Assembly: GCA_045598325.1 (NCBI GenBank)
Contig: JAZLLT010000050.1
Location: forward strand, 493 to 64,492
DNA: 64,000 nt
DNA from: Clostridia bacterium
Lineage (GTDB): Bacteria; Bacillota; Clostridia; Christensenellales; Aristaeellaceae
Reading direction: 5' to 3'
Under the pieces are notes generated by a model that ran no database searches, was not told the origin of the DNA, and was given only the letters and a program-made list of their open reading frames with translations. Shown here piece after piece: positions 1 through 64,000 of the stretch; position 1 is the stretch's first letter, and each line of letters starts with the position of its first letter. The translations under genes and the position numbers were made by a program.

Positions 1-39
1 CTCCGTATTCCCGGTATCAAGCATTTTGACAGTCAGCAT
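1..39 (-). CDS. 5' end of the next late gene, truncated by the window edge
   Basis: The ATG at 39..37 overlaps the TGA of the upstream ORF (ATGCTGA). It reads MLTVKMLDTGNTE... to the window edge. Confidence 0.3.
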   Translation of the reverse strand, partial: MLTVKMLDTGNTE

Positions 40-323
40 TTTTTCTTACCGCCTTTCTTGGGGGGAATCACGGCTTCCTGTGCTTCCATGACAGCGGGCA
101 ATTCCTCCGTCTCTGCTTCATAGTCCGTTTCCACGGGTTCAAAAGCGTATTCGGATTCTTTCTCCTGCTCTGCGCCGGGCGCGATTTCGTCTTTTTCAAC
201 GCGGATCGCGCCGCGCAGCGCAAGGCGGGCGACCATTTCTTCGGTCAGCACGCCATCGGGAATGATTTCACCCGGCGTATAGATGCACTTATCCGTGCGT
301 ACATAATGCAGAGCGACCTGCAT
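33..323 (-). CDS. hypothetical phage head-associated protein (acidic middle, Lys-rich C-terminus)
   Basis: ORF track 33..347. The preferred start is the ATG at 323, which overlaps the capsid stop (TAATG coupling). It lies directly after the major capsid gene. Confidence 0.6.
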   Translation of the reverse strand: MQVALHYVRTDKCIYTPGEIIPDGVLTEEMVARLALRGAIRVEKDEIAPGAEQEKESEYAFEPVETDYEAETEELPAVMEAQEAVIPPKKGGKKKC

Positions 324-1363
324 TACAGTACATTTGCCACGACCCACGCATCCACATTGAACGGAACGATAGTGGGGCAGGAAGTGAGGCGGTTCTTGAT
401 GGTATCGCTTTCGGAAGAGCCGATGCGCAGAGGCACTTCTTTCTTGATATAGGTCACATGCTTGGCGTCATTGCCATAGCCTTCGACCTGCGTGACGGGA
501 CCGTGCAGGCACTTGAGGACGCCCTTTCCGCCCATGATGACGGTGCCGCTCGGCAGGAACGGTTTCATCTGTCCGTCATCATCGAGATACTGACCCGCGA
601 AGGAGTACATCTCAACACCATCGGCGTTTCTGCCGATGAAGCGGACGCCCTGCCCGCGATACTTGGTGCGGATCTCGCCCATGTCGACATTCTTCATGTC
701 CATGGTTTTCATATACGCCTCGTCATGAATGAGTGCGTTGGCGGCGTCGGGAGCCATCACGACAATATCGACATCGCCCAGTCCGTTGTGAACGAGGTCA
801 TACATTGCCTGCATATCGTCATAGATCTTCGCGCCCGCCTGTCCCCATGCGGTAGCGGGAGCGTAGGCGTTGGTGAAACCATAGTCGGCTTTCTTTGTGG
901 TCTTGAGGCTGCGTCCCTCGTTGGTATACTCAAAGATGTCGAGTTTTCCGGTAAGCAGAACCTGCATTGCCATCCACTCACGGCGGCGCTGACAGGCGGC
1001 ACGCATCTCTTTGAGGTCGCGGGTGAGCATTTCCTTCTCGCGCTGCGCGGGGGTCTTTGCGCCAAGCACGGACTCACCGAAACTGCGTCCCATGATGTTG
1101 TTGAGTTCGATGATGCGCTCGGGAGCCATGCGGCAGAAGCCGATTTCACGGGTCTGGAAACCGCCGCGTGCCATGGGAACGCCGCCCTGACCGGGAGTTA
1201 CGAAGGGAGCCATCTGCTCCGCGCCTTTGCGGAAGTCATAGATAGCCTTGTCATCCTCCACGACACCCATATCCTTTACAAAGGTGTCGAACAGGAAAGT
1301 TTCGGGTGCGGGCATCAGTTCGATAGCCGCGAGTTGAGCGCGGGTAGAATAAATGTCAAGCAT
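323..1363 (-). CDS. major capsid protein, lambda gpE-like family
   Basis: ORF 323..1483 trimmed to the ATG at 1363 (MLDIYSTRAQLAAIE...), which is preceded by GAAAGGAGAA. Sequence character and position after a gpD-like gene fit the major capsid protein E family. Confidence 0.85.
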   Translation of the reverse strand: MLDIYSTRAQLAAIELMPAPETFLFDTFVKDMGVVEDDKAIYDFRKGAEQMAPFVTPGQGGVPMARGGFQTREIGFCRMAPERIIELNNIMGRSFGESVLGAKTPAQREKEMLTRDLKEMRAACQRRREWMAMQVLLTGKLDIFEYTNEGRSLKTTKKADYGFTNAYAPATAWGQAGAKIYDDMQAMYDLVHNGLGDVDIVVMAPDAANALIHDEAYMKTMDMKNVDMGEIRTKYRGQGVRFIGRNADGVEMYSFAGQYLDDDGQMKPFLPSGTVIMGGKGVLKCLHGPVTQVEGYGNDAKHVTYIKKEVPLRIGSSESDTIKNRLTSCPTIVPFNVDAWVVANVL

Positions 1364-1386
1364 TTTTCTGTTCTCCTTTCTTCCCG

Positions 1387-2013
1387 TTAAGCCCAAATGG
1401 CGTAAAGGGTAAGGTCTGCGTTGGCGGTATAGGAAGCCGCTGCCGCGTAGTCGGTGCCGGAGCCGTCCGCCTTGGTGTTCCACTTGCTGAACGCTTTGGT
1501 GGAGGGCGCGGTGAACTTGGTCACGCTGTTTGCAAGCACGGTATGGGTCGCGCCCTTTTCCTCGGTGGCGATGTAAGTTTCTTCGGTACCGTTGTTGCCC
1601 ATGTAGGTGATGCCGATGAGGAAGTTCTCGAAGGTCACGCCGTCCATCATGGGTTCGAGAGTGATGCCCAGTTTGCGCATCTGTACTTCGTGGGAAGCGG
1701 TGATGGTGCCGCCCGCGTTGAGGATGACCTTTCCGCGAATGAAGATACCCATGAGGTATGCCCTGCCGTTCTCTGCCACGATGGGATCGGCATCGGTATC
1801 CACATCCTCATCGATAACAGCCAACTGGTAGTTGCCGTCCAGTTGCGAAGTGGTGGCGGGTTCCCACATATTGCTCGCGCCGCGATACAGAAGTGCGCCG
1901 CGCTGAATCAGTCCCGCGCCCGGCTTGAGGGGCAGACCGACTGCGATTGCATCGGGGCTGTACAGCAGATTTTCCTGCTTGGATTCCCCGATAAGACCGA
2001 ACATATTGCTCAT
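1387..2013 (-). CDS. head decoration protein (gpD-like N-terminal part) fused to a C-terminal Listeria-Bacteroides-repeat (Flg_new-like) domain
   Basis: It lies between the protease and capsid genes, with AAGGAG upstream of the ATG. The C-terminus FSKWNTKADGSGTDY...LTLYAIWA matches the repeat signature. Confidence 0.75.
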   Translation of the reverse strand: MSNMFGLIGESKQENLLYSPDAIAVGLPLKPGAGLIQRGALLYRGASNMWEPATTSQLDGNYQLAVIDEDVDTDADPIVAENGRAYLMGIFIRGKVILNAGGTITASHEVQMRKLGITLEPMMDGVTFENFLIGITYMGNNGTEETYIATEEKGATHTVLANSVTKFTAPSTKAFSKWNTKADGSGTDYAAAASYTANADLTLYAIWA

Positions 2014-2027
2014 TGTTTGCTCCTTTC

Positions 2028-3137
2028 TCAGCGCATACCCGCGCTGTCGCCGTCCATTACGGCAGCCATAGCCGCCATTTCTTTGGCGTTCTTGGTGATC
2101 TCGTCCTCGTCACTTTCGTCCTCTGCCGCCATGCCCTTCACTTCGGCTGCGGGAGCGGTTTCGGTGACGCGGCTGTTGAGGTACGCGGCTTTTTTGTCGC
2201 GTTCAGCCTTGATGATTGCCTTGTGGAAGTCCATGGCACTCGTACCGTTCTCCTTCGCTTCGGCAGCCATCTGCTCGTAACCCGCCGGGGTCAGTTCATC
2301 AATCTCGTTGATGCGCTCTCTCTCGGCTTTCGCGCCTGCGCTCATGATACTGTTGTACAGTTCTTCATTGCCTTCGCGCAGGGCTTCTGCGGTGATGTCC
2401 TTATAGTTCATCTCCTGCTCCTCCTGTTCGGATTTTTTATTTTCAGCCGCATCCCCGGCGGTGTCCGGCTCTGCGTTACTGACGATGATGGTTTCGGGGA
2501 TATGCGCGTACATCATGCGCATCATCTCCATGTCGTTGTTGCCCGCGCAGGCGGCGGCGGGAGTGCCGTAAATCTCGTCTGCGAAGCCTGCCTCGACAGC
2601 CTGTTCAGCGGTATACCATGTCTCCGCGTCCATAAGGCTCTGCATTTCCTCAACTGTCTTACCCGTCTTATCCGCGTACATCTTCGCGCAGGAATCTGCC
2701 ATTGCTTTGAGATGTTCCGCCTCTTTCATGAGGTCGTTATAGTTGCCCCAAATTCCCGTCATTGGATTGTGGATCATGAACTCGCTGCCCTTTGCGATGG
2801 ACACTTTCTTGACGCCCTGTACGCAGCACAGCATAGTCGCCGCGCTCGCGCAAAGTCCCTCGATGTTCACATACACATCCATATCCTTTGCAGCGGCTTC
2901 AAGCATACTGCGCATTGCAACGGCTTGATATACATATCCGCCGGGACTGTTGATGCGGATGTTCAGTTTCTCCGCTCCGTCCGCTTTTGCCTTTTTGATA
3001 GCCTTGTCGAAGTCTGTGGCGGTCACATCGTTCTCGAACCACTTATAGTCACAGATTTCTCCGTAAACCATGATTTCCGCTTCGTTTGCGCCCTCCTCCA
3101 TCTTCATGTTGAAGGCAAGCCGGAACCCGTTATTCAT
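2028..3137 (-). CDS. ClpP-family prohead protease with C-terminal scaffold-like Ala/Glu/Lys-rich region
   Basis: Contains INSPGGYVYQAVAM...GLCASAATML, a Clp-protease-like core. The start was moved from 3161 to the ATG at 3137 (GGAGGA 8 nt upstream, overlapping the portal stop). Confidence 0.85.
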   Translation of the reverse strand: MNNGFRLAFNMKMEEGANEAEIMVYGEICDYKWFENDVTATDFDKAIKKAKADGAEKLNIRINSPGGYVYQAVAMRSMLEAAAKDMDVYVNIEGLCASAATMLCCVQGVKKVSIAKGSEFMIHNPMTGIWGNYNDLMKEAEHLKAMADSCAKMYADKTGKTVEEMQSLMDAETWYTAEQAVEAGFADEIYGTPAAACAGNNDMEMMRMMYAHIPETIIVSNAEPDTAGDAAENKKSEQEEQEMNYKDITAEALREGNEELYNSIMSAGAKAERERINEIDELTPAGYEQMAAEAKENGTSAMDFHKAIIKAERDKKAAYLNSRVTETAPAAEVKGMAAEDESDEDEITKNAKEMAAMAAVMDGDSAGMR

Positions 3138-4731
3138 TCTCGTTTTCCTCCATATCGTCATTCATCGCGGCGATTTCTTTCTTTCTTTGCCGCACATTCG
3201 CGCTCCAATCTGCGCCGTTGTACTCGCTTGCCTCCTGCTCGACTGTGCTGATGTTGAGTTGGATGCGCTTTTCTGCGGCGTTGATCTCTTTGAGCGGGTC
3301 TACATGACCTGCGGAAATGCCCGTCCACAGACATCTGCTCCACGCCTTGCGGATGGCGGGGTCATCGAAAAATCCCTGCGCTTCGATGCGTCCCTGCGCC
3401 ACGGCTTCAGAAAGCCACGCTTCGTAAATCGGCTGATTGAACTGGCGGTTGAAGCGGGTGCGGTAGATACGCACGGTTTTCCAAAAGTCGAGCAGCGCAC
3501 TTCGCGCCGCCGTATAGTTGCTGTCGTATTTGTGCGTCAGCACTTCCTTCGGGATCTCCATTGAAGCACCGATGACGGTCTGCAAAGTCGCCACAAAACT
3601 CTCAAAGGCTGTATTGCTCCGGATGGGGTTTACCTGCGTGATATGTTTTCCGGGTGGAAGGTCGTAGATCGCGCCCGGTGCCAGTTCGAGGTGCAGTTCG
3701 TCATCCGTCACCCGTTCGCTCTCATCGATGGCGTTCTCCATTCCCGCCTTGCCGTCATCACTTTCACTCTCGATAAACGCGGTCAGCATGGCGGACACCA
3801 CATTTGCCGCAAGTTCGCTTGTGATATAGCGGTCAAGTTGTTTGATTTGTTCCGTCTGCGCCGCAACAAAAGGAACTCCTCTCCTCTGTTCGGGACGCTC
3901 GAAAGTCATGATGTGCAGGATGTTGGGTTCGCCAGTTTCTCTGCCGAAAGCCTCGATGGTCGTCCAAACAAGTTCGCTGCTCGTCTCGCTCATGAGCGGA
4001 TGCCTGCTTGCGATGTGATAGCGCACGACCACGCCCTGCGCGTCCGTCTCCACGCCATCCACGATACGCCCGCCGTTGTCCAGTTCGCTCACATTGCTTT
4101 CGCCGTTGCTGTCGGGCGTGCTTACTCTGTCGGCTTCGATGAGCCGCAGGCAGGTTTGATAGGGCGTCAGCCCGTTTTCGCTCATTTGAAACAGAACGAA
4201 CACATCGCCGCTCATAAGCATATTGCGGAACGCCAATTCCTGTATCGTATAGAAGTCCTTGCTTTTTTCTGCGTCGCAGGCAACGCTCTCCGCCCAAAGT
4301 TCGAACTCGCGCAGCGTATTGCGCTCCCATTCATCGGCGGCATCATCGGATAGTCCCAAATACTCGCTGTCGATCTTGGGCTTGGGCTTTACGCCCCATC
4401 CTACCGTGTTCGTTGTGAGCGTGGTAATGCCGCTTCTCGCAAGTCCGCCGCCCGCGTATAAGTCTCTCGCCCTAATGCGCAGGGTACTGCCGTGCAGGTC
4501 TACATCGTCCTCCGCGCTCCCGCCGCCCGCGAGCCAACCGATGAGGCTGTTGAGCGTGGTAGACGCTCCGTGATTACCGTAGCCCGTTGACCCTCCGCTT
4601 GTGGCGGCGTCCTTCGGATTGTTCTTCGTGTATCCGTCCCGCTTTACGCGCTCATTGATTCTCTCGACTGCGCGTTTGGGATTGAATAAAAAAAGCATCC
4701 TTTCGGATGCTTTTACTTTTCCGTCTGCCAT
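3130..4731 (-). CDS. portal protein, lambda gpB family
   Basis: 533 aa, located between gpW-like and protease genes. Its sequence character matches lambda-family portals. Confidence 0.85.
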   Translation of the reverse strand: MADGKVKASERMLFLFNPKRAVERINERVKRDGYTKNNPKDAATSGGSTGYGNHGASTTLNSLIGWLAGGGSAEDDVDLHGSTLRIRARDLYAGGGLARSGITTLTTNTVGWGVKPKPKIDSEYLGLSDDAADEWERNTLREFELWAESVACDAEKSKDFYTIQELAFRNMLMSGDVFVLFQMSENGLTPYQTCLRLIEADRVSTPDSNGESNVSELDNGGRIVDGVETDAQGVVVRYHIASRHPLMSETSSELVWTTIEAFGRETGEPNILHIMTFERPEQRRGVPFVAAQTEQIKQLDRYITSELAANVVSAMLTAFIESESDDGKAGMENAIDESERVTDDELHLELAPGAIYDLPPGKHITQVNPIRSNTAFESFVATLQTVIGASMEIPKEVLTHKYDSNYTAARSALLDFWKTVRIYRTRFNRQFNQPIYEAWLSEAVAQGRIEAQGFFDDPAIRKAWSRCLWTGISAGHVDPLKEINAAEKRIQLNISTVEQEASEYNGADWSANVRQRKKEIAAMNDDMEENENE

Positions 4732-4745
4732 ATGATGCGCCTTTC

Positions 4746-4988
4746 TTACAGGTCCCGCGGTACGACCCGCGTTACTCTCGATGTGCGTGCCGCGCCCGAT
4801 TTGGCGTCAAGCACATTGCTCCAAAAGGTTACGCGCCTGCTGATCTCGTCAAGGTCGAGCGCGGTATACTCGCGTGTTCCGACCTTGTACGCTTTTGCCT
4901 GCCCCGTGGCAAGTGCGGTTTCGCAGGCTTTCCACAGGTCGAGCATCGTCCGCGCTTCCTCGTAGGTATATGCGTTTTCGATTGCCAT
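4746..4988 (-). CDS. head-tail joining protein, lambda gpW-like
   Basis: 80 aa, located between TerL and the portal as in lambda. AGGAGTGA RBS. MAIENAYTYEEARTMLDLWKACETAL... resembles the gpW family. Confidence 0.75.
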   Translation of the reverse strand: MAIENAYTYEEARTMLDLWKACETALATGQAKAYKVGTREYTALDLDEISRRVTFWSNVLDAKSGAARTSRVTRVVPRDL

Positions 4989-5000
4989 ACTGTCACTCCT

Positions 5001-6869
5001 TTATACCTTAATGCCCGCCGACACGATGTGCCGCTTATTCCGTTTTTCCGTATCCTGTTTGAGTATCGGTGTCGGCTCATCGTCGCCGCGCATGGCACGC
5101 TCATAAGCATCGAAATTCCAATGGAAATACTTATACGCGGCGCGGGCGTAATTGCGAAGGTCGAGCGGTTCGTTCCGCTCATGGAACTTAACCCATGTGA
5201 TAACGGTCTGTCCCTTGACCCTGTGGAACTCCTGCCTCTCGGAGATAAGCCCACGGAAGTATTCAAGGTCATATCCCCTGTTTTCGTCCTTTGGGAAGTG
5301 CATACATTTTTCGCTGTCGGCAGGCAGTCCGCTTTGATACATGATGGCTTCCTTCCCGCTGTCAACGCCGATGATAAAGCCTACAAGTCCTTTGCCCGAT
5401 TCCTTGCTGATGTTCTTCATAAGGCGCACATACGGCTTTCCTTCGCCGCCCTCGCCTTTGATTGCCCATATATGGCGGCTGCTCCGCTTGGCGCACTCCT
5501 TGTATACTTCGCTCGTAAAGTGACCGCCGCTGTCCACAAAGGTCGCCAGTATCCGTATCTGTACGCCGTTTCTGCGCGTAAAGCCTCTGTCGAGCAGATT
5601 ATCGACTTCCTCCCATACGCCGGGCGCGTCCGCTCTGCCGGGGATAACTCCGTATTCAATGCCCCAACTCTGTTCGTTTCTGTCCCATCCGACCACCTCG
5701 TATTCAAGTCGGTTGTCCTGCGTATCGATGCCCATGGTCAGTACAAGCACTTCATCCGGCACTTCTGCCGTATACCACTCGCGCCTGTCATACAGTTTTT
5801 CGGGCGTTTCGTTGTGTTCGTGCAGTTCCCATGACTCCCCAAGGTAAGTGTTATGAAATACTTTGAGCAGTTCCGGATCGTCTTTCGCCTGCAGAAATTT
5901 GAGCGCGATATTGCACCAGTCGCTCCATGGACTCATGAACGCGGACAGACGAAAACTTCTCACTCCGTTCTGTATCGCCTTGGGGTTATTGCTTACCCAC
6001 TTCGCGGGAAACCGCTTCACATCGTGTTCCGCGCTCTCACGCTTACAGATTGGGCATCTCCAACGCGCGTTTTTGACATGCCAGTTTGTCTGCCCGTCGT
6101 TGTCCTTGTATTCTTCCTTGTCAAACAGCACATCGTCAAAACGGATGAACGAATAGTTTCTGCAATGCGGACATTCCGTATGCCATTCTTCCTGCGTACC
6201 GTGCATATATGCTTTCTCGATTGGACTTTTGCCCTTGATGGTCGGTGTGCTGACCTTTACGATTTTGCGGTTATGACGGAAAGTCTCCGTTCGTCTCTCC
6301 GCCAGTTCCACGGGGTTGCCTTCCGTTCCCGCGCTTGCCGGATAGCGGTCTATTTCGTCAAGCAGTAAATAGCGTATGGGTTTACTTGCCAATTCGCTCG
6401 GACTGTTTGCGCCGATAATGGCAAGGCTTCCACCGGGGAAGGACTTCATGTTGATGGTGTTGCTGCTGTCCCTGCTCTTTGCCTCGAATATCTTATTGCG
6501 CAGGCGCGGGCAGGCTTCTATCATTGGCGCGATACGCCGCTTGCTGTAGTCTCTCGCGTTCTCATCCGTAGGCTGTACATAGAGCATCGGACCGGGGTCG
6601 ATGTCGATTGCCCGTCCCATCATGTTCAGTTCTATTTCGCTCTTGCCTACCTGCGCGGATGCCATCACAACGATTTCATATACGCCCGCTTGACAGAAAG
6701 CGTCCATGATTTCGCGCTGATAAGGTGCGCGGTCTGTGCGCCATTGTCCCGGCTCTGCCGATGCTTCGCTGACCAGTATGCGGTTTTCGTCCGCCCACTC
6801 GGAAACGGTCTGCTTGCGCGGCGGGCGGAACATCTCGTAGGTAGATCGCGCAAGTTCGTTAAGGTTCAT
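5001..6869 (-). CDS. terminase large subunit, GpA (lambda A) family
   Basis: 622 aa, with a zinc-finger pair CPHCRNY...CPICKRE typical of GpA-type terminases. GGGAGG RBS. It follows a Nu1-like small subunit. Confidence 0.9.
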   Translation of the reverse strand: MNLNELARSTYEMFRPPRKQTVSEWADENRILVSEASAEPGQWRTDRAPYQREIMDAFCQAGVYEIVVMASAQVGKSEIELNMMGRAIDIDPGPMLYVQPTDENARDYSKRRIAPMIEACPRLRNKIFEAKSRDSSNTINMKSFPGGSLAIIGANSPSELASKPIRYLLLDEIDRYPASAGTEGNPVELAERRTETFRHNRKIVKVSTPTIKGKSPIEKAYMHGTQEEWHTECPHCRNYSFIRFDDVLFDKEEYKDNDGQTNWHVKNARWRCPICKRESAEHDVKRFPAKWVSNNPKAIQNGVRSFRLSAFMSPWSDWCNIALKFLQAKDDPELLKVFHNTYLGESWELHEHNETPEKLYDRREWYTAEVPDEVLVLTMGIDTQDNRLEYEVVGWDRNEQSWGIEYGVIPGRADAPGVWEEVDNLLDRGFTRRNGVQIRILATFVDSGGHFTSEVYKECAKRSSRHIWAIKGEGGEGKPYVRLMKNISKESGKGLVGFIIGVDSGKEAIMYQSGLPADSEKCMHFPKDENRGYDLEYFRGLISERQEFHRVKGQTVITWVKFHERNEPLDLRNYARAAYKYFHWNFDAYERAMRGDDEPTPILKQDTEKRNKRHIVSAGIKV

Positions 6870-6879
6870 GCTGCCTCCC

Positions 6880-7383
6880 CTATTCTTCGCTATCCTCCTC
6901 GGATTCTTCTTTCGCGTAGACGGGCAGGGGCGTATCGCTGATTGCGGTCAACACATCACGCACTTCTTTTTCGATGATGCCCGCGATGATCTCCGTATTC
7001 TCCATCGCAACCACCTGCACCGCGATTTTCGCGGGCAGTCGGAGCATATTCTGTAATACCGTGTTTGCGATATTCGCCCATAGCCGCTTCACATCGTCTA
7101 CATCGACCAGTTCTCCCTCCATCTGCGCCACTTCCAGTTCCGTCTTTTTCATTTTGACGGCTTCGTGCTGCGCCTTGATGTCATCGAGAGACAGTCCGCT
7201 CGTATCGTCCTTGTTCACATTGTAATCGACCCAATGCTCCACAAATGCCTGTAAGTCATACTTCCCGTCTTTCGTTTCAACGAACAGTTTTTTGTCGGGC
7301 GGGAGCGTCTTGTCGATATTGTACAGTTGCCTATAGGAATACCCTGCGGCGTTTGCCAGTTCTTTCTTGGTAAGTGAAGTCAT
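6880..7383 (-). CDS. terminase small subunit, Nu1-like (N-terminal wHTH)
   Basis: 167 aa. N-terminal KKELANAAGYSYRQLYNI looks like an HTH, and the tail is acidic. It lies immediately upstream of TerL. Confidence 0.75.
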   Translation of the reverse strand: MTSLTKKELANAAGYSYRQLYNIDKTLPPDKKLFVETKDGKYDLQAFVEHWVDYNVNKDDTSGLSLDDIKAQHEAVKMKKTELEVAQMEGELVDVDDVKRLWANIANTVLQNMLRLPAKIAVQVVAMENTEIIAGIIEKEVRDVLTAISDTPLPVYAKEESEEDSEE

Positions 7384-8006
7384 ATCTGTTTACCGCTGAA
7401 CTCCAGTCCCGCATAGTGCATGAATCGTTGAAGCATACGCTGATTGATAGCGTCCACGACATCGTTCTCGGAACGGTTGGGCGGGAACTGTGGAGACGCA
7501 AGTGCCACTACGCGCACGATTGGAAGTCTTTTTTTCGTCTTTCTCGTATACACGACCCTTGTTTTCGGAGAACGAAAAGGCGGGTTTCCGCCTTGATTTT
7601 TCATAACGGGCGGCAGTTCCGATTGACCTGACCGCACAATACTTGCGCGGATGATCTGCCGCTTGCCCTTGACAGGTTTTCCCGTTCCTCCCGCCGCCTT
7701 GTACCTCACGCCGATGACGCCCTTCACGCCGTTGAGCGGTATGGAACAACTCACGGCGGCATTGCTTCCTGTTGTTGCCGCGTTTTGATGGACGGTATAG
7801 CCGCCGATGTCCGCTTTTACCGCTTTCTGTGTCGTGACATACTGCTTCTGCGTTTCTTTTCCGACAATGGTCTTTACATACTTTGCCGTATCGCTGACCG
7901 TGCGGAATATGACTTTTTGAAACCGCTTCGGGGAAAGTACGGATTCAAGTTCAACAAATCTCTGCGTCACATCGCTCACATCGATATATACGCCGTCATT
8001 CGTCAT
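7380..8006 (-). CDS. hypothetical phage protein, first gene of the late operon (weak resemblance to lambda gpZ / HK97 gp10-type tail-completion proteins)
   Basis: 208 aa. GGGGGAG RBS. Its stop overlaps the TerS start (ATGA). The functional guess rests only on a basic, Gly/Pro-rich middle region. Confidence 0.6.
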   Translation of the reverse strand: MTNDGVYIDVSDVTQRFVELESVLSPKRFQKVIFRTVSDTAKYVKTIVGKETQKQYVTTQKAVKADIGGYTVHQNAATTGSNAAVSCSIPLNGVKGVIGVRYKAAGGTGKPVKGKRQIIRASIVRSGQSELPPVMKNQGGNPPFRSPKTRVVYTRKTKKRLPIVRVVALASPQFPPNRSENDVVDAINQRMLQRFMHYAGLEFSGKQI

Positions 8007-8024
8007 ACTCTATACTCCCCCTTT

Positions 8025-8063
8025 CCATAACAAAAGGCAGTCCCGTCTTTCGGGGCTGCCTTT
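8025..8063 (-). terminator. intrinsic terminator between the late promoter and the first late gene
   Basis: Minus strand reads AAAGGCAGCCCCG-AAAGA-CGGGACTGCCTTT followed by TGTTAT. The stem is 13 bp with one G-U pair, and the U-rich tail ends about 20 nt before the ATG at 8006. Confidence 0.7.
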
Positions 8064-8082
8064 ATTCTTATCGTCATTTTAC

Positions 8083-8111
8083 ATTATAGCGGCGTCTTGC
8101 GTGACATTCAA
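8083..8111 (-). promoter_or_regulatory. near-consensus sigma-70-type promoter (candidate late promoter)
   Basis: Minus strand reads TTGAAT (8111..8106), a 17-nt spacer, then TATAAT (8088..8083). The -35 overlaps the stop codon of the regulator gene. Confidence 0.6.
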
Positions 8112-8566
8112 GCGTCCGCCTCGCTTTTCTGCGGCAGCATTGCGCGGGCATACCAGTTGACATCCGCCATGCTCTCTGCTTTTTCAATGGCTTCACGCGC
8201 CCATCTGTACTCTCTTTCGGTCATACACATACATTCCATAATATCGTGTTTGCTCCTGTTGAGTACATAGCGAAGCATCACGAAAGTCTGCATCCGCTCG
8301 ATAGGGATGGCGTTCACGATACTTTCCGCCTTGCGTATCTCGCGTGCGTACATCTTGAGTTTTTCCACATGGCTCATTTCGAGTTCGCTGATCTTGGCGA
8401 AGGTGTCATCCATCTGCCGCACTTTGTTTCCGCCACCTCCGGCAAAGGAAAGATGGCTCGTAATGCTCGTAAGTTGCTCCCGCTCGAATTGTGCCTTATC
8501 CTCACATATCCGCGCATCCTGCATATAAGCCGTCACATTGGACAGCACCTCTATATCCTTGTTCAT
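8108..8566 (-). CDS. phage late-gene transcription regulator, sigma-70 region-4-like (DUF1492-type)
   Basis: 152 aa. The pattern ...SFAGGGGNK...ISELE...VMLRYVLNRSKHDIMECMCMTEREYRWAREAIEKAE matches DUF1492/RinA-like regulators (from memory). It is the last early gene before the packaging genes. Confidence 0.65.
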   Translation of the reverse strand: MNKDIEVLSNVTAYMQDARICEDKAQFEREQLTSITSHLSFAGGGGNKVRQMDDTFAKISELEMSHVEKLKMYAREIRKAESIVNAIPIERMQTFVMLRYVLNRSKHDIMECMCMTEREYRWAREAIEKAESMADVNWYARAMLPQKSEADA

Positions 8567-8901
8567 CCCTCAAAAGCGCAAGCGTCTGCGCCTTTCACCT
8601 CCGTCCCGTCATCAAAATCTCCGCTCATAACGAAACTGTCAAATATGTTATCCCTCTCTACCTTCGGCAGTTTCATCCACATGATTATGTCATTTTCATG
8701 GTGCGTCACCCTTCCCGGATAGATAAAGCGCAATCCGTTAAAAGTCATAATGCACCAGTCGCCGCAAGGTTTATAGCATATGTTCTTCTCATATGAGCGG
8801 AAAACCAAATACTTGCCCTCGCTTTTCGGCATACCGTCCTTGCATACATAGTGCAGTTTCGCAGGAAATATCGCTCCGTTATTACATTTTATTTTGCACA
8901 T
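8563..8901 (-). CDS. hypothetical phage protein with DUF551-like motif (IMWMKLPKV)
   Basis: 112 aa ORF whose stop overlaps the regulator start. The WMKLP motif recurs in the ORF at 9862..10068. Confidence 0.6.
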   Translation of the reverse strand: MCKIKCNNGAIFPAKLHYVCKDGMPKSEGKYLVFRSYEKNICYKPCGDWCIMTFNGLRFIYPGRVTHHENDIIMWMKLPKVERDNIFDSFVMSGDFDDGTEVKGADACAFEG

Positions 8902-9124
8902 CTTCTTGCCTTCCCACGCGAATGTGTGAATATGTCGGCGCAGCCGATATATACAATCTATATCTGAATACGCTTTCTATGCTGTCACCCCAATGTATTG
9001 CCCATGGCTTGATAGGAACATGAATGATCCTTGTCCTCTTCTTGCGCATTATGCGATGAAGAATGTAATCATATCTGTGCACTCTACCCGTGTAATATGG
9101 CGGCATACGCTTGTTCTTTCCCAT
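8882..9124 (-). CDS. hypothetical small basic phage protein
   Basis: 80 aa ORF with AAGGAG 7 nt upstream of the ATG. It overlaps the next ORF by 20 nt. Confidence 0.45.
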   Translation of the reverse strand: MGKNKRMPPYYTGRVHRYDYILHRIMRKKRTRIIHVPIKPWAIHWGDSIESVFRYRLYISAAPTYSHIRVGRQEDVQNKM

Positions 9125-9324
9125 TTACTTGCTCCTTACTGTTTACCGTCAGCGCAGAAGTACAGTCCTCGCACACCTCTTAAGTATCGCAAGGCATATA
9201 TGCACGAGCATCCTGCAATATAATATTGCAATGCGATTCTTCTATCACGCCGCCGCACAATCCGCATATCATTTTGATTTCAACTACATCACCCGTAGGG
9301 CGTTGGCTTGCTCTCGCCTCCGTA

Positions 9325-9396
9325 TCACAGGCGGTTGCAGACTTGTCTCCCTTCTGGAATGATTGCTCCGCAGCAGATGCAACGATCTACGCTCAT
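9325..9396 (-). CDS. micro-ORF, 23 aa, Cys-rich (MSVDRCICCGAIIPEGRQVCNRL)
   Basis: Hand-translated. The ATG overlaps the upstream TGA (GAGGTGAGCGAATGA coupling motif). It is below the 60-aa ORF track cutoff. Confidence 0.3.
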   Translation of the reverse strand: MSVDRCICCGAIIPEGRQVCNRL

Positions 9397-9566
9397 TCGC
9401 TCACCTCTTTCCGCTGCCGTTTTTCGATTTCGCGGTCAATCTCATCCCTGTGTTTGTCTGCAAAGACCACAATTGCGGTTGCACGCATTCCCCAAAATAC
9501 CGACATATCACCGAACCTCATTCTGGTATGCTGGGCGATAAAACTGATTTTTTCCTCGTCTGTCAT
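9393..9566 (-). CDS. small hypothetical phage protein, 57 aa
   Basis: Hand-translated as MTDEEKISFIAQHTRMRFGDMSVFWGMRATAIVVFADKHRDEIDREIEKRQRKEVSE. The ATG overlaps the upstream stop (ATGA) and is preceded by GAGAGGTGA. Confidence 0.5.
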   Translation of the reverse strand: MTDEEKISFIAQHTRMRFGDMSVFWGMRATAIVVFADKHRDEIDREIEKRQRKEVSE

Positions 9567-9865
9567 TCGCTCACCTCTCTCCGTTCACCGTCAGCGCAGA
9601 AATAGTCAAGTCTGTTACCGTGCCACTCCATATAATTATTTTTTTCGCAATAATAGTCTGTTGAATTTTCGCCCCAACCATCATTGTATTTAGCCGATAC
9701 AAGACGCTTGCAGTCCTTGCACCGCACGACTTCCACAACATCGGCGGCAGGAACGGCTTTCACCGTATTGATTGCCACAATTCCCGCCAGACTGTGTTCA
9801 AAACCGCTCGGCTGCAAGTTGCTGAATGCTTCGAGCACATCGCTCCGCTTGATATAATCGTTCAT
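9563..9865 (-). CDS. hypothetical phage protein (Cys-containing)
   Basis: ORF 9563..9919 trimmed to the ATG at 9865 (MNDYIKRSDVLEAF...), which overlaps the upstream stop (ATGA). Confidence 0.6.
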   Translation of the reverse strand: MNDYIKRSDVLEAFSNLQPSGFEHSLAGIVAINTVKAVPAADVVEVVRCKDCKRLVSAKYNDGWGENSTDYYCEKNNYMEWHGNRLDYFCADGERREVSE

Positions 9866-10068
9866 TCCATATCCTCCAACATATCCGTCATAATAGGTCT
9901 TTCGGGCAGTTTCATCCAATGCGTGATGAAATCGTTCTGCATCGCTATATCCGCCCGATAGACCATAGCCCCGGATAACCTATGCCAAACGAGTACGCAT
10001 CCCTGCGCGTCCTCGTCCTCTTTCCGGGGCTGTTCGATTTTCATATTCTTCCAACCCGTCATTTCCAC
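9862..10068 (-). CDS. hypothetical phage protein, DUF551-like (ITHWMKLPERP)
   Basis: 68 aa ORF. The motif is shared with 8563..8901. Confidence 0.55.
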   Translation of the reverse strand: MEMTGWKNMKIEQPRKEDEDAQGCVLVWHRLSGAMVYRADIAMQNDFITHWMKLPERPIMTDMLEDME

Positions 10069-10853
10069 GGAAATTCCTGCCTAAAATCTTCTCCCATGAT
10101 TCCACGCAGCGATTCTTTCATGAACACCTTCATTTGCGTGATAGCAGCCGCATCCACGATGTTATCCACCCACTCGCGTTGCGGTATGATTTTGCCCTTT
10201 CGGTTTCCGGTTTCCGCGCCGATAATGATCCATTTATCTCTTCCGAATGATCCAAGACCGACATCTAAATACTCCGTCAGCGGCTCTATACTCATAAAAC
10301 TGTTATAGCCCCACGCTTGGAATCTTCCCGCATCGCGGTTGTCAATCGTACTTCCGAGCCACCAGTTATCGTGCTTCTTGAGAATCCCATCATTGATGAG
10401 CGCAAAATACCGCTTCGGATTCTTCGTAAGAAAGATATACCGATGCCACGGTGCTTTATCGCAAGCGTCAAATACTTCCTCGATCCACTTATCCGGCACC
10501 CACTCGCCGAACAAGTCAGCCATGGAGCAGACGAAAATCGTTTTCGGCTTCTTCCACTTCTGCGGCTCATCGAGACGGTACTTGTGGAATGTCGGGTCAA
10601 AGCAATACGGGTAAGGAGCAGCCATCCATTTATCGCCCTTATAGCACCGCATCTGCGGCTCATTCAGCACATGATTTTCTCCCGTGCCGTCAAACACATC
10701 CCACTCATGTCCCGCTTCCGTGTTCCATTCTTGGAACTGAACGCCGAACCTATACGCAATCTTCCTCGCATAGCAGTATTCGCAGCCATGCAAACACCCG
10801 GTCACGGGGTTCCAAGTCGCGTCACACCAGTCGATTTTACTGTGCTGTCCCAT
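10059..10853 (-). CDS. phage Gp37/Gp68-family protein (DUF5131-like) with CX3CX2C radical-SAM-type cysteine motif
   Basis: ORF 10059..10907 trimmed to the ATG at 10853 (GAGGAGGAAACGGAAG upstream). The N-terminus KIDWCDATWNPVTGCLHGCEYCYA is characteristic of the family. Confidence 0.75.
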   Translation of the reverse strand: MGQHSKIDWCDATWNPVTGCLHGCEYCYARKIAYRFGVQFQEWNTEAGHEWDVFDGTGENHVLNEPQMRCYKGDKWMAAPYPYCFDPTFHKYRLDEPQKWKKPKTIFVCSMADLFGEWVPDKWIEEVFDACDKAPWHRYIFLTKNPKRYFALINDGILKKHDNWWLGSTIDNRDAGRFQAWGYNSFMSIEPLTEYLDVGLGSFGRDKWIIIGAETGNRKGKIIPQREWVDNIVDAAAITQMKVFMKESLRGIMGEDFRQEFPWK

Positions 10854-11151
10854 CTTCCGTTTCCTCCTCATCGTCTCCCGTGTATGTAAGATACCCGTCA
10901 TCGTCACTCATCCGCTGACCGCAATGAGGGCAAAACTCCGCCTTGTCGATATAGCCGTTGATGATCCATTCGCGGTTGTTCACATAGGTCTTGAAACACT
11001 TCGTGCAGTATACGATATGCGGATACGCGCTTGTCGCTTTCCATTCCGCCGTATCATCGCCATCATGTAATATTCTTACTTCGGTCGATGTATTTTGATA
11101 CGGGTACTGGTGTTTACGCACATTGAGTTTGAACACATTAGCCAGTCTCAT
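10837..11151 (-). CDS. hypothetical zinc-ribbon phage protein
   Basis: Cys pairs CTKC...CPHC. The start is chosen at the ATG at 11151 (AGAGGTGA upstream) rather than 11172. Confidence 0.55.
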   Translation of the reverse strand: MRLANVFKLNVRKHQYPYQNTSTEVRILHDGDDTAEWKATSAYPHIVYCTKCFKTYVNNREWIINGYIDKAEFCPHCGQRMSDDDGYLTYTGDDEEETEDGTAQ

Positions 11152-11168
11152 GCTGTCACCTCTAAATA

Positions 11169-11372
11169 TCATAATTCGTAACGCGGTTTGGAAAGGTCGG
11201 ACAGGAATTGCATGATGGTCATGTCATCCTGCAGAAAGCGGAACTCCTTATCGCCAAGCACGCCCCTTTCGTCCGAAAACGCTCTGATGATTGCGTTCCC
11301 TTCCTCGATGCTGCAATGAAGCCGCCGCGCGATTTCGTCCGCGCTGATGGATATATCGCTTTCCGGGTGCAT
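11169..11372 (-). CDS. hypothetical small phage protein
   Basis: ORF 11169..11411 trimmed to the ATG at 11372 (AAGGTGA upstream, no overlap with the preceding gene). Confidence 0.5.
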   Translation of the reverse strand: MHPESDISISADEIARRLHCSIEEGNAIIRAFSDERGVLGDKEFRFLQDDMTIMQFLSDLSKPRYEL

Positions 11373-11373
11373 A

Positions 11374-11934
11374 TCAGTCACCTTGCCTTTCACCGATGAT
11401 TTCCGTGTCATCGCTCGTATAGTCCATGCTCATGATGTCCCTTCGGGAGTCATTATCTGCGCTTCCGTAACTGCTCCATATGCACGCCCCGCCGCTTTCT
11501 GTCGGCATCCTGTATGTGAACAGTTTGTCGAGTGCCGCTTTGGTCGGGCAGTTTTTGATTTTCTCTGCCTTTAAGGTGCAGAACATACATTCGTCCTTGA
11601 TAACATGATCGATGAGCCACGCCAGTTGTTCCCGCGTGATATACACGCAGTCTGTTTCGTTCATATCCCTGCGCGAAGGTCCGATGGTTACAAGACGGAT
11701 TTCGTCACCGTCCATCTCCCTTTGGATTTTGCCGATTTCCTGCTGACTGAAAGTTCCCTTAACGCGGCTGATTGCGCTCATTATGAGTTCCATGCCGCGC
11801 TGATAGTCCTCCCACGCGCCCGGTAATTCAGCCTCCATGCGCCGTTTCAAGGCGGGAGCCGCATTGTCCACCGCGCTCATTCCCGCGCAGTAGTAGCGGT
11901 ATCCCCAATACTCTTTTGCCACCATTCTTCCCAT
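11374..11934 (-). CDS. hypothetical phage protein
   Basis: 186 aa ORF in the early operon. No recognisable motif. Confidence 0.6.
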   Translation of the reverse strand: MGRMVAKEYWGYRYYCAGMSAVDNAAPALKRRMEAELPGAWEDYQRGMELIMSAISRVKGTFSQQEIGKIQREMDGDEIRLVTIGPSRRDMNETDCVYITREQLAWLIDHVIKDECMFCTLKAEKIKNCPTKAALDKLFTYRMPTESGGACIWSSYGSADNDSRRDIMSMDYTSDDTEIIGERQGD

Positions 11935-11938
11935 GCTG

Positions 11939-12202
11939 TCACCTCTTTGCTTTTTTCTCCCAATAGCGCATACGCTCTTTCTCTGCGTGTATCACATTGC
12001 AGTAAAAGCACATAGTCCTTCCGTTCTGTCGTGGGTTTTTACCGCAGTACACACATAGTCCGGCGTCATAACGCTTCTGTTTGAGTTTCTTTTTTAGTTC
12101 TGCAGTTTTATTACAGCAGGCTTTACATAGCATACGCCCGCTTTGAGCGGGATTTTTCTTACAATGGCTGCACATCGTAATTTCGCTCATGTCGCACCTC
12201 AT
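11939..12202 (-). CDS. hypothetical Cys-rich (multi CxxC) zinc-finger phage protein
   Basis: 87 aa with CSHC...CKAC...CVYC...CFYC. The start overlaps the SSB stop (ATGA-type coupling). Confidence 0.6.
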   Translation of the reverse strand: MRCDMSEITMCSHCKKNPAQSGRMLCKACCNKTAELKKKLKQKRYDAGLCVYCGKNPRQNGRTMCFYCNVIHAEKERMRYWEKKAKR

Positions 12203-12624
12203 AACGGCAGTTCATCATCGTCCGCCTGCGTCAACTCATCGTTCCCCTCTTGCCGTCCCTGCCCCGATGGGAATGTGTCGGCAGAGCCGACAGATGAGGA
12301 GCCGTCCTTCTTCGCGCTCAAAAACTCCACTTCGTCCGCCACGATCTCTGTGACCGTCCGCTTAGTTCCGTCCTGCGCTTCATACTGCCTGTTCTGTATC
12401 TGCCCGGTTACAAGCACCTTGCGCCCCTTGCACAGATACTTCGAGCATACCTCCGCCAGTTCCCGCCAACACACCACGCGCATGAAGTCCGCCTGCCCGT
12501 TTCCGTTTGCGTCCGCGTAACGCCTGTTGACCGCAACGGTGAATGTGCATACCTTTTTCCCGGTTGTCGTCTCTTTGAGTTCGATGTCCTCCGTGAGATT
12601 GCCCGTAATGATTGCCTTGTTCAT
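12199..12624 (-). CDS. ssb: single-stranded DNA-binding protein
   Basis: ORF trimmed to the ATG at 12624 (MNKAIITGNLTEDIELKETTTGKKVCTFTVAVNRRY...). OB-fold SSB pattern with an acidic tail DDDELPL. Confidence 0.9.
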   Translation of the reverse strand: MNKAIITGNLTEDIELKETTTGKKVCTFTVAVNRRYADANGNGQADFMRVVCWRELAEVCSKYLCKGRKVLVTGQIQNRQYEAQDGTKRTVTEIVADEVEFLSAKKDGSSSVGSADTFPSGQGRQEGNDELTQADDDELPL

Positions 12625-13412
12625 TCGTTTCTCCTGTCCATATAGTCGATAGCATCCGCTTCCGTATAGCACCCATTATCTACCCAGTCTCGCAAAAGCG
12701 ACATGATGTACTGGATCGGGAATTTCGGATTGGCTGTCGCGGCTGTTTGTATCGCGTAATCGAGCAGGCTGTCCGATATGTGATTCATGCACACATATTC
12801 CGCAAGCCGCTTAATAAACGCGGGTGTCGGCGTGATGCCGAAGTGCGTTCTGTATGAGCGCACGATTTCGCCTTCCCTGCCCTGTACCTCGAATTGAAAG
12901 TCCTCGCGCACACACGCGAGTTCTCTTACTATCTCTTCTTCATCCTCATCAATATATTTTATTTTATTTATATAAAATGGGGCGTCCTTGGGTACATGGT
13001 TGGGTACAGGGTTGGTATCATGGTTGGGTATATTGTTGGGTACATTGTTGGGTACATTGTTGGGTACGGATTTGTACCCAACATTCACACTCAAATAGAG
13101 GAGTCGATAGGCGGGATTGCGCTTATTGCGCTCTCCCTTGGTAAAATCAATGAGTCCTCTTTGTTTGAGTGCGTTGCGTGCATCATCGATCCCGCGCTTG
13201 TCGAGGGTACTGTATAAATTCAATTCGCCATTCGATACGCAGATAAAATCGTCTGACCAGTCGTATGTTTTGGTACGCACATCGTATACCGCCCTGTCGT
13301 TGGCGATATAAAATAATGCCATCCATAACGCACGCTCACGCAATGACAGATTGTTATCCCGCGCAAATCTCATAAACAAATCAAATTCATCCACGAAATT
13401 CACACTTGACAT
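12621..13412 (-). CDS. replication initiation protein, DnaD-domain type, with internal VPNN repeat linker
   Basis: ORF 12621..13709 trimmed to the ATG at 13412 (AAGGAAG upstream). The C-terminus ...PKFPIQYIMSLLRDWVDNGCYTEADAIDY resembles the DnaD/DnaB_2 domain. It lies just upstream of SSB. Confidence 0.7.
   Translation of the reverse strand: MSSVNFVDEFDLFMRFARDNNLSLRERALWMALFYIANDRAVYDVRTKTYDWSDDFICVSNGELNLYSTLDKRGIDDARNALKQRGLIDFTKGERNKRNPAYRLLYLSVNVGYKSVPNNVPNNVPNNIPNHDTNPVPNHVPKDAPFYINKIKYIDEDEEEIVRELACVREDFQFEVQGREGEIVRSYRTHFGITPTPAFIKRLAEYVCMNHISDSLLDYAIQTAATANPKFPIQYIMSLLRDWVDNGCYTEADAIDYMDRRNE
12988..13082. repeat. seven tandem 12-bp iterons (TTGGGTACATTG-like) plus one inverted copy, flanked by a 28-nt pure A/T tract (12951..12978)
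   Basis: Read directly: units start at 12988, 13000, 13012, 13024, 13036, 13048 and 13060. GTTGGGTAC (13059..13067) and GTACCCAAC (13074..13082) are reverse complements. Confidence 0.9.
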
Positions 13413-13440
13413 ATTGCTGCTTCCTTTGCTGCTTATTCGC

Positions 13441-13869
13441 TTAAGTTTTCCCTGTGCTTCCGATACCGCCCCTGCTCTTGTTGCCGAGGATATCCACTTG
13501 GCAAAAGCGCAGGCGCGGCTGATGCTTAACGATGCGGAACTGGCATATGCGATCGTTGCGCTCAATGTGCGTATCCTCTGTGGCGTATGCGAGGAAATTC
13601 CACTCGTCAAAATCGCCTTTATAACTCTCGTCAATAATGCCGATACTGCCCGCCAAGAGGATACGGTACTTGCGGAATGTGCTTGAGCGCGGTGCCATGA
13701 TTGCCTCATACCCTTTCGGCAGTTCCATTGCCACGCCGAGAGGGATTTGCGTATACTCCCCCTTTACCATGTCGATTGTGCATCCTGCGCGAAGGTCTAT
13801 CCAGTCACCAACGCTGATTTTCTGTATCGGCGTCACATCGCGCAGGTAGCGTACCTTGATCGTTTTCAT
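13441..13869 (-). CDS. dut: dUTP diphosphatase
   Basis: 142 aa with dUTPase motifs (AMELPKGYEAIMAPRSS, GIIDESYKGD, RGGIGSTGK). Confidence 0.9.
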   Translation of the reverse strand: MKTIKVRYLRDVTPIQKISVGDWIDLRAGCTIDMVKGEYTQIPLGVAMELPKGYEAIMAPRSSTFRKYRILLAGSIGIIDESYKGDFDEWNFLAYATEDTHIERNDRICQFRIVKHQPRLRFCQVDILGNKSRGGIGSTGKT

Positions 13870-13873
13870 GTGT

Positions 13874-14365
13874 CTATACTCCGTATTCTTTGATTTCGCG
13901 CACGATTTCGCGCACCTTTACGCGGTTGTTCCATCCGGCGATCTGCGTCCGTGCGATACTGTATTCATGGCGCGGTATCTCGTTCATCTGCCCGACACCG
14001 TACCGGGCAAGTACTTCCGCACGGATGACGCGGGACAGCCTGTCTACCGCCTTTTTGATGCTCTGCGGATAGAAGCCGCTTTCCTCATCTTCCCACGCGG
14101 CAAGTTTCTCTTTCGCCGTTGTGCGGATGTCCGCGTTAAGGTATTTCACTTGCTGTGCGGTCACGGGCGTATTGAGTTTCACCTGCATTTCAAGTGCCTC
14201 CATGCGCTCGCTCATCATCTTCTGCTGCTGACTCACATCCTTCAAGGCTTCCACATTCTGCTCGATCATCTGCGCCATAGCCCGAAGAACGGGGTTCATG
14301 ATGGTATTGATGACCTCCGCCAGTTCGCCGCCGTTAGGCACGACAACGCACATCTCGTCCGTCAT
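13874..14365 (-). CDS. hypothetical phage protein with ORF6C-like C-terminal domain
   Basis: ORF trimmed to the ATG at 14365 (overlaps the upstream stop, ATGA). A coiled-coil segment is followed by ...YGVGQMNEIPRHEYSIARTQIAGW, recalled as the ORF6C pattern. Confidence 0.55.
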   Translation of the reverse strand: MTDEMCVVVPNGGELAEVINTIMNPVLRAMAQMIEQNVEALKDVSQQQKMMSERMEALEMQVKLNTPVTAQQVKYLNADIRTTAKEKLAAWEDEESGFYPQSIKKAVDRLSRVIRAEVLARYGVGQMNEIPRHEYSIARTQIAGWNNRVKVREIVREIKEYGV

Positions 14366-15297
14366 ACTACCGCCTCCTCGCTGATGATAACACCGTTCAC
14401 GGTACCGAGTGCTTTCTGCGCCCTTGCACACCAGTCCGCGACTGTCTTTAAGCAACTTTCGTATACATCCGTTTCCTCCTGCGTCATCTTGGCGAAAGCG
14501 TTGCCCATGTAAGGCATTTGCGCCACTTCGCCCATGAAAATGCGCACGGCGCGAACAAAGGAATCGGGCGTCAGTTTTTCACTCACTTCGTGTTCGGCAT
14601 CTTTCTTCGCCGCGTCACTCTGCGCGTCAAGCAGTTTCATGCGCATATTGTCAATGTCCGCCTGCTGTTCTTCGACAATACGGGCGTAATCCTTGATTTC
14701 GCTCCGTGCCTTGCCGAGTTCTTCGTCAAGCGAGAGCCTGCTGTCGAGGAGTTCCTTGTTTGTTTCACCCGCAGCGGTGATTTCATCCTTATACCGCTTG
14801 ATGGTATCGTCCTTCTCGCGCAGTTGATCCGTGATTTCCTGCGGGATTTCCACGGGACGCTTAAGTATCTCGTCCGCTTCCCTGCGGGCTTCATCGGCTT
14901 CGGCTTGCGCCTTGTCGATTTGTGCCTGCATTTCGCTCCGCACCTGCTTCACCGCGTCATTGATTTCGCGGCTCGTCATGCTCTTTACATCGTGCGTATC
15001 GAAGAACTCGTCCTCTTTGCCCTGCGGAAGCGCAAGCAGTCCCCAAATCTGCGACTTGGAAAGTCCTTCCACCATCGGCACATTGCCGTACCGCTCGTAT
15101 GCCGCCATGCAGTTCTGCGCCCAACGCAGGCTCATTCCGCTGTTGACGGATACCCACTTCTCCCAGTCTCCGTGCTTGACGAGGGGCTTCGCCTCCGTAA
15201 ACACTCTCCCCAGTTGCATGAGGTTGCTTGCCACATTACTGGCGAATGTCTGTGCCTGCATAGCCAGTCCGTCAAGCGTAGTCAGTTCGTTACCCAT
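14362..15297 (-). CDS. DUF3102-like phage protein with long coiled-coil
   Basis: 311 aa. The N-terminal pattern GRVFTEAKPLVKHGDWEKWVSVNSGMSLRWAQNCM fits DUF3102 (from memory). GGAGGA RBS. Confidence 0.65.
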   Translation of the reverse strand: MGNELTTLDGLAMQAQTFASNVASNLMQLGRVFTEAKPLVKHGDWEKWVSVNSGMSLRWAQNCMAAYERYGNVPMVEGLSKSQIWGLLALPQGKEDEFFDTHDVKSMTSREINDAVKQVRSEMQAQIDKAQAEADEARREADEILKRPVEIPQEITDQLREKDDTIKRYKDEITAAGETNKELLDSRLSLDEELGKARSEIKDYARIVEEQQADIDNMRMKLLDAQSDAAKKDAEHEVSEKLTPDSFVRAVRIFMGEVAQMPYMGNAFAKMTQEETDVYESCLKTVADWCARAQKALGTVNGVIISEEAVV

Positions 15298-15330
15298 TGT
15301 GTGATCCTCCGTGTAATATATGATAAACGC

Positions 15331-15359
15331 TTGACTTATCCGAATATATCGTGTATAAT
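15331..15359 (+). promoter_or_regulatory. consensus sigma-70-type promoter pointing against the early operon
   Basis: TTGACT (15331..15336), a 17-nt spacer, then TATAAT (15354..15359). Confidence 0.55.
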
Positions 15360-15365
15360 ATCCGT

Positions 15366-15470
15366 GTAAGCCAGTCGCTTACCTCGCACTCGTATGGCAG
15401 ACCGTTGTCCGGCAAGATAGACGGTCTGTCATTTTTCTTTGTCCGCAGTTTCGTTCTGCGGATTTTCTTT
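15366..15470 (+). ncRNA. candidate phage antisense small RNA (about 75 nt to the first terminator, about 105 nt to the second)
   Basis: A plus-strand promoter is followed by two plus-strand terminator-like hairpins. The first stem spans 15396..15430 and is followed by ATTTTTCTTT. The second stem is TCCGCAG/CTGCGGA at 15442..15462 and is followed by TTTTCTTT. Confidence 0.4.
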
Positions 15471-15602
15471 ACCCCATCGCGTTTTGATAAGGTAGTATAG
15501 ACTAATTTCGCAATGCGCCGTATCCTTGTCGTGTTTCACGGCGCAGATCGGGCAGGAGCCGCGCAAAGGAGGCACGAATGTATAATGCTTTGCGTTTTCC
15601 AT
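15429..15602 (-). CDS. small hypothetical phage protein, 57 aa (CPIC..H..HC)
   Basis: Hand-translated as MENAKHYTFVPPLRGSCPICAVKHDKDTAHCEISLYYLIKTRWGKENPQNETADKEK. AGGAGGCAGG lies directly upstream of the ATG. Confidence 0.5.
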   Translation of the reverse strand: MENAKHYTFVPPLRGSCPICAVKHDKDTAHCEISLYYLIKTRWGKENPQNETADKEK

Positions 15603-15610
15603 CCTGCCTC

Positions 15611-16036
15611 CTATTGCTCTATGATTTCGATATGATACGCGTCCATCATAAGACGCTTTTTGATTTTGTATACCTTGTCTTTCTTGGTGGCTTCGCTCTT
15701 GGCGTCAATGACTTCCACTCCGCCGTCCTTGCGCGTCACCACAAAATCCGCGATATATTTGATGCCGCCCGGAAGATAAAACACTACCTGCCTTGCGACA
15801 GACGCGATTTCTCCCGCCTTTGCCCGCAACTTTACCTGCTCGTATACACGCGCTTCATGCCGCGAGTCGAACTTCCCGTCCTCCGTGACCGTCTTGATGT
15901 TCCCGTACTTCGTGCGTTCCGATTTCGCGGGCGCGTCATTTGAGGAAGTATGCGGGCGTATAACTTCCTGCGCTTTGCGACCCGTCCGAGCCGTGTAATC
16001 TTTGAGCCACTTCTCGTCAAATACGAGCCTGCTCAT
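15611..16036 (-). CDS. DUF1064-family phage protein (putative nuclease)
   Basis: KYGNIKTVTEDGKFDSRHEARVYEQ...IKYIADFVV...VIDAKS matches the DUF1064 pattern. Confidence 0.75.
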   Translation of the reverse strand: MSRLVFDEKWLKDYTARTGRKAQEVIRPHTSSNDAPAKSERTKYGNIKTVTEDGKFDSRHEARVYEQVKLRAKAGEIASVARQVVFYLPGGIKYIADFVVTRKDGGVEVIDAKSEATKKDKVYKIKKRLMMDAYHIEIIEQ

Positions 16037-16254
16037 CTGCTGACCACCACGGCGTTGCCGTACTGGAGCCAGTATAGGAACGATATGCGCGGTATCCGCA
16101 CGCTCCTGCCTATCACCGTTACGGCAAATCCCAACTTCGCCGGATTCTCCTGCGCCTGTGTCCTTACGCTCTGCGGGTCAGTCCCAAGCACCTCGCTTAC
16201 ATCAGCAGGCGTGAGCATCATCTTATCGCTTGTGCGAATCTCATCAATCGTCAT
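16033..16254 (-). CDS. small helix-turn-helix DNA-binding protein (excisionase/MerR-like fold)
   Basis: 73 aa. MLTPADVSEVLGTDPQSVRTQA... looks like an HTH. It is the second gene of the early operon. Confidence 0.55.
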   Translation of the reverse strand: MTIDEIRTSDKMMLTPADVSEVLGTDPQSVRTQAQENPAKLGFAVTVIGRSVRIPRISFLYWLQYGNAVVVSR

Positions 16255-16257
16255 GGT

Positions 16258-16446
16258 TCATCCTTCTTCTAATAAATCACCCATGCGGCAGCCGAACAGA
16301 TCAGCAAGTTTGCGCAGGGTCGCAGGACGCGGAATATGACCCTCGGTTTCCCATCTGCAAACCGCGCTTCTGTCTACTTCAAGTAAATCAGCAAGATCTT
16401 GTTGGGTTAATTTTGCTTTTTTTCTGTAAGATTCGATTCGGTTCAT
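16258..16446 (-). CDS. Cro-like XRE-family HTH regulator
   Basis: ORF trimmed to the ATG at 16446 (AGGAG upstream): MNRIESYRKKAKLTQQDLADLLEVDRSAVCRWE. It is divergent from the cI-like gene. Confidence 0.8.
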   Translation of the reverse strand: MNRIESYRKKAKLTQQDLADLLEVDRSAVCRWETEGHIPRPATLRKLADLFGCRMGDLLEEG

Positions 16447-16464
16447 TTTTCTCCTAAAGTTTTG

Positions 16465-16588
16465 TATCTGCACATTCTGTCGCTCTGTGTGTTGTTTCTG
16501 CACTTGTGATTGCAATTATAAGTCATGTTTCTGTACTTGTCAATAGATTTTGTGATATTTTTGCACTTTTTATTGTAATGTGCAGATA
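16465..16588. promoter_or_regulatory. operator set of the immunity switch (CTGCAC-core sites)
   Basis: TATCTGCACATT (16465..16476) and its exact reverse complement AATGTGCAGATA (16577..16588). GTTTCTGCACTTGT (16494..16507) and GTTTCTGTACTTGT (16527..16540) lie 33 bp apart. TTTGCAC lies near 16560. Confidence 0.55.
16515..16543 (-). promoter_or_regulatory. early (cro-side) promoter, consensus
   Basis: Minus strand reads TTGACA (16543..16538), a 17-nt spacer, then TATAAT (16520..16515). One operator copy lies in the spacer/-35 and another just downstream of the -10. Confidence 0.65.
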
Positions 16589-16590
16589 AT
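16561..16590 (+). promoter_or_regulatory. candidate cI-side promoter
   Basis: TTGCAC (16561..16566), an 18-nt spacer, then GATAAT (16585..16590). It is overlapped by the AATGTGCAGATA operator copy. Confidence 0.4.
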
Positions 16591-16618
16591 ACACTTATAC
16601 TAATCCAGAGGTGATAAA

Positions 16619-16966
16619 ATGGATAACTTAAAAAAGTTGCGACTGCTGCGTGGGATTCGGCAAAAAGATATAGCCGATATGCTGGGTGTAGAAAGAACGA
16701 CATACAATAGATACGAAACCGGAGCAAGCGAGCCATCCTACCAAATACTAATCAAGCTTGCGGACATCTTCGGAACCAGTACAGACGAAATCCTCGGTCA
16801 TGCCGTTGGTACATGCAAGCCCGGGAGAGACATAGCAAACATAGAATTGACAAAGAAGGCTTCGTTTCTCAACGAAAGCGGCATAGAAGAGTTGATGCAC
16901 TATGCCGACTATCTTGCAACTCAATCCCGTTATCAAAAAGACACATCTACCGAACAGGCAATATAA
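16619..16966 (+). CDS. CI-like XRE-family HTH repressor
   Basis: 115 aa. LRLLRGIRQKDIADMLGVERTTYNRYETG is an HTH. AGAGGTGA RBS. Confidence 0.85.
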   Translation: MDNLKKLRLLRGIRQKDIADMLGVERTTYNRYETGASEPSYQILIKLADIFGTSTDEILGHAVGTCKPGRDIANIELTKKASFLNESGIEELMHYADYLATQSRYQKDTSTEQAI

Positions 16967-16993
16967 TCCACATTGAATAAGGAGGAAGTCACA

Positions 16994-17386
16994 ATGTACG
17001 AATGGAAATGGGAAGTCAGAGAGTCAAGTCTCAAAAAAGCCGTCGAGTTCAAGCCTGCCGACATACTGTCGATAGATAAAAATAAACCGCTCATCGTAAT
17101 CAACGGTCATACCGCGAATCTTGAAGAATGTAACTGTCAAGATTATACTAAATCAAAAGGCGGCGTCCATGCCTGCAAGCACATGATCCGTCTCGCCATA
17201 GAACTTGGAATCATCAACAAAAGCGGCAACACGCCCGAACAGCAGTACGCCGCAGACAAGCACGAATACCGCAATGTTATCGCTATGGCTTACGGCAGAT
17301 ACCATCTGTTCCACGAACCCTTGATGACTGATGAAGAATATGACAAAATGAAAGCGGAATACAAAGAAAAATACAGAGAATTATAA
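16994..17386 (+). CDS. SWIM-type zinc-finger protein (lysogeny-module accessory gene)
   Basis: CNCQDYTKSKGGVHACKH fits the CxC..CxH SWIM signature. The ATG at 16994 has AAGGAGGAAG upstream and is preferred to the TTG at 16973. Confidence 0.65.
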   Translation: MYEWKWEVRESSLKKAVEFKPADILSIDKNKPLIVINGHTANLEECNCQDYTKSKGGVHACKHMIRLAIELGIINKSGNTPEQQYAADKHEYRNVIAMAYGRYHLFHEPLMTDEEYDKMKAEYKEKYREL

Positions 17387-17390
17387 AGAC

Positions 17391-17419
17391 AAAAAAACCG
17401 CCGTGCAGCAACACGGCGG
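17391..17419. terminator. GC-rich hairpin between the SWIM gene and the integrase; the U-tract is present only for minus-strand transcription
   Basis: A7, then CCGCCGTG-cagcaa-CACGGCGG (17398..17419). There is no T-run on the plus-strand side. Confidence 0.45.
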
Positions 17420-17514
17420 CGCGCTTGTCGGCACACACATACTTTCAAGCATGGTTATTGTATCACAGGTGAAACGATTTGTAAAGCCCTTTCCGAAAAT
17501 AAAGTGAGGAAAAT

Positions 17515-18612
17515 ATGCTCTGCGTCAAATGCAAAAAGGAGATTCCCGATATTTCGCTTTACTGTATGTTCTGCGGACGGAAACAGACAACGACAGCGCA
17601 GGCGGTAAAGCATCGCGGCAACGGGCAAGGCTCTGTCTACAAACTTCCGAACGGCAAGTACCGCGCAGCGGTCACAGTCGGATATTATATCGGTGATGAC
17701 GGAAAAGCGAAGCGCAAAGTACGCACGCGCGAATTTATTAAGAAGTCGGATGCCATCGCGTTCCTGCCGTCACTCAAAACGGACACGCCGAAGGCTGACG
17801 ATATGTCGCTGCGTGAACTGTACGATGTATATATCAAATCGCCCGATTACATTGCTCTGTCCGGCTCGCAGAAGGACAAACTCTCCTATGCGTGGAAACG
17901 CCTGTCCCCAATCGAATACCGTATGATTACCACACTCACGGTGTCGGATATGGAGCAGATCATCTCGGACACGGTATCGTCCTATTATCCGGCGCGGGAT
18001 ATGAAAGTCATGCTTTCCCATTTGTATGTCATCGCCGTCAAGCGGGAAATCATCGCCTATAATAAAACGGATTATGTCGATTTGCCTTTTGACGCGCCCA
18101 AAGCAAAGCGCGACAGATGGACGCAGGAAGAAGTCGAAAAGATGTGGGCTGACTATGCGGACCATCCGTTCACCGCATATCCGCTCATTATGTGCTATTC
18201 GGGTATGAGATACGGTGAACTGTACGGGATGCTGCTGACCAATATCCACCTTAACGACAACTATATGATCGGCGGCATCAAGACAGAAGCGGGTATAGAC
18301 CGCGAAATCCCGATACACACCCGTATCAAGCCGTTGATCGAGCGCATGATGCAGGGCAGAAAACACCGACTTCTCGAAATGGATGAGATGCGTTTCTACC
18401 GACAGTATCACGAAATGATAGAGCGCACGGGCATCCGCGACCTGCCGCCGCAGACCTGCCGCCACTTCTACTTCTCCGCCATGACTGAAGCGGGCGTACA
18501 AGGCGGCATCATAGCAGAAGCAGGAGGACACGCCTCCTATACCACCACAATGAAGAACTATGTTCGCATCCCGCTCGAAGAAAAACTGAAAGCGGTCAAC
18601 ACGATAAAATAA
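17515..18612 (+). CDS. int: tyrosine recombinase / phage integrase with N-terminal zinc ribbon
   Basis: 365 aa. The N-terminus has CVKC...CMFC. The C-terminal catalytic region reads ...TCRHFYFSAM...GGHASYTTTMKNYVRI. Confidence 0.9.
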   Translation: MLCVKCKKEIPDISLYCMFCGRKQTTTAQAVKHRGNGQGSVYKLPNGKYRAAVTVGYYIGDDGKAKRKVRTREFIKKSDAIAFLPSLKTDTPKADDMSLRELYDVYIKSPDYIALSGSQKDKLSYAWKRLSPIEYRMITTLTVSDMEQIISDTVSSYYPARDMKVMLSHLYVIAVKREIIAYNKTDYVDLPFDAPKAKRDRWTQEEVEKMWADYADHPFTAYPLIMCYSGMRYGELYGMLLTNIHLNDNYMIGGIKTEAGIDREIPIHTRIKPLIERMMQGRKHRLLEMDEMRFYRQYHEMIERTGIRDLPPQTCRHFYFSAMTEAGVQGGIIAEAGGHASYTTTMKNYVRIPLEEKLKAVNTIK

Positions 18613-18626
18613 CCCTCAACTCCCGC

Positions 18627-18840
18627 GCCCGCGCAAGCAAAACAGCCTCCAGCGTGCAGGCGAAGCAAAGCATCCTCCGCACCCGCGAAAGAAAATCCGC
18701 CTCCCGCGTGCAGGCGAAGCAAAGCACGCGCCCGCGCAAGAAAATCCCGTTACAATATCCGCGCAAGCAATAGTAATAAAGATTTAACTACCTCGCCTGC
18801 GCAAACAAAAGCACCTCCGGCGTGCAGGCGAAGCAAAGCA
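18627..18840. repeat. direct repeats in the integrase-proximal arm: three near-identical 27-bp cores within about 46-bp units plus degenerate copies
   Basis: CCTCCnnCGTGCAGGCGAAGCAAAGCA occurs at 18646..18672, 18700..18726 and 18814..18840. A GCGCAAG(C)AAAA-type segment precedes each copy. Truncated units lie in between. Confidence 0.85.
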
Positions 18841-18841
18841 C

Positions 18842-18869
18842 GCAAAAGCGCAAGCGTGTGCGCTTTTGC
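18842..18869. other. perfect 11-bp-stem hairpin (GCAAAAGCGCA / TGCGCTTTTGC)
   Basis: Read directly. It lies immediately after the third repeat copy. Confidence 0.7.
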
Positions 18870-18961
18870 AACATTACGATAAATTCCGCACTCGCTATGC
18901 AACGCACTATGCAATAACAGCCAACTACTCACCATTCCAAGCAACTATAGCAAAAATACCA

Positions 18962-19013
18962 AAAATCGAGCAAAACGAAATAATCCGCATATTCACCCGA
19001 ATATGCGGATTAT
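18962..19013 (-). terminator. intrinsic terminator (second of two) downstream of the tRNA-Ser pair
   Basis: A 14-bp perfect stem ATAATCCGCATATT/AATATGCGGATTAT (18980..19013) is followed on the minus strand by TTCGTTTTGCTCGATTTTT. Confidence 0.6.
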
Positions 19014-19016
19014 AAG

Positions 19017-19049
19017 CAACAAAATGCCCCGTTTCACATGAAACAGGGC
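19017..19049 (-). terminator. intrinsic terminator directly downstream of tRNA-Ser(GCU)
   Basis: Stem 19026..19035 / 19040..19049 with one mismatch, followed on the minus strand by ATTTTGTTG. Confidence 0.5.
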
Positions 19050-19054
19050 AAAAG

Positions 19055-19143
19055 CGGAGAAGCCGGGATTTGAACCCGGGCGGCGGTTATCCCACCCTAC
19101 TCCCTTAGCAGGGGAGCCCCTTCGGCCTCTTGGGTACTTCTCC
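19055..19143 (-). tRNA. tRNA-Ser (anticodon GCU), long variable arm, no encoded CCA
   Basis: The reverse complement reads GGAGAAGTACCCAAGAGGCCGAAGGGGCTCCCCTGCTAAGGGAG...GGGTTCAAATCCCGGCTTCTCCG. The acceptor stem is GGAGAAG/CTTCTCC and the anticodon loop is CT-GCT-AA. Confidence 0.85.
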
Positions 19144-19158
19144 ACAAGCCGAAGATCA

Positions 19159-19244
19159 CGGAGAGAGAGGGATTCGAACCCCCGGTGCCTTTCGACATCA
19201 CTGGTTTTCAAGACCAGCGCCTTCAACCACTCGGCCATCTCTCC
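19159..19244 (-). tRNA. tRNA-Ser (anticodon UGA), long variable arm, no encoded CCA
   Basis: The reverse complement reads GGAGAGATGGCCGAGTGGTTGAAGGCGCTGGTCTTGAAAACCAG...GGGGGTTCGAATCCCTCTCTCTCCG. The anticodon loop is CT-TGA-AA. Confidence 0.85.
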
Positions 19245-19260
19245 TTAACCAGCGGAGATT

Positions 19261-19289
19261 ATTATACCAGTTTCGCCCGCCCTTGTCAA
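19261..19289 (-). promoter_or_regulatory. consensus promoter of the tRNA-Ser operon
   Basis: Minus strand reads TTGACA (19289..19284), a 17-nt spacer, then TATAAT (19266..19261), about 17 nt upstream of the first tRNA. Confidence 0.65.
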
Positions 19290-19320
19290 GGGCTTAAAAT
19301 AAAATCTCCGTTAAACGGGG

Positions 19321-21264
19321 TCAGGCGTCGAAAATGCCGCCTTCCAGGGCGCTTCGCGCGGCAAGGATGTATTTGGAAGTATCAAGCGGGTTCACGCCCC
19401 TGCGCGGACAGATCTTGTCATCTGTTGCTTCCGTCTCAGCGTAACGGGAAAGACGGCTCGTGAAGATACCTCTTCCACCCGTGATGCGCGCGAACTTTTC
19501 CGGCAGATCACCCGCGGCCGCCGCGGGGTATTCGGCGACCACGAGGCTGTACCGCCCCGATACGCCCGTGTCCACGAGATGCCCGCCGATGGCCGTGATC
19601 TCGCCGATGAGCCTGCTGACCTTATCCTCCGGAAGCAGGAAGTTACCTTCCAGCACGGGCTCCATGAGAATCGTGCCCGCGCGGCGCAGGCCGTCCATCA
19701 CCGCCATAGGCGTGGCTACGATGAAGTCCAAAGGATGGGTGTGGATGTCATGGTCTCCCCCGCCCACCAGACGGATGCGGATATCATCCACCTGCCAGCC
19801 GTACATGCCCTGTGAGAGCGAAAGTGGGATCGCCTGCTCCACCTGATGCTGGTAGCGGTATTTGATATCCTCGGGCGAACAGACGGACTCGAAAATCACG
19901 CCGCTGCCCCTGGGCAAAGGCTCCATCTCCACCTTGATGACCGCCCAGCAGGGTTTCGGCATGGTATAGGCGACGAAGCCGGCGGTCGGCCGCGCAATGG
20001 TTTCCTTATAGATAACGCGGCTCGGACCGAAGGAAGCCTTGACACCGAAGCGGGTCAGCAGTTCCTCCTCCAGCACTTCCATGTGCACATGCCCCATGAG
20101 GCGGATATTGTACGCACCATCAAAGCGGGAAGTTTCCAGCATTGGATCTTCCTGCGATAGCATCTCGAGTGCCTTGCCGAGCGCTTCGTTCTGCTCCTTA
20201 TTTTCCGCGCTGACAAAGGCGTAGTAAAGGGGCTGTTTTAGGGCGTTCTTGCCCGCCATGCGGTCCCGCGGAAGGGCTTCTCCCAGCACCTGCCCCACGC
20301 GCACGCCGTTCAGTCCGTATACGCAGGCAATGTCGCCCGCCTTCATTTCACCCGCGTTCACGGACGCGCCGTTCACGCCGAAAGTGCGGATCTGCGATAT
20401 CTTGCGTTCCTCAGTGGTCTCCTTGCGCCCATAGGCGTTTTCACGGACGATTTTGATATCGACCGTGTCGCGGTTTCTGAGTTTGCCCGAGAACAGCCTC
20501 ACCCACGCCGCCCGTCCGAGCGTCGCGTCGTTTTCAAGGGCGAATACGATGCCCGAAAGCGACGCTTCTTCCGTTCCTTCCGGAGACGGCAGAAGTCCGG
20601 TTACCGCATCCATCAGTTCCGTTACGCCCTTCCCCGTGAGCGCGCTTCCGCCGAGCACGGGAAGACAATCATCCTTCATGGCCTTTGTCAGCGCGCGGTA
20701 TGCCCGTGCATTTTCGATGCTTCCGTCCGTGAGATAATCGTCCAGTATGCCTTCGTCTTCCCTGCCCGCCTGCAGCGCGAGGTCTTCCTCATTGTTTAGG
20801 TCAAACGCGTTTTCCGTAAGCGTCAAACGGATATCACCGATGACCGCGTCAAAATCCGCCACTTCACGGTCCAGTTTGTTGACAAAGGCGATGGTCGGAA
20901 TATGACACTGACGCAGGATGCGCCACAGGGTCTCCGTGTGCGCCTGCACGCCGTCCGTGCCCGAAATGACCAGTATGGCGCCGTCGATTGCCCACAGGGC
21001 GCGCTCAGTCTCGGACGCGAAATCCGCGTGACCGGGCGTGTCCACGATGTTGATGAGCGTATCTTTCCAGATGACAGGCGCGCAGGCGGAGCGGATGGAG
21101 ATGCCCCTTCTGCGTTCCATGGCGAGGCGGTCGGTATGAGCCGTACCTTCATCCACGGCACCCAAAGAGCGTATGCCGCCCGATAACAGCAGCATACGCT
21201 CCGAAAGTGTGGTCTTGCCCGCATCTACATGGGCAAAGATGCCGATATTGATGAGTTTATTCAT
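19321..21264 (-). CDS. translation-factor GTPase of the EF-G / Tet(M)-Tet(O) ribosomal-protection-like family
   Basis: 647 aa. The N-terminus NIGIFAHVDAGKTTLSE...DTPGHADF...NKLD carries the G1-G4 motifs. Length and layout resemble Tet(M)-type proteins. Confidence 0.8.
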   Translation of the reverse strand: MNKLINIGIFAHVDAGKTTLSERMLLLSGGIRSLGAVDEGTAHTDRLAMERRRGISIRSACAPVIWKDTLINIVDTPGHADFASETERALWAIDGAILVISGTDGVQAHTETLWRILRQCHIPTIAFVNKLDREVADFDAVIGDIRLTLTENAFDLNNEEDLALQAGREDEGILDDYLTDGSIENARAYRALTKAMKDDCLPVLGGSALTGKGVTELMDAVTGLLPSPEGTEEASLSGIVFALENDATLGRAAWVRLFSGKLRNRDTVDIKIVRENAYGRKETTEERKISQIRTFGVNGASVNAGEMKAGDIACVYGLNGVRVGQVLGEALPRDRMAGKNALKQPLYYAFVSAENKEQNEALGKALEMLSQEDPMLETSRFDGAYNIRLMGHVHMEVLEEELLTRFGVKASFGPSRVIYKETIARPTAGFVAYTMPKPCWAVIKVEMEPLPRGSGVIFESVCSPEDIKYRYQHQVEQAIPLSLSQGMYGWQVDDIRIRLVGGGDHDIHTHPLDFIVATPMAVMDGLRRAGTILMEPVLEGNFLLPEDKVSRLIGEITAIGGHLVDTGVSGRYSLVVAEYPAAAAGDLPEKFARITGGRGIFTSRLSRYAETEATDDKICPRRGVNPLDTSKYILAARSALEGGIFDA

Positions 21265-21751
21265 GTGCGTTCAGATGCTCGATGAGCATGGTAAGCGCCG
21301 CCTTGACGGATGAGCAGCGGACCTCGTCCCTGTTTCCGGAAAAGAGGAATCTGCGGGCATGAACCGATGCTTTGTCCGCGATTCCGATCCACACCGTGCC
21401 CACAGGCTTGTCCGCAGTGCCGCCGGTGGGGCCTGCGATTCCGGTAACGGAAAGGGCGAAGTCACTCCGCCGGGACGCTTTGAGCGCGCCCATTGCCATT
21501 TCGCAGGCACACTGCTCGCTCACCGCGCCCGCGGATTTCAGCGTTTCTTCCTTGACGCCCAGCAGTTTCATCTTGGCTTCATTTGCGTAGGTCAGGTAGC
21601 CTTCGTCAAACGCATCGCTGGCACCGGGATTCATGACGATGCTCGCACCGAGCAGTCCGCCCGTGCATGATTCTGCCGTGGTCACGCGTTTGCCCGCCTT
21701 TTTCAGAAGTTCATAGGCGATGCGGGCTTCTTCATCGTAAGAAACCGTCAT
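21257..21751 (-). CDS. pncC: CinA-family nicotinamide-nucleotide amidohydrolase (PncC-type, C-terminal CinA domain only)
   Basis: ORF trimmed to the ATG at 21751 (MTVSYDEEARIAYELLKKAGKRVTTAESCTGGLL...). It carries the TAESCTGG signature. Confidence 0.8.
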   Translation of the reverse strand: MTVSYDEEARIAYELLKKAGKRVTTAESCTGGLLGASIVMNPGASDAFDEGYLTYANEAKMKLLGVKEETLKSAGAVSEQCACEMAMGALKASRRSDFALSVTGIAGPTGGTADKPVGTVWIGIADKASVHARRFLFSGNRDEVRCSSVKAALTMLIEHLNAHE

Positions 21752-21752
21752 A

Positions 21753-22310
21753 TCACATGTCCTTAATATAGGAACGGTTTTTCCAGATATAGTCAAATCC
21801 GCTCCAGACCGCAAGCGCCAGAGAGATATACATCATGATAGTAGTCAGCACATCCCACGCGTCGTGGATGTCTTCCCCGTGCCGCGCCATAGGCAGCAGC
21901 ATGAGCGCCATGGGGATGTAGATCATCTGCGAAACGGTCTTGAGTTTTCCCCAGATGCCCGCAGCGATGACCTTGCCCTTGCCTGCCGCAACAAGGCGGA
22001 AACCGCTCACCGCGAACTCGCGGGCCAGCATCAGCATGCAGACCCAGCCGGGCATGCGGTTGTGCTCCACCAGCATGACGAGAGCGCTCATGACAAGCAT
22101 CTTGTCCGCGATGGGATCCATGAACTTGCCGAAATCCGTCACCAGATGCTGGGAACGGGCGATGCGTCCGTCCAACATGTCGGTAAAGGACGCCACGATG
22201 AAAATCGCGGTGGCAACGATCTGGTAGGACCATTTCTGTATGGATGCGAATGCAACAAAGACGGGCACCAGCAGGATGCGCAGCATGGTCAGTTTGTTCG
22301 GCAGATTCAT
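21753..22310 (-). CDS. pgsA: CDP-diacylglycerol--glycerol-3-phosphate 3-phosphatidyltransferase
   Basis: 185 aa with NKLTMLRILLVP...DMLDGRIAR...DPIADK, the CDP-alcohol phosphatidyltransferase motif. Confidence 0.9.
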   Translation of the reverse strand: MNLPNKLTMLRILLVPVFVAFASIQKWSYQIVATAIFIVASFTDMLDGRIARSQHLVTDFGKFMDPIADKMLVMSALVMLVEHNRMPGWVCMLMLAREFAVSGFRLVAAGKGKVIAAGIWGKLKTVSQMIYIPMALMLLPMARHGEDIHDAWDVLTTIMMYISLALAVWSGFDYIWKNRSYIKDM

Positions 22311-23620
22311 TCTTTCACCCCCATAAGGTCATAGGCGTCGCAGTCGGTGATTCTGACATTGATATACTGTCCGACGGTCAGTTCTTCGTCCGATTCCACT
22401 CGGATGATGCCGTCGCTTTCGGGAGACTCATAAATACTGCGGGCGATATACGCGCCGTCCTCATAGCCTTCGATGACCGCTTCATAGGTCTTTCCCACGC
22501 GGGCTTTACCCACTTCCAGAGAAATCGCCTGTTGGGTCATCATGAGGGCATCAAGGCGCCGGTTCTTGATCTCTTCATCGATCTGTCCTTCCATTTCCGC
22601 TCCCACGGTGCCGTCCTCGGGCGAATAGGTGAACGCACCGAGACGCTCGAAGCGGGCTTCCTTTACGAAGGAAAGCAGCGTCTCGAACTGCTCGTCCGTC
22701 TCACCCGGGAAGCCCACCATCATGGTGGTGCGCACGAGGATACCGTATTTGCGGCAGAGTTTCAGAAGGTTCCTGATGTGCAGGCTTGAACCGCGGCGGT
22801 TCATGGATCTGAGCATCGTGTCGTCGATGTGCTGAAGGGGCAGATCGAGGTACGGCGCGATCTTCGGATTGTCGTGGATCTCGCGGAGGAGTTCCTCATT
22901 CACCGTATCGGGATAGCAGTACAGCACGCGCACCCAGTGAATACCCGGAATCTCGCTTGCTTCACGGAGCAGTCTTTTGAGCAGGAGGGGCTTGCCGGGC
23001 AGATCGTTTCCGTAGCGGCTGGTATCCTGCGCGATGAAGGTCAGTTCCGTGACGCCCTTCTTCGCAAGGTCTCTGCACTCCTCCATGATGTCCTCGTAGG
23101 GACGGGAGACATACTTGCCGCGGATGAGCGGGATGGCGCAGTAAGTGCACTTATTATCACAGCCGTCCGAGATCTTCACATAGGCAGAGAAAGGCGGCGT
23201 TGTGAGCATGCGCTCCACTTTCGGGAACTTGTTGCTCGTTTCGCACCGCATCGGTCTCTCCCCTTTGAGCGCCTTTTCCAGAAGGTCCGGCAGGTTCTCG
23301 AAGTCATTGACGCCCATGAAAGCGTCCGCTTCGGGAAATCCCTCATACAGTTCGTTGGGGTATCTCTGGGAGAGACAGCCCGTGACGATGAGTTTTTTGA
23401 GCCGTCCCGTTTTCTTGAATTCCGCCATCTCGAAAATCGTGTCGATGGACTCCTGCTTGGCACTCTCGATGAAGCCGCAGGTGTTCACGATGATGACATC
23501 CGCTTTGGCGGGATCGGATACGATGTTGTATCCCTTATCGCGGAGCAGACCCAGCATGACTTCGCTGTCAACGGTGTTCTTGCTGCATCCCAGGGATACC
23601 ATTCCTACATTGATTCGCAT
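22307..23620 (-). CDS. rimO: ribosomal protein S12 methylthiotransferase
   Basis: 437 aa with an MTTase N-terminal domain (SLGCSKN), a radical SAM CDNKCTYC motif and a TRAM-like C-terminus. It shows the conserved rimO-pgsA synteny. Confidence 0.85.
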   Translation of the reverse strand: MRINVGMVSLGCSKNTVDSEVMLGLLRDKGYNIVSDPAKADVIIVNTCGFIESAKQESIDTIFEMAEFKKTGRLKKLIVTGCLSQRYPNELYEGFPEADAFMGVNDFENLPDLLEKALKGERPMRCETSNKFPKVERMLTTPPFSAYVKISDGCDNKCTYCAIPLIRGKYVSRPYEDIMEECRDLAKKGVTELTFIAQDTSRYGNDLPGKPLLLKRLLREASEIPGIHWVRVLYCYPDTVNEELLREIHDNPKIAPYLDLPLQHIDDTMLRSMNRRGSSLHIRNLLKLCRKYGILVRTTMMVGFPGETDEQFETLLSFVKEARFERLGAFTYSPEDGTVGAEMEGQIDEEIKNRRLDALMMTQQAISLEVGKARVGKTYEAVIEGYEDGAYIARSIYESPESDGIIRVESDEELTVGQYINVRITDCDAYDLMGVKE

Positions 23621-23629
23621 AGTTGCCTC

Positions 23630-26482
<2,853 letters not shown>

Positions 26483-26523
26483 TTTTCCTCCGATGTCCAT
26501 ATGAACGCTATTATATTGGATAC

Positions 26524-26552
26524 ATTATAGCGCAAAAGCACCAAAAAAGCAA
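26524..26552 (-). promoter_or_regulatory. candidate ftsK promoter
   Basis: Minus strand reads TTGCTT (26552..26547), a 17-nt spacer, then TATAAT (26529..26524). Confidence 0.4.
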
Positions 26553-26578
26553 CCTCTGCGGTTGTTACAAAGGTTTGA

Positions 26579-26606
26579 CAAAACGCACGGCGTTTGCCGT
26601 GCGTTC
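26579..26606 (-). terminator. intrinsic terminator after the secreted-protein gene
   Basis: Stem AACGCACGGC/GCCGTGCGTT (26582..26605), followed on the minus strand by TTTTGT. Confidence 0.55.
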
Positions 26607-26611
26607 TTCTT

Positions 26612-27613
26612 TCATTTGACTGTTCCGCCCCATTCAACGAGCGTAAAGCCGTTTCTTGCAGGCGTATCGGGCAATTCCGGCGCGGTGATTTGGGCAAAAT
26701 CTTCGCTCGGCGCATATGTCATGAACACGCGGATGATTGTGTCCGGTTCGGGCGACACCGTAAGGACCGCGCTGTCGCAGTAGGCAGCCGCATCGAAGGA
26801 AATGAGGTTGTAGGCGTTTTCCTGCATGAGGGGCAGCCAATAGACGATGAAGGCGTTTGTCTCGGAATCGTTTAGCCCGAGCTGCGGAAGGACGCCCTCC
26901 AGGAATTGTGCGGTATCCGTGCCTTTCACGCACCAGCCGCGGGACATATCCGTGTCAAACGCCGTCGTTCCCTCCCAGTAGAGGTAGTCATAGCGTCTGT
27001 CCTGCCCGTCGGTGAGCATTCCGCCGGGTTCAGCCGTCACCGTCCAGCCGTCGCCGTATGCGGGATAGGAGCAGGTGATACCGCCCGTGAGCGAGAGGCT
27101 CACCGAAACTTCGGTTTCCGTTTCGGGATAAAGATAGATGACGGGCTTGTAGCAGACGATTTCGGGATATTCAAGTGCGGGTTCCGTGCCCGGCGCAAAG
27201 AGCGTATATGTGTAGGTATCACCCTTTATGGTGAAGTTGAGTACCATCCAAAGATCCTTCCAATCATATACGGGAGTTTCCCCGTCCTCTGTGTCCGAAA
27301 CAGCCCGTTCTCTCACAATATCCACTTCTACCGTAACAAGTCCTTTATCGGACATTACCGTTAACCTATATGAACCGTCGCTGCCTGACTCCTGCACACG
27401 AATGCAGAACAGTATCTTCCCCTCCAGAATGCACATGCCCCCGGGACCCAGCAGTTCGAAGTTCCTGTCGCAGATATCCAGCGTCAGCCGTTCTGCGATA
27501 TTGGTCCAGAACCCCTCGATTTCCTCGACGGGTCTGTCCGCGAGAGCGAAAGAACCCGCAAGGAGCAGGAGCGCCAGAGTGAGCGCAAGCACTTTCATCA
27601 GATTCTTTTTCAT
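26612..27613 (-). CDS. secreted hypothetical protein (signal peptide)
   Basis: 333 aa. The N-terminus MKKNLMKVLALTLALLLLAGSFALA-DRP is a typical Sec signal. The start overlaps the fucosidase stop (ATGA). Confidence 0.7.
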   Translation of the reverse strand: MKKNLMKVLALTLALLLLAGSFALADRPVEEIEGFWTNIAERLTLDICDRNFELLGPGGMCILEGKILFCIRVQESGSDGSYRLTVMSDKGLVTVEVDIVRERAVSDTEDGETPVYDWKDLWMVLNFTIKGDTYTYTLFAPGTEPALEYPEIVCYKPVIYLYPETETEVSVSLSLTGGITCSYPAYGDGWTVTAEPGGMLTDGQDRRYDYLYWEGTTAFDTDMSRGWCVKGTDTAQFLEGVLPQLGLNDSETNAFIVYWLPLMQENAYNLISFDAAAYCDSAVLTVSPEPDTIIRVFMTYAPSEDFAQITAPELPDTPARNGFTLVEWGGTVK

Positions 27614-28938
27614 GGATTTCCCTTTCCGTCGCTGTTGTCGACGCCGTTGGACATCTGGGGATAATAGCAGAGATAGGAGTTATTGACTTCCTCGTCAAAC
27701 TCCATTTTAATGACCGCAACGCCCAGTTCATCGGGGCACTTCTCGGGAAGGTCGCTGATTTCGAGGCGATAGTTCACCGCGCGGAAGGGCAGTTCCTCTC
27801 CTGTTGCGAGGAGCGTGATCTTTTTCGGTTGATTTTTGAAGCCGCCAAAGCAAAGTTTGCCGCCCTTGGGCCAGATGAAATCGAAGCAGTAGACCGTTTT
27901 GTGATCGAGGGACACCGCCGCGCGGCATACCTGATTCAAGCGCACATCGATTTCATATCTCCTCGCCTTGCGTCCGTAGACTGCCTCCGCATTCCGCTTC
28001 ATCCACTTACCGAGGTCATTGAGCGGCTGCACCGCGTCCGCCGGCACGCTTCCGTCCGCCGCGGGACCGATGTTGATGAGCAGGTTTCCGCCGCCATTCA
28101 CGCACTTGGTAACGGTGTTCACCAGCTGCTGGGCGCGGAAGGAATAGGGTTCCGCCTGCGCGGCGTCCACATAGCCCCAGGAAAATCCGTTGAAGGTGAG
28201 GCAGGCTTCCCAGTCCGCACCTTCCTCCGCCACGCGCTTTCCGTCATTGGGTGGGAAGTTGAGGCTCTCTTCGGGCGTATAGAAATCCTCCGGCATGCGC
28301 GAGCGGTTGTTGATGAGGATGTGGGGCTGCAGGGCGCGCAGGCGGCTGTTGCGCTCCACGCTCTCCCACTGGTCAGATGTCATCTGCGGCCAGGGCATGT
28401 CGTACCAGAGGATATCGATCTTGCCGTAATTCGAAAGCAGTTCCACATTGAGCGCTTCGATGTAGTCGAGGAATCGGCGGCGGGAGGCTTCGTCATTATA
28501 GCACTTCCACGAATCGGGATGCCGCCAGTCCATGAGCGAGGAATACAAACCGATCTTGAGCCCGTACTTGCGGCAGGAGTCGGTGAATTCCTTCACAAGA
28601 TCGCGCCCGCAGGTGTTCATGGAATTGAACGGATTCACCTTGCTGTCCCAGAGGGAAAAGCCCTCGTGGTGGCGGGTCGTGAGCACCGCGTACTTCGCGC
28701 CGGCGGCGACAGCCAGACGGCACCATTCATCGGTGCAGCCGGGCTTGGGGCAAAAGTCCTTTGCCATCTTTTCCCACTCGGCAATGGTGTAACATTCCGT
28801 GGACTGCGCCCACTCGCCCATGCCGTAGGACGCGAACAGACCGTAGTGGATGAAAAGTCCGAGCCGTGCGTCGCGCCACCAGACGATGCGCTCGTCGTGA
28901 TCCTTTTGGGATTCATTCCAATACTCATCGTAAGTCAT
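27610..28938 (-). CDS. alpha-L-fucosidase (GH29)
   Basis: Contains LGLFIHYGLFASYG...TTRHHEGFSLWDS. The ORF is trimmed to the ATG at 28938 (GGAGGAAAACGGAA upstream). Confidence 0.8.
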   Translation of the reverse strand: MTYDEYWNESQKDHDERIVWWRDARLGLFIHYGLFASYGMGEWAQSTECYTIAEWEKMAKDFCPKPGCTDEWCRLAVAAGAKYAVLTTRHHEGFSLWDSKVNPFNSMNTCGRDLVKEFTDSCRKYGLKIGLYSSLMDWRHPDSWKCYNDEASRRRFLDYIEALNVELLSNYGKIDILWYDMPWPQMTSDQWESVERNSRLRALQPHILINNRSRMPEDFYTPEESLNFPPNDGKRVAEEGADWEACLTFNGFSWGYVDAAQAEPYSFRAQQLVNTVTKCVNGGGNLLINIGPAADGSVPADAVQPLNDLGKWMKRNAEAVYGRKARRYEIDVRLNQVCRAAVSLDHKTVYCFDFIWPKGGKLCFGGFKNQPKKITLLATGEELPFRAVNYRLEISDLPEKCPDELGVAVIKMEFDEEVNNSYLCYYPQMSNGVDNSDGKGNP

Positions 28939-29362
28939 TTCCGTTTTCCTCCGTTTCGATTTCGCGTATGTCGTCAAAAGGGATCTCCCGGCCGTTATCC
29001 AGAAGCAGCGTTGCCCCGATATCGTCGATTTTGACCGCCCGCGCCGTCACCGTTTCAAAGGATCCTCCTTCCTTTTTGCCGTCGGGCAGGAAGTAGGTCA
29101 CCTTCACGATGGGCTTTGAGCGGATGTGCCTTTGCAGATATCCCAGAGACGCATTGATGTTTTCCGTTTCATCGTCTCCGTTTTCACCCCGCGCAAAGGT
29201 GAGCCGCGCGGATTCGTCGATTTTTTCATCATATCCCGTAAGTGCGGCAAAGGGCGCGAACTGACCCGCGCGGTCCATGCGGCTCATGGGCGGATGCTTT
29301 TTCGATACGGGATGGGGCAGATCGATGATGTCGGCATAGTCTTCGATTTTGCGTTCGCTCAT
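28925..29362 (-). CDS. YolD-like protein (accessory to Y-family polymerase)
   Basis: 145 aa. RAGQFAPFAALTGYDE plus a beta-rich C-terminus, translationally coupled to the upstream polymerase gene (ATGA). Confidence 0.7.
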   Translation of the reverse strand: MSERKIEDYADIIDLPHPVSKKHPPMSRMDRAGQFAPFAALTGYDEKIDESARLTFARGENGDDETENINASLGYLQRHIRSKPIVKVTYFLPDGKKEGGSFETVTARAVKIDDIGATLLLDNGREIPFDDIREIETEENGNDLR

Positions 29363-30876
29363 GCCTTATGCCCTCCGACCTGTCCGTTGCGCTCGATGGC
29401 GGTGGCGCCTTCCTCAAAGTTCATGCCCATGAGGATGGCATTCCTGCCGTAGCGTTTTTTGATGTCCAGGATCGCCAGCTGGCGCCTTCTGTCCTTTTCC
29501 TGCTTTTGAGCGTCTTCCCTGCGGAGGCGTTCCTCCTGCTGAATATCATCGAACATGGAGATCTGCTCGGGCTCTCTTTGCATGTCCCCTTCCGTCTGCG
29601 TATCCACCGCAACGATGTAGACCCTGCGCACGAGGAGGCCTTTATTCACCTCGCGGTCATAGATCCGCATCGCCGCTTCCGTGATGGCACGGGTAGAGAA
29701 GGTTGGCGGATTCAGATCCTCAAAGCCGTGTGCGGGTTTCGGCACGGGTTTTCCGTACCGGTCGTCCGTCACGGGTCCCGTGTACTTCGCCGCGATGGCA
29801 GGATCCGCGAGACATTCGCTGTCGTAGCAGACGGTGAGATCCACGCGGCTCGCCACAAGGTTCTTTTCGGTCAGGTCCAGCGAAAGTCCGTTCGCCATCT
29901 CACGCACGATGATGCGGGCTTTGTCGAAGGTGTAGGCGCAGGACAGCACCTGTCCCTGCGAAAGAGAACTGCTTCCGGGCTGATACGCCTTGATATCCGC
30001 GATGGTGCAGTCCTCAAATCCCCACGCGTGATCGATGAGCAGCTGCGCGTTGACGCCGAAAAGTTTATAAAGCAGGTCCTCGTTATAGTGATCAGCCGGC
30101 TTTCCGACAGAACAGCGGGCAACATCGCCCATGGTCATGAGGCCGTTGTTCTCCAGTTTGCGGGCGATGCCCTTGCCCACGCGCCAGAAATCGGTGAGCG
30201 GTCTGTGGCACCAAAGTTCCCTGCGGTAACTCATTTCATTGAGTTCTGCCACGCGCACGCCATACTCGTCCGCTTCCATGTGCTTGGCGACGATATCCAT
30301 GGCGATTTTGGCAAGGTACAGGTTCGTTCCGATGCCCGCGGTGGCGGTGACGCCGGTTTCATTGAGCACCTCGTGCACCATTTTCATGGCAAGTTCGCGG
30401 GCGGTCAACCCGTAGATTTTGAGATATGCCGTCGCGTCGATGAACACCTCATCGATGGAGTACACATGGATATCTTCCGCGGACACAAAGCGAGTATAAA
30501 TACCGAAGATACGGGTGGAATAATCCATGTAATACGCCATACGGGGCTTGGCGACGAGGTAAGCGATTTTTAATGACGGGTCCTTTTTGAGCGCGGCGGC
30601 ATCCGCAGACTCGCCCGTGAAGGCGTGGCCCGGAGCGTACATCAGGCGGCGCGCATTTGCCTGCTTCGTCTTTTCCGCGATTTCAAAAAGCCGCGCCCTG
30701 CCGCCCGAACCGATCATGCTTTTGAGGGACGGCGAAACCGCCAGGCAGATGGTCTTTTCCGTGCGGCTTTCGTCCGCGACCACGAGATTGGTGGTCAGCG
30801 GGTCCAGTCCGCGCTCGACGCATTCCACGCTGGCGTAATACGATTTGAGATCGATTGCGATATACTGTCGTTCCAT
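29359..30876 (-). CDS. Y-family (translesion) DNA polymerase, UmuC/UvrX-like
   Basis: The ORF track extends to 31449, but the homologous part starts at the ATG at 30876 (MERQYIAIDLKSYYASVECVERGLDP...). Confidence 0.85.
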   Translation of the reverse strand: MERQYIAIDLKSYYASVECVERGLDPLTTNLVVADESRTEKTICLAVSPSLKSMIGSGGRARLFEIAEKTKQANARRLMYAPGHAFTGESADAAALKKDPSLKIAYLVAKPRMAYYMDYSTRIFGIYTRFVSAEDIHVYSIDEVFIDATAYLKIYGLTARELAMKMVHEVLNETGVTATAGIGTNLYLAKIAMDIVAKHMEADEYGVRVAELNEMSYRRELWCHRPLTDFWRVGKGIARKLENNGLMTMGDVARCSVGKPADHYNEDLLYKLFGVNAQLLIDHAWGFEDCTIADIKAYQPGSSSLSQGQVLSCAYTFDKARIIVREMANGLSLDLTEKNLVASRVDLTVCYDSECLADPAIAAKYTGPVTDDRYGKPVPKPAHGFEDLNPPTFSTRAITEAAMRIYDREVNKGLLVRRVYIVAVDTQTEGDMQREPEQISMFDDIQQEERLRREDAQKQEKDRRRQLAILDIKKRYGRNAILMGMNFEEGATAIERNGQVGGHKA

Positions 30877-30882
30877 AAGTCT

Positions 30883-30891
30883 ATTATAGCA
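30883..30891 (-). promoter_or_regulatory. extended -10 element (TGCTATAAT) ending 7 nt upstream of the polymerase ATG (possible leaderless mRNA)
   Basis: Minus strand reads TGCTATAATAGACTTATG. There is no Shine-Dalgarno between the -10 and the ATG. Confidence 0.4.
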
Positions 30892-30918
30892 TAAATCGCG
30901 TTTGTTTTCCAGTAGGTT

Positions 30919-30947
30919 TTGACTTATCCGAGCGGTGGTGGTATAAT
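30919..30947 (+). promoter_or_regulatory. consensus promoter of the serine-hydrolase gene
   Basis: TTGACT (30919..30924), a 17-nt spacer, then TATAAT (30942..30947). GGAGGTGA RBS before the ATG at 30973. Confidence 0.6.
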
Positions 30948-30972
30948 GCGTGCAAACAATCGGAGGTGAAAT

Positions 30973-32067
30973 ATGAATACCAATCTCATTTCCAAAGCAA
31001 TGGACGAATTTGACCGGTTGAAAGTTCCCTACAGCGCGGTAAAAGTATACAAAAATCACGCACTCGTCTATGAAGCCGAACGCGGAGACAAAACGGAAAG
31101 CGGAAAGCGCTTCTTTCTTTATTCCTGCAGTAAGGTCATGACCGTGGCAGCCGTGATGCGGCTGATCGAGCAGGGCAAACTGCACCTCACCGATTCCGTA
31201 TGCAAATACCTGCCCGCGTATGAAAACGCCTATGTGGAAGAGGATGGCAAAAAGAAGATCGTCGGAGACAAGATGACCATCCGCCATCTGTTCACCATGA
31301 GCGCAGGACTCACCTATGATTTCAATACCGCGCCCGTTCTCGCCGCACGCGCGGTCAAAGGTGCCGATACCGTTGATATCGCAAACGCCTTCATCGAAAC
31401 ACCTCTCTCCTTTGAACCCGGGTACCGATTTCAGTACAGTCTCTGCCACGATGTGCTGGGTGCCATCGCGTCTGTCATCACGGGTATGAGTTTCGCCGCG
31501 TTCATGGAGAAGGAACTCTTCTCTCCCCTCGGCATGAAGGACACCTCATTTTCTTTCAGAGAAGATGAGATGGCGAAGAAGTATGTCTATAAGGACGGCG
31601 CGTATCTGCCGGATGCATGCTCGAATGCCTATATCCTCGGAGAGAATTACCACAGCGGCGGCGCGGGCGTGGTCAGTACGCTTCACGATTTTGCACTGTT
31701 CGCGGACGCTCTTGCCTGCGGCGAAGGAAAGGACGGCTATCCGCTCATCCGCCGCGAAAGCGTGGATCTGCTGCGCACGGAGCAACTGCACGGGCTACTC
31801 ATAAACTACAACTTCGGCTGCGCGGCGGGCGATGAATTCGGTTACGGGCTCGGCGTTCACACGCTGACGGCACCAAACAGCGAAACGAAAGCGCCCCTGG
31901 GCGTATTCGGTTGGGACGGAGCTGCGGGCGCGTACATCATGTGCGACCCGGAGCACAAACTGTCCATCGCTTATCTGACCCATGTGCATAACTGGCCGTC
32001 CGTCAATAAAAACGCACCATTCCATAGAGAACTCAGAAACGCCGTGTGCGAGGCGGTGCTTGGGTAA
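30973..32067 (+). CDS. serine hydrolase, beta-lactamase/PBP4*-type family
   Basis: 364 aa. SxxK motif in FFLYSCSKVMTVAAVMRL. Confidence 0.75.
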   Translation: MNTNLISKAMDEFDRLKVPYSAVKVYKNHALVYEAERGDKTESGKRFFLYSCSKVMTVAAVMRLIEQGKLHLTDSVCKYLPAYENAYVEEDGKKKIVGDKMTIRHLFTMSAGLTYDFNTAPVLAARAVKGADTVDIANAFIETPLSFEPGYRFQYSLCHDVLGAIASVITGMSFAAFMEKELFSPLGMKDTSFSFREDEMAKKYVYKDGAYLPDACSNAYILGENYHSGGAGVVSTLHDFALFADALACGEGKDGYPLIRRESVDLLRTEQLHGLLINYNFGCAAGDEFGYGLGVHTLTAPNSETKAPLGVFGWDGAAGAYIMCDPEHKLSIAYLTHVHNWPSVNKNAPFHRELRNAVCEAVLG

Positions 32068-32100
32068 CAAAAAAGCGGAGCGAAATGCTCCGTTTTTTAT
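32068..32100. terminator. bidirectional intrinsic terminator
   Basis: AAAAAA-GCGGAGC-gaaat-GCTCCGT-TTTTTAT lies between convergent genes. Confidence 0.65.
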
Positions 32101-33077
32101 TGGTTCCGTTTCCACCACGGAATGGATAATTCCTCCCGGTTGTAGTAGGCGCCTTCCTTTTCGGAGGATTCCATCTTGGGGAAATATGCCTGTACAAAGC
32201 GATGTTCGTCGTGATTTCTGAAAAACAGACCCAGTGAATCGTCTTCATAGATCTGAAGAAGGATACTCCTGCAGTAGGAGCCGCGGATGTTTTCGAAACT
32301 CGCCACATCCACCTGCGGCACATCCTGCCAGTCCACCCATTGGATCTGGGAAAAGATGCGCTCTTTCGGGCACATATACTCACCGATGTGGGAGTGTCCG
32401 TAAAGGTGGAGCCGCACGGTCTTCGGAAGCGGCTGGATCTTTCCGAGGAAGCAGGTTTCGCGGTTTCCGCCCGGGAACGCGCAATGGGCGGCGGTGATGA
32501 TGTTGGGCTTTTCGCACGCCTCCATGTCCCTCCGGATGGCGGCGAAATGGTCGTCTCCGTAAGGATAATGCTCCCCGCCGTAGCGGATGCCGTTGTGCGT
32601 GGAGCACCAGGAATTGTCGTGTGCCACATGGTCGCAGAAGAAATAAACCATGTAGTTGCCGACGGGCACCTTGAACCAGGTCTCTTCCGTGTCTGAGGTG
32701 GTATACCAGCCGGAATGGCGGCGGACCATGTCGTAAAACGGCATTTGGTAGGGCGTGATGCCATTCCTCATGCAGTGCTCCGCGTAGTCGTAATCGTGGT
32801 TGCCCGTGGCGTAGCACAGCGGGATGCCGAGGCTCCCGAAGGCGTTTTCCTGAAGATCCGTCATGCGGATGAGTTCAGGAAGGTTCGCGCTCTCCGTGCT
32901 GTCCCCCAGATACCAGATCATTTCCGCGGGGCAGCCCAGAAGACGGTAATCGTCCACGCAGATGGTGAGGCACTTTTCCGCATTTTCATACAGTTTCTGC
33001 TGCAGATCGGAAAACACCCATATCTCATGCTTCGCCCTTCCTTTGCAGGAAGCATACAGTTCATCGTATATGGTCAT
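32097..33077 (-). CDS. metallophosphoesterase (calcineurin-like)
   Basis: Motifs VFSDLQ, GDSTE, GNHDYD and GHSH. The ORF is trimmed to the ATG at 33077, which overlaps the YitT stop. Confidence 0.75.
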   Translation of the reverse strand: MTIYDELYASCKGRAKHEIWVFSDLQQKLYENAEKCLTICVDDYRLLGCPAEMIWYLGDSTESANLPELIRMTDLQENAFGSLGIPLCYATGNHDYDYAEHCMRNGITPYQMPFYDMVRRHSGWYTTSDTEETWFKVPVGNYMVYFFCDHVAHDNSWCSTHNGIRYGGEHYPYGDDHFAAIRRDMEACEKPNIITAAHCAFPGGNRETCFLGKIQPLPKTVRLHLYGHSHIGEYMCPKERIFSQIQWVDWQDVPQVDVASFENIRGSYCRSILLQIYEDDSLGLFFRNHDEHRFVQAYFPKMESSEKEGAYYNREELSIPWWKRNQ

Positions 33078-33982
33078 CTCTTGACTCCCTGACGCGTGAT
33101 TTTCTTGAAGTTGCCGATGGTGTGGGTCACATCGCTCACGCACACGAAGGTGCCTGGATAGGCGGCGATGATTTCCATGAAGTCCTTGATCTGATGGGGA
33201 TTGACCACGCAGATGAGCATGGTCTTCTCCTGCTTCGTATATCCGCCGATCGCCTTGAACACGGTGACGGAATGGCGGAGTTTTTTAATGAGTTCATCGG
33301 TGAGCCCGTCCGGATCGTCGGTGATCATTTCCAGTTTCACGGCACTTTCGCCGCCGCGGATGATGCCGCCGGAAATATTGGTGGTCAGGTAGGTGTAAAC
33401 GATGGAAAGGATGACTGGCTCCACATTCCAATCATACACAAAGTAACTGGACAAAGCGACAGCGGCGTTGAACCAGAACAGGACCTTTGTGAAGGCGATA
33501 TCCGGGTGATGTTCATGGACATACTGGGCAATGAAGTCCGTACCGCCCGTAGTGCCGCCGCAGCGCACCACGAGACCATAGATGACGCCGTTCACGGCGC
33601 CTGCCGCGATGGGACCCAGGATGGTGCTTCTTGCGTCGCCCGTGTAATACACGAAGCGGTCGATGTCGATGATTTTGTTCTGGAAAAGGAGCAGGACGCC
33701 CGAAAAGACCAGTACATACAGCATGGTCTTGCAGGTGAATTTCTTACCGATCAAAAACCAGGATGCGATCGCCAGCGGGATGTTGATAAGCAGGGACATG
33801 TAGGAAATGGAAATGCCCAGTTTGTACTGCACCATCGTGGCGATGCCGTTGACGCCCGCAGGCGCGAACGAGTTCTGAATGATGAAGATGTAGTAGTTGC
33901 ACGCCAGAACACAGGCGCCCAGCGCAATCAGGATGCAGGATTTCGTTTCGGAAAAGAACTTGTACTGTCGCATTTTTCTCAC
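33074..33982 (-). CDS. YitT-family membrane protein (with DUF2179-like C-terminal domain)
   Basis: 302 aa, multi-TM. The N-terminus ...ALGACVLACNYYIFIIQNSFAPAGVNGIA is typical of the YitT family. Confidence 0.75.
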   Translation of the reverse strand: MRKMRQYKFFSETKSCILIALGACVLACNYYIFIIQNSFAPAGVNGIATMVQYKLGISISYMSLLINIPLAIASWFLIGKKFTCKTMLYVLVFSGVLLLFQNKIIDIDRFVYYTGDARSTILGPIAAGAVNGVIYGLVVRCGGTTGGTDFIAQYVHEHHPDIAFTKVLFWFNAAVALSSYFVYDWNVEPVILSIVYTYLTTNISGGIIRGGESAVKLEMITDDPDGLTDELIKKLRHSVTVFKAIGGYTKQEKTMLICVVNPHQIKDFMEIIAAYPGTFVCVSDVTHTIGNFKKITRQGVKR

Positions 33983-33984
33983 CT

Positions 33985-34509
33985 TTACTCTTTGCAGCAG
34001 GAACCGCTGTCCCCGCCGTGACCCAGCAGTTTCTTCAGTTGACAGGAGATATCGCCGAAACTCTGATCCGAAAGAGACGCATAGTGGAGCAGCACCTCGA
34101 TGATGAAGCGGTCCAGTTCAAACACTTCTTTGATCTGATTGATCATATAAGTGTGATAGTCGTTGTTGCGCAGCATTTCCGCAGGGTTGCTCGGATAAGC
34201 CGCCCAGATCTCGAAATGGGCGGCGCCGAAGGAGATGAGGCTTTCGTATAATATCTTTGCGCGGTCAAAGGCCTGCATCTTCCCTTCCAGATGCTTTTTC
34301 GCGCGGTCGATTTCCTTGTACCAGTCTTCCAGAACGATCGCGGCGATCAGCGCTTTCTTGCTTTTGAAATAGAGATAGACCGTCCCCACGGATGCGCCGC
34401 TCACTTCTGACAGCCTGCGCACGGAAAGCGCTCCGATGCCCTCTTTCCGAATAATCTCGCGGGCGGTATCGAGCAGTTTCCGCCTGCGTTTCAGCCCTTT
34501 ATCCGGCAT
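33985..34509 (-). CDS. TetR-family transcriptional regulator
   Basis: HTH LLDTAREIIRKEGIGALSVRRLSEVSGASVGTVYLYFKSK. The start is at the ATG at 34509 (GGAGGG 6 nt upstream). Confidence 0.85.
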   Translation of the reverse strand: MPDKGLKRRRKLLDTAREIIRKEGIGALSVRRLSEVSGASVGTVYLYFKSKKALIAAIVLEDWYKEIDRAKKHLEGKMQAFDRAKILYESLISFGAAHFEIWAAYPSNPAEMLRNNDYHTYMINQIKEVFELDRFIIEVLLHYASLSDQSFGDISCQLKKLLGHGGDSGSCCKE

Positions 34510-34632
34510 AATCATCCCTCCGGTTTTCGTGCGCTTTATTATACTCTCTTTCGTTTCGGGCGTCAACCACGCCTCCGGTGACATTGCAGTTACATCATTA
34601 GAATTTTCCATTTATTTTTGTGTAACATTCTA

Positions 34633-34661
34633 TTGACATTCAGATGGTTACATTGTATAAT
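34633..34661 (+). promoter_or_regulatory. consensus promoter of the transglutaminase/pilus-like operon
   Basis: TTGACA (34633..34638), a 17-nt spacer, then TATAAT (34656..34661). The ATG at 34668 lies 7 nt after the -10, so a leaderless start is possible. Confidence 0.6.
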
Positions 34662-34667
34662 TGCATT

Positions 34668-35528
34668 ATGAAGCGCGATGTAATGAACATGAACCGGCCC
34701 GACCTTCCGGAGAAGGTGCAGCGGAGAAGAAAAGTCTTCTTCGCACTTTGCGTGATTCTGCTTCTGTCGGCAACCGTTCTGGTCATCGCGGCTGTCACAC
34801 CCCGCTATACATCGACTCCCGAAACAAAAGTATGGACTTACGGCGCTGTTACGATGGACCTGTCAAACGCGTCGGAAGGCTATATCGCCGTCAAGCACTC
34901 GAAGACCGACAAGGGTCTCAAACTCCGTATCATGACCGGCTCCCACATGGACACCTACGATTTATCGGGTGACGGCGAGTACAATATCTTCCCCCTGCAG
35001 TACGGTGCGGCAACATATAATGTGACCACCTACACCGGAGTGGGCGGAAACCGCTACGCGAACGAATGCACCCACGGCTTCTACGCGGACATCAAGGATC
35101 CGGATTCCTGCTTCCTGTATCCCAACCAGCGGGCATGGTACACGGAAGACAGCGCGGTCGTCGCCAAGGCGGCGGAACTGTGCGCGGGACTTGAGACGGA
35201 TCTTGAAAAGATCCAGGCGTGCTACAACTACATACGGGAAAATGTGAAATACGATTACATCTTCGCCATGACCGTGGAAACGGGTTATCTGCCCGACCCG
35301 GACAGCACGCTTGCCAGCGGCAAGGGCATCTGCTACGACATGGCTTCCCTGCTGACCGCCATGCTGCGCTCGCAGGGCATCTACACAAAGACCGTGACGG
35401 GCAATCTCAACAGTAATGTTTACCATGCGTGGAACAAGGTCCTCGTAGACGGAAAATGGAGGATGCTGGATCCGACCAACGGCTCCAGGTACAAGGCCTC
35501 CGCATACGAAGAACTCAGCACATTCTGA
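34668..35528 (+). CDS. membrane-anchored transglutaminase-like (Cys-His-Asp) domain protein
   Basis: An N-terminal TM (FFALCVILLLSATVLVIAAV) is followed by GKGICYDMASLL...VYHAWNKVLVDGKWRMLDPT. The ORF-track start at 34644 lies inside the promoter, so an in-frame ATG at 34668, 34683 or 34689 is the likely start. Confidence 0.75.
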   Translation: MKRDVMNMNRPDLPEKVQRRRKVFFALCVILLLSATVLVIAAVTPRYTSTPETKVWTYGAVTMDLSNASEGYIAVKHSKTDKGLKLRIMTGSHMDTYDLSGDGEYNIFPLQYGAATYNVTTYTGVGGNRYANECTHGFYADIKDPDSCFLYPNQRAWYTEDSAVVAKAAELCAGLETDLEKIQACYNYIRENVKYDYIFAMTVETGYLPDPDSTLASGKGICYDMASLLTAMLRSQGIYTKTVTGNLNSNVYHAWNKVLVDGKWRMLDPTNGSRYKASAYEELSTF

Positions 35529-35544
35529 CAAGGAGCGCAAAACC

Positions 35545-36597
35545 ATGAAGAAGACGGAACGAAACCTGCTTTCCACCGAAGAACTCGGATTTTTCTGCGG
35601 ACAGTTGGCGCTGATGCTGCAGGGCGGCATCCCCATCTACGAGGGCATCGAGGCGCTCAACGAAAACTACAAGACCACCCGTTACGCCTCGGCGTTTTCC
35701 ACCGTATATGAGGAAACGCAGGTGGGTCACTCCCTCTCAGGAGCTATGGAGATGAGCGGACTCTTCCCCGACTATGCCGTGCGCATGGTGCAGGTGGGCG
35801 AGGAAACGGGCAAATTGGAAAGTGTGCTCACTTCCCTTTCCCGCCACTATGAGCGCGAGAGTTCCATCAAGACTGCGGTCAGAAACGCCGTGCGCTACCC
35901 CATCGTGCTCATGTGCATCATGACCGCCGTGGTCTTTGTGCTCAATCTCAAAGTGCTGCCCCTGCTCAAGAGGGTGCTGGCATCTCTTGGTTCCGAGTCC
36001 TCCACCGTCTCCTCCGTCACGATGAAGACCGGTATCGTGCTCGGCATCGTCGTCATGGTGCTGACGCTCCTACTGCTCATTTCCACCGTCATCATCTCCG
36101 CTCTCATCCGTTCGGGGAAGGGCGACGGGCTGATGGATAAACTGAGCCGCGTCGTTCCCGGCATCGGCTCCCTGCGCGCGAAGATCTCCGCGGAGCGTTT
36201 CCTGTCCGTGATGTCCATTTCCCTCTCCGCCGGCTGTCAGACCGAGGAGACCATGGAACGGTGCGCCGCCATGGTGAACGATTCCGCCTCCTCCAGAAAA
36301 GTCAATCTGATTCTCGAAAAAGTGACCGGCGGCATGCCGATGGGCGACGCGGTCATGCAGAGCGATTTCATCGAGCCCCTCAAAGCGCGCATGATCCGCG
36401 TGGGTTTCCTGACGGGACATTCCGAAGAGGTGACCGCCCATGTGGCGGAACTGTACGCCAAGGAAGCGGACGAAGATTTGGAACGCACGCTCGGGCTGCT
36501 GGAGCCCATTCTGGTCTCCGTGCTTGCCGCCGTCATCGGCTGCATCCTGCTGTCCGTCATCGTGCCCCTGGCGGGTGTCATGAGTTTCTTCATCTGA
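35545..36597 (+). CDS. type II secretion / type IV pilus platform protein (GspF/PilC/ComGB family)
   Basis: 350 aa with two T2SS-F-like repeats (FCGQLALMLQGGIPIYEGI... and FLSVMSISLSAGCQTEE...) plus TM segments. AAGGAG RBS. Confidence 0.85.
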   Translation: MKKTERNLLSTEELGFFCGQLALMLQGGIPIYEGIEALNENYKTTRYASAFSTVYEETQVGHSLSGAMEMSGLFPDYAVRMVQVGEETGKLESVLTSLSRHYERESSIKTAVRNAVRYPIVLMCIMTAVVFVLNLKVLPLLKRVLASLGSESSTVSSVTMKTGIVLGIVVMVLTLLLLISTVIISALIRSGKGDGLMDKLSRVVPGIGSLRAKISAERFLSVMSISLSAGCQTEETMERCAAMVNDSASSRKVNLILEKVTGGMPMGDAVMQSDFIEPLKARMIRVGFLTGHSEEVTAHVAELYAKEADEDLERTLGLLEPILVSVLAAVIGCILLSVIVPLAGVMSFFI

Positions 36598-36607
36598 GGA
36601 GGGCAAC

Positions 36608-36916
36608 ATGAAGAGAAAGCGCATCTCCTCCGGCGGTCTTGCCCTCACGGTCATCCTGTTCGTATTGCTGCTTACGGTCAGTTATCTCGTCATCGACCGG
36701 GCGGAAGACCGCATCATCCTTCGGCAGGCGGAGCAGCTCGAGCAGTCCATCCGTTCCGCGGCGGTGAACGCCTACGCGGTCACGGGCTGCTATCCGACCA
36801 TTGAGGAAATCCAGCAGGATTACGGGGTCATCATTGACCGCGAATCGTTTACGGTGAACTATTCCGCCTTTGCATCCAATGTGATGCCCTACATCAGCGT
36901 CAGCGTAAGGAAGTGA
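36608..36916 (+). CDS. small N-terminally anchored protein, pilin-like topology, no canonical prepilin motif
   Basis: 102 aa. MKRKRISSGGLALTVILFVLLLTVSYLV.... GGAGGG RBS. Confidence 0.7.
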   Translation: MKRKRISSGGLALTVILFVLLLTVSYLVIDRAEDRIILRQAEQLEQSIRSAAVNAYAVTGCYPTIEEIQQDYGVIIDRESFTVNYSAFASNVMPYISVSVRK

Positions 36917-36920
36917 TATC

Positions 36921-37385
36921 ATGCGGCACGGTGCCGGAAAACTGATGAGCCTCATCCTCGTGCTCCTCACCCTGATGGGCGCCATGCTGCTGGTGACTCT
37001 GGGCGCGAGCGCTTACAGCAACATCCGCAAAAACACGGATGCCTCCGACGGCAAGCGGATGTCATTGGGCTATGTGGCAAATAAGATTGCGTCCTGTGAT
37101 ACGGCGGGCTGCGTCCGCGCGGAAGAACGCTTCGGGCTCCCCACAATCGTCCTCATCGAAGAAGGTCTGGAGGAATGCGAGACGCTCATCTACTTCTATG
37201 AAGGGCAACTGATGGAGCAGTTCAAACTGACCGAGAGCGAGATCGAGCCGCAGTACGGTACAGTGCTCGCCAATCTTGCCGCGTTCGATTTCGACTGTTC
37301 CCCGAACCGCATCGTGCTGACCGCCACGGAAAGCGGCGGCGCGGTGTCTCAAATGACCGTGGCTCTCATGGCGAAGGGAGAATGA
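36921..37385 (+). CDS. small N-terminally anchored protein (recalled as DUF4860-like), pilin-like topology
   Basis: 154 aa. MRHGAGKLMSLILVLLTLMGAMLLV..., then ...SLGYVANKIASCD...TLIYFYEGQLMEQF. It starts 4 nt after the previous stop. Confidence 0.7.
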   Translation: MRHGAGKLMSLILVLLTLMGAMLLVTLGASAYSNIRKNTDASDGKRMSLGYVANKIASCDTAGCVRAEERFGLPTIVLIEEGLEECETLIYFYEGQLMEQFKLTESEIEPQYGTVLANLAAFDFDCSPNRIVLTATESGGAVSQMTVALMAKGE

Positions 37386-37386
37386 T

Positions 37387-37785
37387 ATGAAGCATTATGT
37401 AAGGTCTTCCCCCATGCTCGCCGAGGTGCTTGTTTCGCTGCTCTTCCTTGCGCTTTGCGTATCCGCCATCGTGGGGGTGTTCGCCGGCGCCTACACCATC
37501 AATCGAAGTGCCACGGACAAGCAGGATGCCCTGTTTTTCGCCCGTGATACGGCGGACAGGTTTACGGTATGTAACCTTCATTCGGATGATTTTCTGTCAG
37601 ATAATGGATTTTCTGCATCAAATAGCGGCAATTACACCCTCATAAGCGGAAATATTACATTTGTTGCGGAAATTTCTTCTGAAAAACCACTTGACGGATT
37701 TACATTTACGGCGTATGATGGAGAAGATGTTTTGTTCTCCTTCCCCGTGGTGAAAATCACCGGTGAGGAGGTGCAGGCGGAATGA
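37387..37785 (+). CDS. small pilin-like protein with degenerate prepilin-like N-terminus (SSPMLAEVLVSLLFLAL)
   Basis: 132 aa. A Glu lies at the position equivalent to +5 of GFTLIE-type pilins, but Ser rather than Gly lies at -1. It starts 1 nt after the previous stop. Confidence 0.7.
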   Translation: MKHYVRSSPMLAEVLVSLLFLALCVSAIVGVFAGAYTINRSATDKQDALFFARDTADRFTVCNLHSDDFLSDNGFSASNSGNYTLISGNITFVAEISSEKPLDGFTFTAYDGEDVLFSFPVVKITGEEVQAE

Positions 37786-38144
37786 AAAAACGGCAGGGTC
37801 CCGTTCATGCCCTACTGGGCTGTGTGAGCATCATTCTGATCCTCACGGTGCTCTCGCTGGTCGCGCTTTCGGTGCTGGCACTCACCCGTGCAAGCAACGA
37901 TGCCCGCATTGCCGATAAGAACGCGCAGTATACGCAGGCCGCGTATGAGGCGAGAGCTGATGCTGTGCGCTACATGGCAAAGGTCCGTGAATGCGGAAAT
38001 GCGGGCGAATATGAAAGCGACTTTCCGGTGCTCGATTCGTCGGTACTGCACCTTCGTTTCTCCCTTTCGGAAGACGGCAAAATATCCGTGCTGAATCATA
38101 CGATCCGTTCCGTTTCGCAGGATGGCGGGTTCGAGATTTTCTAG
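37782..38144 (+). CDS. small N-terminally anchored protein, pilin-like topology
   Basis: 120 aa. MKKRQGPVHALLGCVSIILILTVLSLVALSVLAL.... The start overlaps the previous stop (ATGA). Confidence 0.7.
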   Translation: MKKRQGPVHALLGCVSIILILTVLSLVALSVLALTRASNDARIADKNAQYTQAAYEARADAVRYMAKVRECGNAGEYESDFPVLDSSVLHLRFSLSEDGKISVLNHTIRSVSQDGGFEIF

Positions 38145-38163
38145 CACGAAAGGCGATGAATTT

Positions 38164-39237
38164 ATGGATCTGATCGAATTATTGGGCAAAGCCACAAAGG
38201 CAGGTGCCTCGGATATATTCCTGATCCCGGGCGCACCCGAAACCATCAAAGTAAGCGGAAACCTGAAACCCATTTCGGAAGGCAGACTGACCCCCATGGA
38301 CACCGAAGTGATCGTGCGCCGCATTTATGAAATGGCGTCCAGATCTCTGGAATTCCTGCGCGAAGGCGGCGACGATGACTTCTCCTTCAGCGTGCCGTCT
38401 CTCGGCCGTTTCCGTCTGAATGTCTACAAGCAGCGCAATTCCTATGCCGCGGTGCTCCGCTGCGTGTCCTACACGATCCCCAATCCCAAGGACATGAACA
38501 TCCCCGAGGAAGTGCTTTCCCTCTGTTCCATGCGAAACGGTCTCATCCTCGTGACCGGCGCGGCGGGCAGCGGCAAATCCACGACCCTCGCCTGCATGCT
38601 GGACAAGATCAACGCCGAGCGCACCGGGCACATCATCACCCTGGAAGATCCCATCGAGTTCCTGCACGGGCATAACCGCTGCCTCGTGTCGCAGAGAGAG
38701 GTTTCGCAGGATACGGCAAGTTTCGCCTCCGCCCTGCGCAGCGCCCTCCGTCAGAGCCCGAATGTGATACTGCTGGGCGAAATGCGCGACCTTGAAACCA
38801 TACAGACCGCGCTGACCGCCGTGGAAACGGGGCAGTTGCTCCTTTCCTCCCTGCACACCATCGGCGCCGCGCAGACCGTGGACCGCATCGTGGATGTGTT
38901 CCCGGCGGGACAGCAGGACCAGATCCGCCTGCAGCTGGCACTGGTGCTCAAAGCCGTCGTGTCCCAGCAGCTCATCCCCACCGTGGATGGCGGAGTAGTG
39001 CCCGCCTTTGAAATCATGAAATGCAATGTCGCCATTCAGAACATGATCCGCGACAATAAAACGCATCAGATGGAGAGCGTCATCAAACTTTCCGCCCGCG
39101 AGGGCATGCGTACCATGGATGACGACCTGCTCCGCCTTTGCAGCGAGGGCAGGATCACCGCAGACGCGGCGCTCATGTACTCCATCTATCCCGAACAACT
39201 TAAACGGAAACTGGACGAAAAGAGGTTACTGAAGTGA
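38164..39237 (+). CDS. PilT-type (retraction-ATPase-like) type IV pilus ATPase
   Basis: 357 aa with no PilB/GspE N-terminal extension. Walker A is GAAGSGKST and Walker B is ILLGEMRD. The His box is SSLHT, and the PilT-like motif AIQNMIRDNK is present. The ORF is trimmed to the ATG at 38164. Confidence 0.85.
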   Translation: MDLIELLGKATKAGASDIFLIPGAPETIKVSGNLKPISEGRLTPMDTEVIVRRIYEMASRSLEFLREGGDDDFSFSVPSLGRFRLNVYKQRNSYAAVLRCVSYTIPNPKDMNIPEEVLSLCSMRNGLILVTGAAGSGKSTTLACMLDKINAERTGHIITLEDPIEFLHGHNRCLVSQREVSQDTASFASALRSALRQSPNVILLGEMRDLETIQTALTAVETGQLLLSSLHTIGAAQTVDRIVDVFPAGQQDQIRLQLALVLKAVVSQQLIPTVDGGVVPAFEIMKCNVAIQNMIRDNKTHQMESVIKLSAREGMRTMDDDLLRLCSEGRITADAALMYSIYPEQLKRKLDEKRLLK

Positions 39238-40427
39238 TCGAGATCAATTTACTGGGCAGACTGGAATTTTTCGTAAACGGAAAAGACCTGTGTCCCCTGC
39301 TTTCTTCCATGCGCAAGGGCAAGCAGATGCTGCTTTACCTGATTCTGAGTTACGGAAAGCCCGTATCTTCCCAGGAATTGTATGACGCTCTCTGGCCCGG
39401 AGAAACCAGCGCCAACCCTGAAAGCGCGCTCAAGACCATGGTGAGCCGCCTGCGCTCTTCCCTGTCGGATTTCGATCCCGACCTGAGCAAAGCCATCAAA
39501 ACCGGTCACGGTACCTATTTCTGGAACACTGCCCTTGACATGCAACTTGACATCAAGGAGTTTGCCAAGGTGTGCGCGCAGTTGGATACCCTGTCCGAGG
39601 CGGGTGAAGAACTGGACAAGTGCGTCAGCGACCTGCTTTCCATCTATAACGGCGATCTGTACTTCGGCAAGGAGGAGTTCGGTTTCTTCCTTTCCTGCCG
39701 CGCAGAGTATCATGCCAGGTACATCAACGCTATCGAAAAGGCGGTCAAACTGTATAAATCCGCCGAGAAACTGGACGCGGTCATCCATCTGTGCCGCAGT
39801 GCCATCGACCTGGACGCCTTCGCGGAGAACCTGCACATCGAGCTCATGGACGCGCTGGTCAAGAGCGGACGCAGCAACGAGGCGCTCTCCCAGTACCGTC
39901 ACATGTCCAACCTGCACTACAGTTACATGGGCGTTTCCCCCACCCAGAGCATGCAGGACTTCTACGACAGCATCGCCCGCACCGCGGACACGCTGGATGT
40001 GGACGCCCAGCTCATCAAGCGTAACCTGACCGATGATGATGAGCGCAACGGCGCCTATGTGTGCGATTACGCCATCCTCAAGGATATCTACCAGATGCAG
40101 ATGCGGAACCTGCGCAGACTCGGCACTTCCATGTATCTGGCACTCATCATGCTGGCGCCCGCAGGACAGGTCAAGACCTCTCCCCTGGAGTTAGACAAAT
40201 GCATGCACCAACTGCTGTCTGTGATGACTCTGTGCCTGCGTAAAGGCGACACCATCGCCCGCTACAGCCCATCCCAGTTCGTGGTGCTGCTGCCCACCGT
40301 CAATTCCGTGACCGGGCGCGCCGTCATTAAGCGCATCCGCAGCGCCTATTACAGCCGTTATGTCAACCCCGAACTGGTGTTCTCCTACCAGTTGGTTCCC
40401 TTGTCCACCAACGAGGACGACGATTAA
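39234..40427 (+). CDS. SARP-type regulator (OmpR-like wHTH + BTAD) fused to a degenerate GGDEF-like domain
   Basis: The N-terminus LLGRLEFFVNGKDL...LYLILSYGKPVSSQELYDALWP...VSRLRSSL is followed by TPR-like BTAD helices. In the C-terminus, RKGDTIARYSPSQFVVLLP sits where RYGGDEF is expected. The GTG start overlaps the ATPase stop (GTGA). Confidence 0.7.
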   Translation: MIEINLLGRLEFFVNGKDLCPLLSSMRKGKQMLLYLILSYGKPVSSQELYDALWPGETSANPESALKTMVSRLRSSLSDFDPDLSKAIKTGHGTYFWNTALDMQLDIKEFAKVCAQLDTLSEAGEELDKCVSDLLSIYNGDLYFGKEEFGFFLSCRAEYHARYINAIEKAVKLYKSAEKLDAVIHLCRSAIDLDAFAENLHIELMDALVKSGRSNEALSQYRHMSNLHYSYMGVSPTQSMQDFYDSIARTADTLDVDAQLIKRNLTDDDERNGAYVCDYAILKDIYQMQMRNLRRLGTSMYLALIMLAPAGQVKTSPLELDKCMHQLLSVMTLCLRKGDTIARYSPSQFVVLLPTVNSVTGRAVIKRIRSAYYSRYVNPELVFSYQLVPLSTNEDDD

Positions 40428-40437
40428 AGGATATGAA

Positions 40438-40474
40438 AAGCCTCTCCGTTTTATGCGGAGAGGCTTGTTTTTTA
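40438..40474. terminator. bidirectional intrinsic terminator
   Basis: AAGCCTCTCCG-ttttat-GCGGAGAGGCTT followed by GTTTTTT, between convergent genes. Confidence 0.7.
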
Positions 40475-41176
40475 CAAGATCGCCGTCAGCACCTGCATGA
40501 TGATGAAGGTAAGCACTGCGGCGACGGCGATGCCGATGAGCAGCGCGGTGTCGCTTTCCGCCTGTTCGGGGCGTTTCACGGAGTGCATCGCCTTTTTGCG
40601 GCGTTTGCCCGCTTTTTTCTTTTCGCAATCGGTCATGCCGAGGGCTTTCGGATTGAGTTCTTTGAGGACATATCCTCTGTCGCGCCTGCATCTTCTGCAT
40701 TCGCTTTCCGTCAAAAGGTTGATCCTGCCGCAGACACATCTCCAGAATTTATCCTGAGTCTGTGGATACATGATGGCGTCCTCGCCCGCGGTCTCGCGCA
40801 GAATCTGGGCGTCTTTTCCGGTCAAAACCGGCTGCTCGCCCACATCCACGAGCGCGCCGTCCTTCGGCGTCCACTTTTCCCCGTCCTCGAAATTCACGCC
40901 CGCAAAGTACAGTTCGATGCGGTCCGCGCCCGCGCAGGAGGAGGTCAGCATCAGTTCGAAATGGGTGCTTCCGGGTATGGCAATGCCGTCCACATCGATA
41001 TGGTCGGTTGCTCCGTCCTCGACGCTGTCCTTTGACCAGCGTACGGTGGCAGAGTAGCCGGTGATCGTGCGGTCCGTGATGTTGTACAGTTTCAGGTACG
41101 AGCGCGTGATGCCGTTATCGTCGGACAGCAGTTCGTAGCCGCGAAACTCGATGGGACTGGAAAGATCGATGATCAA
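40472..41176 (-). CDS. hypothetical tail-anchored membrane protein with zinc ribbon (CVCG...CRRC)
   Basis: 234 aa. The C-terminal TM is ALLIGIAVAAVLTFIIMQVLTAIL. Confidence 0.65.
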   Translation of the reverse strand: MIIDLSSPIEFRGYELLSDDNGITRSYLKLYNITDRTITGYSATVRWSKDSVEDGATDHIDVDGIAIPGSTHFELMLTSSCAGADRIELYFAGVNFEDGEKWTPKDGALVDVGEQPVLTGKDAQILRETAGEDAIMYPQTQDKFWRCVCGRINLLTESECRRCRRDRGYVLKELNPKALGMTDCEKKKAGKRRKKAMHSVKRPEQAESDTALLIGIAVAAVLTFIIMQVLTAIL

Positions 41177-41341
41177 GCATTTGTCCTCCGGAAATGGTTG
41201 CTCATATTGTAGCAGAAGATTGTTACGGTTTTATGAAGCGCTTGCACGATGTTGCCCGATTTATGAAATTTGCATTTCTGTCCTTGACAATATTCATTTT
41301 CTTTTGAATAAGGCATCCATCATCTTCTATGGAGGCATCCT

Positions 41342-41401
41342 ATGACCCGTATCATGCGAATGTCCATCATGAAAGCGAGAGCAATATCGTGGGTCCTGTG
41401 A
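41342..41401 (+). CDS. candidate leader micro-ORF, 19 codons, Met-rich (MTRIMRMSIMKARAISWVL)
   Basis: Hand-translated. GGAGG (41331..41335) lies 6 nt upstream of the ATG. AUG is at codons 1, 5, 7 and 10. It lies between a possible promoter (TTGACA 41284..41289) and a terminator. Confidence 0.35.
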   Translation: MTRIMRMSIMKARAISWVL

Positions 41402-41423
41402 TGCGCCGAAATCGTCTGTATTC

Positions 41424-41455
41424 GCCGCTCGCATTCCGCGGGCGGTCTTTTTTTA
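41424..41455 (+). terminator. intrinsic terminator in the leader immediately upstream of the metN-like start (attenuator candidate)
   Basis: Stem CCGCTCGC/GCGGGCGG (41425..41432 / 41438..41445, one G-U pair), followed by TCTTTTTTT. The metN RBS GGAGG is at 41458. Confidence 0.65.
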
Positions 41456-41470
41456 TGTGGAGGAAAACGC

Positions 41471-42528
41471 ATGTCTCTGTTCGGCAATCCGTCAAAAACT
41501 CCTGTTGAGCCTTACGCCGTACCCGAAGGCACTCCGCAGATCGAATTCCGCAATCTGCGCAAGGTCTATCAGGTGCCCGGCGGAGAGGTAGTGGCGCTTG
41601 ACGGCATCAACCTTAAAATTGAAAAAGGTCAGTTTACGGCATCATCGGCATGTCCGGCGCGGGCAAGGGCACGCTCATCCGCTTTGTGAATCGTCTGGCG
41701 ACCCCATCCGACGGCGAGATCCTCATCGGCGGCAGAAATGTGCTCGCCATGAACGGAAGCGAACCACTCCGTGCGCGGCGCAAGGTCTGCATGATTTTCC
41801 GGCAGTTCAATCTCCTCATGCAGAAAACCGTGGGCGCCAATGTGCACTATCTCATGGATATCGCCGGTGTCGACCGCAAAACCGCCAACGCGAGAGTCAG
41901 GGAACCGCTCCAAATCGTAGGACTCGAACACAAAATCGGCGCCTACCCCGCTCAACTTTCCGGTAGACAGAAACAGCGCGTCGCCATCGCACGCGCTCTG
42001 GCGAGCGCCCCGGAGATCCTCTTGAGCAACGAGGCTACCAGCGCGCTTGACCTCATGACGCCCCAGAGCATACTGCATCTTTTGCAGAACATCAACAAGC
42101 GCCTCGGCATCACCGTGGTCATCATCACCCACGAAATGGCCGTCATCCGCCAAATCTGCAACTGCGTCGCCATTGTCGACGGCGGCAGAAGCGTGGAGGA
42201 AGGCATGGTGAACGATGTGTTCGTCCACACGAAATCCGCCGCGTGACGCCGCCTGTTCGGCATCGTCGATGAGGAAACAACAGAGGACGAGCCGCCGCGC
42301 GTAATGCGCATCGTGTTTGACGGCGGCAAAGAACATGAGCCCGTCATCTCCATGCTCTCCCGCGAACTGAATGTGGATGTCAACATCCTCTCCGCGGACA
42401 TGAAGCGCATCGGCGGAAAAACCCACGGACAAATGATGATCGAAATGCCCGAAGACTCCGTGGAAGTCAAGTGTGTCGCGGACTTCCTTGAAAGCAAAGG
42501 GCTGACCGTGAAAGAGGTGGTAAATTGA
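41471..42528 (+). pseudogene. metN: methionine-type ABC transporter ATP-binding protein (MetN-like), disrupted by a frameshift and an in-frame stop
   Basis: The frame breaks in the T-run at 41633..41635: IEKGQ in one frame, YGIIGMSGAGKGTLIR in the next. An in-frame TGA lies at 42244..42246. The NIL-like C-terminal domain continues in the same frame at 42304..42528. Confidence 0.7.
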
Positions 42529-43019
42529 TCGACCGATCTCTCTTATGGACAGGCACATACGAAACCCTGCTCATGACGCTGTTCGCGTCCCTGTTCTCCT
42601 ATCTGATCGTTCTGCCGCCGGACCCGCGCCCTTCTGCTTCTGCAGGATGCCGGACTCATCGTCCTAACCGAAGGCGCCGACTACACCGGCATTCTGCGTA
42701 TGGAAGACATCGTGGACACAAGGGCATCAAGATCGTGGAACCGGACGCCCGGATGATCCCTTCCATACCGGATGATGTGGCGTTCGCCGTTATCAACGGC
42801 AACTATGTTCTGGACGCAGACATGAGTATCAGCGACGCGCTCTTCCTTGAAACCGAAGGCGTGACCGGAGCCATCTACACCGACTACATCGTATGCCGTC
42901 CCGAAGATGCAGACAGCGACTGGATGAACGCGCTCAATACCGTGCTGTTCACCGAGAAGGTCTACAACTTCATCTTGAACGCCAACTTTGAAGGCGTCGT
43001 CTCCACTTTCGAATACTGA
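42525..43019 (+). pseudogene. remnant fusing the 5' end of a MetI-like permease gene to the 3' part of a MetQ-like binding-protein gene (internal deletion plus frameshift)
   Basis: The first ~30 codons (MIDRSLLWTGTYETLLMTLFASLFSYLI) look like a permease N-terminus. From ~42624 another frame reads ALLLLQDAGLIVLTEGADYTG..EDIVDT. The ORF frame then reads KGIKIVEPDA...VINGNYVLDA...YTDYIVCRPED..., which is MetQ-like. Confidence 0.6.
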
Positions 43020-43026
43020 TTGACAG

Positions 43027-43064
43027 CAAAAAAATCCGTCCGCATAAGCGGGCGGATATTTTTC
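43027..43064. terminator. bidirectional intrinsic terminator
   Basis: A7-ATCCGTCCGC-ataa-GCGGGCGGAT-ATTTTT between convergent genes. Confidence 0.7.
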
Positions 43065-43073
43065 TATATTGGA

Positions 43074-44285
43074 TTACTTGTCTTTTTCTTCCAGTTTGCA
43101 GGTGCGGGTCATGGCGACTGAGGTCGCGACATCGCCCAGAACATTGACGCAGGTTGCGCCCATGTCGGCGAGAGTGTTGACGGAAATGTAGAGGGTCATG
43201 ATGCCGGGATTCAGACCGACCATGGCGCTCAGAGCCGCGAAGGAAGCGATGGCACCGCCGGGCACACCGGGCGTGCCGATGGACAGGAGGGTGTTCGCCA
43301 GCATGACGACGACCATACCGCCGATGTTGATGGGCGTTCCGGTGGCGTTGCAGAAGTAAACGATCATGAAACTCATCAGGATGGATACGGCGTCCATATT
43401 GATGGTGGCGCCCAGAGGAATCGCCAGAGAGGAGATCTCACCGGGCACTTCCATATCGTCGCAGCACTTCTTGGAAATCGGGATGGTGGCATTGGAAGAG
43501 CAGGTGCCGAAAGCGTTGAGTGCGGCGGGCGCGACCAGTTTCCAGAACTTGCGGAAGGAGAAACGGCCGATGCCCTTGACGACGCCCAGACCGTACACAA
43601 CGACCGCGTACAGGATATAGACGATGTAGATGATCAGCATGACCATGCCGACGCTCAGGATGGTGTCGACACCGTTGCTGTGCACCACATTGGCGATGGA
43701 TACGAATACGCCGATGGGAGTGACATACATGACGAGCTGCACGATTTTGATGCAGATATCATTGAGGGAGCGGCAGAAATTGACGAAGGGCTCGCTCTTC
43801 TTGCCGAGGATCAGGCACACGATGCCGACGATCAGGGAGAAGACCAGCACCTGCAGCATGTTGCCTTCGGCAAAAGCCTTGACGGGGTTCGAGGGGATCA
43901 GGCCTTTCAGGGTGTCCAGAAGGCTGCCGAACTTGGTGGCTTCCACCGATGCTTCCTGCATGGTGATTTCCACACCCTTGCCGACGCCGAGGATCACGGG
44001 CAGGAAAATGCCCAGCAGAGACGCAAACAGCGTAGTGCCGATAAAGTAAAGCAGGGTCTGACCGCCGATCTTGCCGGTCTTGGAGATGGAGCCGATGTCC
44101 ATGATGCCGCATACCAGAGAAGCGAATACCAAAGGATAGATCATCATGGTCAGCGCGCTCATGTACAGGGAGGAAACCACGCCGAAGGGCGTTTCCAGCC
44201 AGTCGGGCATGATGAATCCGACGACGATGCCCAGCACGAGACCGATCAGGATCCACAAGGTGACATTGAACTTCTTCTTTTGCAT
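43074..44285 (-). CDS. dicarboxylate/amino acid:cation symporter (DAACS family)
   Basis: ORF trimmed to the ATG at 44285 (MQKKKFNVTLWILIGLVLGIVVG...). Multi-TM, with a ...GTPGVPGGAI... motif typical of the family. Confidence 0.8.
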   Translation of the reverse strand: MQKKKFNVTLWILIGLVLGIVVGFIMPDWLETPFGVVSSLYMSALTMMIYPLVFASLVCGIMDIGSISKTGKIGGQTLLYFIGTTLFASLLGIFLPVILGVGKGVEITMQEASVEATKFGSLLDTLKGLIPSNPVKAFAEGNMLQVLVFSLIVGIVCLILGKKSEPFVNFCRSLNDICIKIVQLVMYVTPIGVFVSIANVVHSNGVDTILSVGMVMLIIYIVYILYAVVVYGLGVVKGIGRFSFRKFWKLVAPAALNAFGTCSSNATIPISKKCCDDMEVPGEISSLAIPLGATINMDAVSILMSFMIVYFCNATGTPINIGGMVVVMLANTLLSIGTPGVPGGAIASFAALSAMVGLNPGIMTLYISVNTLADMGATCVNVLGDVATSVAMTRTCKLEEKDK

Positions 44286-44431
44286 AATATGCACCCTTTC
44301 CGCATAATTATTAGCCTTTTCATTATAACCCATCTGGCGCGTTTTGCATAGTGTTTAACAAAATTTCAACACTGCTTTCCATTTTTTGAGTTACAAACCG
44401 CGGATTTTCTCCCGGTTTCCCGAAAATACGG

Positions 44432-44465
44432 ACAGAAAAGCGCCCCGGACCATACCGGGACGCTT
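44432..44465 (-). terminator. intrinsic terminator after the DUF1294 gene
   Basis: Stem AAGCGCCCCGG/CCGGGACGCTT with one mismatch, followed on the minus strand by TTTTCTGT. Confidence 0.5.
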
Positions 44466-44470
44466 CCTTA

Positions 44471-44755
44471 TTACATGAATGCGCGGCAGAACAGATATGC
44501 ACCGAGTGCGATCTGCATCACGAGGAATGCGGGAACGGGAATGGTGAACTGCTTATGCTGCGTCTTGTGGCGGAACTTCTTCATCGCAAACAATGCGCCG
44601 GGCGCGCCGAAAAGAAATGCCGTCAGAAGGAGCGTACGCTCGCTTATGCGCCAGGCACCCTTTTTCGCTTTGTGCTTGTCCGCTCCGTAGAGGATCACCG
44701 CCGCGATGCTCATCACCGCTTCAACGATCAGGAACGCGTAAAAAACCGTCTTCAT
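44471..44755 (-). CDS. DUF1294-family small membrane protein
   Basis: 94 aa. YGADKHKAKKGAWRISERTLLLTAFLFGAPGALFAMKKFRHKT matches the DUF1294 pattern. Confidence 0.75.
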   Translation of the reverse strand: MKTVFYAFLIVEAVMSIAAVILYGADKHKAKKGAWRISERTLLLTAFLFGAPGALFAMKKFRHKTQHKQFTIPVPAFLVMQIALGAYLFCRAFM

Positions 44756-44764
44756 GCCGCCTCC

Positions 44765-45901
44765 TCAAATTCCGATGGAAATGCCGTTGACCGTAACTCC
44801 GTCATCCGCGGGGATCAGGATGTACTTGACGCCGTCGATGACGCGGGTCTCTATGAGGGATGCCTGCTTCGGGCTCACCTTCACGGTGACATCCGCGGTC
44901 TTCAATTCGAACTGCTTATCGTCCGTCACGCGGGCAAGCGGCAGTTCCGCGCCCTGACCGAATTCCTCCTCGAACTTTTGACGGAAGGTATCCGCGCGGT
45001 CATCGGAAACGCCGCTGCGCACCAGCATCTCGCTGATTTCCCTGCCGCCGATGATGGCGGGATCGCTGTTCTTGTCCTTTTTGTTCTCTTCCAGTTTTTC
45101 GATGAGCTGCTCGTTGACGCTCTGCACCACATCGAGGCTGCACTCGTCTTCCAGCGCGTCCATCAGCACCGCCTTGAACGCTTCCTTGCTTTCCAGAGGC
45201 GTTGCTTCCTCTGTGGCGTTCAGGGACGCAGTCATGAAGTCGCTGTGATCTTCGCCGATATCGCGGCTGTAGAACAGCGCCTGGGAGATGTTCGCCGCGC
45301 CGTCTTCGAGGGTCGGGAACATGAAGCCCATGGTGGGCGCGCTCACGAGCCAGTCTCCGTCGCGGGTGATGAAGTCGTTTTCGGTTCCGTCATAGCAGAA
45401 GGTGGGTTTCCCCTGCTTCACGGGACACACGGCGCAGATGATGTATTTGAGGATGTTCGCGGGCATCTCGCTGTCGATACTGCCTTCATCCCCGTGGGTG
45501 TTGTAATAGTCGAGGTCGTAGGTGTCGTGCATGAGGAGGATGAGATAATTCTCATCGAATTTCGTCTGCTCGAGTACCGTGCTCATGAACTCGGTGAGCG
45601 CCTCGCCGTCTTCAAGGGCGGTCGAGGTGAGCCGCATGAGCCGCTCGTGGGTCTGACCTTCCATCACCTCGGTCACGGGGAACTTGATGAGAGAAAGGTT
45701 CCGTCCGAAGTCACCCGACAGCACGCGCTTGAAAATCTGGGTGTACTTGTCGCATTCGGTTTGGGTGAGCGACATGAGATCGCGGGAGATTTCGCTGATG
45801 ACGGCCTTTTTGCCGTTCACATACCAGCCGCGGATCACGATGGGATTGCGCCCGTCCGGAGACAGGCGTCGTTTGATTTTCGCTATTTCGGTTTTGTTCA
45901 T
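44765..45901 (-). CDS. hypothetical protein (recalled as DUF4317-like)
   Basis: 378 aa ORF. The N-terminus is MNKTEIAKIKRRLSPDG.... The family assignment is from memory only. Confidence 0.6.
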   Translation of the reverse strand: MNKTEIAKIKRRLSPDGRNPIVIRGWYVNGKKAVISEISRDLMSLTQTECDKYTQIFKRVLSGDFGRNLSLIKFPVTEVMEGQTHERLMRLTSTALEDGEALTEFMSTVLEQTKFDENYLILLMHDTYDLDYYNTHGDEGSIDSEMPANILKYIICAVCPVKQGKPTFCYDGTENDFITRDGDWLVSAPTMGFMFPTLEDGAANISQALFYSRDIGEDHSDFMTASLNATEEATPLESKEAFKAVLMDALEDECSLDVVQSVNEQLIEKLEENKKDKNSDPAIIGGREISEMLVRSGVSDDRADTFRQKFEEEFGQGAELPLARVTDDKQFELKTADVTVKVSPKQASLIETRVIDGVKYILIPADDGVTVNGISIGI

Positions 45902-45913
45902 TTGTGCCTCTGT

Positions 45914-47071
45914 TTATTTTTCATTGATGAGCGCCGCTTCCATGGCGCATCCGTAGAGCATCGCCCGTTCATCGGGCAGGAATTTTTCGCTGTGCAGCGG
46001 CGCGCAGGGATGATCCTTGTCGCTCGCGCAGCCCACATGGAAGAACGCGCCGGGAACACGGTCAAGGAAGGAAGAAAAATCCTCCGCGCCCATGGAGGGA
46101 GCGTCTTTGATGAGGGTGTTTCCGGGACCGGCTATCTGAGAGGCGAGGTCGAGGACGCGTTTCGCGTGGGCGGGATCGTTGACAAGGGCGCTGTAACCGC
46201 GCTTGATCTCGCAGTCGATTTTGCAGCCCATGGCCTTCCCCGTGCCCTCGCAGATGTCCGTGATGCGGTTCACGATGCGGGTGCGCAGGGCTTCATCCGC
46301 CGTGCGCAGGGTACCCTTCATGGTCACCTTGTCGCAGAGGATGTTGTCCGCCTTGCCGCCTTCGATTTTACCGATGGTGATGACCGCGTTTTCGAGGGGC
46401 GAAACCGTGCGCGCGACGACGCTCTGCAGCGCCGTGATCAATTGCGCGGCGCATACGATGGCATCCACGCCGTTTTCGGGATAGGCGCCGTGGGAAGAGA
46501 CGCCGTGCACCGTGAAGGTGAGTCCGTCCGTTCCGGCGTTCAGGGTGAGCGGTCTGGTCTCGATCTGTCCGACGGTCAGGCGCGGCATCACATGCATGCC
46601 GTAGACGCGGGACGCGCCCGCCTTTTCCATCATGCCGCTCTCCGCCATCATCTTCGCGCCGCCGATGGTCTCCTCCGCAGGCTCGAACATGAACAGCGCT
46701 CCGCCCTCAAAAGAAGGAAGATTTTTAAGCAGCCGCGCCGTACCCAGCATGACCGCGGTGTGCATGTCATGCCCACAGGCGTGCATCCAGCCTTCATGGG
46801 TGCTGCGGAACGGCAGTCCCTCCGGCTCCGTGACGGGCAGAGCGTCGATGTCTCCGCGGATGGCGGTGACGGTCCCTTCCCCGCCCTTCACGAAAGCGGT
46901 GATCCAGCCCTTTTCGCTTTCCTCAAACGGAACGCCGATCTCGGTCAGTTTCTCTTTGATGAGCGCGCGGGTCTTGTATTCCTTGAGTCCCTCTTCGGGG
47001 ATCTTGTGCAGCGCGCGGCGGACATCGACCATCCAGTCGTACTGCTGACGCGCAAGGCTCAGATAATCCAT
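45914..47071 (-). CDS. M20-family amidohydrolase (aminoacylase/hippurate-hydrolase type)
   Basis: 385 aa. ALHKIPEEGLKEYKT...HACGHDMHTAVMLG.... Confidence 0.8.
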   Translation of the reverse strand: MDYLSLARQQYDWMVDVRRALHKIPEEGLKEYKTRALIKEKLTEIGVPFEESEKGWITAFVKGGEGTVTAIRGDIDALPVTEPEGLPFRSTHEGWMHACGHDMHTAVMLGTARLLKNLPSFEGGALFMFEPAEETIGGAKMMAESGMMEKAGASRVYGMHVMPRLTVGQIETRPLTLNAGTDGLTFTVHGVSSHGAYPENGVDAIVCAAQLITALQSVVARTVSPLENAVITIGKIEGGKADNILCDKVTMKGTLRTADEALRTRIVNRITDICEGTGKAMGCKIDCEIKRGYSALVNDPAHAKRVLDLASQIAGPGNTLIKDAPSMGAEDFSSFLDRVPGAFFHVGCASDKDHPCAPLHSEKFLPDERAMLYGCAMEAALINEK

Positions 47072-47072
47072 C

Positions 47073-48107
47073 TTATTTCTCCATGAGTTCGGTGAGCATC
47101 AGGAAGGTGATGCCCTGACCATAGGCGGTGGGCGTCACGGAGATGTCCTTGTAGTGCTGCAGGGTCGCGCCCATGCCGGTGCCGTTGCTGACCTGCTGCA
47201 CGGTGCCGTCCTCGTCGATACGGGCGATGACGGCCTCGGCGGCGTGCTTGCCCATGTCAACATACTTTTCGTTGAGATAGCCCTTGCGGATGCCCTTCAT
47301 GACACCGTAGGCGATGCCCGCGGTGGCGGAGGTTTCAAGATAACTCTCCTCCACATCCACGAGAGTGGTGTACATGCCGTTTTCTCTCTGCAGTTTCCAA
47401 AGTGCTTCCACCTGATCCTGAAGTCCCGCGATGATGAAGCGGGCGGCGGCGCTGTCTTCTCCGATCATCTCGAGCAGTTCCACGCTCGCCATGGTGAACC
47501 ACGCGTTTCCGCGTCCCCAGTGGGCTTCGGCGAAGTTGTGGCGGCGGTCAAAGGTCCAGCCGTGGCACCACAGACCCGTCACCTTGTCCTGCAGATACTT
47601 CATGTGGATGAGGAACTGGTACTTGGCTTCCTCGACCCAGTCAGGCTTGTCCAGCACAAGACCCGCTTTGGCAAGGAACAGAACACTCATGAACAGGGTG
47701 TCATCCCAGAGTTGCTGATAGTGGCGGTTCCATACAGTGCAGTGCTGAAGCCCGCCGAACTCGGTACGGGGCATTTCGTTCATGACCCACTCGCCCCAGG
47801 AAAGGATATACGGCAGATAGGTCAGGTTCTTCGTCTCCTCATACATGCAGGTGAGTGCCAGCATGGGAGCGACGGTGTTCACATTTCTGTGAGGCGCTTC
47901 GAGGGTGAAGCGGTGGGCATACCAGTCCTCCAGGTACTTTAGAATGGATTTGTCCCGGGTCTGCTTGTAGGTCTTCCAAATGCCGTACAGGGCGACGCCC
48001 GTAGGCCATTCCCAGTTATCCATGGTGAGATGTCCGTGGCTCACATCCTCGGTATCGGGCTTCTGAAGCATGCCGAGAACCTTGTCCGCCAATGCCTTGT
48101 AATCCAT
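47073..48107 (-). CDS. GH105/GH88-type unsaturated rhamnogalacturonyl/glucuronyl hydrolase
   Basis: 344 aa. WEWPTGVALYGIWKTY...WGRGNAWF.... Confidence 0.75.
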   Translation of the reverse strand: MDYKALADKVLGMLQKPDTEDVSHGHLTMDNWEWPTGVALYGIWKTYKQTRDKSILKYLEDWYAHRFTLEAPHRNVNTVAPMLALTCMYEETKNLTYLPYILSWGEWVMNEMPRTEFGGLQHCTVWNRHYQQLWDDTLFMSVLFLAKAGLVLDKPDWVEEAKYQFLIHMKYLQDKVTGLWCHGWTFDRRHNFAEAHWGRGNAWFTMASVELLEMIGEDSAAARFIIAGLQDQVEALWKLQRENGMYTTLVDVEESYLETSATAGIAYGVMKGIRKGYLNEKYVDMGKHAAEAVIARIDEDGTVQQVSNGTGMGATLQHYKDISVTPTAYGQGITFLMLTELMEK

Positions 48108-48162
48108 ACCGTACCTCCTGTACTGTTATATAAGTACGGCGGGAGAACCCCCGCCGCCTGCT

Positions 48163-49674
48163 TTATTCCGCATCAAACAGCGTCTTGTTGGCCGCGTAGA
48201 TCATCTTGTACTTCGCGTATGCCTTGCGGTAGGCATCGCGGGTCTCAAGGGACGGAGTGTAAAACTTCTCATCCTCTTTGAGGACCTTGATGGCCTCATC
48301 GAAATTCTTCCAGATGCCCGCGCCGACACCCGCCGCCAGAACAGCGCCGTACGCGCCGCCCTCTTTGGCCGCGGACATGGTGTATACGGGGATCTCGAAG
48401 ATATCTGCCGCCATCTGCTTCCACAGTTCGCTGGCCGCTCCGCCGCCGGAAAGGTAGATCTTCCTGGGAGAAGGCATGAGTTCCACGACCTGCTTGAGCG
48501 AGAAGGTGACGCCCTCCATGACCGCGCGGGTCATTTCGGCGCGGGTGGTGCCGAGGGACAGACCGTAGAAGATGCCGCGGGCGTTGGGATCCGGATAGGG
48601 GCACCGTTCGCCGGTCAGATAGGGCGCGAAGAGCACGCCGTTGCTGCCTGCGGGGACCTGCTCCGCCTTCTCATCGAGGAGGGCGTAGATATTCTTGCCG
48701 CTCGCGTCGGCTTCCGCCTTGTCTTCGCCGCAGAGAGTTTTGGTGAACCAGGAAAGGGCACCGCCCGCAGTCAGAGTGCAGCCGAAGCAATGCCACATGC
48801 CGGGCGCGTTGTTGCAGAACATCTGCAGTTTGCCTTCGGGATTTTCGGTGTAGCCGTCAAGCGCCATGGATACATTTCCGCTGGTCCCGATGACCACACC
48901 CAGCACGCCGCTCTCCACGAGGCCGGTGCCGGTGGTCTGGATGACCGCGTCGCCGCCGCCCGCGTATACATTCATGCCGGGCAGAAGGCCGGTTTCCGCG
49001 GCTGCTTCTTCGGTGACGGTTCCGGCGAGGTCGATGCTCTCGAGGGTCTCAGGGAAAATGCCGAAGTCGAGCCCGGCTTTTTCGATGAGTTCTTTGCTCC
49101 ACTTGCGGTCCTTGGTGTTCATAAATCCGGTACCCGCGCCGTCGCTCATGTCGATGGCGATCTTGCCGGTGAGTTTGAAGCGGATGAAATCCTTGGGGCA
49201 GAAGAACACCTTCATTTTGGCATAGTTCTCGGGTTCTTCTTCCTTGAGCCAGAGGATCTTGCCTCCGGTATAGCCGGTCAGCATGCGGTTATTGGTGTAG
49301 GAGAGGAGTCCATTGAGTCCGCCCGCAGCCTCGGTAATCTCGTCGCACTGCTTCTGGGTGCGCTGGTCGCACCACAGGATGGCGGGACGGATGACCTTGT
49401 TGTCCTTGTCAAGGGCGACAAGACCGTGCATCTGACCGGAGAAGGAGATGCCGGCTACATCCTTGTAGTCCACATGATACTTTCTGTCAAGGGCTTTGAG
49501 TCCGTTCTTGACCGCAATCCACCAGTCTTCGGGATCCTGCTCCGCCCAGCCGGGACGGGGCGTATACAGCGGATACTCCTGCAGAGAAGAAGCGAGGACT
49601 TTGCCCTGATCATCGCACAGCAGGCACTTGGTGCCGGAGGTGCCGATATCAAGACCGATCAGATACTTACTCAT
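48163..49674 (-). CDS. xylB: FGGY-family carbohydrate kinase, probably xylulokinase
   Basis: 503 aa. LIGLDIGTSGTKCLLCD...PGWAEQDPEDWW.... Confidence 0.75.
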   Translation of the reverse strand: MSKYLIGLDIGTSGTKCLLCDDQGKVLASSLQEYPLYTPRPGWAEQDPEDWWIAVKNGLKALDRKYHVDYKDVAGISFSGQMHGLVALDKDNKVIRPAILWCDQRTQKQCDEITEAAGGLNGLLSYTNNRMLTGYTGGKILWLKEEEPENYAKMKVFFCPKDFIRFKLTGKIAIDMSDGAGTGFMNTKDRKWSKELIEKAGLDFGIFPETLESIDLAGTVTEEAAAETGLLPGMNVYAGGGDAVIQTTGTGLVESGVLGVVIGTSGNVSMALDGYTENPEGKLQMFCNNAPGMWHCFGCTLTAGGALSWFTKTLCGEDKAEADASGKNIYALLDEKAEQVPAGSNGVLFAPYLTGERCPYPDPNARGIFYGLSLGTTRAEMTRAVMEGVTFSLKQVVELMPSPRKIYLSGGGAASELWKQMAADIFEIPVYTMSAAKEGGAYGAVLAAGVGAGIWKNFDEAIKVLKEDEKFYTPSLETRDAYRKAYAKYKMIYAANKTLFDAE

Positions 49675-50324
49675 TTTTCTTTCCTCCCGTTTTTGATCTT
49701 ATCGAGAATCATTTTCGATACATTGTTGATTTTGCCCGCGTCCAGTTTGTTCTCTCTGTGGTGGGCAAGGCGCTTGATGTTCTCCCGGTGTCCGTAAAGC
49801 GCCATCGCGCAGAGGATCAGCGAGGACAGCATAAAGGACCACGGGCCCGTGAACAGGGAAATGATGAACAGCAAGCAGGCGGTGATGATGGAGGCAAGGG
49901 ACATATAGCCCGAAATCAGCACCACGATGATCTGGATGATGAGCAGCGCAACAGCGACGCCCCAGTTGGCAATCACCAGATAGCCGAAGGAGGTGGACAT
50001 GCCTTTGCCGCCCTTGAATTTGAAATAGATGCTCCAGTTATGGCCGATGACGGCGCAGACGCCGCCGATGTGCAGACCCGCTTCTCCGGCGATCAAAGAG
50101 CCGAGCCACGCGGCGAGCACGCCCTTGAGCGCGTCACCGATGAAAGTGAGCGCGCCGGGGAGCCAGCCCAGCGTGCGCATGAGATTGGTCATGCCCACAT
50201 TGCCGCTGCCCTGCTTGCGGATATCCACATTGCCGAAAGATCTGGCAACGAATACGCCCGTGGAAAAGGAGCCGAAAAGATAGCCGATGACGGCGCTTGC
50301 GAGGATTTTAAGTACCGTGATCAT
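49671..50324 (-). CDS. plsY: glycerol-3-phosphate acyltransferase PlsY
   Basis: 217 aa. GYLFGSFSTGVFVARSFGNVDIRKQGSGNVGMTN.... Confidence 0.9.
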   Translation of the reverse strand: MITVLKILASAVIGYLFGSFSTGVFVARSFGNVDIRKQGSGNVGMTNLMRTLGWLPGALTFIGDALKGVLAAWLGSLIAGEAGLHIGGVCAVIGHNWSIYFKFKGGKGMSTSFGYLVIANWGVAVALLIIQIIVVLISGYMSLASIITACLLFIISLFTGPWSFMLSSLILCAMALYGHRENIKRLAHHRENKLDAGKINNVSKMILDKIKNGRKEK

Positions 50325-51652
50325 TGCTCCTGCTTCTCCTTTTCGTGCATGATGAAACGCAGAGGCGTGCCCTCAAAGCCGAATGCCTGACGGAAACGGT
50401 TTTCGAGATAGCGCTCGTAGGAAAAGTGCATGAGTTCCTTGTCGTTGATAAAGAACACGAAAGTGGGCGGGTTGGTGCCCTGCTGGGTTGCGTAATAGAT
50501 GCGCAGGCGGCGTCCGTTGGTGGCGGGCGGCTGCAGAGCATTCTGCGCGTCGGTCAGGATGTCATTGAGCAGACCCGTGGTGATGCGGCGGGAAGCCTGC
50601 TCATAGACGGATTTCACCATGGTGAGGATGCGGTTGACCCGCTGACCGGTGAGAGCGGAAATGAACACGACGGGCGCGTATTCCATGAATTTCAGTTTCT
50701 CGCGGATCTCTTTGGTGAACTTTTCGGTGCTGCCGGTTTCCTTGTTCGCGATGGCATCCCACTTGTTGACCACGATGACGGCGGGCTTGCCCTGCTCGTC
50801 GATGTAGCCGGCGATCTTGGTATCCTGCTCGGAAACGCCCTCTTTGGCGTCGATGAGCAGACGCGCCACATCGCAGCGGTCCAGCGCGGCGAAAGAGCGC
50901 ACAACGGAGAAACGCTCGAGGGACTGGTATTCGATGGCGCGCCTGCGGCGGATGCCCGCGGTGTCGATGATGATGTACTCGTCATCGCCGTCCTTGAAGC
51001 GGGTGTCGATGGCGTCGCGGGTGGTGCCCGCGATGTCGCTGACCATCACGCGGTCCTCGCCCAGGATGCGGTTGACCAGAGAGGATTTGCCCACATTGGG
51101 CTTTCCGACCACGGCGATGGAAACAGCCGTTTTCTCCTCTTCGGCTTCCTCTTCGGGCGGGAAATGGCTCACCACTTCGTCCAGCAGGTCGCCCAGATTC
51201 AGCATATTGATGGAACTGACGCCGATGGGATCGCCCACGCCCAACTGATAGAAGTCGTAAATCTCATTCATCATCTTGATGTTGTCGATTTTGTTGACCA
51301 CCAGGATAACGGGTTTGCCGGAGCGGCGCAGCATATCGGCGACGGTTTCATCGTCCGCAGTGAGACCCATCTTGCCGTCCACGAAAAAGAGGATAACATC
51401 GCAGGTCTCCACGGCGATCTCCGCCTGACGGCGCATCTGACGCAGCAGCGGATCGTCGCTGTGGGGATCGATGCCGCCCGTGTCGATCAGGGTAAATTTG
51501 TGGTTCAGCCATTCACAGTCGGCATAGACGCGGTCGCGGGTGACACCGGGTGTGTCCTCCACGATGGCGATGCGCTTGCCGGACATTTTGTTGAAAAAAG
51601 TGGATTTGCCCACATTGGGGCGTCCCACAATTGCTACCAGAGGTCTTGCCAT
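50321..51652 (-). CDS. der: ribosome-biogenesis GTPase Der (EngA), tandem GTPase domains
   Basis: ORF trimmed to the ATG at 51652 (MARPLVAIVGRPNVGKSTFFN). The second G domain has VVGKPNVGKSS, and a KH-like C-terminus follows. Confidence 0.9.
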   Translation of the reverse strand: MARPLVAIVGRPNVGKSTFFNKMSGKRIAIVEDTPGVTRDRVYADCEWLNHKFTLIDTGGIDPHSDDPLLRQMRRQAEIAVETCDVILFFVDGKMGLTADDETVADMLRRSGKPVILVVNKIDNIKMMNEIYDFYQLGVGDPIGVSSINMLNLGDLLDEVVSHFPPEEEAEEEKTAVSIAVVGKPNVGKSSLVNRILGEDRVMVSDIAGTTRDAIDTRFKDGDDEYIIIDTAGIRRRRAIEYQSLERFSVVRSFAALDRCDVARLLIDAKEGVSEQDTKIAGYIDEQGKPAVIVVNKWDAIANKETGSTEKFTKEIREKLKFMEYAPVVFISALTGQRVNRILTMVKSVYEQASRRITTGLLNDILTDAQNALQPPATNGRRLRIYYATQQGTNPPTFVFFINDKELMHFSYERYLENRFRQAFGFEGTPLRFIMHEKEKQEQ

Positions 51653-51851
51653 AGGTACACTATTCTCCAATTTATAATTTGCTTATATTGTACTTGATTG
51701 ACGGCATTTTTTCAAGTATATATTTGTTGAATTTTGCGTGGGAAATCTTGACATCTGCCCGCATAAGTGGTATCTTTACCCTATGCACGGACAAAAATAT
51801 GCCGCAACTTTGTCCGCTTGTGAAGCCGGCTTTGCGGAGCCACGGTGCAAT

Positions 51852-53252
51852 ATGAAACAGTTCATGGATGATGATTTCCTACTTTCCACCCCTACTGCCG
51901 TCAAACTGTATCATGAGTATGCCGAGTGCATGCCCATCATCGATTATCACTGCCATCTGAATCCCAAAGAGATCGCCGAAAACAAGCCGTTCCGCAATGT
52001 GACCGAGTTATTTTTGGGCGGTGACCACTACAAGTGGCGCTTCATGGCGACCATGGGCGTGGATGACAAATTCATCCGCGGCGACGGCGACGATTATGAT
52101 AAGTTCCTCGCCTACGCCAAGTGCATCTCCGTTGCCATCGGCAATCCCCTCTATCACTGGACTCACCTCGAACTCAAGCGCGTTTTCGGCATCACCGAGA
52201 CCCTGAACGAGGACACCGCGCCCGCCATCTGGGAAAAGTGCAACGCGCTGCTGGCGACGCCTGAATTCCTTCCCCGCAACCTCATCAAGAAGTTCAATGT
52301 GAAGGTCGTCTGCACCACCGACGATCCCGCCGACAGCATGGAATACCACGCCCGGCTCAAAAAAGAGGGCTTCGAGGTAAAGGTGCTGCCCACCTACCGC
52401 CCCGACAAGGCCGTGAAGATTAACTTCCCCGGTTTTACCGATTATATTCCAAAACTTGCGAAAGTCGCGGGCATGGAAATCGCGTCCGTCAATGATGTGC
52501 TCGCCGCCCTGCGCGTGCGCGCAGACTTCTTCGCCTCCATCGGCTGCCGTCTGTCCGACCACGATTTTTACTCCGTGCCCTACGCTCCCGCTGATTATGA
52601 CACCGTGAACGCCATCTTTAAAAAGGCCATGAAGGGCGAAGCGGTCTCCCCCGCCGAAGCCGAGCAGTACCGCACCTACCTCATGATCAAACTGGGCTGC
52701 ATGTACGCGGAACTGGGCTGGACCCAGCAGTATCACATGAATGCCCAGCGCAACAATAACACCCCCATTTTCAACAAATACGGCGCCGATGTGGGCTTTG
52801 ACTCCATCAGTGACGAGCCCATTTCCGCCAAACTCAACGCGCTGATGAACGAGCAGGAGAAGGCCGGAAAGCTCCCCCGCACGATCCTCTACACCCTGAA
52901 CCCCGGCGCCAACTATGTGTTGGGCACCACCTGCGGCAACTTCCAGACCGAAGCGGGCATCCCCGGCAAGATCCAGTTCGGCTCCGCCTGGTGGTTCTGC
53001 GATCAGAGAGACGGCATGGAGGAGCAGATGAAGACCCTCGCCGCCCTCGGCTCCCTGTCCTGCTTCGTGGGCATGCTGACCGACAGCCGTTCCTTCGTCT
53101 CCTATCCCCGCCACGAGTACTTCCGCAGGATTCTGTGCGACATCCTCGGCAAGTGGGTGGAGAACGGCGAGTTCCCCATGGACGAGAAAGCGCTCAAGAC
53201 CATCGTGCAGGGCATCTGCTACAATAACGCCCTCAACTACTTCAAATTCTGA
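51852..53252 (+). CDS. uxaC: glucuronate isomerase
   Basis: ORF trimmed to the ATG at 51852 (MKQFMDDDFLLSTPTAVKLYHEYA..PIIDYHCHL). Confidence 0.85.
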   Translation: MKQFMDDDFLLSTPTAVKLYHEYAECMPIIDYHCHLNPKEIAENKPFRNVTELFLGGDHYKWRFMATMGVDDKFIRGDGDDYDKFLAYAKCISVAIGNPLYHWTHLELKRVFGITETLNEDTAPAIWEKCNALLATPEFLPRNLIKKFNVKVVCTTDDPADSMEYHARLKKEGFEVKVLPTYRPDKAVKINFPGFTDYIPKLAKVAGMEIASVNDVLAALRVRADFFASIGCRLSDHDFYSVPYAPADYDTVNAIFKKAMKGEAVSPAEAEQYRTYLMIKLGCMYAELGWTQQYHMNAQRNNNTPIFNKYGADVGFDSISDEPISAKLNALMNEQEKAGKLPRTILYTLNPGANYVLGTTCGNFQTEAGIPGKIQFGSAWWFCDQRDGMEEQMKTLAALGSLSCFVGMLTDSRSFVSYPRHEYFRRILCDILGKWVENGEFPMDEKALKTIVQGICYNNALNYFKF

Positions 53253-53259
53253 AAAAGGA

Positions 53260-53288
53260 CGGCGCGGTGAAAAGCCGCGCCGGTTTTT
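53260..53288 (+). terminator. terminator-like hairpin between uxaC and the fumarase alpha gene
   Basis: GGCGCGG-tgaaaag-CCGCGCC followed by GGTTTTT. The T-run abuts the ATG at 53289. Confidence 0.5.
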
Positions 53289-54134
53289 ATGAGAGAACTG
53301 AGTGTTTCGATTTTGAAAGAAAAACTGGCGGAAGCGATCCTGTCTGCCAGTTATGACATCAGTCCCGACATTTACGAAAAGGTATCGTCCCGCGCAGCCG
53401 GCGATGAAAGCCCCGTTGCACGGGATGTGCTTTGCCGCATCCGCGAAAACTACGACATCGCCTCCCGCGACCGCGTCGCCATCTGTCAGGACACGGGCAT
53501 GTGCGTCGTTTTCGTTGAGATCGGTCAGGAAGTCCACTTTACGGACGGATTTCTCGGTGACGCGGTGAGCGAAGCCGTGGAGAAAGCGTACAAAGACGGA
53601 TATCTGCGCAAGAGCGTGGTCCGCGACCCGCTTTACGACCGCGTGAACACGGGCACCAACACACCTGCCGTCCTGCACACCTCCATCGTGCCCGGTGACA
53701 AGGTGAATGTGACCGTCATCTGCAAAGGCTTCGGCTCGGAGAACATGTCCCGCGTGGGCATGCTGACTCCCGCCATGGGAGAGCAGGGTGTCATCGACTT
53801 CGTGACGGATGTGGTGCGGAACGCAGGCGCCAATCCCTGCCCGCCCATCATCCTCGGCGTCTGCATCGGCGGCGACTTTGAGCAGGCGGCGCTCACGGCA
53901 AAGAAAATGACCGCCCGTCCCGTGGGAAGCCATAACGCAAACCCGAAGTACGCGGCTTTGGAAGACAAACTCATGACTTCCGTTAATGCCCTCGGCATCG
54001 GTCCCGCAGGTTTCGGCGGAAACACCACCTGCCTCGCAATCAATGTGGAAGCGCTCCCCACCCACATCGCGGGTATGCCCGTAGCGGTCAATGTATGCTG
54101 CCACTGCTCCCGCCACGCGGTCATTGAGATTTGA
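53289..54134 (+). CDS. Fe-S hydro-lyase alpha subunit (class I fumarate hydratase / tartrate dehydratase type)
   Basis: 281 aa. ...ICQDTGMCVVFVEIGQ.... There is no obvious SD before the ATG at 53289, so the start is uncertain. Confidence 0.8.
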   Translation: MRELSVSILKEKLAEAILSASYDISPDIYEKVSSRAAGDESPVARDVLCRIRENYDIASRDRVAICQDTGMCVVFVEIGQEVHFTDGFLGDAVSEAVEKAYKDGYLRKSVVRDPLYDRVNTGTNTPAVLHTSIVPGDKVNVTVICKGFGSENMSRVGMLTPAMGEQGVIDFVTDVVRNAGANPCPPIILGVCIGGDFEQAALTAKKMTARPVGSHNANPKYAALEDKLMTSVNALGIGPAGFGGNTTCLAINVEALPTHIAGMPVAVNVCCHCSRHAVIEI

Positions 54135-54144
54135 GGAGGAAGAC

Positions 54145-54693
54145 ATGGAAAAGAAACTGATGCTTCCCCTCTCTTGGGAAGACATTGATGATCTGCACGC
54201 CGGCGACAGCGTGCTGCTGACGGGATACACCTACACCGGGCGCGATCAGGCGCACAAGCGGCTCGTCGCCTGCATGGACGAGGACCGTTCCCTGCCCGTC
54301 GATATCCGTAATGCCGCCATCTACTATGTCGGTCCCGCTCCCGCCTCTCCCGGTCACGCCGTAGGTCCCGCGGGTCCCACCACCTCCTACCGCATGGATG
54401 CCTTCGCGCCGCGGCTCATGGACAGTGGGCTCAAGGTGATGATCGGTAAAGGTCAGCGGAATCAGGCGGTCAAGGACGCCATCATCCGCAACCACTGCGT
54501 GTATTTTGCCGCCATCGGAGGAGCAGCCGCGCTGCTGTCCAGTCATATTGTGAATAGCGAAGTGCTGGCATATGATGATCTGGGGCCCGAAGCCATTCAC
54601 AGGTTCGAAATCAAAGACTTCCCCGTGACCGTGGCATTTGACTGCCACGGAGGAGATCTGTATAAGGAAGGTCCGGAGAAGTACAGGAAATAG
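54145..54693 (+). CDS. Fe-S hydro-lyase beta subunit (class I fumarate hydratase type)
   Basis: ORF trimmed to the ATG at 54145 (GAGGAGGA upstream). ...LTGYTYTGRDQAHKRL...IGKGQR.... Confidence 0.8.
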   Translation: MEKKLMLPLSWEDIDDLHAGDSVLLTGYTYTGRDQAHKRLVACMDEDRSLPVDIRNAAIYYVGPAPASPGHAVGPAGPTTSYRMDAFAPRLMDSGLKVMIGKGQRNQAVKDAIIRNHCVYFAAIGGAAALLSSHIVNSEVLAYDDLGPEAIHRFEIKDFPVTVAFDCHGGDLYKEGPEKYRK

Positions 54694-54795
54694 CGCTGTA
54701 CCCGCCTCATCCGTCACCTGTGGTGACACCTTCCCCGGAGGGGAAGGCAATGGGGAACGGTATCTTCGGTCACTTCCCCATGATTGAAAGGTAAG

Positions 54796-54830
54796 AAAAA
54801 CAGGAGCGGCGTTTCGCTGCTCCTGTTTTT
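54796..54830. terminator. bidirectional intrinsic terminator
   Basis: A5-CAGGAGCGGC-gtttc-GCTGCTCCTG-T5 between convergent genes. Confidence 0.7.
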
Positions 54831-54839
54831 CTGTTTGTT

Positions 54840-56012
54840 TCAGATTCTCGCTACTCCGGTCTTTCTGGCAGCTTCGGCGACGGCTTCGGCTACCTTCTTG
54901 GCAACATTCTTGTCAAGGGCGGAGGGCATGATGTTTTCGGCGGTGATCTCATCGTCCGGCACATAGGCGGCGATGGCCTTTGCGGCGGCGATCTTCATCT
55001 CGTCATTGATATCGCTGGCGCGCACATCCAGAGCACCGCGGAAGATGCCGGGGAACGCGAGCACATTGTTGATCTGGTTCGGGAAGTCACTGCGTCCGGT
55101 ACCGACGACCGCCGCGCCCGCCGCAAGAGCGGCATCGGGCATGATTTCGGGAGTGGGGTTCGCCATAGGGAACAAAATGGCATCCTTCGCCATGGACTTG
55201 ACCATTTCGGGAGTGACGCATCCGGGAGAAGATACGCCGATGAACACATCCGCGCCCGCGATGACTTCTGCGAGGCTGCCCTTGCGCATCTGCTGATTGG
55301 TGATTTCGGCCATTTCCGCCTTGACGGGATTGAGACCTTCGCGTCCCTTGTAGATGGCGCCCTGACGGTCGCACATCACGACATCCTTGAGACCCATGGA
55401 GATGAGCAGGCGAATGATGGCGATACCGGCAGCGCCGGCGCCGCTGGTGACCACGCGGATCTTGCCGATGTCCTTCTTTACGACCTTGAGGGCGTTGAGC
55501 AGAGCGGCAAGGCACACGACGGCGGTGCCGTGCTGGTCATCGTGGAAAATCGGGATGTCGCAGCATTCCTTCAGTTTCTTTTCGATTTCAAAGCAGCGGG
55601 GAGCGGAAATGTCCTCGAGGTTGACGCCGCCGAAGGAGCCTGCCAGCAGGCGGACGGTATTGACGATTTCATCCACATCCTTGGATCGCACGCACAGCGG
55701 GATGGCATCCACATCGCCGAAAGACTTGAACAGAGCGCACTTGCCTTCCATGACGGGCATGCCGGCCTCGGGGCCGATGTCGCCGAGTCCCAGCACGGCG
55801 GTACCGTCGGTCACAACGGCGACCAGATTGTTGCGGCGGGTGAGTTCGGAGGATTTGTTGACATCCTTCTGGATCTCCAGGCAGGGCTGGGCCGCGCCGG
55901 GGGGGTAGGGCAGAGAGAGGTCTTCTCGGGTGTTGAGCGGCGCGCGTACGATCATTTCGATTTTGCCATTCCACTCATAGTGCTTTTTGAGGGATTCTTC
56001 TGCGTAATTCAT
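54840..56012 (-). CDS. NAD(P)-dependent malic enzyme (short form, no PTA domain)
   Basis: ORF trimmed to the ATG at 56012 (MNYAEESLKKHYEWNGKIEM...). ...VVTDGTAVLGLGDIGPEAGMPVMEGK.... Confidence 0.85.
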   Translation of the reverse strand: MNYAEESLKKHYEWNGKIEMIVRAPLNTREDLSLPYPPGAAQPCLEIQKDVNKSSELTRRNNLVAVVTDGTAVLGLGDIGPEAGMPVMEGKCALFKSFGDVDAIPLCVRSKDVDEIVNTVRLLAGSFGGVNLEDISAPRCFEIEKKLKECCDIPIFHDDQHGTAVVCLAALLNALKVVKKDIGKIRVVTSGAGAAGIAIIRLLISMGLKDVVMCDRQGAIYKGREGLNPVKAEMAEITNQQMRKGSLAEVIAGADVFIGVSSPGCVTPEMVKSMAKDAILFPMANPTPEIMPDAALAAGAAVVGTGRSDFPNQINNVLAFPGIFRGALDVRASDINDEMKIAAAKAIAAYVPDDEITAENIMPSALDKNVAKKVAEAVAEAARKTGVARI

Positions 56013-56029
56013 TTTCAGGTTCCTTTCGG

Positions 56030-56995
56030 TCAAATGTCACATTCGCGGATGACGGCCTTGAGCGCGTCGGAACTGGCTTTGAGGGCTTCCATTTCTTCGC
56101 CCATGAGTGGAGGAGTGAGTTTGCGCTCGATGCCCTTGCCGCTGACGATGCAGGGAATGGAGAGGCACACATCATGCAAACCGTAACTGCCGTCCATTAA
56201 GGAGGACACGGTGAGCACCGCTTTTTTGTTGGTGAGGATGACTTCGCAGAGGCGTGCAACGGTGATGGCGATGGCGTAGAAGGTCGCGCCCTTGCGCTTG
56301 ATGACCTCGCCGCCGGCGTTGCGCACATTCTGCTCGATGTCCTTGATATCCTTCTTGCCGCACTCATTGTGGTTGACGCAGATATGAGTGCAGTACTGGG
56401 TCATGATCATGCCGGAGATGTTGGTCAGCGACCACGGGATGACCTGGCTGTCGCCGTGCTCACCGATGACATAGGCGTGAACGCTCTGGGGAGAGATGTC
56501 CACATGCTCGGCCAGCAGGGAGCGCAGACGGGAAGTATCCAGCATGGTGCCGGTGCCCAGCACCTGAGAAGCAGAAAGGTTCGTGCACTTCAGGATGGTG
56601 TAGGTGATGATGTCGACGGGGTTGCTGACGACCACATAGATGGCGTCGGGAGCCGCGGCTGCGACCTGCGGGATCACCTGCTTGATGAGGCTGACATTGA
56701 CCTTGGCAAGATCGATGCGGGTCTGACCGGGTTTGCGGCCGATGCCCGCGGTGATGACGACGATGTCGGAATCCTTGGCGTCCTCATATTCGCCGCCGTG
56801 GATGTCGATATTGCCGCAGAAAGGCAGGCCGTGGCGGATGTCCATGACTTCACCATCGGCTTTGTCCTTGTTGATGTCGATGAGTACGATCTCGCTGCAG
56901 GTATTCAGGGCGGTCAGCGTGTAAGCGATGGTCGCGCCTACATTGCCCGCGCCCAGAATTGTGATTTTCTTACCGTTTTTTACCTTGTCAGACAT
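56030..56995 (-). CDS. LDH/MDH-family 2-hydroxyacid dehydrogenase; LDH-like scaffold with Arg at the substrate-discriminating position (possible malate dehydrogenase)
   Basis: 321 aa. KITILGAGNVGATIAY is the Rossmann motif. ITAGIGRKPGQTRIDL sits where LDHs have ..NQKPGETRLDL. IGEHGDS is also present. Confidence 0.8.
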   Translation of the reverse strand: MSDKVKNGKKITILGAGNVGATIAYTLTALNTCSEIVLIDINKDKADGEVMDIRHGLPFCGNIDIHGGEYEDAKDSDIVVITAGIGRKPGQTRIDLAKVNVSLIKQVIPQVAAAAPDAIYVVVSNPVDIITYTILKCTNLSASQVLGTGTMLDTSRLRSLLAEHVDISPQSVHAYVIGEHGDSQVIPWSLTNISGMIMTQYCTHICVNHNECGKKDIKDIEQNVRNAGGEVIKRKGATFYAIAITVARLCEVILTNKKAVLTVSSLMDGSYGLHDVCLSIPCIVSGKGIERKLTPPLMGEEMEALKASSDALKAVIRECDI

Positions 56996-57073
56996 ATATC
57001 ACATCTCCTTTGAGCAATATATCATTGCGGGAATTATAGCACAAAACCGTTTTCATATCAAAAGAATTTTTGA

Positions 57074-58513
57074 TTAAAACTCTGCATTTTCTGCGTCATT
57101 TTCCACGATATTTTGTATCCAAACACCTTTTTTCAGCAGGATATAGCCCAAAATGACTTTGACGATGTTGATGAAGCAGCCGCCGAAGTAGACCGCGGGC
57201 GTGGTGAGGCTCGTGAAGCGTACAAGCGCCCAGACCAGCGGTACCGGGAAGACCCAGGTGTACACGCTGTCAAACAGCATGGTAATGAAGGTCTTGCCGC
57301 CCGCGCGGAGGATGAAGTATGCGCAGTGGGCAAAGCCCGAAATCGGCAGTTCGCAGGCGCAGATGCGGATGAGTTTCGTGGCGAGGGTGCGGGTCTCCGG
57401 CGTGGTCTGAGTGTAAATGCCGGGCAAGACGGAGGAAAGCGACACGAGCACCGCGCAGGTGCACAGGCAGATGATCTCCTCCAGCATGATCAGTTTCCTC
57501 GCGCTGCCCTTCGCGCCTTCCCAGTCGTTGGCGCCGAGGCTCTGCCCCACGAGGATGGAGGCGGCGGTGCCCATGGAGATGAACACCACATTGAACAGAT
57601 TGTTGATGGTGTTGGTCACATTGATGGCGGCGACCACGGTGAGCCCCATGTAGGAATACTGGTGGGTGAGTTCCGCCATGCCGGTGGACCAGAGCAGTTC
57701 GTTGGCAAGGAGCGGAAGTCCCTTGATGCAGATGCTCTTGAGCAGTCCCGCGGGGATGCGGTAACTCTTGTAGACGGTGTTGAGGAAAGTGAGTTCCTCG
57801 CCTTTGCGCGCGCGTTTATGGGAGATAACCACGATGATGCCCATCTCCACATAGCGGGAAATGACCGTGGCGATAGCGGCGCCCTTCGCGCCCATGCCAT
57901 GGATGAAGGAGCCGTGGTCGAAGATGAGCAGCCAGTTGAAGCAGAGGTTGGTGAGGACCGAGATGATGGACGCCACCATGGGCAGCTTCGTCTCCCCCGT
58001 CACGCGGAGCATTCCCGCATAAGCGTTGGTGACGGCAAAAGGAATAAGTCCCCAGAGGATAACGGTCATGTAGTCCATGCCCGCGGAAAGGGTCTCCGCG
58101 GCATCGATCGCCGCTTCTTCTCCTTCACCCGCGGTGATGTAGCGGAGGACGAGCGGCTCTCTGCATACGCCGATGAAGACCGTGGCGATGACACCGACGA
58201 TCGCCGCCACATACAGTGCGAAGCGCATGGAATGGGTGACGCCTTTTTCATCATTCGCGCCGAAGAACTGGGCGCCGAAGATCGTCGCGCCGCTCATGCC
58301 GCCGAAAATGCAGAGGTTGAACACGAAGACGATCTGGTTGCTGATGGAGACGCCGTTCATCTGATTTTCGCCCACCGCGCCGACCATGAGGTTGTCGAGG
58401 AGGGAAACGAAATTCGAGATGCTGTTTTGGATGATAACGGGTATGATTATGGCAAGAACGGCTTTATAAAACGCCCTGTCGCCGAAATACCGTTTTTTGA
58501 TGGTTTGAAGCAT
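57074..58513 (-). CDS. MATE-family efflux transporter
   Basis: 479 aa, 12-TM-like. The N-terminus ...AIIIPVIIQNSISNFVSLLDNLMVG is typical of MATE proteins. Confidence 0.85.
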   Translation of the reverse strand: MLQTIKKRYFGDRAFYKAVLAIIIPVIIQNSISNFVSLLDNLMVGAVGENQMNGVSISNQIVFVFNLCIFGGMSGATIFGAQFFGANDEKGVTHSMRFALYVAAIVGVIATVFIGVCREPLVLRYITAGEGEEAAIDAAETLSAGMDYMTVILWGLIPFAVTNAYAGMLRVTGETKLPMVASIISVLTNLCFNWLLIFDHGSFIHGMGAKGAAIATVISRYVEMGIIVVISHKRARKGEELTFLNTVYKSYRIPAGLLKSICIKGLPLLANELLWSTGMAELTHQYSYMGLTVVAAINVTNTINNLFNVVFISMGTAASILVGQSLGANDWEGAKGSARKLIMLEEIICLCTCAVLVSLSSVLPGIYTQTTPETRTLATKLIRICACELPISGFAHCAYFILRAGGKTFITMLFDSVYTWVFPVPLVWALVRFTSLTTPAVYFGGCFINIVKVILGYILLKKGVWIQNIVENDAENAEF

Positions 58514-58581
58514 GGGCCCCCTCCGGAAATTGATATGCCATTATAGCATACGGGCGCATGCTTTTCACGCATTAGCAGGTT

Positions 58582-58615
58582 AAAAAACGCCCCGGAAGCA
58601 CATTCCGGAGCGTTT
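58582..58615 (-). terminator. intrinsic terminator after the large GH-like gene
   Basis: Stem AACGCCCCGGAA/TTCCGGAGCGTT with one mismatch, followed on the minus strand by TTTTTTAA. Confidence 0.55.
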
Positions 58616-58627
58616 TCGTATGCCGGT

Positions 58628-61552
58628 TTATCTGAGCCCGATGCCGTCCACGCCGAACTTCACAAAGGTGTAGTCGTCGGAGTACCGTTCGGCAATGTTC
58701 TCATCGAGCCAGTGCCCGTACAGACTCATCGCGTCGGGGCTCGAAGAATGAGGATCCTTGTGCCCGGGCAGGTGATGGAAGCCCAGAGTGTTCCGCATGG
58801 AGGAGGTAAGCGTGACAGTCAGCACATTCGTGCCCGCGGTGAGTTCGCCGGACACATCCGCGGTGTCGGTGAAGAGCAGTCTGTGCGCGGGGCCGTCATT
58901 GACCCGGACAGACGCAACGGAGTAATGTCCGTGGAGGGTCAGATACTTCTCATTTCCTTTTGCTTCGATCGTGGTTTTCAGCGTCATGCTGCCGCTGAAG
59001 AAGGGGAATCCGTCCTGGGGGATGCGGCTGCCGGTCACATAGCGGCGCGGGAGCGTGACGGCGAAGTTTCCGTCTGACCAGAGGGTATCCTCTTCCCCGC
59101 CTTCATGTCCGTCCCATTCCACGCAGAATTTGCCCGCGAGGTACACCGCTTCGATGTCAGTCGTGTAACTTAAGCAGTTCACCATGCTCTCGGTGGTGTC
59201 ATCATGATCGTAGTACACGCCGCCAAACACCTTGTAGTTATGCTCGCTCTGATAGTAGTCCACGCGGAAAATGAGTTCATTTTCGCCGTAGCGAACATAC
59301 TTCGCGATGTCATAGGACTTGAACAGCGGATCAAGTTTGCCCGTGTCCTCGGCGATGACCTCCGCGCCGTTCACGGCCAGATGCGCGCCGCCCATATCCT
59401 CCGCCTCAAGGCGCAGATCCGCGGGCTTCGCGTTGACGGTGAAGGTGTATTTGAGATACACCGTGCGATTGGTCTTTCCGCGCAGCAGTTCGTCACTCAC
59501 CTGCATGACGGGCATCTTTTTCCCGTAGGTTTTCCCGTCATAGGACAAGGCGCAGTAGTCGAGGGGCAGGAGGTTATCGTCCATGTCGGAAATGACGCAC
59601 TCGGGATTGACCGTCCGTTTTTCCGCGCCTTTTTCTTCCTTTTCGATGCTCTCCGCGGAGCCGGACAGGAAGACGATGATGGACCCGCACGGTTCAAGAT
59701 CGAGCGGGATGTCGATGCCGCCCGCGGGATTCTTTTCGTAGTGCAGTCCTTCAAAAGCGGGAATCTCGGCGTTAAAGCGGCGGGCACCCTTGGCGTTGAT
59801 GTGCAGGGTCGTGCTTTGCGCCTGTTTGTCCGAGAGGTTGACCGCGTAGATGAAGTCGCCGAAATCGCTTCTGCGCACGGTTATGCGGATGGCGGTTTCT
59901 TTATTTGAGAGGCTGAAGCCGGGATTGCGGAGTTCGTCAAAACCGATGGTACCGTTAATACCGATGTTCGCTTCCTCGCCGTTCACGAGATGGGGTTTTC
60001 TGCCGGCAAAGCAGAGTTTGCCGCCGCACTTCACAAATTCGGTCAGCAGTCTCAGGGTGGTGTCATCGATGTTCTCCATTTCGGGAACGACCACCTGCGA
60101 ATAGGAGCACTTGCCGATGCAGAGTTTCTTTCCTTTTACCATGCCATACTTGGCAAGCAGCGTTTCATCCGCGTAATGATGCAGGATGCCCGCGGCGCCC
60201 AGCGTCTCGATGAGTTCCACCCACGCCGAAGAGACTTCATTGATGGTCGAGGAATCATGGCGGTCGAAGGTCAGGTACGCGCTGTGCACGGGATGGATGA
60301 TCACCGTGTCCGCGATCTCACGGCTTTCGGAAAGCATATAGCCGAGGCGTGTGAAGTAGTCGTTGAACGCGCGCAGTTCTTCCTTTGCCCAGGGATTGTG
60401 GTTGGAGAAGAAGGCGGGATAATCCCGCTTGCGCTGTCCGCGGATGGAATAGGGATACAGATGCTGGCAGAGGAGGTTGACGCCGTTGACATACTGCCAC
60501 TCGAGAACACGCTTGAGTTCTTTGGGCGTCACGCTCCAGCCGCAGCAGGCAAAGGACTCGGTGAGTACCTGCTTTTTGCCCAGCTGCATGGCAACGGAAG
60601 AAACCTGACGGGGCGCGGACTCATCGCGGATATTCCTGCCCAGCCAGTCCATGCCCGGGATATGCTCATACTCGTAGAAGGGCATGATGCCCGCGCAGCA
60701 CATCATCTGGCCGAACAGGCTCGATTCCTCGATGGAATGGCCCGTGAGCATGCAGTTGTGCTCGGTGCACCAGCGGTAAATCTGGCCCGCGAAAGATTCC
60801 GTATACAGTTCGTTCATCAGTTTCCAGTAGCGGTAGCGGAAGCGCATGCTGCCCCTGCAGGACACGAAAAGAAAACCCAGTTCATCCAGAATATCGGTGC
60901 CGTATTTGAGATTGTACTTGCGCTTCATAACAGGCGAATACGCCGTCTGATAGCGGAAATACTGGGGTTCATCGGTAAAGAAACCCATCAGCACCTCGCC
61001 GAAATCCTTGGCAAAACGCTTGAAGTATTTCTCGTGGGTCTCTTCGATGAACGCGCGCACGATCTTCCAGTTGAGGATATCGACCACAGAGGAATTGGTC
61101 CTGTCATAGACCGCGAGGACGGGAGCGCCGTCATCATCGGTGATGCGGACCAGTTCGTCGTTTATCACGCGGTAGCACGCCGCCGCTTCGGGATCGAAGG
61201 CGTCTTTGTTTTCGCTTACGAGATAGTGGGCGTAGTTCGCGGGATCTTCCAGCAGTTTCATTCCCGCAAAGCCGCTGGGCCAGCCGTTTTCATCGTATGC
61301 CCACGCGCGCATCTTCTGTTTGCGCGCCTCATCGATGCATTCGCCGACGCAGTGAAACCAGTCTTCCCCCAGATATTCTGTCTGAAGACCGCCGCGGGCG
61401 TGCATGAAGAAACCGCCCATGCCTGCCTGCTTCATGTCGCGGATCTGACTGCGGAGATGGTCGCCTTTCAGTTCATCGTTCCAGCTCCAGAACGGGATGG
61501 AGCGGTACTCGGTCAGGTCGCCTTTCAGTTTTTCAATCAGGTTTACGCCCAT
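58628..61552 (-). CDS. large glycoside-hydrolase-like protein (GH106-like / jelly-roll-fold family; assignment tentative)
   Basis: 974 aa. The N-terminus RSIPFWSWNDELKGDHLRSQIRDMKQAGMGGFFMHARGGL is recalled from rhamnosidase-like glycosidases. Confidence 0.6.
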   Translation of the reverse strand: MGVNLIEKLKGDLTEYRSIPFWSWNDELKGDHLRSQIRDMKQAGMGGFFMHARGGLQTEYLGEDWFHCVGECIDEARKQKMRAWAYDENGWPSGFAGMKLLEDPANYAHYLVSENKDAFDPEAAACYRVINDELVRITDDDGAPVLAVYDRTNSSVVDILNWKIVRAFIEETHEKYFKRFAKDFGEVLMGFFTDEPQYFRYQTAYSPVMKRKYNLKYGTDILDELGFLFVSCRGSMRFRYRYWKLMNELYTESFAGQIYRWCTEHNCMLTGHSIEESSLFGQMMCCAGIMPFYEYEHIPGMDWLGRNIRDESAPRQVSSVAMQLGKKQVLTESFACCGWSVTPKELKRVLEWQYVNGVNLLCQHLYPYSIRGQRKRDYPAFFSNHNPWAKEELRAFNDYFTRLGYMLSESREIADTVIIHPVHSAYLTFDRHDSSTINEVSSAWVELIETLGAAGILHHYADETLLAKYGMVKGKKLCIGKCSYSQVVVPEMENIDDTTLRLLTEFVKCGGKLCFAGRKPHLVNGEEANIGINGTIGFDELRNPGFSLSNKETAIRITVRRSDFGDFIYAVNLSDKQAQSTTLHINAKGARRFNAEIPAFEGLHYEKNPAGGIDIPLDLEPCGSIIVFLSGSAESIEKEEKGAEKRTVNPECVISDMDDNLLPLDYCALSYDGKTYGKKMPVMQVSDELLRGKTNRTVYLKYTFTVNAKPADLRLEAEDMGGAHLAVNGAEVIAEDTGKLDPLFKSYDIAKYVRYGENELIFRVDYYQSEHNYKVFGGVYYDHDDTTESMVNCLSYTTDIEAVYLAGKFCVEWDGHEGGEEDTLWSDGNFAVTLPRRYVTGSRIPQDGFPFFSGSMTLKTTIEAKGNEKYLTLHGHYSVASVRVNDGPAHRLLFTDTADVSGELTAGTNVLTVTLTSSMRNTLGFHHLPGHKDPHSSSPDAMSLYGHWLDENIAERYSDDYTFVKFGVDGIGLR

Positions 61553-61600
61553 ATATGTTCCTCCGGGTAGTGTTTGGCTATATTATACCATATCCGGACA

Positions 61601-61641
61601 TAAAAGAAAAGAGTCTTTGCAGATCATCTGCAAAGACTCTT
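61601..61641 (-). terminator. intrinsic terminator after the zinc-ribbon gene
   Basis: A perfect 15-bp stem AAGAGTCTTTGCAGA/TCTGCAAAGACTCTT (61609..61641), followed on the minus strand by TTCTTTTA. Confidence 0.7.
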
Positions 61642-61652
61642 GCTGCTTTCAA

Positions 61653-61949
61653 TCAGTAGCGCTCGGGCTTGTTGGCCTGATAGCAATCACGGCAGTAGAC
61701 GGGACGGTCTCCGCGGGGCTGGAAAGGAACCTGAGTGGGCTTTCCGCAGCCATCGCAGATCACATCGAACATCTGGCGCTCGGCGCGGGGAGCGGCGGTG
61801 CCGTTCTGGGCGCGGCGTGCGCGGCGGCAGTCGGGGCAGCGGCTGGGCTCATTCTGGAAGCCCTTGTCGGCGTAGAACTGCTGCTCGGAAGCAGTGAAGA
61901 GGAATTCTTTGCCGCATTCACGGCAGGTCAGAGTCTTGTCTTCGAACAT
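61653..61949 (-). CDS. zinc-ribbon domain protein (two CxxC...CxxC units)
   Basis: 98 aa. CRECGKEF...CPDCRR and CDGCGKP...YCRDCY. AAGGAGGG RBS. Confidence 0.75.
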   Translation of the reverse strand: MFEDKTLTCRECGKEFLFTASEQQFYADKGFQNEPSRCPDCRRARRAQNGTAAPRAERQMFDVICDGCGKPTQVPFQPRGDRPVYCRDCYQANKPERY

Positions 61950-62204
61950 GGTATATACCCTCCTTAATTATCACCCGATACTTGTCGGTACCTTGTTAAG
62001 CCGTTCCTTTCATCGGGTGGGATCCACCGGAAGGTGATACGCATGAACAGGCTTCCTTCAACTGGGTTGTGCATATTATAACACTTATGGCAAAACCTGT
62101 ATAGGTATTTTCGGGGATTAACGCAAATAATACGATTTGTTTGAAATAGACATCGTGCATTGTGAAAAGGACAAAATAAGCGATTATATTGTAACATTCC
62201 GCAC

Positions 62205-62234
62205 AAAAAACCGCCGGTCCAAACGGACCGGCGG
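62205..62234 (-). terminator. intrinsic terminator after the ferredoxin gene
   Basis: A perfect 10-bp stem CCGCCGGTCC/GGACCGGCGG, followed on the minus strand by T6. Confidence 0.7.
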
Positions 62235-62248
62235 ATGCCGCAAAGGGA

Positions 62249-62419
62249 TTATTCCTCTACGGGAGCGCTGACGGGGCAGTTCTCGGCACAAGCGCCGCAG
62301 CCCACGCACTTCTCAGGATCGATAACATACTTGCCATCACCCTCGGAGATCGCTTCGCAGGGGCAGTTTGCCGCGCAAGCGCCGCACGCGATGCAAGCAT
62401 CAGTGATCTTATAAGCCAT
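62249..62419 (-). CDS. clostridial-type 2x[4Fe-4S] ferredoxin, 56 aa
   Basis: Hand-translated as MAYKITDACIACGACAANCPCEAISEGDGKYVIDPEKCVGCGACAENCPVSAPVEE. TAAGGAGGTG RBS. It is below the ORF-track length cutoff. Confidence 0.9.
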   Translation of the reverse strand: MAYKITDACIACGACAANCPCEAISEGDGKYVIDPEKCVGCGACAENCPVSAPVEE

Positions 62420-62476
62420 GGTAGCACCTCCTTATAGAATTACACATATTATAGCATCAATATTTGCAAAATGCAA

Positions 62477-62505
62477 TTGATTTACGGTAAGTTTTTTGGT
62501 ATTAT
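62477..62505 (+). promoter_or_regulatory. candidate promoter of the Cys-cluster protein gene
   Basis: TTGATT (62477..62482), a 17-nt spacer, then TATTAT (62500..62505). Confidence 0.45.
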
Positions 62506-62515
62506 ATGCGCGGTG

Positions 62516-63022
62516 ATGGATATGAACAAAGAGATTCTGGATAAAGCCCTCGCGCTGCTTGAGAATGTGACGCCTCTGCGCACAGACTGCGGGCTCCTCT
62601 GCGGGAACGCCTGCTGTAAAGACAACGGCGACGCAGGCTCCGCCGTGTGGCTACTGCCCGGCGAGGAAGAGACGGATTACCCGTGGGCGGAGGTGACCGA
62701 AACCGTGACGCCCGTCACGGGAACACTCCTCAGGCAGATTTACTGCAAGGGGTTCTGTGCGCGGGAAAAGCGGCCGTTCCTCTGCCGCATCTTCCCGCTT
62801 TCACCCCATTTCAGCATAAAGAAAGGCGTCTGGTCCGTGCGCATGGACAGGCGCGCAGCCGCCCTGTGTCCCCTGTTCATCTGCGGCGGCATCAAGGGTC
62901 TTGACCCGGTCTTCACGGAAACCTGCCGCGAGGCGATCCGTCTGATTGCCGCCAATCCCGAGGGCGAGCAGATTCTGAAGATATTGGAACTAGAGGAAGA
63001 CGCGTTCCGCTTCGAACTGTAA
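62516..63022 (+). CDS. YkgJ-like cysteine-cluster (CxxCxxCC-type) protein
   Basis: ORF trimmed to the ATG at 62516, downstream of the promoter. It contains DCGLLCGNACC and further Cys residues. Confidence 0.6.
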   Translation: MDMNKEILDKALALLENVTPLRTDCGLLCGNACCKDNGDAGSAVWLLPGEEETDYPWAEVTETVTPVTGTLLRQIYCKGFCAREKRPFLCRIFPLSPHFSIKKGVWSVRMDRRAAALCPLFICGGIKGLDPVFTETCREAIRLIAANPEGEQILKILELEEDAFRFEL

Positions 63023-63035
63023 CCGCATAAAAGAA

Positions 63036-63064
63036 AAGTCCGCTCGCGCGGACTTCTTTTTTTA
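63036..63064. terminator. bidirectional intrinsic terminator
   Basis: AAGTCCGC-tcgc-GCGGACTT followed by CTTTTTTT, between convergent genes. Confidence 0.6.
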
Positions 63065-64000
63065 TTTAATACTCAGTTTGTTGGCGATGTTCGTGAACAG
63101 GACCGCCTGCAGTTCTCTGGTCGCGAGACCGTCCTGCTGTTTGAGTCCCATCCTCTGCTGGAGCGTCAGTACCGCCGAGGCAGTAGCCTCATCGTAAACA
63201 CCGCTCGTATAAGCACTGCTTCCGAGGTAGCCGAGCGATACCAGTTTCTTCTGCAGGTTGCTGACCGCCGTGCCCGTGCTGTTGTAGGAAAGGTCCTTAT
63301 AGGACGCGGCGGAGGGCGTCTTGTACTGATACTTGACGGGGGCGTATTCGCAGAACATGATGTCCTGCAGTCCCGCCGTCGCCTTGCCGTCCTGCGTTAG
63401 ACCGATCGCCATCTGGAACAGTTTGACCGCGTCCGTGGTCAGGCTCTTGTAGTTGCCGCCGATGTCGCCGTAGAAGTAGCCCAGTTCTTTGAGACGGGAC
63501 TGGATATCCTTCACATCCTCACCGGTGGCGCCCGTCGCAAGATCGCGGTAGGGATTGCTCACAAGCCCGGGTTCGTCCCACTGCTGCGCGGCTTCGTACA
63601 GTTTCAGTTGGTTTGCCTTGACATAACCCACCTTGCCCGCGCTGTTTTTTATTTCCGCCCATTCGCCGCGGGTGCGCAGCCATGTGACGACGGCGCCGCG
63701 GGAAAGGGTGCCGAGTTTCTTGGATGTATCGGACGCGCTTTCAAAGACGATGAGTTTATCCACATTCACCTGCGCCTGCTTGTTCACGGTAACGGTCTTT
63801 TCCGCCGCCTTCGTGGGCGCGGTGTCGATGTAGGTCAGATCCGCCAGCAGGCAGTAGCCGACAGCGCCGGCCGCGTTTTTCACTTCCGCCCAGATGCCGC
63901 GGGTGCGCAGGACGGTCAGTTCCGTGCCGATTTTGACAGTTGCCATGTCGGCAGGACCGGTGAGCGAGGAGTAGACCGTGGTGGAGGACACGGAAACATA
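63062..64000 (-). CDS. cell-wall-associated protein with two SH3b-like and two peptidoglycan-binding (PG_binding_1-like) repeats; N-terminus outside the window
   Basis: Repeats ...RGIWAEVKNAAGAVGYC.. / ..RGEWAEIKNSAGKVGYV.. and ..LKELGYFYGDIGGNY...LFQMAIGLTQDGKA.. / ..LVSLGYLGSS...LQQRMGLKQQDGLA... The reading frame stays open to the window edge. Confidence 0.7.
   Translation of the reverse strand, partial: YVSVSSTTVYSSLTGPADMATVKIGTELTVLRTRGIWAEVKNAAGAVGYCLLADLTYIDTAPTKAAEKTVTVNKQAQVNVDKLIVFESASDTSKKLGTLSRGAVVTWLRTRGEWAEIKNSAGKVGYVKANQLKLYEAAQQWDEPGLVSNPYRDLATGATGEDVKDIQSRLKELGYFYGDIGGNYKSLTTDAVKLFQMAIGLTQDGKATAGLQDIMFCEYAPVKYQYKTPSAASYKDLSYNSTGTAVSNLQKKLVSLGYLGSSAYTSGVYDEATASAVLTLQQRMGLKQQDGLATRELQAVLFTNIANKLSIK

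Follow-up and report, generated by a model that had tools for sequence, protein, structure and literature searches.

PilT is normally the motor for pilus retraction and is the classic disassembly motor of type IV pili. LapG/LapD provides a second point of reference, in that a periplasmic transglutaminase-like cysteine protease is placed under c-di-GMP control. In Clostridium perfringens, piliation is known to be controlled by c-di-GMP. The Com pilus is a minimal machine with eight parts, from which PilT is thought to have been lost (PMC10191384). Precedents for one motor acting in both directions come from CpaF of Tad pili, a single bifunctional ATPase (PMC11300603), and from the MSHA pili of Vibrio cholerae, in which PilT also promotes extension (PMC9815625). 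Here, an eight-gene operon in a Clostridia bacterium was analyzed within a window of 64,000 nt (the whole stretch of DNA under study). It probably encodes a reduced form of the type IV pilus that had not been described before and that recurs, with its gene order kept, in hundreds of Clostridia species from the gut.

Operon organization and comparison with known systems

An ORF check of the window located eight plus-strand genes between positions 34668 and 40427, exactly where the initial annotation had placed them. In order, they encode a transglutaminase-core enzyme (TG), a platform protein, four small proteins (s1 to s4), a PilT-family ATPase, and a regulator. The intergenic gaps measure 16, 10, 4, and 1 nt and are followed by a 4-nt stop/start overlap of s3 and s4 (ATGA), a gap of 19 nt (the largest in the operon), and a 4-nt stop/start overlap of the ATPase and regulator genes (GTGA). 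Direct reading of the sequence identified a sigma-70 promoter, TTGACA-17 nt-TATAAT (34633..34661, plus strand), that matches the consensus at 12 of 12 positions and has a predicted transcription start at ∼34668. A strong intrinsic terminator (40438..40474, plus strand) consists of a hairpin at 40438-40466, with a 12-bp stem containing 7 G-C pairs and a 5-nt loop, and a subsequent T-run. Because the genes share one fully consensus promoter and one terminator and are separated by no more than 19 nt, the block is a real operon, as its packing, promoter, and terminator had first indicated. Its initial assignment to the type IV filament systems, as a compact operon of a non-canonical type, is supported.

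Like the Com pilus (ComGA-ComGG plus ComC), the system belongs to a monoderm, is encoded compactly in one operon, has a platform as large as ComGB (about 350 aa), lacks PilMNO, and includes several small pilin-like proteins, the last without Glu+5; a peptidase encoded elsewhere is taken to be a further shared trait. In contrast to Com, the ATPase belongs to the PilT family and is encoded at the end of the block rather than at its start, the platform scores only 110 on the ComGB model (cutoff, 240), a ComGC-type major pilin is lacking, and a TG enzyme is obligatory and accompanied by a SARP-GGDEF regulator. A true PilT and a PilC-like platform are shared with the type IVa pili of Clostridia and Streptococcus sanguinis; unlike those pili, the locus and its relatives (84 loci, see below) have no linked PilB, PilD, PilMNO, or canonical pilins, and the platform is paired with PilT, not PilB. 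Tad (CpaF) and MSHA (PilT) pili are similar in concept, in that a single ATPase, or PilT itself, works in both directions (PMC11300603, PMC9815625). However, Tad systems have split TadB and TadC platforms, Flp pilins, and TadV, the ATPase studied here lies outside the TadA family, and MSHA, unlike this locus, retains its own extension ATPase. The pseudopilus tip of the type II secretion system (T2SS; GspH-I-J-K) also has four small subunits; s3 is weakly of GspI/PilV type at its N terminus, and s4 corresponds to the terminal subunit without Glu+5. Unlike T2SS, the locus belongs to a monoderm and lacks a secretin, GspE/L/M, and GspG, and the similarity falls below all curated thresholds. The proposal that the gene order departs from those of comG and Tad was upheld.

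Conservation of the cassette and the motor question

A comparison set of 84 related loci, each with 10 kb of flanking sequence on either side, was examined. The order TG-platform-s1-s2-s3-s4 (here, the cassette) was the same in all of them, save for contig-end truncations and one insertion, found between s3 and s4 in a single locus, and it was identical even where the platforms share only about 31 to 36% identity. The initial annotation had allowed that the genes might not be conserved together; because their order is kept across 84 loci in Clostridia, co-conservation is clearly beyond chance. The platform (35545..36597, plus strand; 350 aa) is of the two-repeat GspF/PilC/ComGB type (Pfam T2SSF, 6e-41, in two stretches) but falls below every NCBIfam equivalog cutoff (for GspF, 170 versus 424) and within a distinct subfamily of 346 to 356 aa, with relatives in at least 322 species of Oscillospiraceae, Lachnospiraceae, and others. 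Neither the window nor the regions within 10 kb of the 84 loci contained another gene of the T2SSE or T2SSF family, the prepilin-peptidase motif GxGDxK, or a signal of the canonical G-F-T-L-I-E form. The absence of linked PilB, PilD, PilMNO, and canonical pilins first noted in the window extends to the related loci.

The ATPase (38164..39237, plus strand; 357 aa) is a PilT-family hexameric ATPase, scoring 410 bits on the PilT/PilU model TIGR01420 (cutoff, 319), as compared with 114 bits on the ComGA model (cutoff, 300) and 42.8 bits on the TadA model (cutoff, 373). It matches the solved Aquifex PilT (2gsz) at 1.5e-99 over its full length and PilB at ∼1e-22, and it conserves the Walker A motif, the GEMRD box, the His box, and AI(R/Q)NMIR(E/D), which resembles AIRNLIRE. 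These results bear out its original assignment to the PilT type. The PilT gene follows s4 in 66 of the 84 loci and encodes the only linked ATPase in those 66, and in 17 loci no ATPase gene lies within 10 kb of the cassette. Because of these 17 loci, an ATPase encoded in trans evidently can serve the cassette, and PilT need not be dedicated to it. PilT may or may not act alone, as a bidirectional motor.

The absences could also mean that the cassette merely supplements an ordinary type IVa pilus encoded at several loci, providing four priming minor pilins, PilT for retraction, and a second platform, with PilB for extension, PilD, and the major pilin encoded elsewhere. This explanation is possible but on balance unlikely. 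A dedicated platform is invariably linked, although the usual neighbor of a platform gene is that of the extension ATPase rather than pilT; PilB, PilD, and pilins are missing within 10 kb in 84 loci from many families; type IVa pilus loci have no equivalent of the invariable TG; and s1 and s2 are unlike standard minor pilins. An accessory role would nevertheless fit the nature of the missing parts (major pilin, peptidase, and extension ATPase), which are the ones able to sit in other loci, and the number of small proteins, four being usual for core minor pilins. It would likewise fit an s4 without Glu+5, as in GspK, PilX, and ComGG, the 17 loci without a linked ATPase, and the position of pilT apart from the pilin loci in C. 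perfringens (PMC6958937).

Small proteins with pilin topology

All four small proteins have one N-terminal hydrophobic helix, with the N terminus inside and the C terminus outside. The pilin topology initially described for them therefore stands, but class-III-like signal features are present only in s3 and s4, with neither Gly-1 nor Glu+5 in s1 and s2. The 102-aa s1 (36608..36916, plus strand) is bitopic, and its N-terminal tip, M-x-R-F, is conserved. In its AlphaFold2 model (mean pLDDT, 87.5; helix 8-59, helix 65-71, and two strands), a 52-residue N-terminal helix precedes a small alpha-beta-beta head. No Pfam family covers s1; its own family comprises 1645 clusters, with "hypothetical protein" the only source name among 120 listed, and alignment of its relatives revealed invariant residues. 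Two identities fit s1: a pilin-like subunit or a PilN/PilO-like protein. The 154-aa s2 (36921..37385, plus strand) is a DUF4860 protein (Pfam, 1.4e-13) whose N-terminal hydrophobic helix precedes a beta-rich head (AlphaFold2 model of low confidence; pLDDT, 56). Its relatives conserve an H-x-x-D-x-L-F motif at the membrane edge, and a literature search found no paper mentioning DUF4860.

The 132-aa s3 (37387..37785, plus strand) is minor-pilin-like, with an invariant Glu+5 (E13) that is present in 100% of 84 to 85 relatives, 5 residues past S/N/G; its N terminus matches PilV weakly (3e-05, below the cutoff). The 120-aa s4 (37782..38144, plus strand) is of GspK/PilX/ComGG type and lacks Glu+5. 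Its invariant Gly-1 (G13; 100% of 82 to 85 relatives) lies immediately N-terminal to the hydrophobic stretch, after which an A..YYEA motif is conserved, and two of its relatives match ComGG weakly. The invariance of s4 Gly-1 and s3 Glu+5 points to a prepilin peptidase of the ordinary type, which would be encoded elsewhere. Weak profile links join s1 with s3 and s3 with s4. None of the four reached the threshold of a curated pilin model in profile searches, and fold and sequence searches of solved structures gave no significant pilin match.

The properties of s1 and s2 bear on a further explanation, in which no filament is made: PilT and the platform would energize a membrane complex in which s1 to s4 are fixed bitopic partners (PilN/PilO/GspM-like), and the complex would deliver or activate TG or export cargo across the wall, for example a sortase substrate. 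The cytoplasmic tip, long helix, and single alpha-beta-beta head of s1, the His and Asp conserved in s2 at the membrane edge with no cleavage motif there, the failure to match a solved pilin, and the placement of a sortase gene in some loci (see below) all favor such a complex. We consider it distinctly unlikely, since an invariant Glu+5 and an invariant Gly-1 would be difficult to explain without filament-type packing and processing, the cassette proteins lack a sortase sorting signal, and every known pairing of a GspF-type platform with a T2SSE ATPase assembles pilin polymers (PMC10191384).

The extracytoplasmic enzyme, c-di-GMP, and a working model

TG (34668..35528, plus strand; 286 aa) is a signal-anchored extracytoplasmic enzyme with a Cys-His-Asp transglutaminase core (Pfam Transglut_core, 2.9e-21). 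Because the ATG at 34668 lies 7 nt past the −10 box and has no Shine-Dalgarno sequence, the mRNA is probably leaderless or TG starts at 34683 or 34689 instead; the ORF and transglutaminase core initially assigned hold. The catalytic residues are conserved in the relatives (Cys, 82/83; His, 83/83; Asp, 83/83), most of which have a lipobox, and in all relatives examined the catalytic domain is extracytoplasmic, in either a lipoprotein or a signal-anchored protein. TG is always the first gene of the conserved block. No paper found in a literature search linked PilT or pilins to a transglutaminase-like protein.

In the initial annotation, PilT was proposed as the sole bidirectional motor and TG as the enzyme that matures the subunits in place of a prepilin peptidase. 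Class III leaders are cleaved on the cytoplasmic side, and TG, acting outside the membrane, is therefore unlikely to remove them; moreover, s4 Gly-1 and s3 Glu+5 are typical of proteins cut by aspartic prepilin peptidases, and 17 loci have the cassette without linked PilT. The replacement of the peptidase by TG is thus not supported, and the combined proposal is very improbable, even though 66 loci have PilT as their sole linked ATPase, linked peptidase motifs are missing, the TG triad is essentially invariant in a gene that always heads the block, and single bifunctional motors are known (PMC11300603, PMC9815625).

The regulator (39234..40427, plus strand; 397 aa) is a SARP protein (winged helix plus BTAD) fused to a degenerate GGDEF domain (Pfam Trans_reg_C, 7e-08; BTAD, 3.9e-13; GGDEF, 1.2e-05, a partial match), in agreement with its first description as SARP/GGDEF-like. 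S-x-x-Q-F replaces GGDEF, with loss of the active site, and RxxD, a putative c-di-GMP-binding site, is kept in 38 of the 38 relatives that have the region. The regulator adjoins the cassette in about 42 loci, and in 16 to 17 Lachnospiraceae loci a membrane GGDEF protein and an ECF sigma factor take its place. A link to c-di-GMP is suggested by this replacement and by the conserved RxxD. By analogy, an extracytoplasmic transglutaminase-fold enzyme together with a degenerate GGDEF-type c-di-GMP sensor and a surface structure may recall LapG/LapD; however, TG belongs to Transglut_core and not to the LapG Pfam family, the regulator is a DNA-binding SARP, and there is no LapA-type adhesin.

The reading that we prefer, with a probability of about 0.5, is that the product of the operon is a minimal type IV filament-like machine that is self-contained and specific to monoderm Clostridia. 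Binding of c-di-GMP to the regulator would switch on the single promoter, and rotation of the platform by the PilT-family ATPase would drive both assembly and disassembly of a short filament, a pseudopilus or thin pilus made of the small proteins. In this filament, s4 may form the cap and s3 lie in the core, and s1 would be its bulk subunit or else a membrane partner resembling PilN/PilO. At least s3 and s4 would be cut by a prepilin peptidase from elsewhere, and TG, outside the membrane, could open the peptidoglycan for the filament or trim or cross-link exposed subunits. The output is likely surface adhesion or uptake under c-di-GMP control. The filament-machine reading is weakened because s1 and s2 lack Gly-1 and Glu+5, because the cytoplasmic tip of s1 is conserved, unlike a disposable leader, because no small protein reaches a pilin threshold or matches a solved pilin, and because 17 loci lack an ATPase within 10 kb and PilT is classically a disassembly motor.

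A sortase gene is present in 16 loci, and in 14 of these, mostly from Oscillospiraceae, it lies between the regulator and TG genes.

Organization and conservation of the operon

Eight consecutive ORFs on the + strand of the window (34644/34668 to 40427) make up the operon. They encode TG, a membrane-anchored transglutaminase-core enzyme (286 aa); a platform protein (350 aa); four small proteins, s1 to s4 (102, 154, 132, and 120 aa, respectively); a PilT-family ATPase (357 aa); and a regulator that joins a SARP part to a partial GGDEF domain (397 aa). The intergenic spacings are, in order, 16, 10, 4, and 1 nt, a 4-nt ATGA overlap, 19 nt, and a 4-nt GTGA overlap. The block is flanked by the top-scoring sites of the region, a promoter with a perfect consensus match (TTGACA-17-TATAAT, 34633 to 34661, + strand) and a terminator with a 12-bp stem followed by a T-run (40438 to 40466, + strand); the numbers of promoter-like and terminator-like sites across the region were not above those of shuffled sequence. 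From this layout, the eight genes are predicted to be a single transcription unit. A promoter-like site with a 10/12 match inside the s3 gene (37691 to 37719) is no more than chance would give in the region (5 such sites found versus 3.2 expected). Shine-Dalgarno sequences (AAGGAG, GAGGAGG, and similar) precede seven of the eight genes, the exception being the first. Because TG lacks such a sequence and its ATG (34668) lies only 7 nt past the −10 box, the TG mRNA is probably leaderless, or else the true start is probably 34683 or 34689. Rfam searches of the window and four related loci detected no c-di-GMP or other riboswitch upstream of the operon.

Profile checks for T2SSF, T2SSE, Transglut_core, DUF4860, BTAD, and GGDEF, suggested in the initial annotation, all gave matches within the operon. 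Distribution was assessed with a profile from a 10-sequence platform alignment, scanned against one genome per species (185,579 species). Platform relatives were encoded on 322 stretches and hence in at least 322 species. The best 80 of the 322 came from Oscillospiraceae, Lachnospiraceae (Blautia, Dorea, and Butyrivibrio), Caproiciproducens, Anaerotruncus, Negativibacillus, Youxingia, and Massilimicrobiota, and many of these were human, mouse, or ruminant gut assemblies. Carriers with complete or near-complete genomes include Massilimicrobiota timonensis f30 (AP031415.1), Caproiciproducens sp. R1 (CP194790.1), Anaerotruncus massiliensis AT3 (LT962687.1), Youxingia wuxianensis NSJ-64, Blautia celeris NSJ-34, and Butyrivibrio spp. 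The same genes, order, and Pfam marks were found on contigs whose platforms are 31 to 32% identical to that of the window.

The eight window proteins were then compared with all ORFs of 84 related loci (±10 kb) by iterative profile searches. The order TG-platform-s1-s2-s3-s4 was kept in every locus not cut by a contig end, and PilT lay after s4 in 66 of the 84. Seventeen loci, mostly from Lachnospiraceae, had no T2SSE-family gene within 10 kb, and here the cassette adjoins rpoC, ABC-transporter, or other genes. Each locus had at most one T2SSE-family gene, and that gene was PilT. A search by GxGDxK motif and ORF inspection, covering the window and 10 kb around each of the 84 loci, detected no prepilin peptidase, and Pfam revealed no PilM/N/O-like domains in the operon. 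Apart from contig ends and one Blautia assembly (L007), the block was kept in order across Clostridia. In L007, an insertion of ∼4 kb (12465 to 16462) separates s3 from s4 and PilT is missing; this cassette may be disrupted. The initial interpretation is right in part, in that the operon is a non-canonical type IV filament relative whose genes are conserved together.

Small proteins and membrane motor

Each of the four small proteins has one N-terminal hydrophobic helix, and column statistics for them were taken from 82 to 85 relatives. The N terminus of s3 is basic, followed by S-[S/N/G], L-F-L-M-E, and ∼20 hydrophobic residues. Glu+5 of the class III (prepilin) signal was kept in 100% of s3 relatives, exactly five residues past the small residue at −1 (S/N/G); the window protein reads RSS followed by PMLAE at this site. 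The match of s3 to the PilV N terminus was sub-threshold (3e-05). In s4, for which there was no family match, a basic N terminus leads to N-I-G and then S-S-S-I-L-V-I-F; Gly-1 was 100% conserved, there is no Glu+5, and a conserved A..YYEA motif follows the hydrophobic stretch. The missing Glu+5 and the A..YYEA motif are features that we take to be those of the GspK/PilX/ComGG class, and two s4 relatives matched the ComGG model weakly. We read s3 and s4 as putative divergent type IV pilin-like subunits.

The other two small proteins are, in our reading, pilin-shaped but not demonstrably pilins. DUF4860 (PF16152) was matched by s2 at 1.4e-13 (51 bits versus a cut-off of 25) and marks the same gene in four related loci (L001 to L004). 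At its membrane edge s2 has a conserved H-x-x-D-x-L-F; the cleavage-type motif is absent, as are Gly-1 and Glu+5. A word-based protein search with s2 returned only 3 relatives; such a search depends on shared words, and the profile route was needed. The AlphaFold2 model of s2 was weak (shallow alignment, pLDDT of 56), showing a long N-terminal helix and then strands, and its Foldseek matches were discounted as meaningless on those grounds. The s1 protein, which has no Pfam family, is likewise without Gly-1 and Glu+5. Its N-terminal tip, M-x-R-F, is nearly invariant, and its head (CYAxEGxYPxSLxYLxEHYGLxYD) is strongly conserved. Its AlphaFold2 model (120 relatives in the alignment; mean pLDDT of 87.5) consists of a 52-residue helix (residues 8 to 59), a short helix, and a two-stranded hairpin. 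This modeled shape would fit the lollipop of a minimal pilin; with its single alpha-beta-beta head and conserved cytoplasmic tip, s1 would suit the part of a small PilN/PilO/GspM-like partner just as well. The s1 family comprises 1,645 sequence clusters, none with a Pfam family, and every source name given among the clusters listed was "hypothetical protein."

None of s1 to s4 passed a Pfam or NCBIfam pilin model among those run. Their profiles had no significant match among the sequences of solved structures, the best being a type IV pilin N terminus for s3 (E = 1.5), and Foldseek with the s1 model gave no match at E ≤ 0.001, reaching Neisseria pilins only at E ∼5. Profile-profile comparison connected s1 with s3 (probability, 69%) and s3 with s4 (49%), through the N-terminal helix only.

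The platform protein matched Pfam T2SSF (6e-41) in two stretches that represent its two repeats. It fell under every NCBIfam equivalog cut-off (GspF, 170/424; PilC, 130/700; ComGB, 110.5/240) and belongs to a distinct subfamily of 346 to 356 aa, apart from the usual GspF/PilC proteins (∼405 aa); no exact-sequence match to the window protein is on record. The ATPase, a T2SSE-family hexameric ATPase by its Pfam match (2.8e-39), exceeded the PilT cut-off (TIGR01420, 410 bits versus 319) and fell under those for PilB (114.6/675), ComGA (114.5/300), and TadA-type proteins (42.8/373). It aligned end to end with a solved PilT (Aquifex 2gsz, 1.5e-99), whereas PilB/GspE proteins aligned over the ATPase core only (∼1e-22 to 1e-24). 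Like PilT, the protein is ∼350 aa long and lacks an N-terminal extension; it has the Walker A and B motifs and the Asp and His boxes. The AIRNLIRE motif, here in the form AI(R/Q)NMIR(E/D), and the ATPase boxes were kept in 67 sequences. By these sequence comparisons, gene 7 is assigned to the PilT clade as a true PilT and not to the extension clade.

Transglutaminase-core enzyme and regulator

TG matched Pfam Transglut_core (2.9e-21; 76.2 bits versus a cut-off of 23), and its catalytic triad was conserved across relatives (Cys, 82/83; His, 83/83; Asp, 83/83). Most relatives open with a lipoprotein signal (consensus L-S-G-C), followed in Caproiciproducens by a long Ser/Ala/Pro-rich linker; the rest, including the window protein, have a signal anchor. 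In the window protein, basic residues ahead of the single hydrophobic helix place the catalytic domain outside. With a lipoprotein signal or a signal anchor throughout, the active site is predicted to be extracytoplasmic in every relative examined, on the same side as the s1 to s4 heads. Class III leaders are removed at the cytoplasmic face of the membrane by polytopic aspartic proteases. With its predicted active site outside and these leaders cut in the cytoplasm, TG cannot be the prepilin peptidase; the initial suggestion that it stands in for that enzyme is contradicted by membrane topology and was rejected. A single-sequence search with TG matched no solved chain. The TG profile matched generic transglutaminase-like chains only, the nearest being 3isr (a putative cysteine protease) and 6g49 (a protein-glutamine gamma-glutamyltransferase), and these matches do not discriminate among a protease, a cross-linker, and a wall-peptide hydrolase. 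We favor an extracellular role for TG, on peptidoglycan or on exposed subunits.

The SARP part of the regulator was above the cut-offs for Trans_reg_C (32.9 bits) and BTAD (50.4 bits). Its partial GGDEF domain has no cyclase active site, the GGDEF being replaced by S-[A/P]-[T/S]-Q-F (S-P-S-Q-F in the window). An RxxD five residues upstream of this position was present in 38 of 38 relatives having the region. A lost GGDEF with a kept RxxD is the pattern of degenerate domains that bind c-di-GMP and do not make it, such as those of PelD- and PopA-type receptors. With its active site lost and RxxD kept, the domain has the look of a sensor and not of an enzyme.

A SARP regulator was found beside the cassette in ∼42 loci; in the window it lies downstream, and elsewhere it may also be divergent or lie upstream in the same orientation. 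Upstream of TG in 16 to 17 Lachnospiraceae loci, an ECF sigma factor and a co-directional membrane GGDEF protein take the place of the regulator, and 13 of the 17 PilT-less loci belong to this subtype. The link to c-di-GMP is consistent across subtypes, with binding putative. Loci of the membrane GGDEF/ECF sigma subtype, mostly from Lachnospiraceae, include L002, L022, L040, L054, L056, L057, L059, L062, L066, L070, L075, and L084. They also show a possible anti-sigma factor, the cassette often adjoins rpoC and rpoB, and PilT is usually absent within 10 kb.

These components suggest a working mechanism. The c-di-GMP-loaded regulator would switch on the promoter, and the platform and the PilT-family hexamer would form the membrane motor. 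PilT, initially proposed as the possible sole motor, may build the filament, only dismantle it, or do both. A prepilin peptidase encoded elsewhere would process at least s3 and s4, in the way that comC serves comG; s3 and s4, perhaps with s1 and s2, would make a short filament capped by s4; and TG would act in the wall.

Relation to known filaments and genomic surroundings

Six classes of bacterial type IV filaments are recognized (PMC10191384; PMC6668835). The minimal class, the Com pilus, has five pilins, a peptidase, an extension ATPase, and a platform, and PilT is thought to have been lost from it (PMC10191384). The cassette resembles the Com pilus in compactness, monoderm host, platform size, and absence of PilMNO. 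It differs in gene order (platform-small proteins-ATPase versus ATPase-platform-pilins), has no ComGC match, and fails the ComGA and ComGB models. Unlike the Tad pilus, with its split TadB/TadC, the cassette has a single two-repeat platform; it has no Flp-like ORF and fails the TadA model. The type IVa pilus shares PilT with the cassette, whereas linked PilB, PilD, PilMNO, and pilins are all missing from the latter. An ordinary type IVa pilus with its genes spread among several loci, the cassette being one of them, is a less probable but serious rival reading.

A bolder reading is a seventh bacterial class, in which PilT, on a dedicated platform, would be the native motor for assembly or for both directions. 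Its subunits would mostly have given up the canonical class III signal, an extracellular enzyme of transglutaminase fold would be an obligatory partner (for maturation, cross-linking, or wall opening), and a c-di-GMP-sensing SARP regulator would be the switch, in dominant gut Clostridia. We give this reading a probability of roughly one in five. CpaF is a single bifunctional motor (PMC11300603), and PilT promotes extension of MSHA pili (PMC9815625); the 17 cassettes without a linked ATPase count against a dedicated PilT motor. If PilT proves to be the working motor of the cassette, the system would put two questions directly to the test: can an ATPase known for "retraction" build a filament, and how small can the minimal assembly complex become?

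Detection by the generic model of Denise et al. needs an ATPase, a platform, and a recognizable major pilin (PMC6668835), so that this model would probably miss the cassette. The cassette, present in so many species, is probably invisible to current type IV filament finders, since its small proteins pass no pilin model run and it has no extension ATPase. It is not among the Gram-positive pilus operons described in a survey that used PilB, TadA, and ComGA as its keys. In the literature searched, we found no mention of DUF4860/PF16152 and no transglutaminase-like protein paired with PilT or pilins. Lachnospiraceae and Oscillospiraceae are core members of the human, mouse, and ruminant gut, and their surface organelles are almost unstudied. 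The cassette gives functional context to DUF4860 and three unnamed protein families, and the SARP-degenerate-GGDEF proteins are a regulator class that may read c-di-GMP.

Several genes recur beside the cassette in other genomes. A sortase gene (Pfam Sortase, 2.5e-17) lies between the regulator and TG on the cassette strand in L008 (5993 to 6739) and in 13 further loci, mostly from Oscillospiraceae (L009, L010, L012, L013, L015, L019, L020, L036, L037, L043, L050, L072, and L081). In L021 the sortase gene instead follows TG, and in L071 it is on the other strand at a distance of ∼9 kb. No LPXTG-type sorting signals were seen in the cassette proteins of sortase-bearing loci. A 148- to 164-aa protein with no Pfam family, absent from the window, is encoded just past PilT or divergently beside the regulator in L081 (14140 to 14634), L003 (8294 to 8740), and 18 further loci. 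Very large surface proteins with adhesin domains lie near the cassette in L003 (1 to 4829; Cna_B/SpaA/DUF7601) and L002 (11846 to 14002; AgI_II_C2/CLIPPER), which may be coincidental.

In the window, the upstream neighbors (TetR, a YitT-type membrane protein, a beta-lactamase-fold protein, and a Y-family polymerase) and the downstream neighbor (a methionine ABC transporter) are unrelated to the operon, and the GC content of the cassette is like that of its surroundings. An origin as a mobile element was rejected on the basis of this GC content, the lack of an adjacent integrase, and housekeeping neighbors (rpoB and rpoC in ∼10 PilT-less loci, mostly from Lachnospiraceae). A tblastn search of plasmid records found no plasmid-borne copy. 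Comparison by tblastn with the intact proteins encoded at the syntenic locus L001 showed that the methionine transporter operon (41471 to 43019) is decayed: a frameshift interrupts metN near 41623 to 41635, and deletion of metI residues 27 to 219 and metQ residues 1 to 167 has left a metI'-'metQ fusion ORF. At the start of the window, a prophage-like block (1 to 18612 and 19055 to 19244; PHROGs) encodes a head maturation protease (2028 to 3161), a portal protein (3130 to 4731), and a large terminase (5001 to 6869) on the − strand and an integrase (17515 to 18612) on the + strand. Two tRNA genes adjoin this block.
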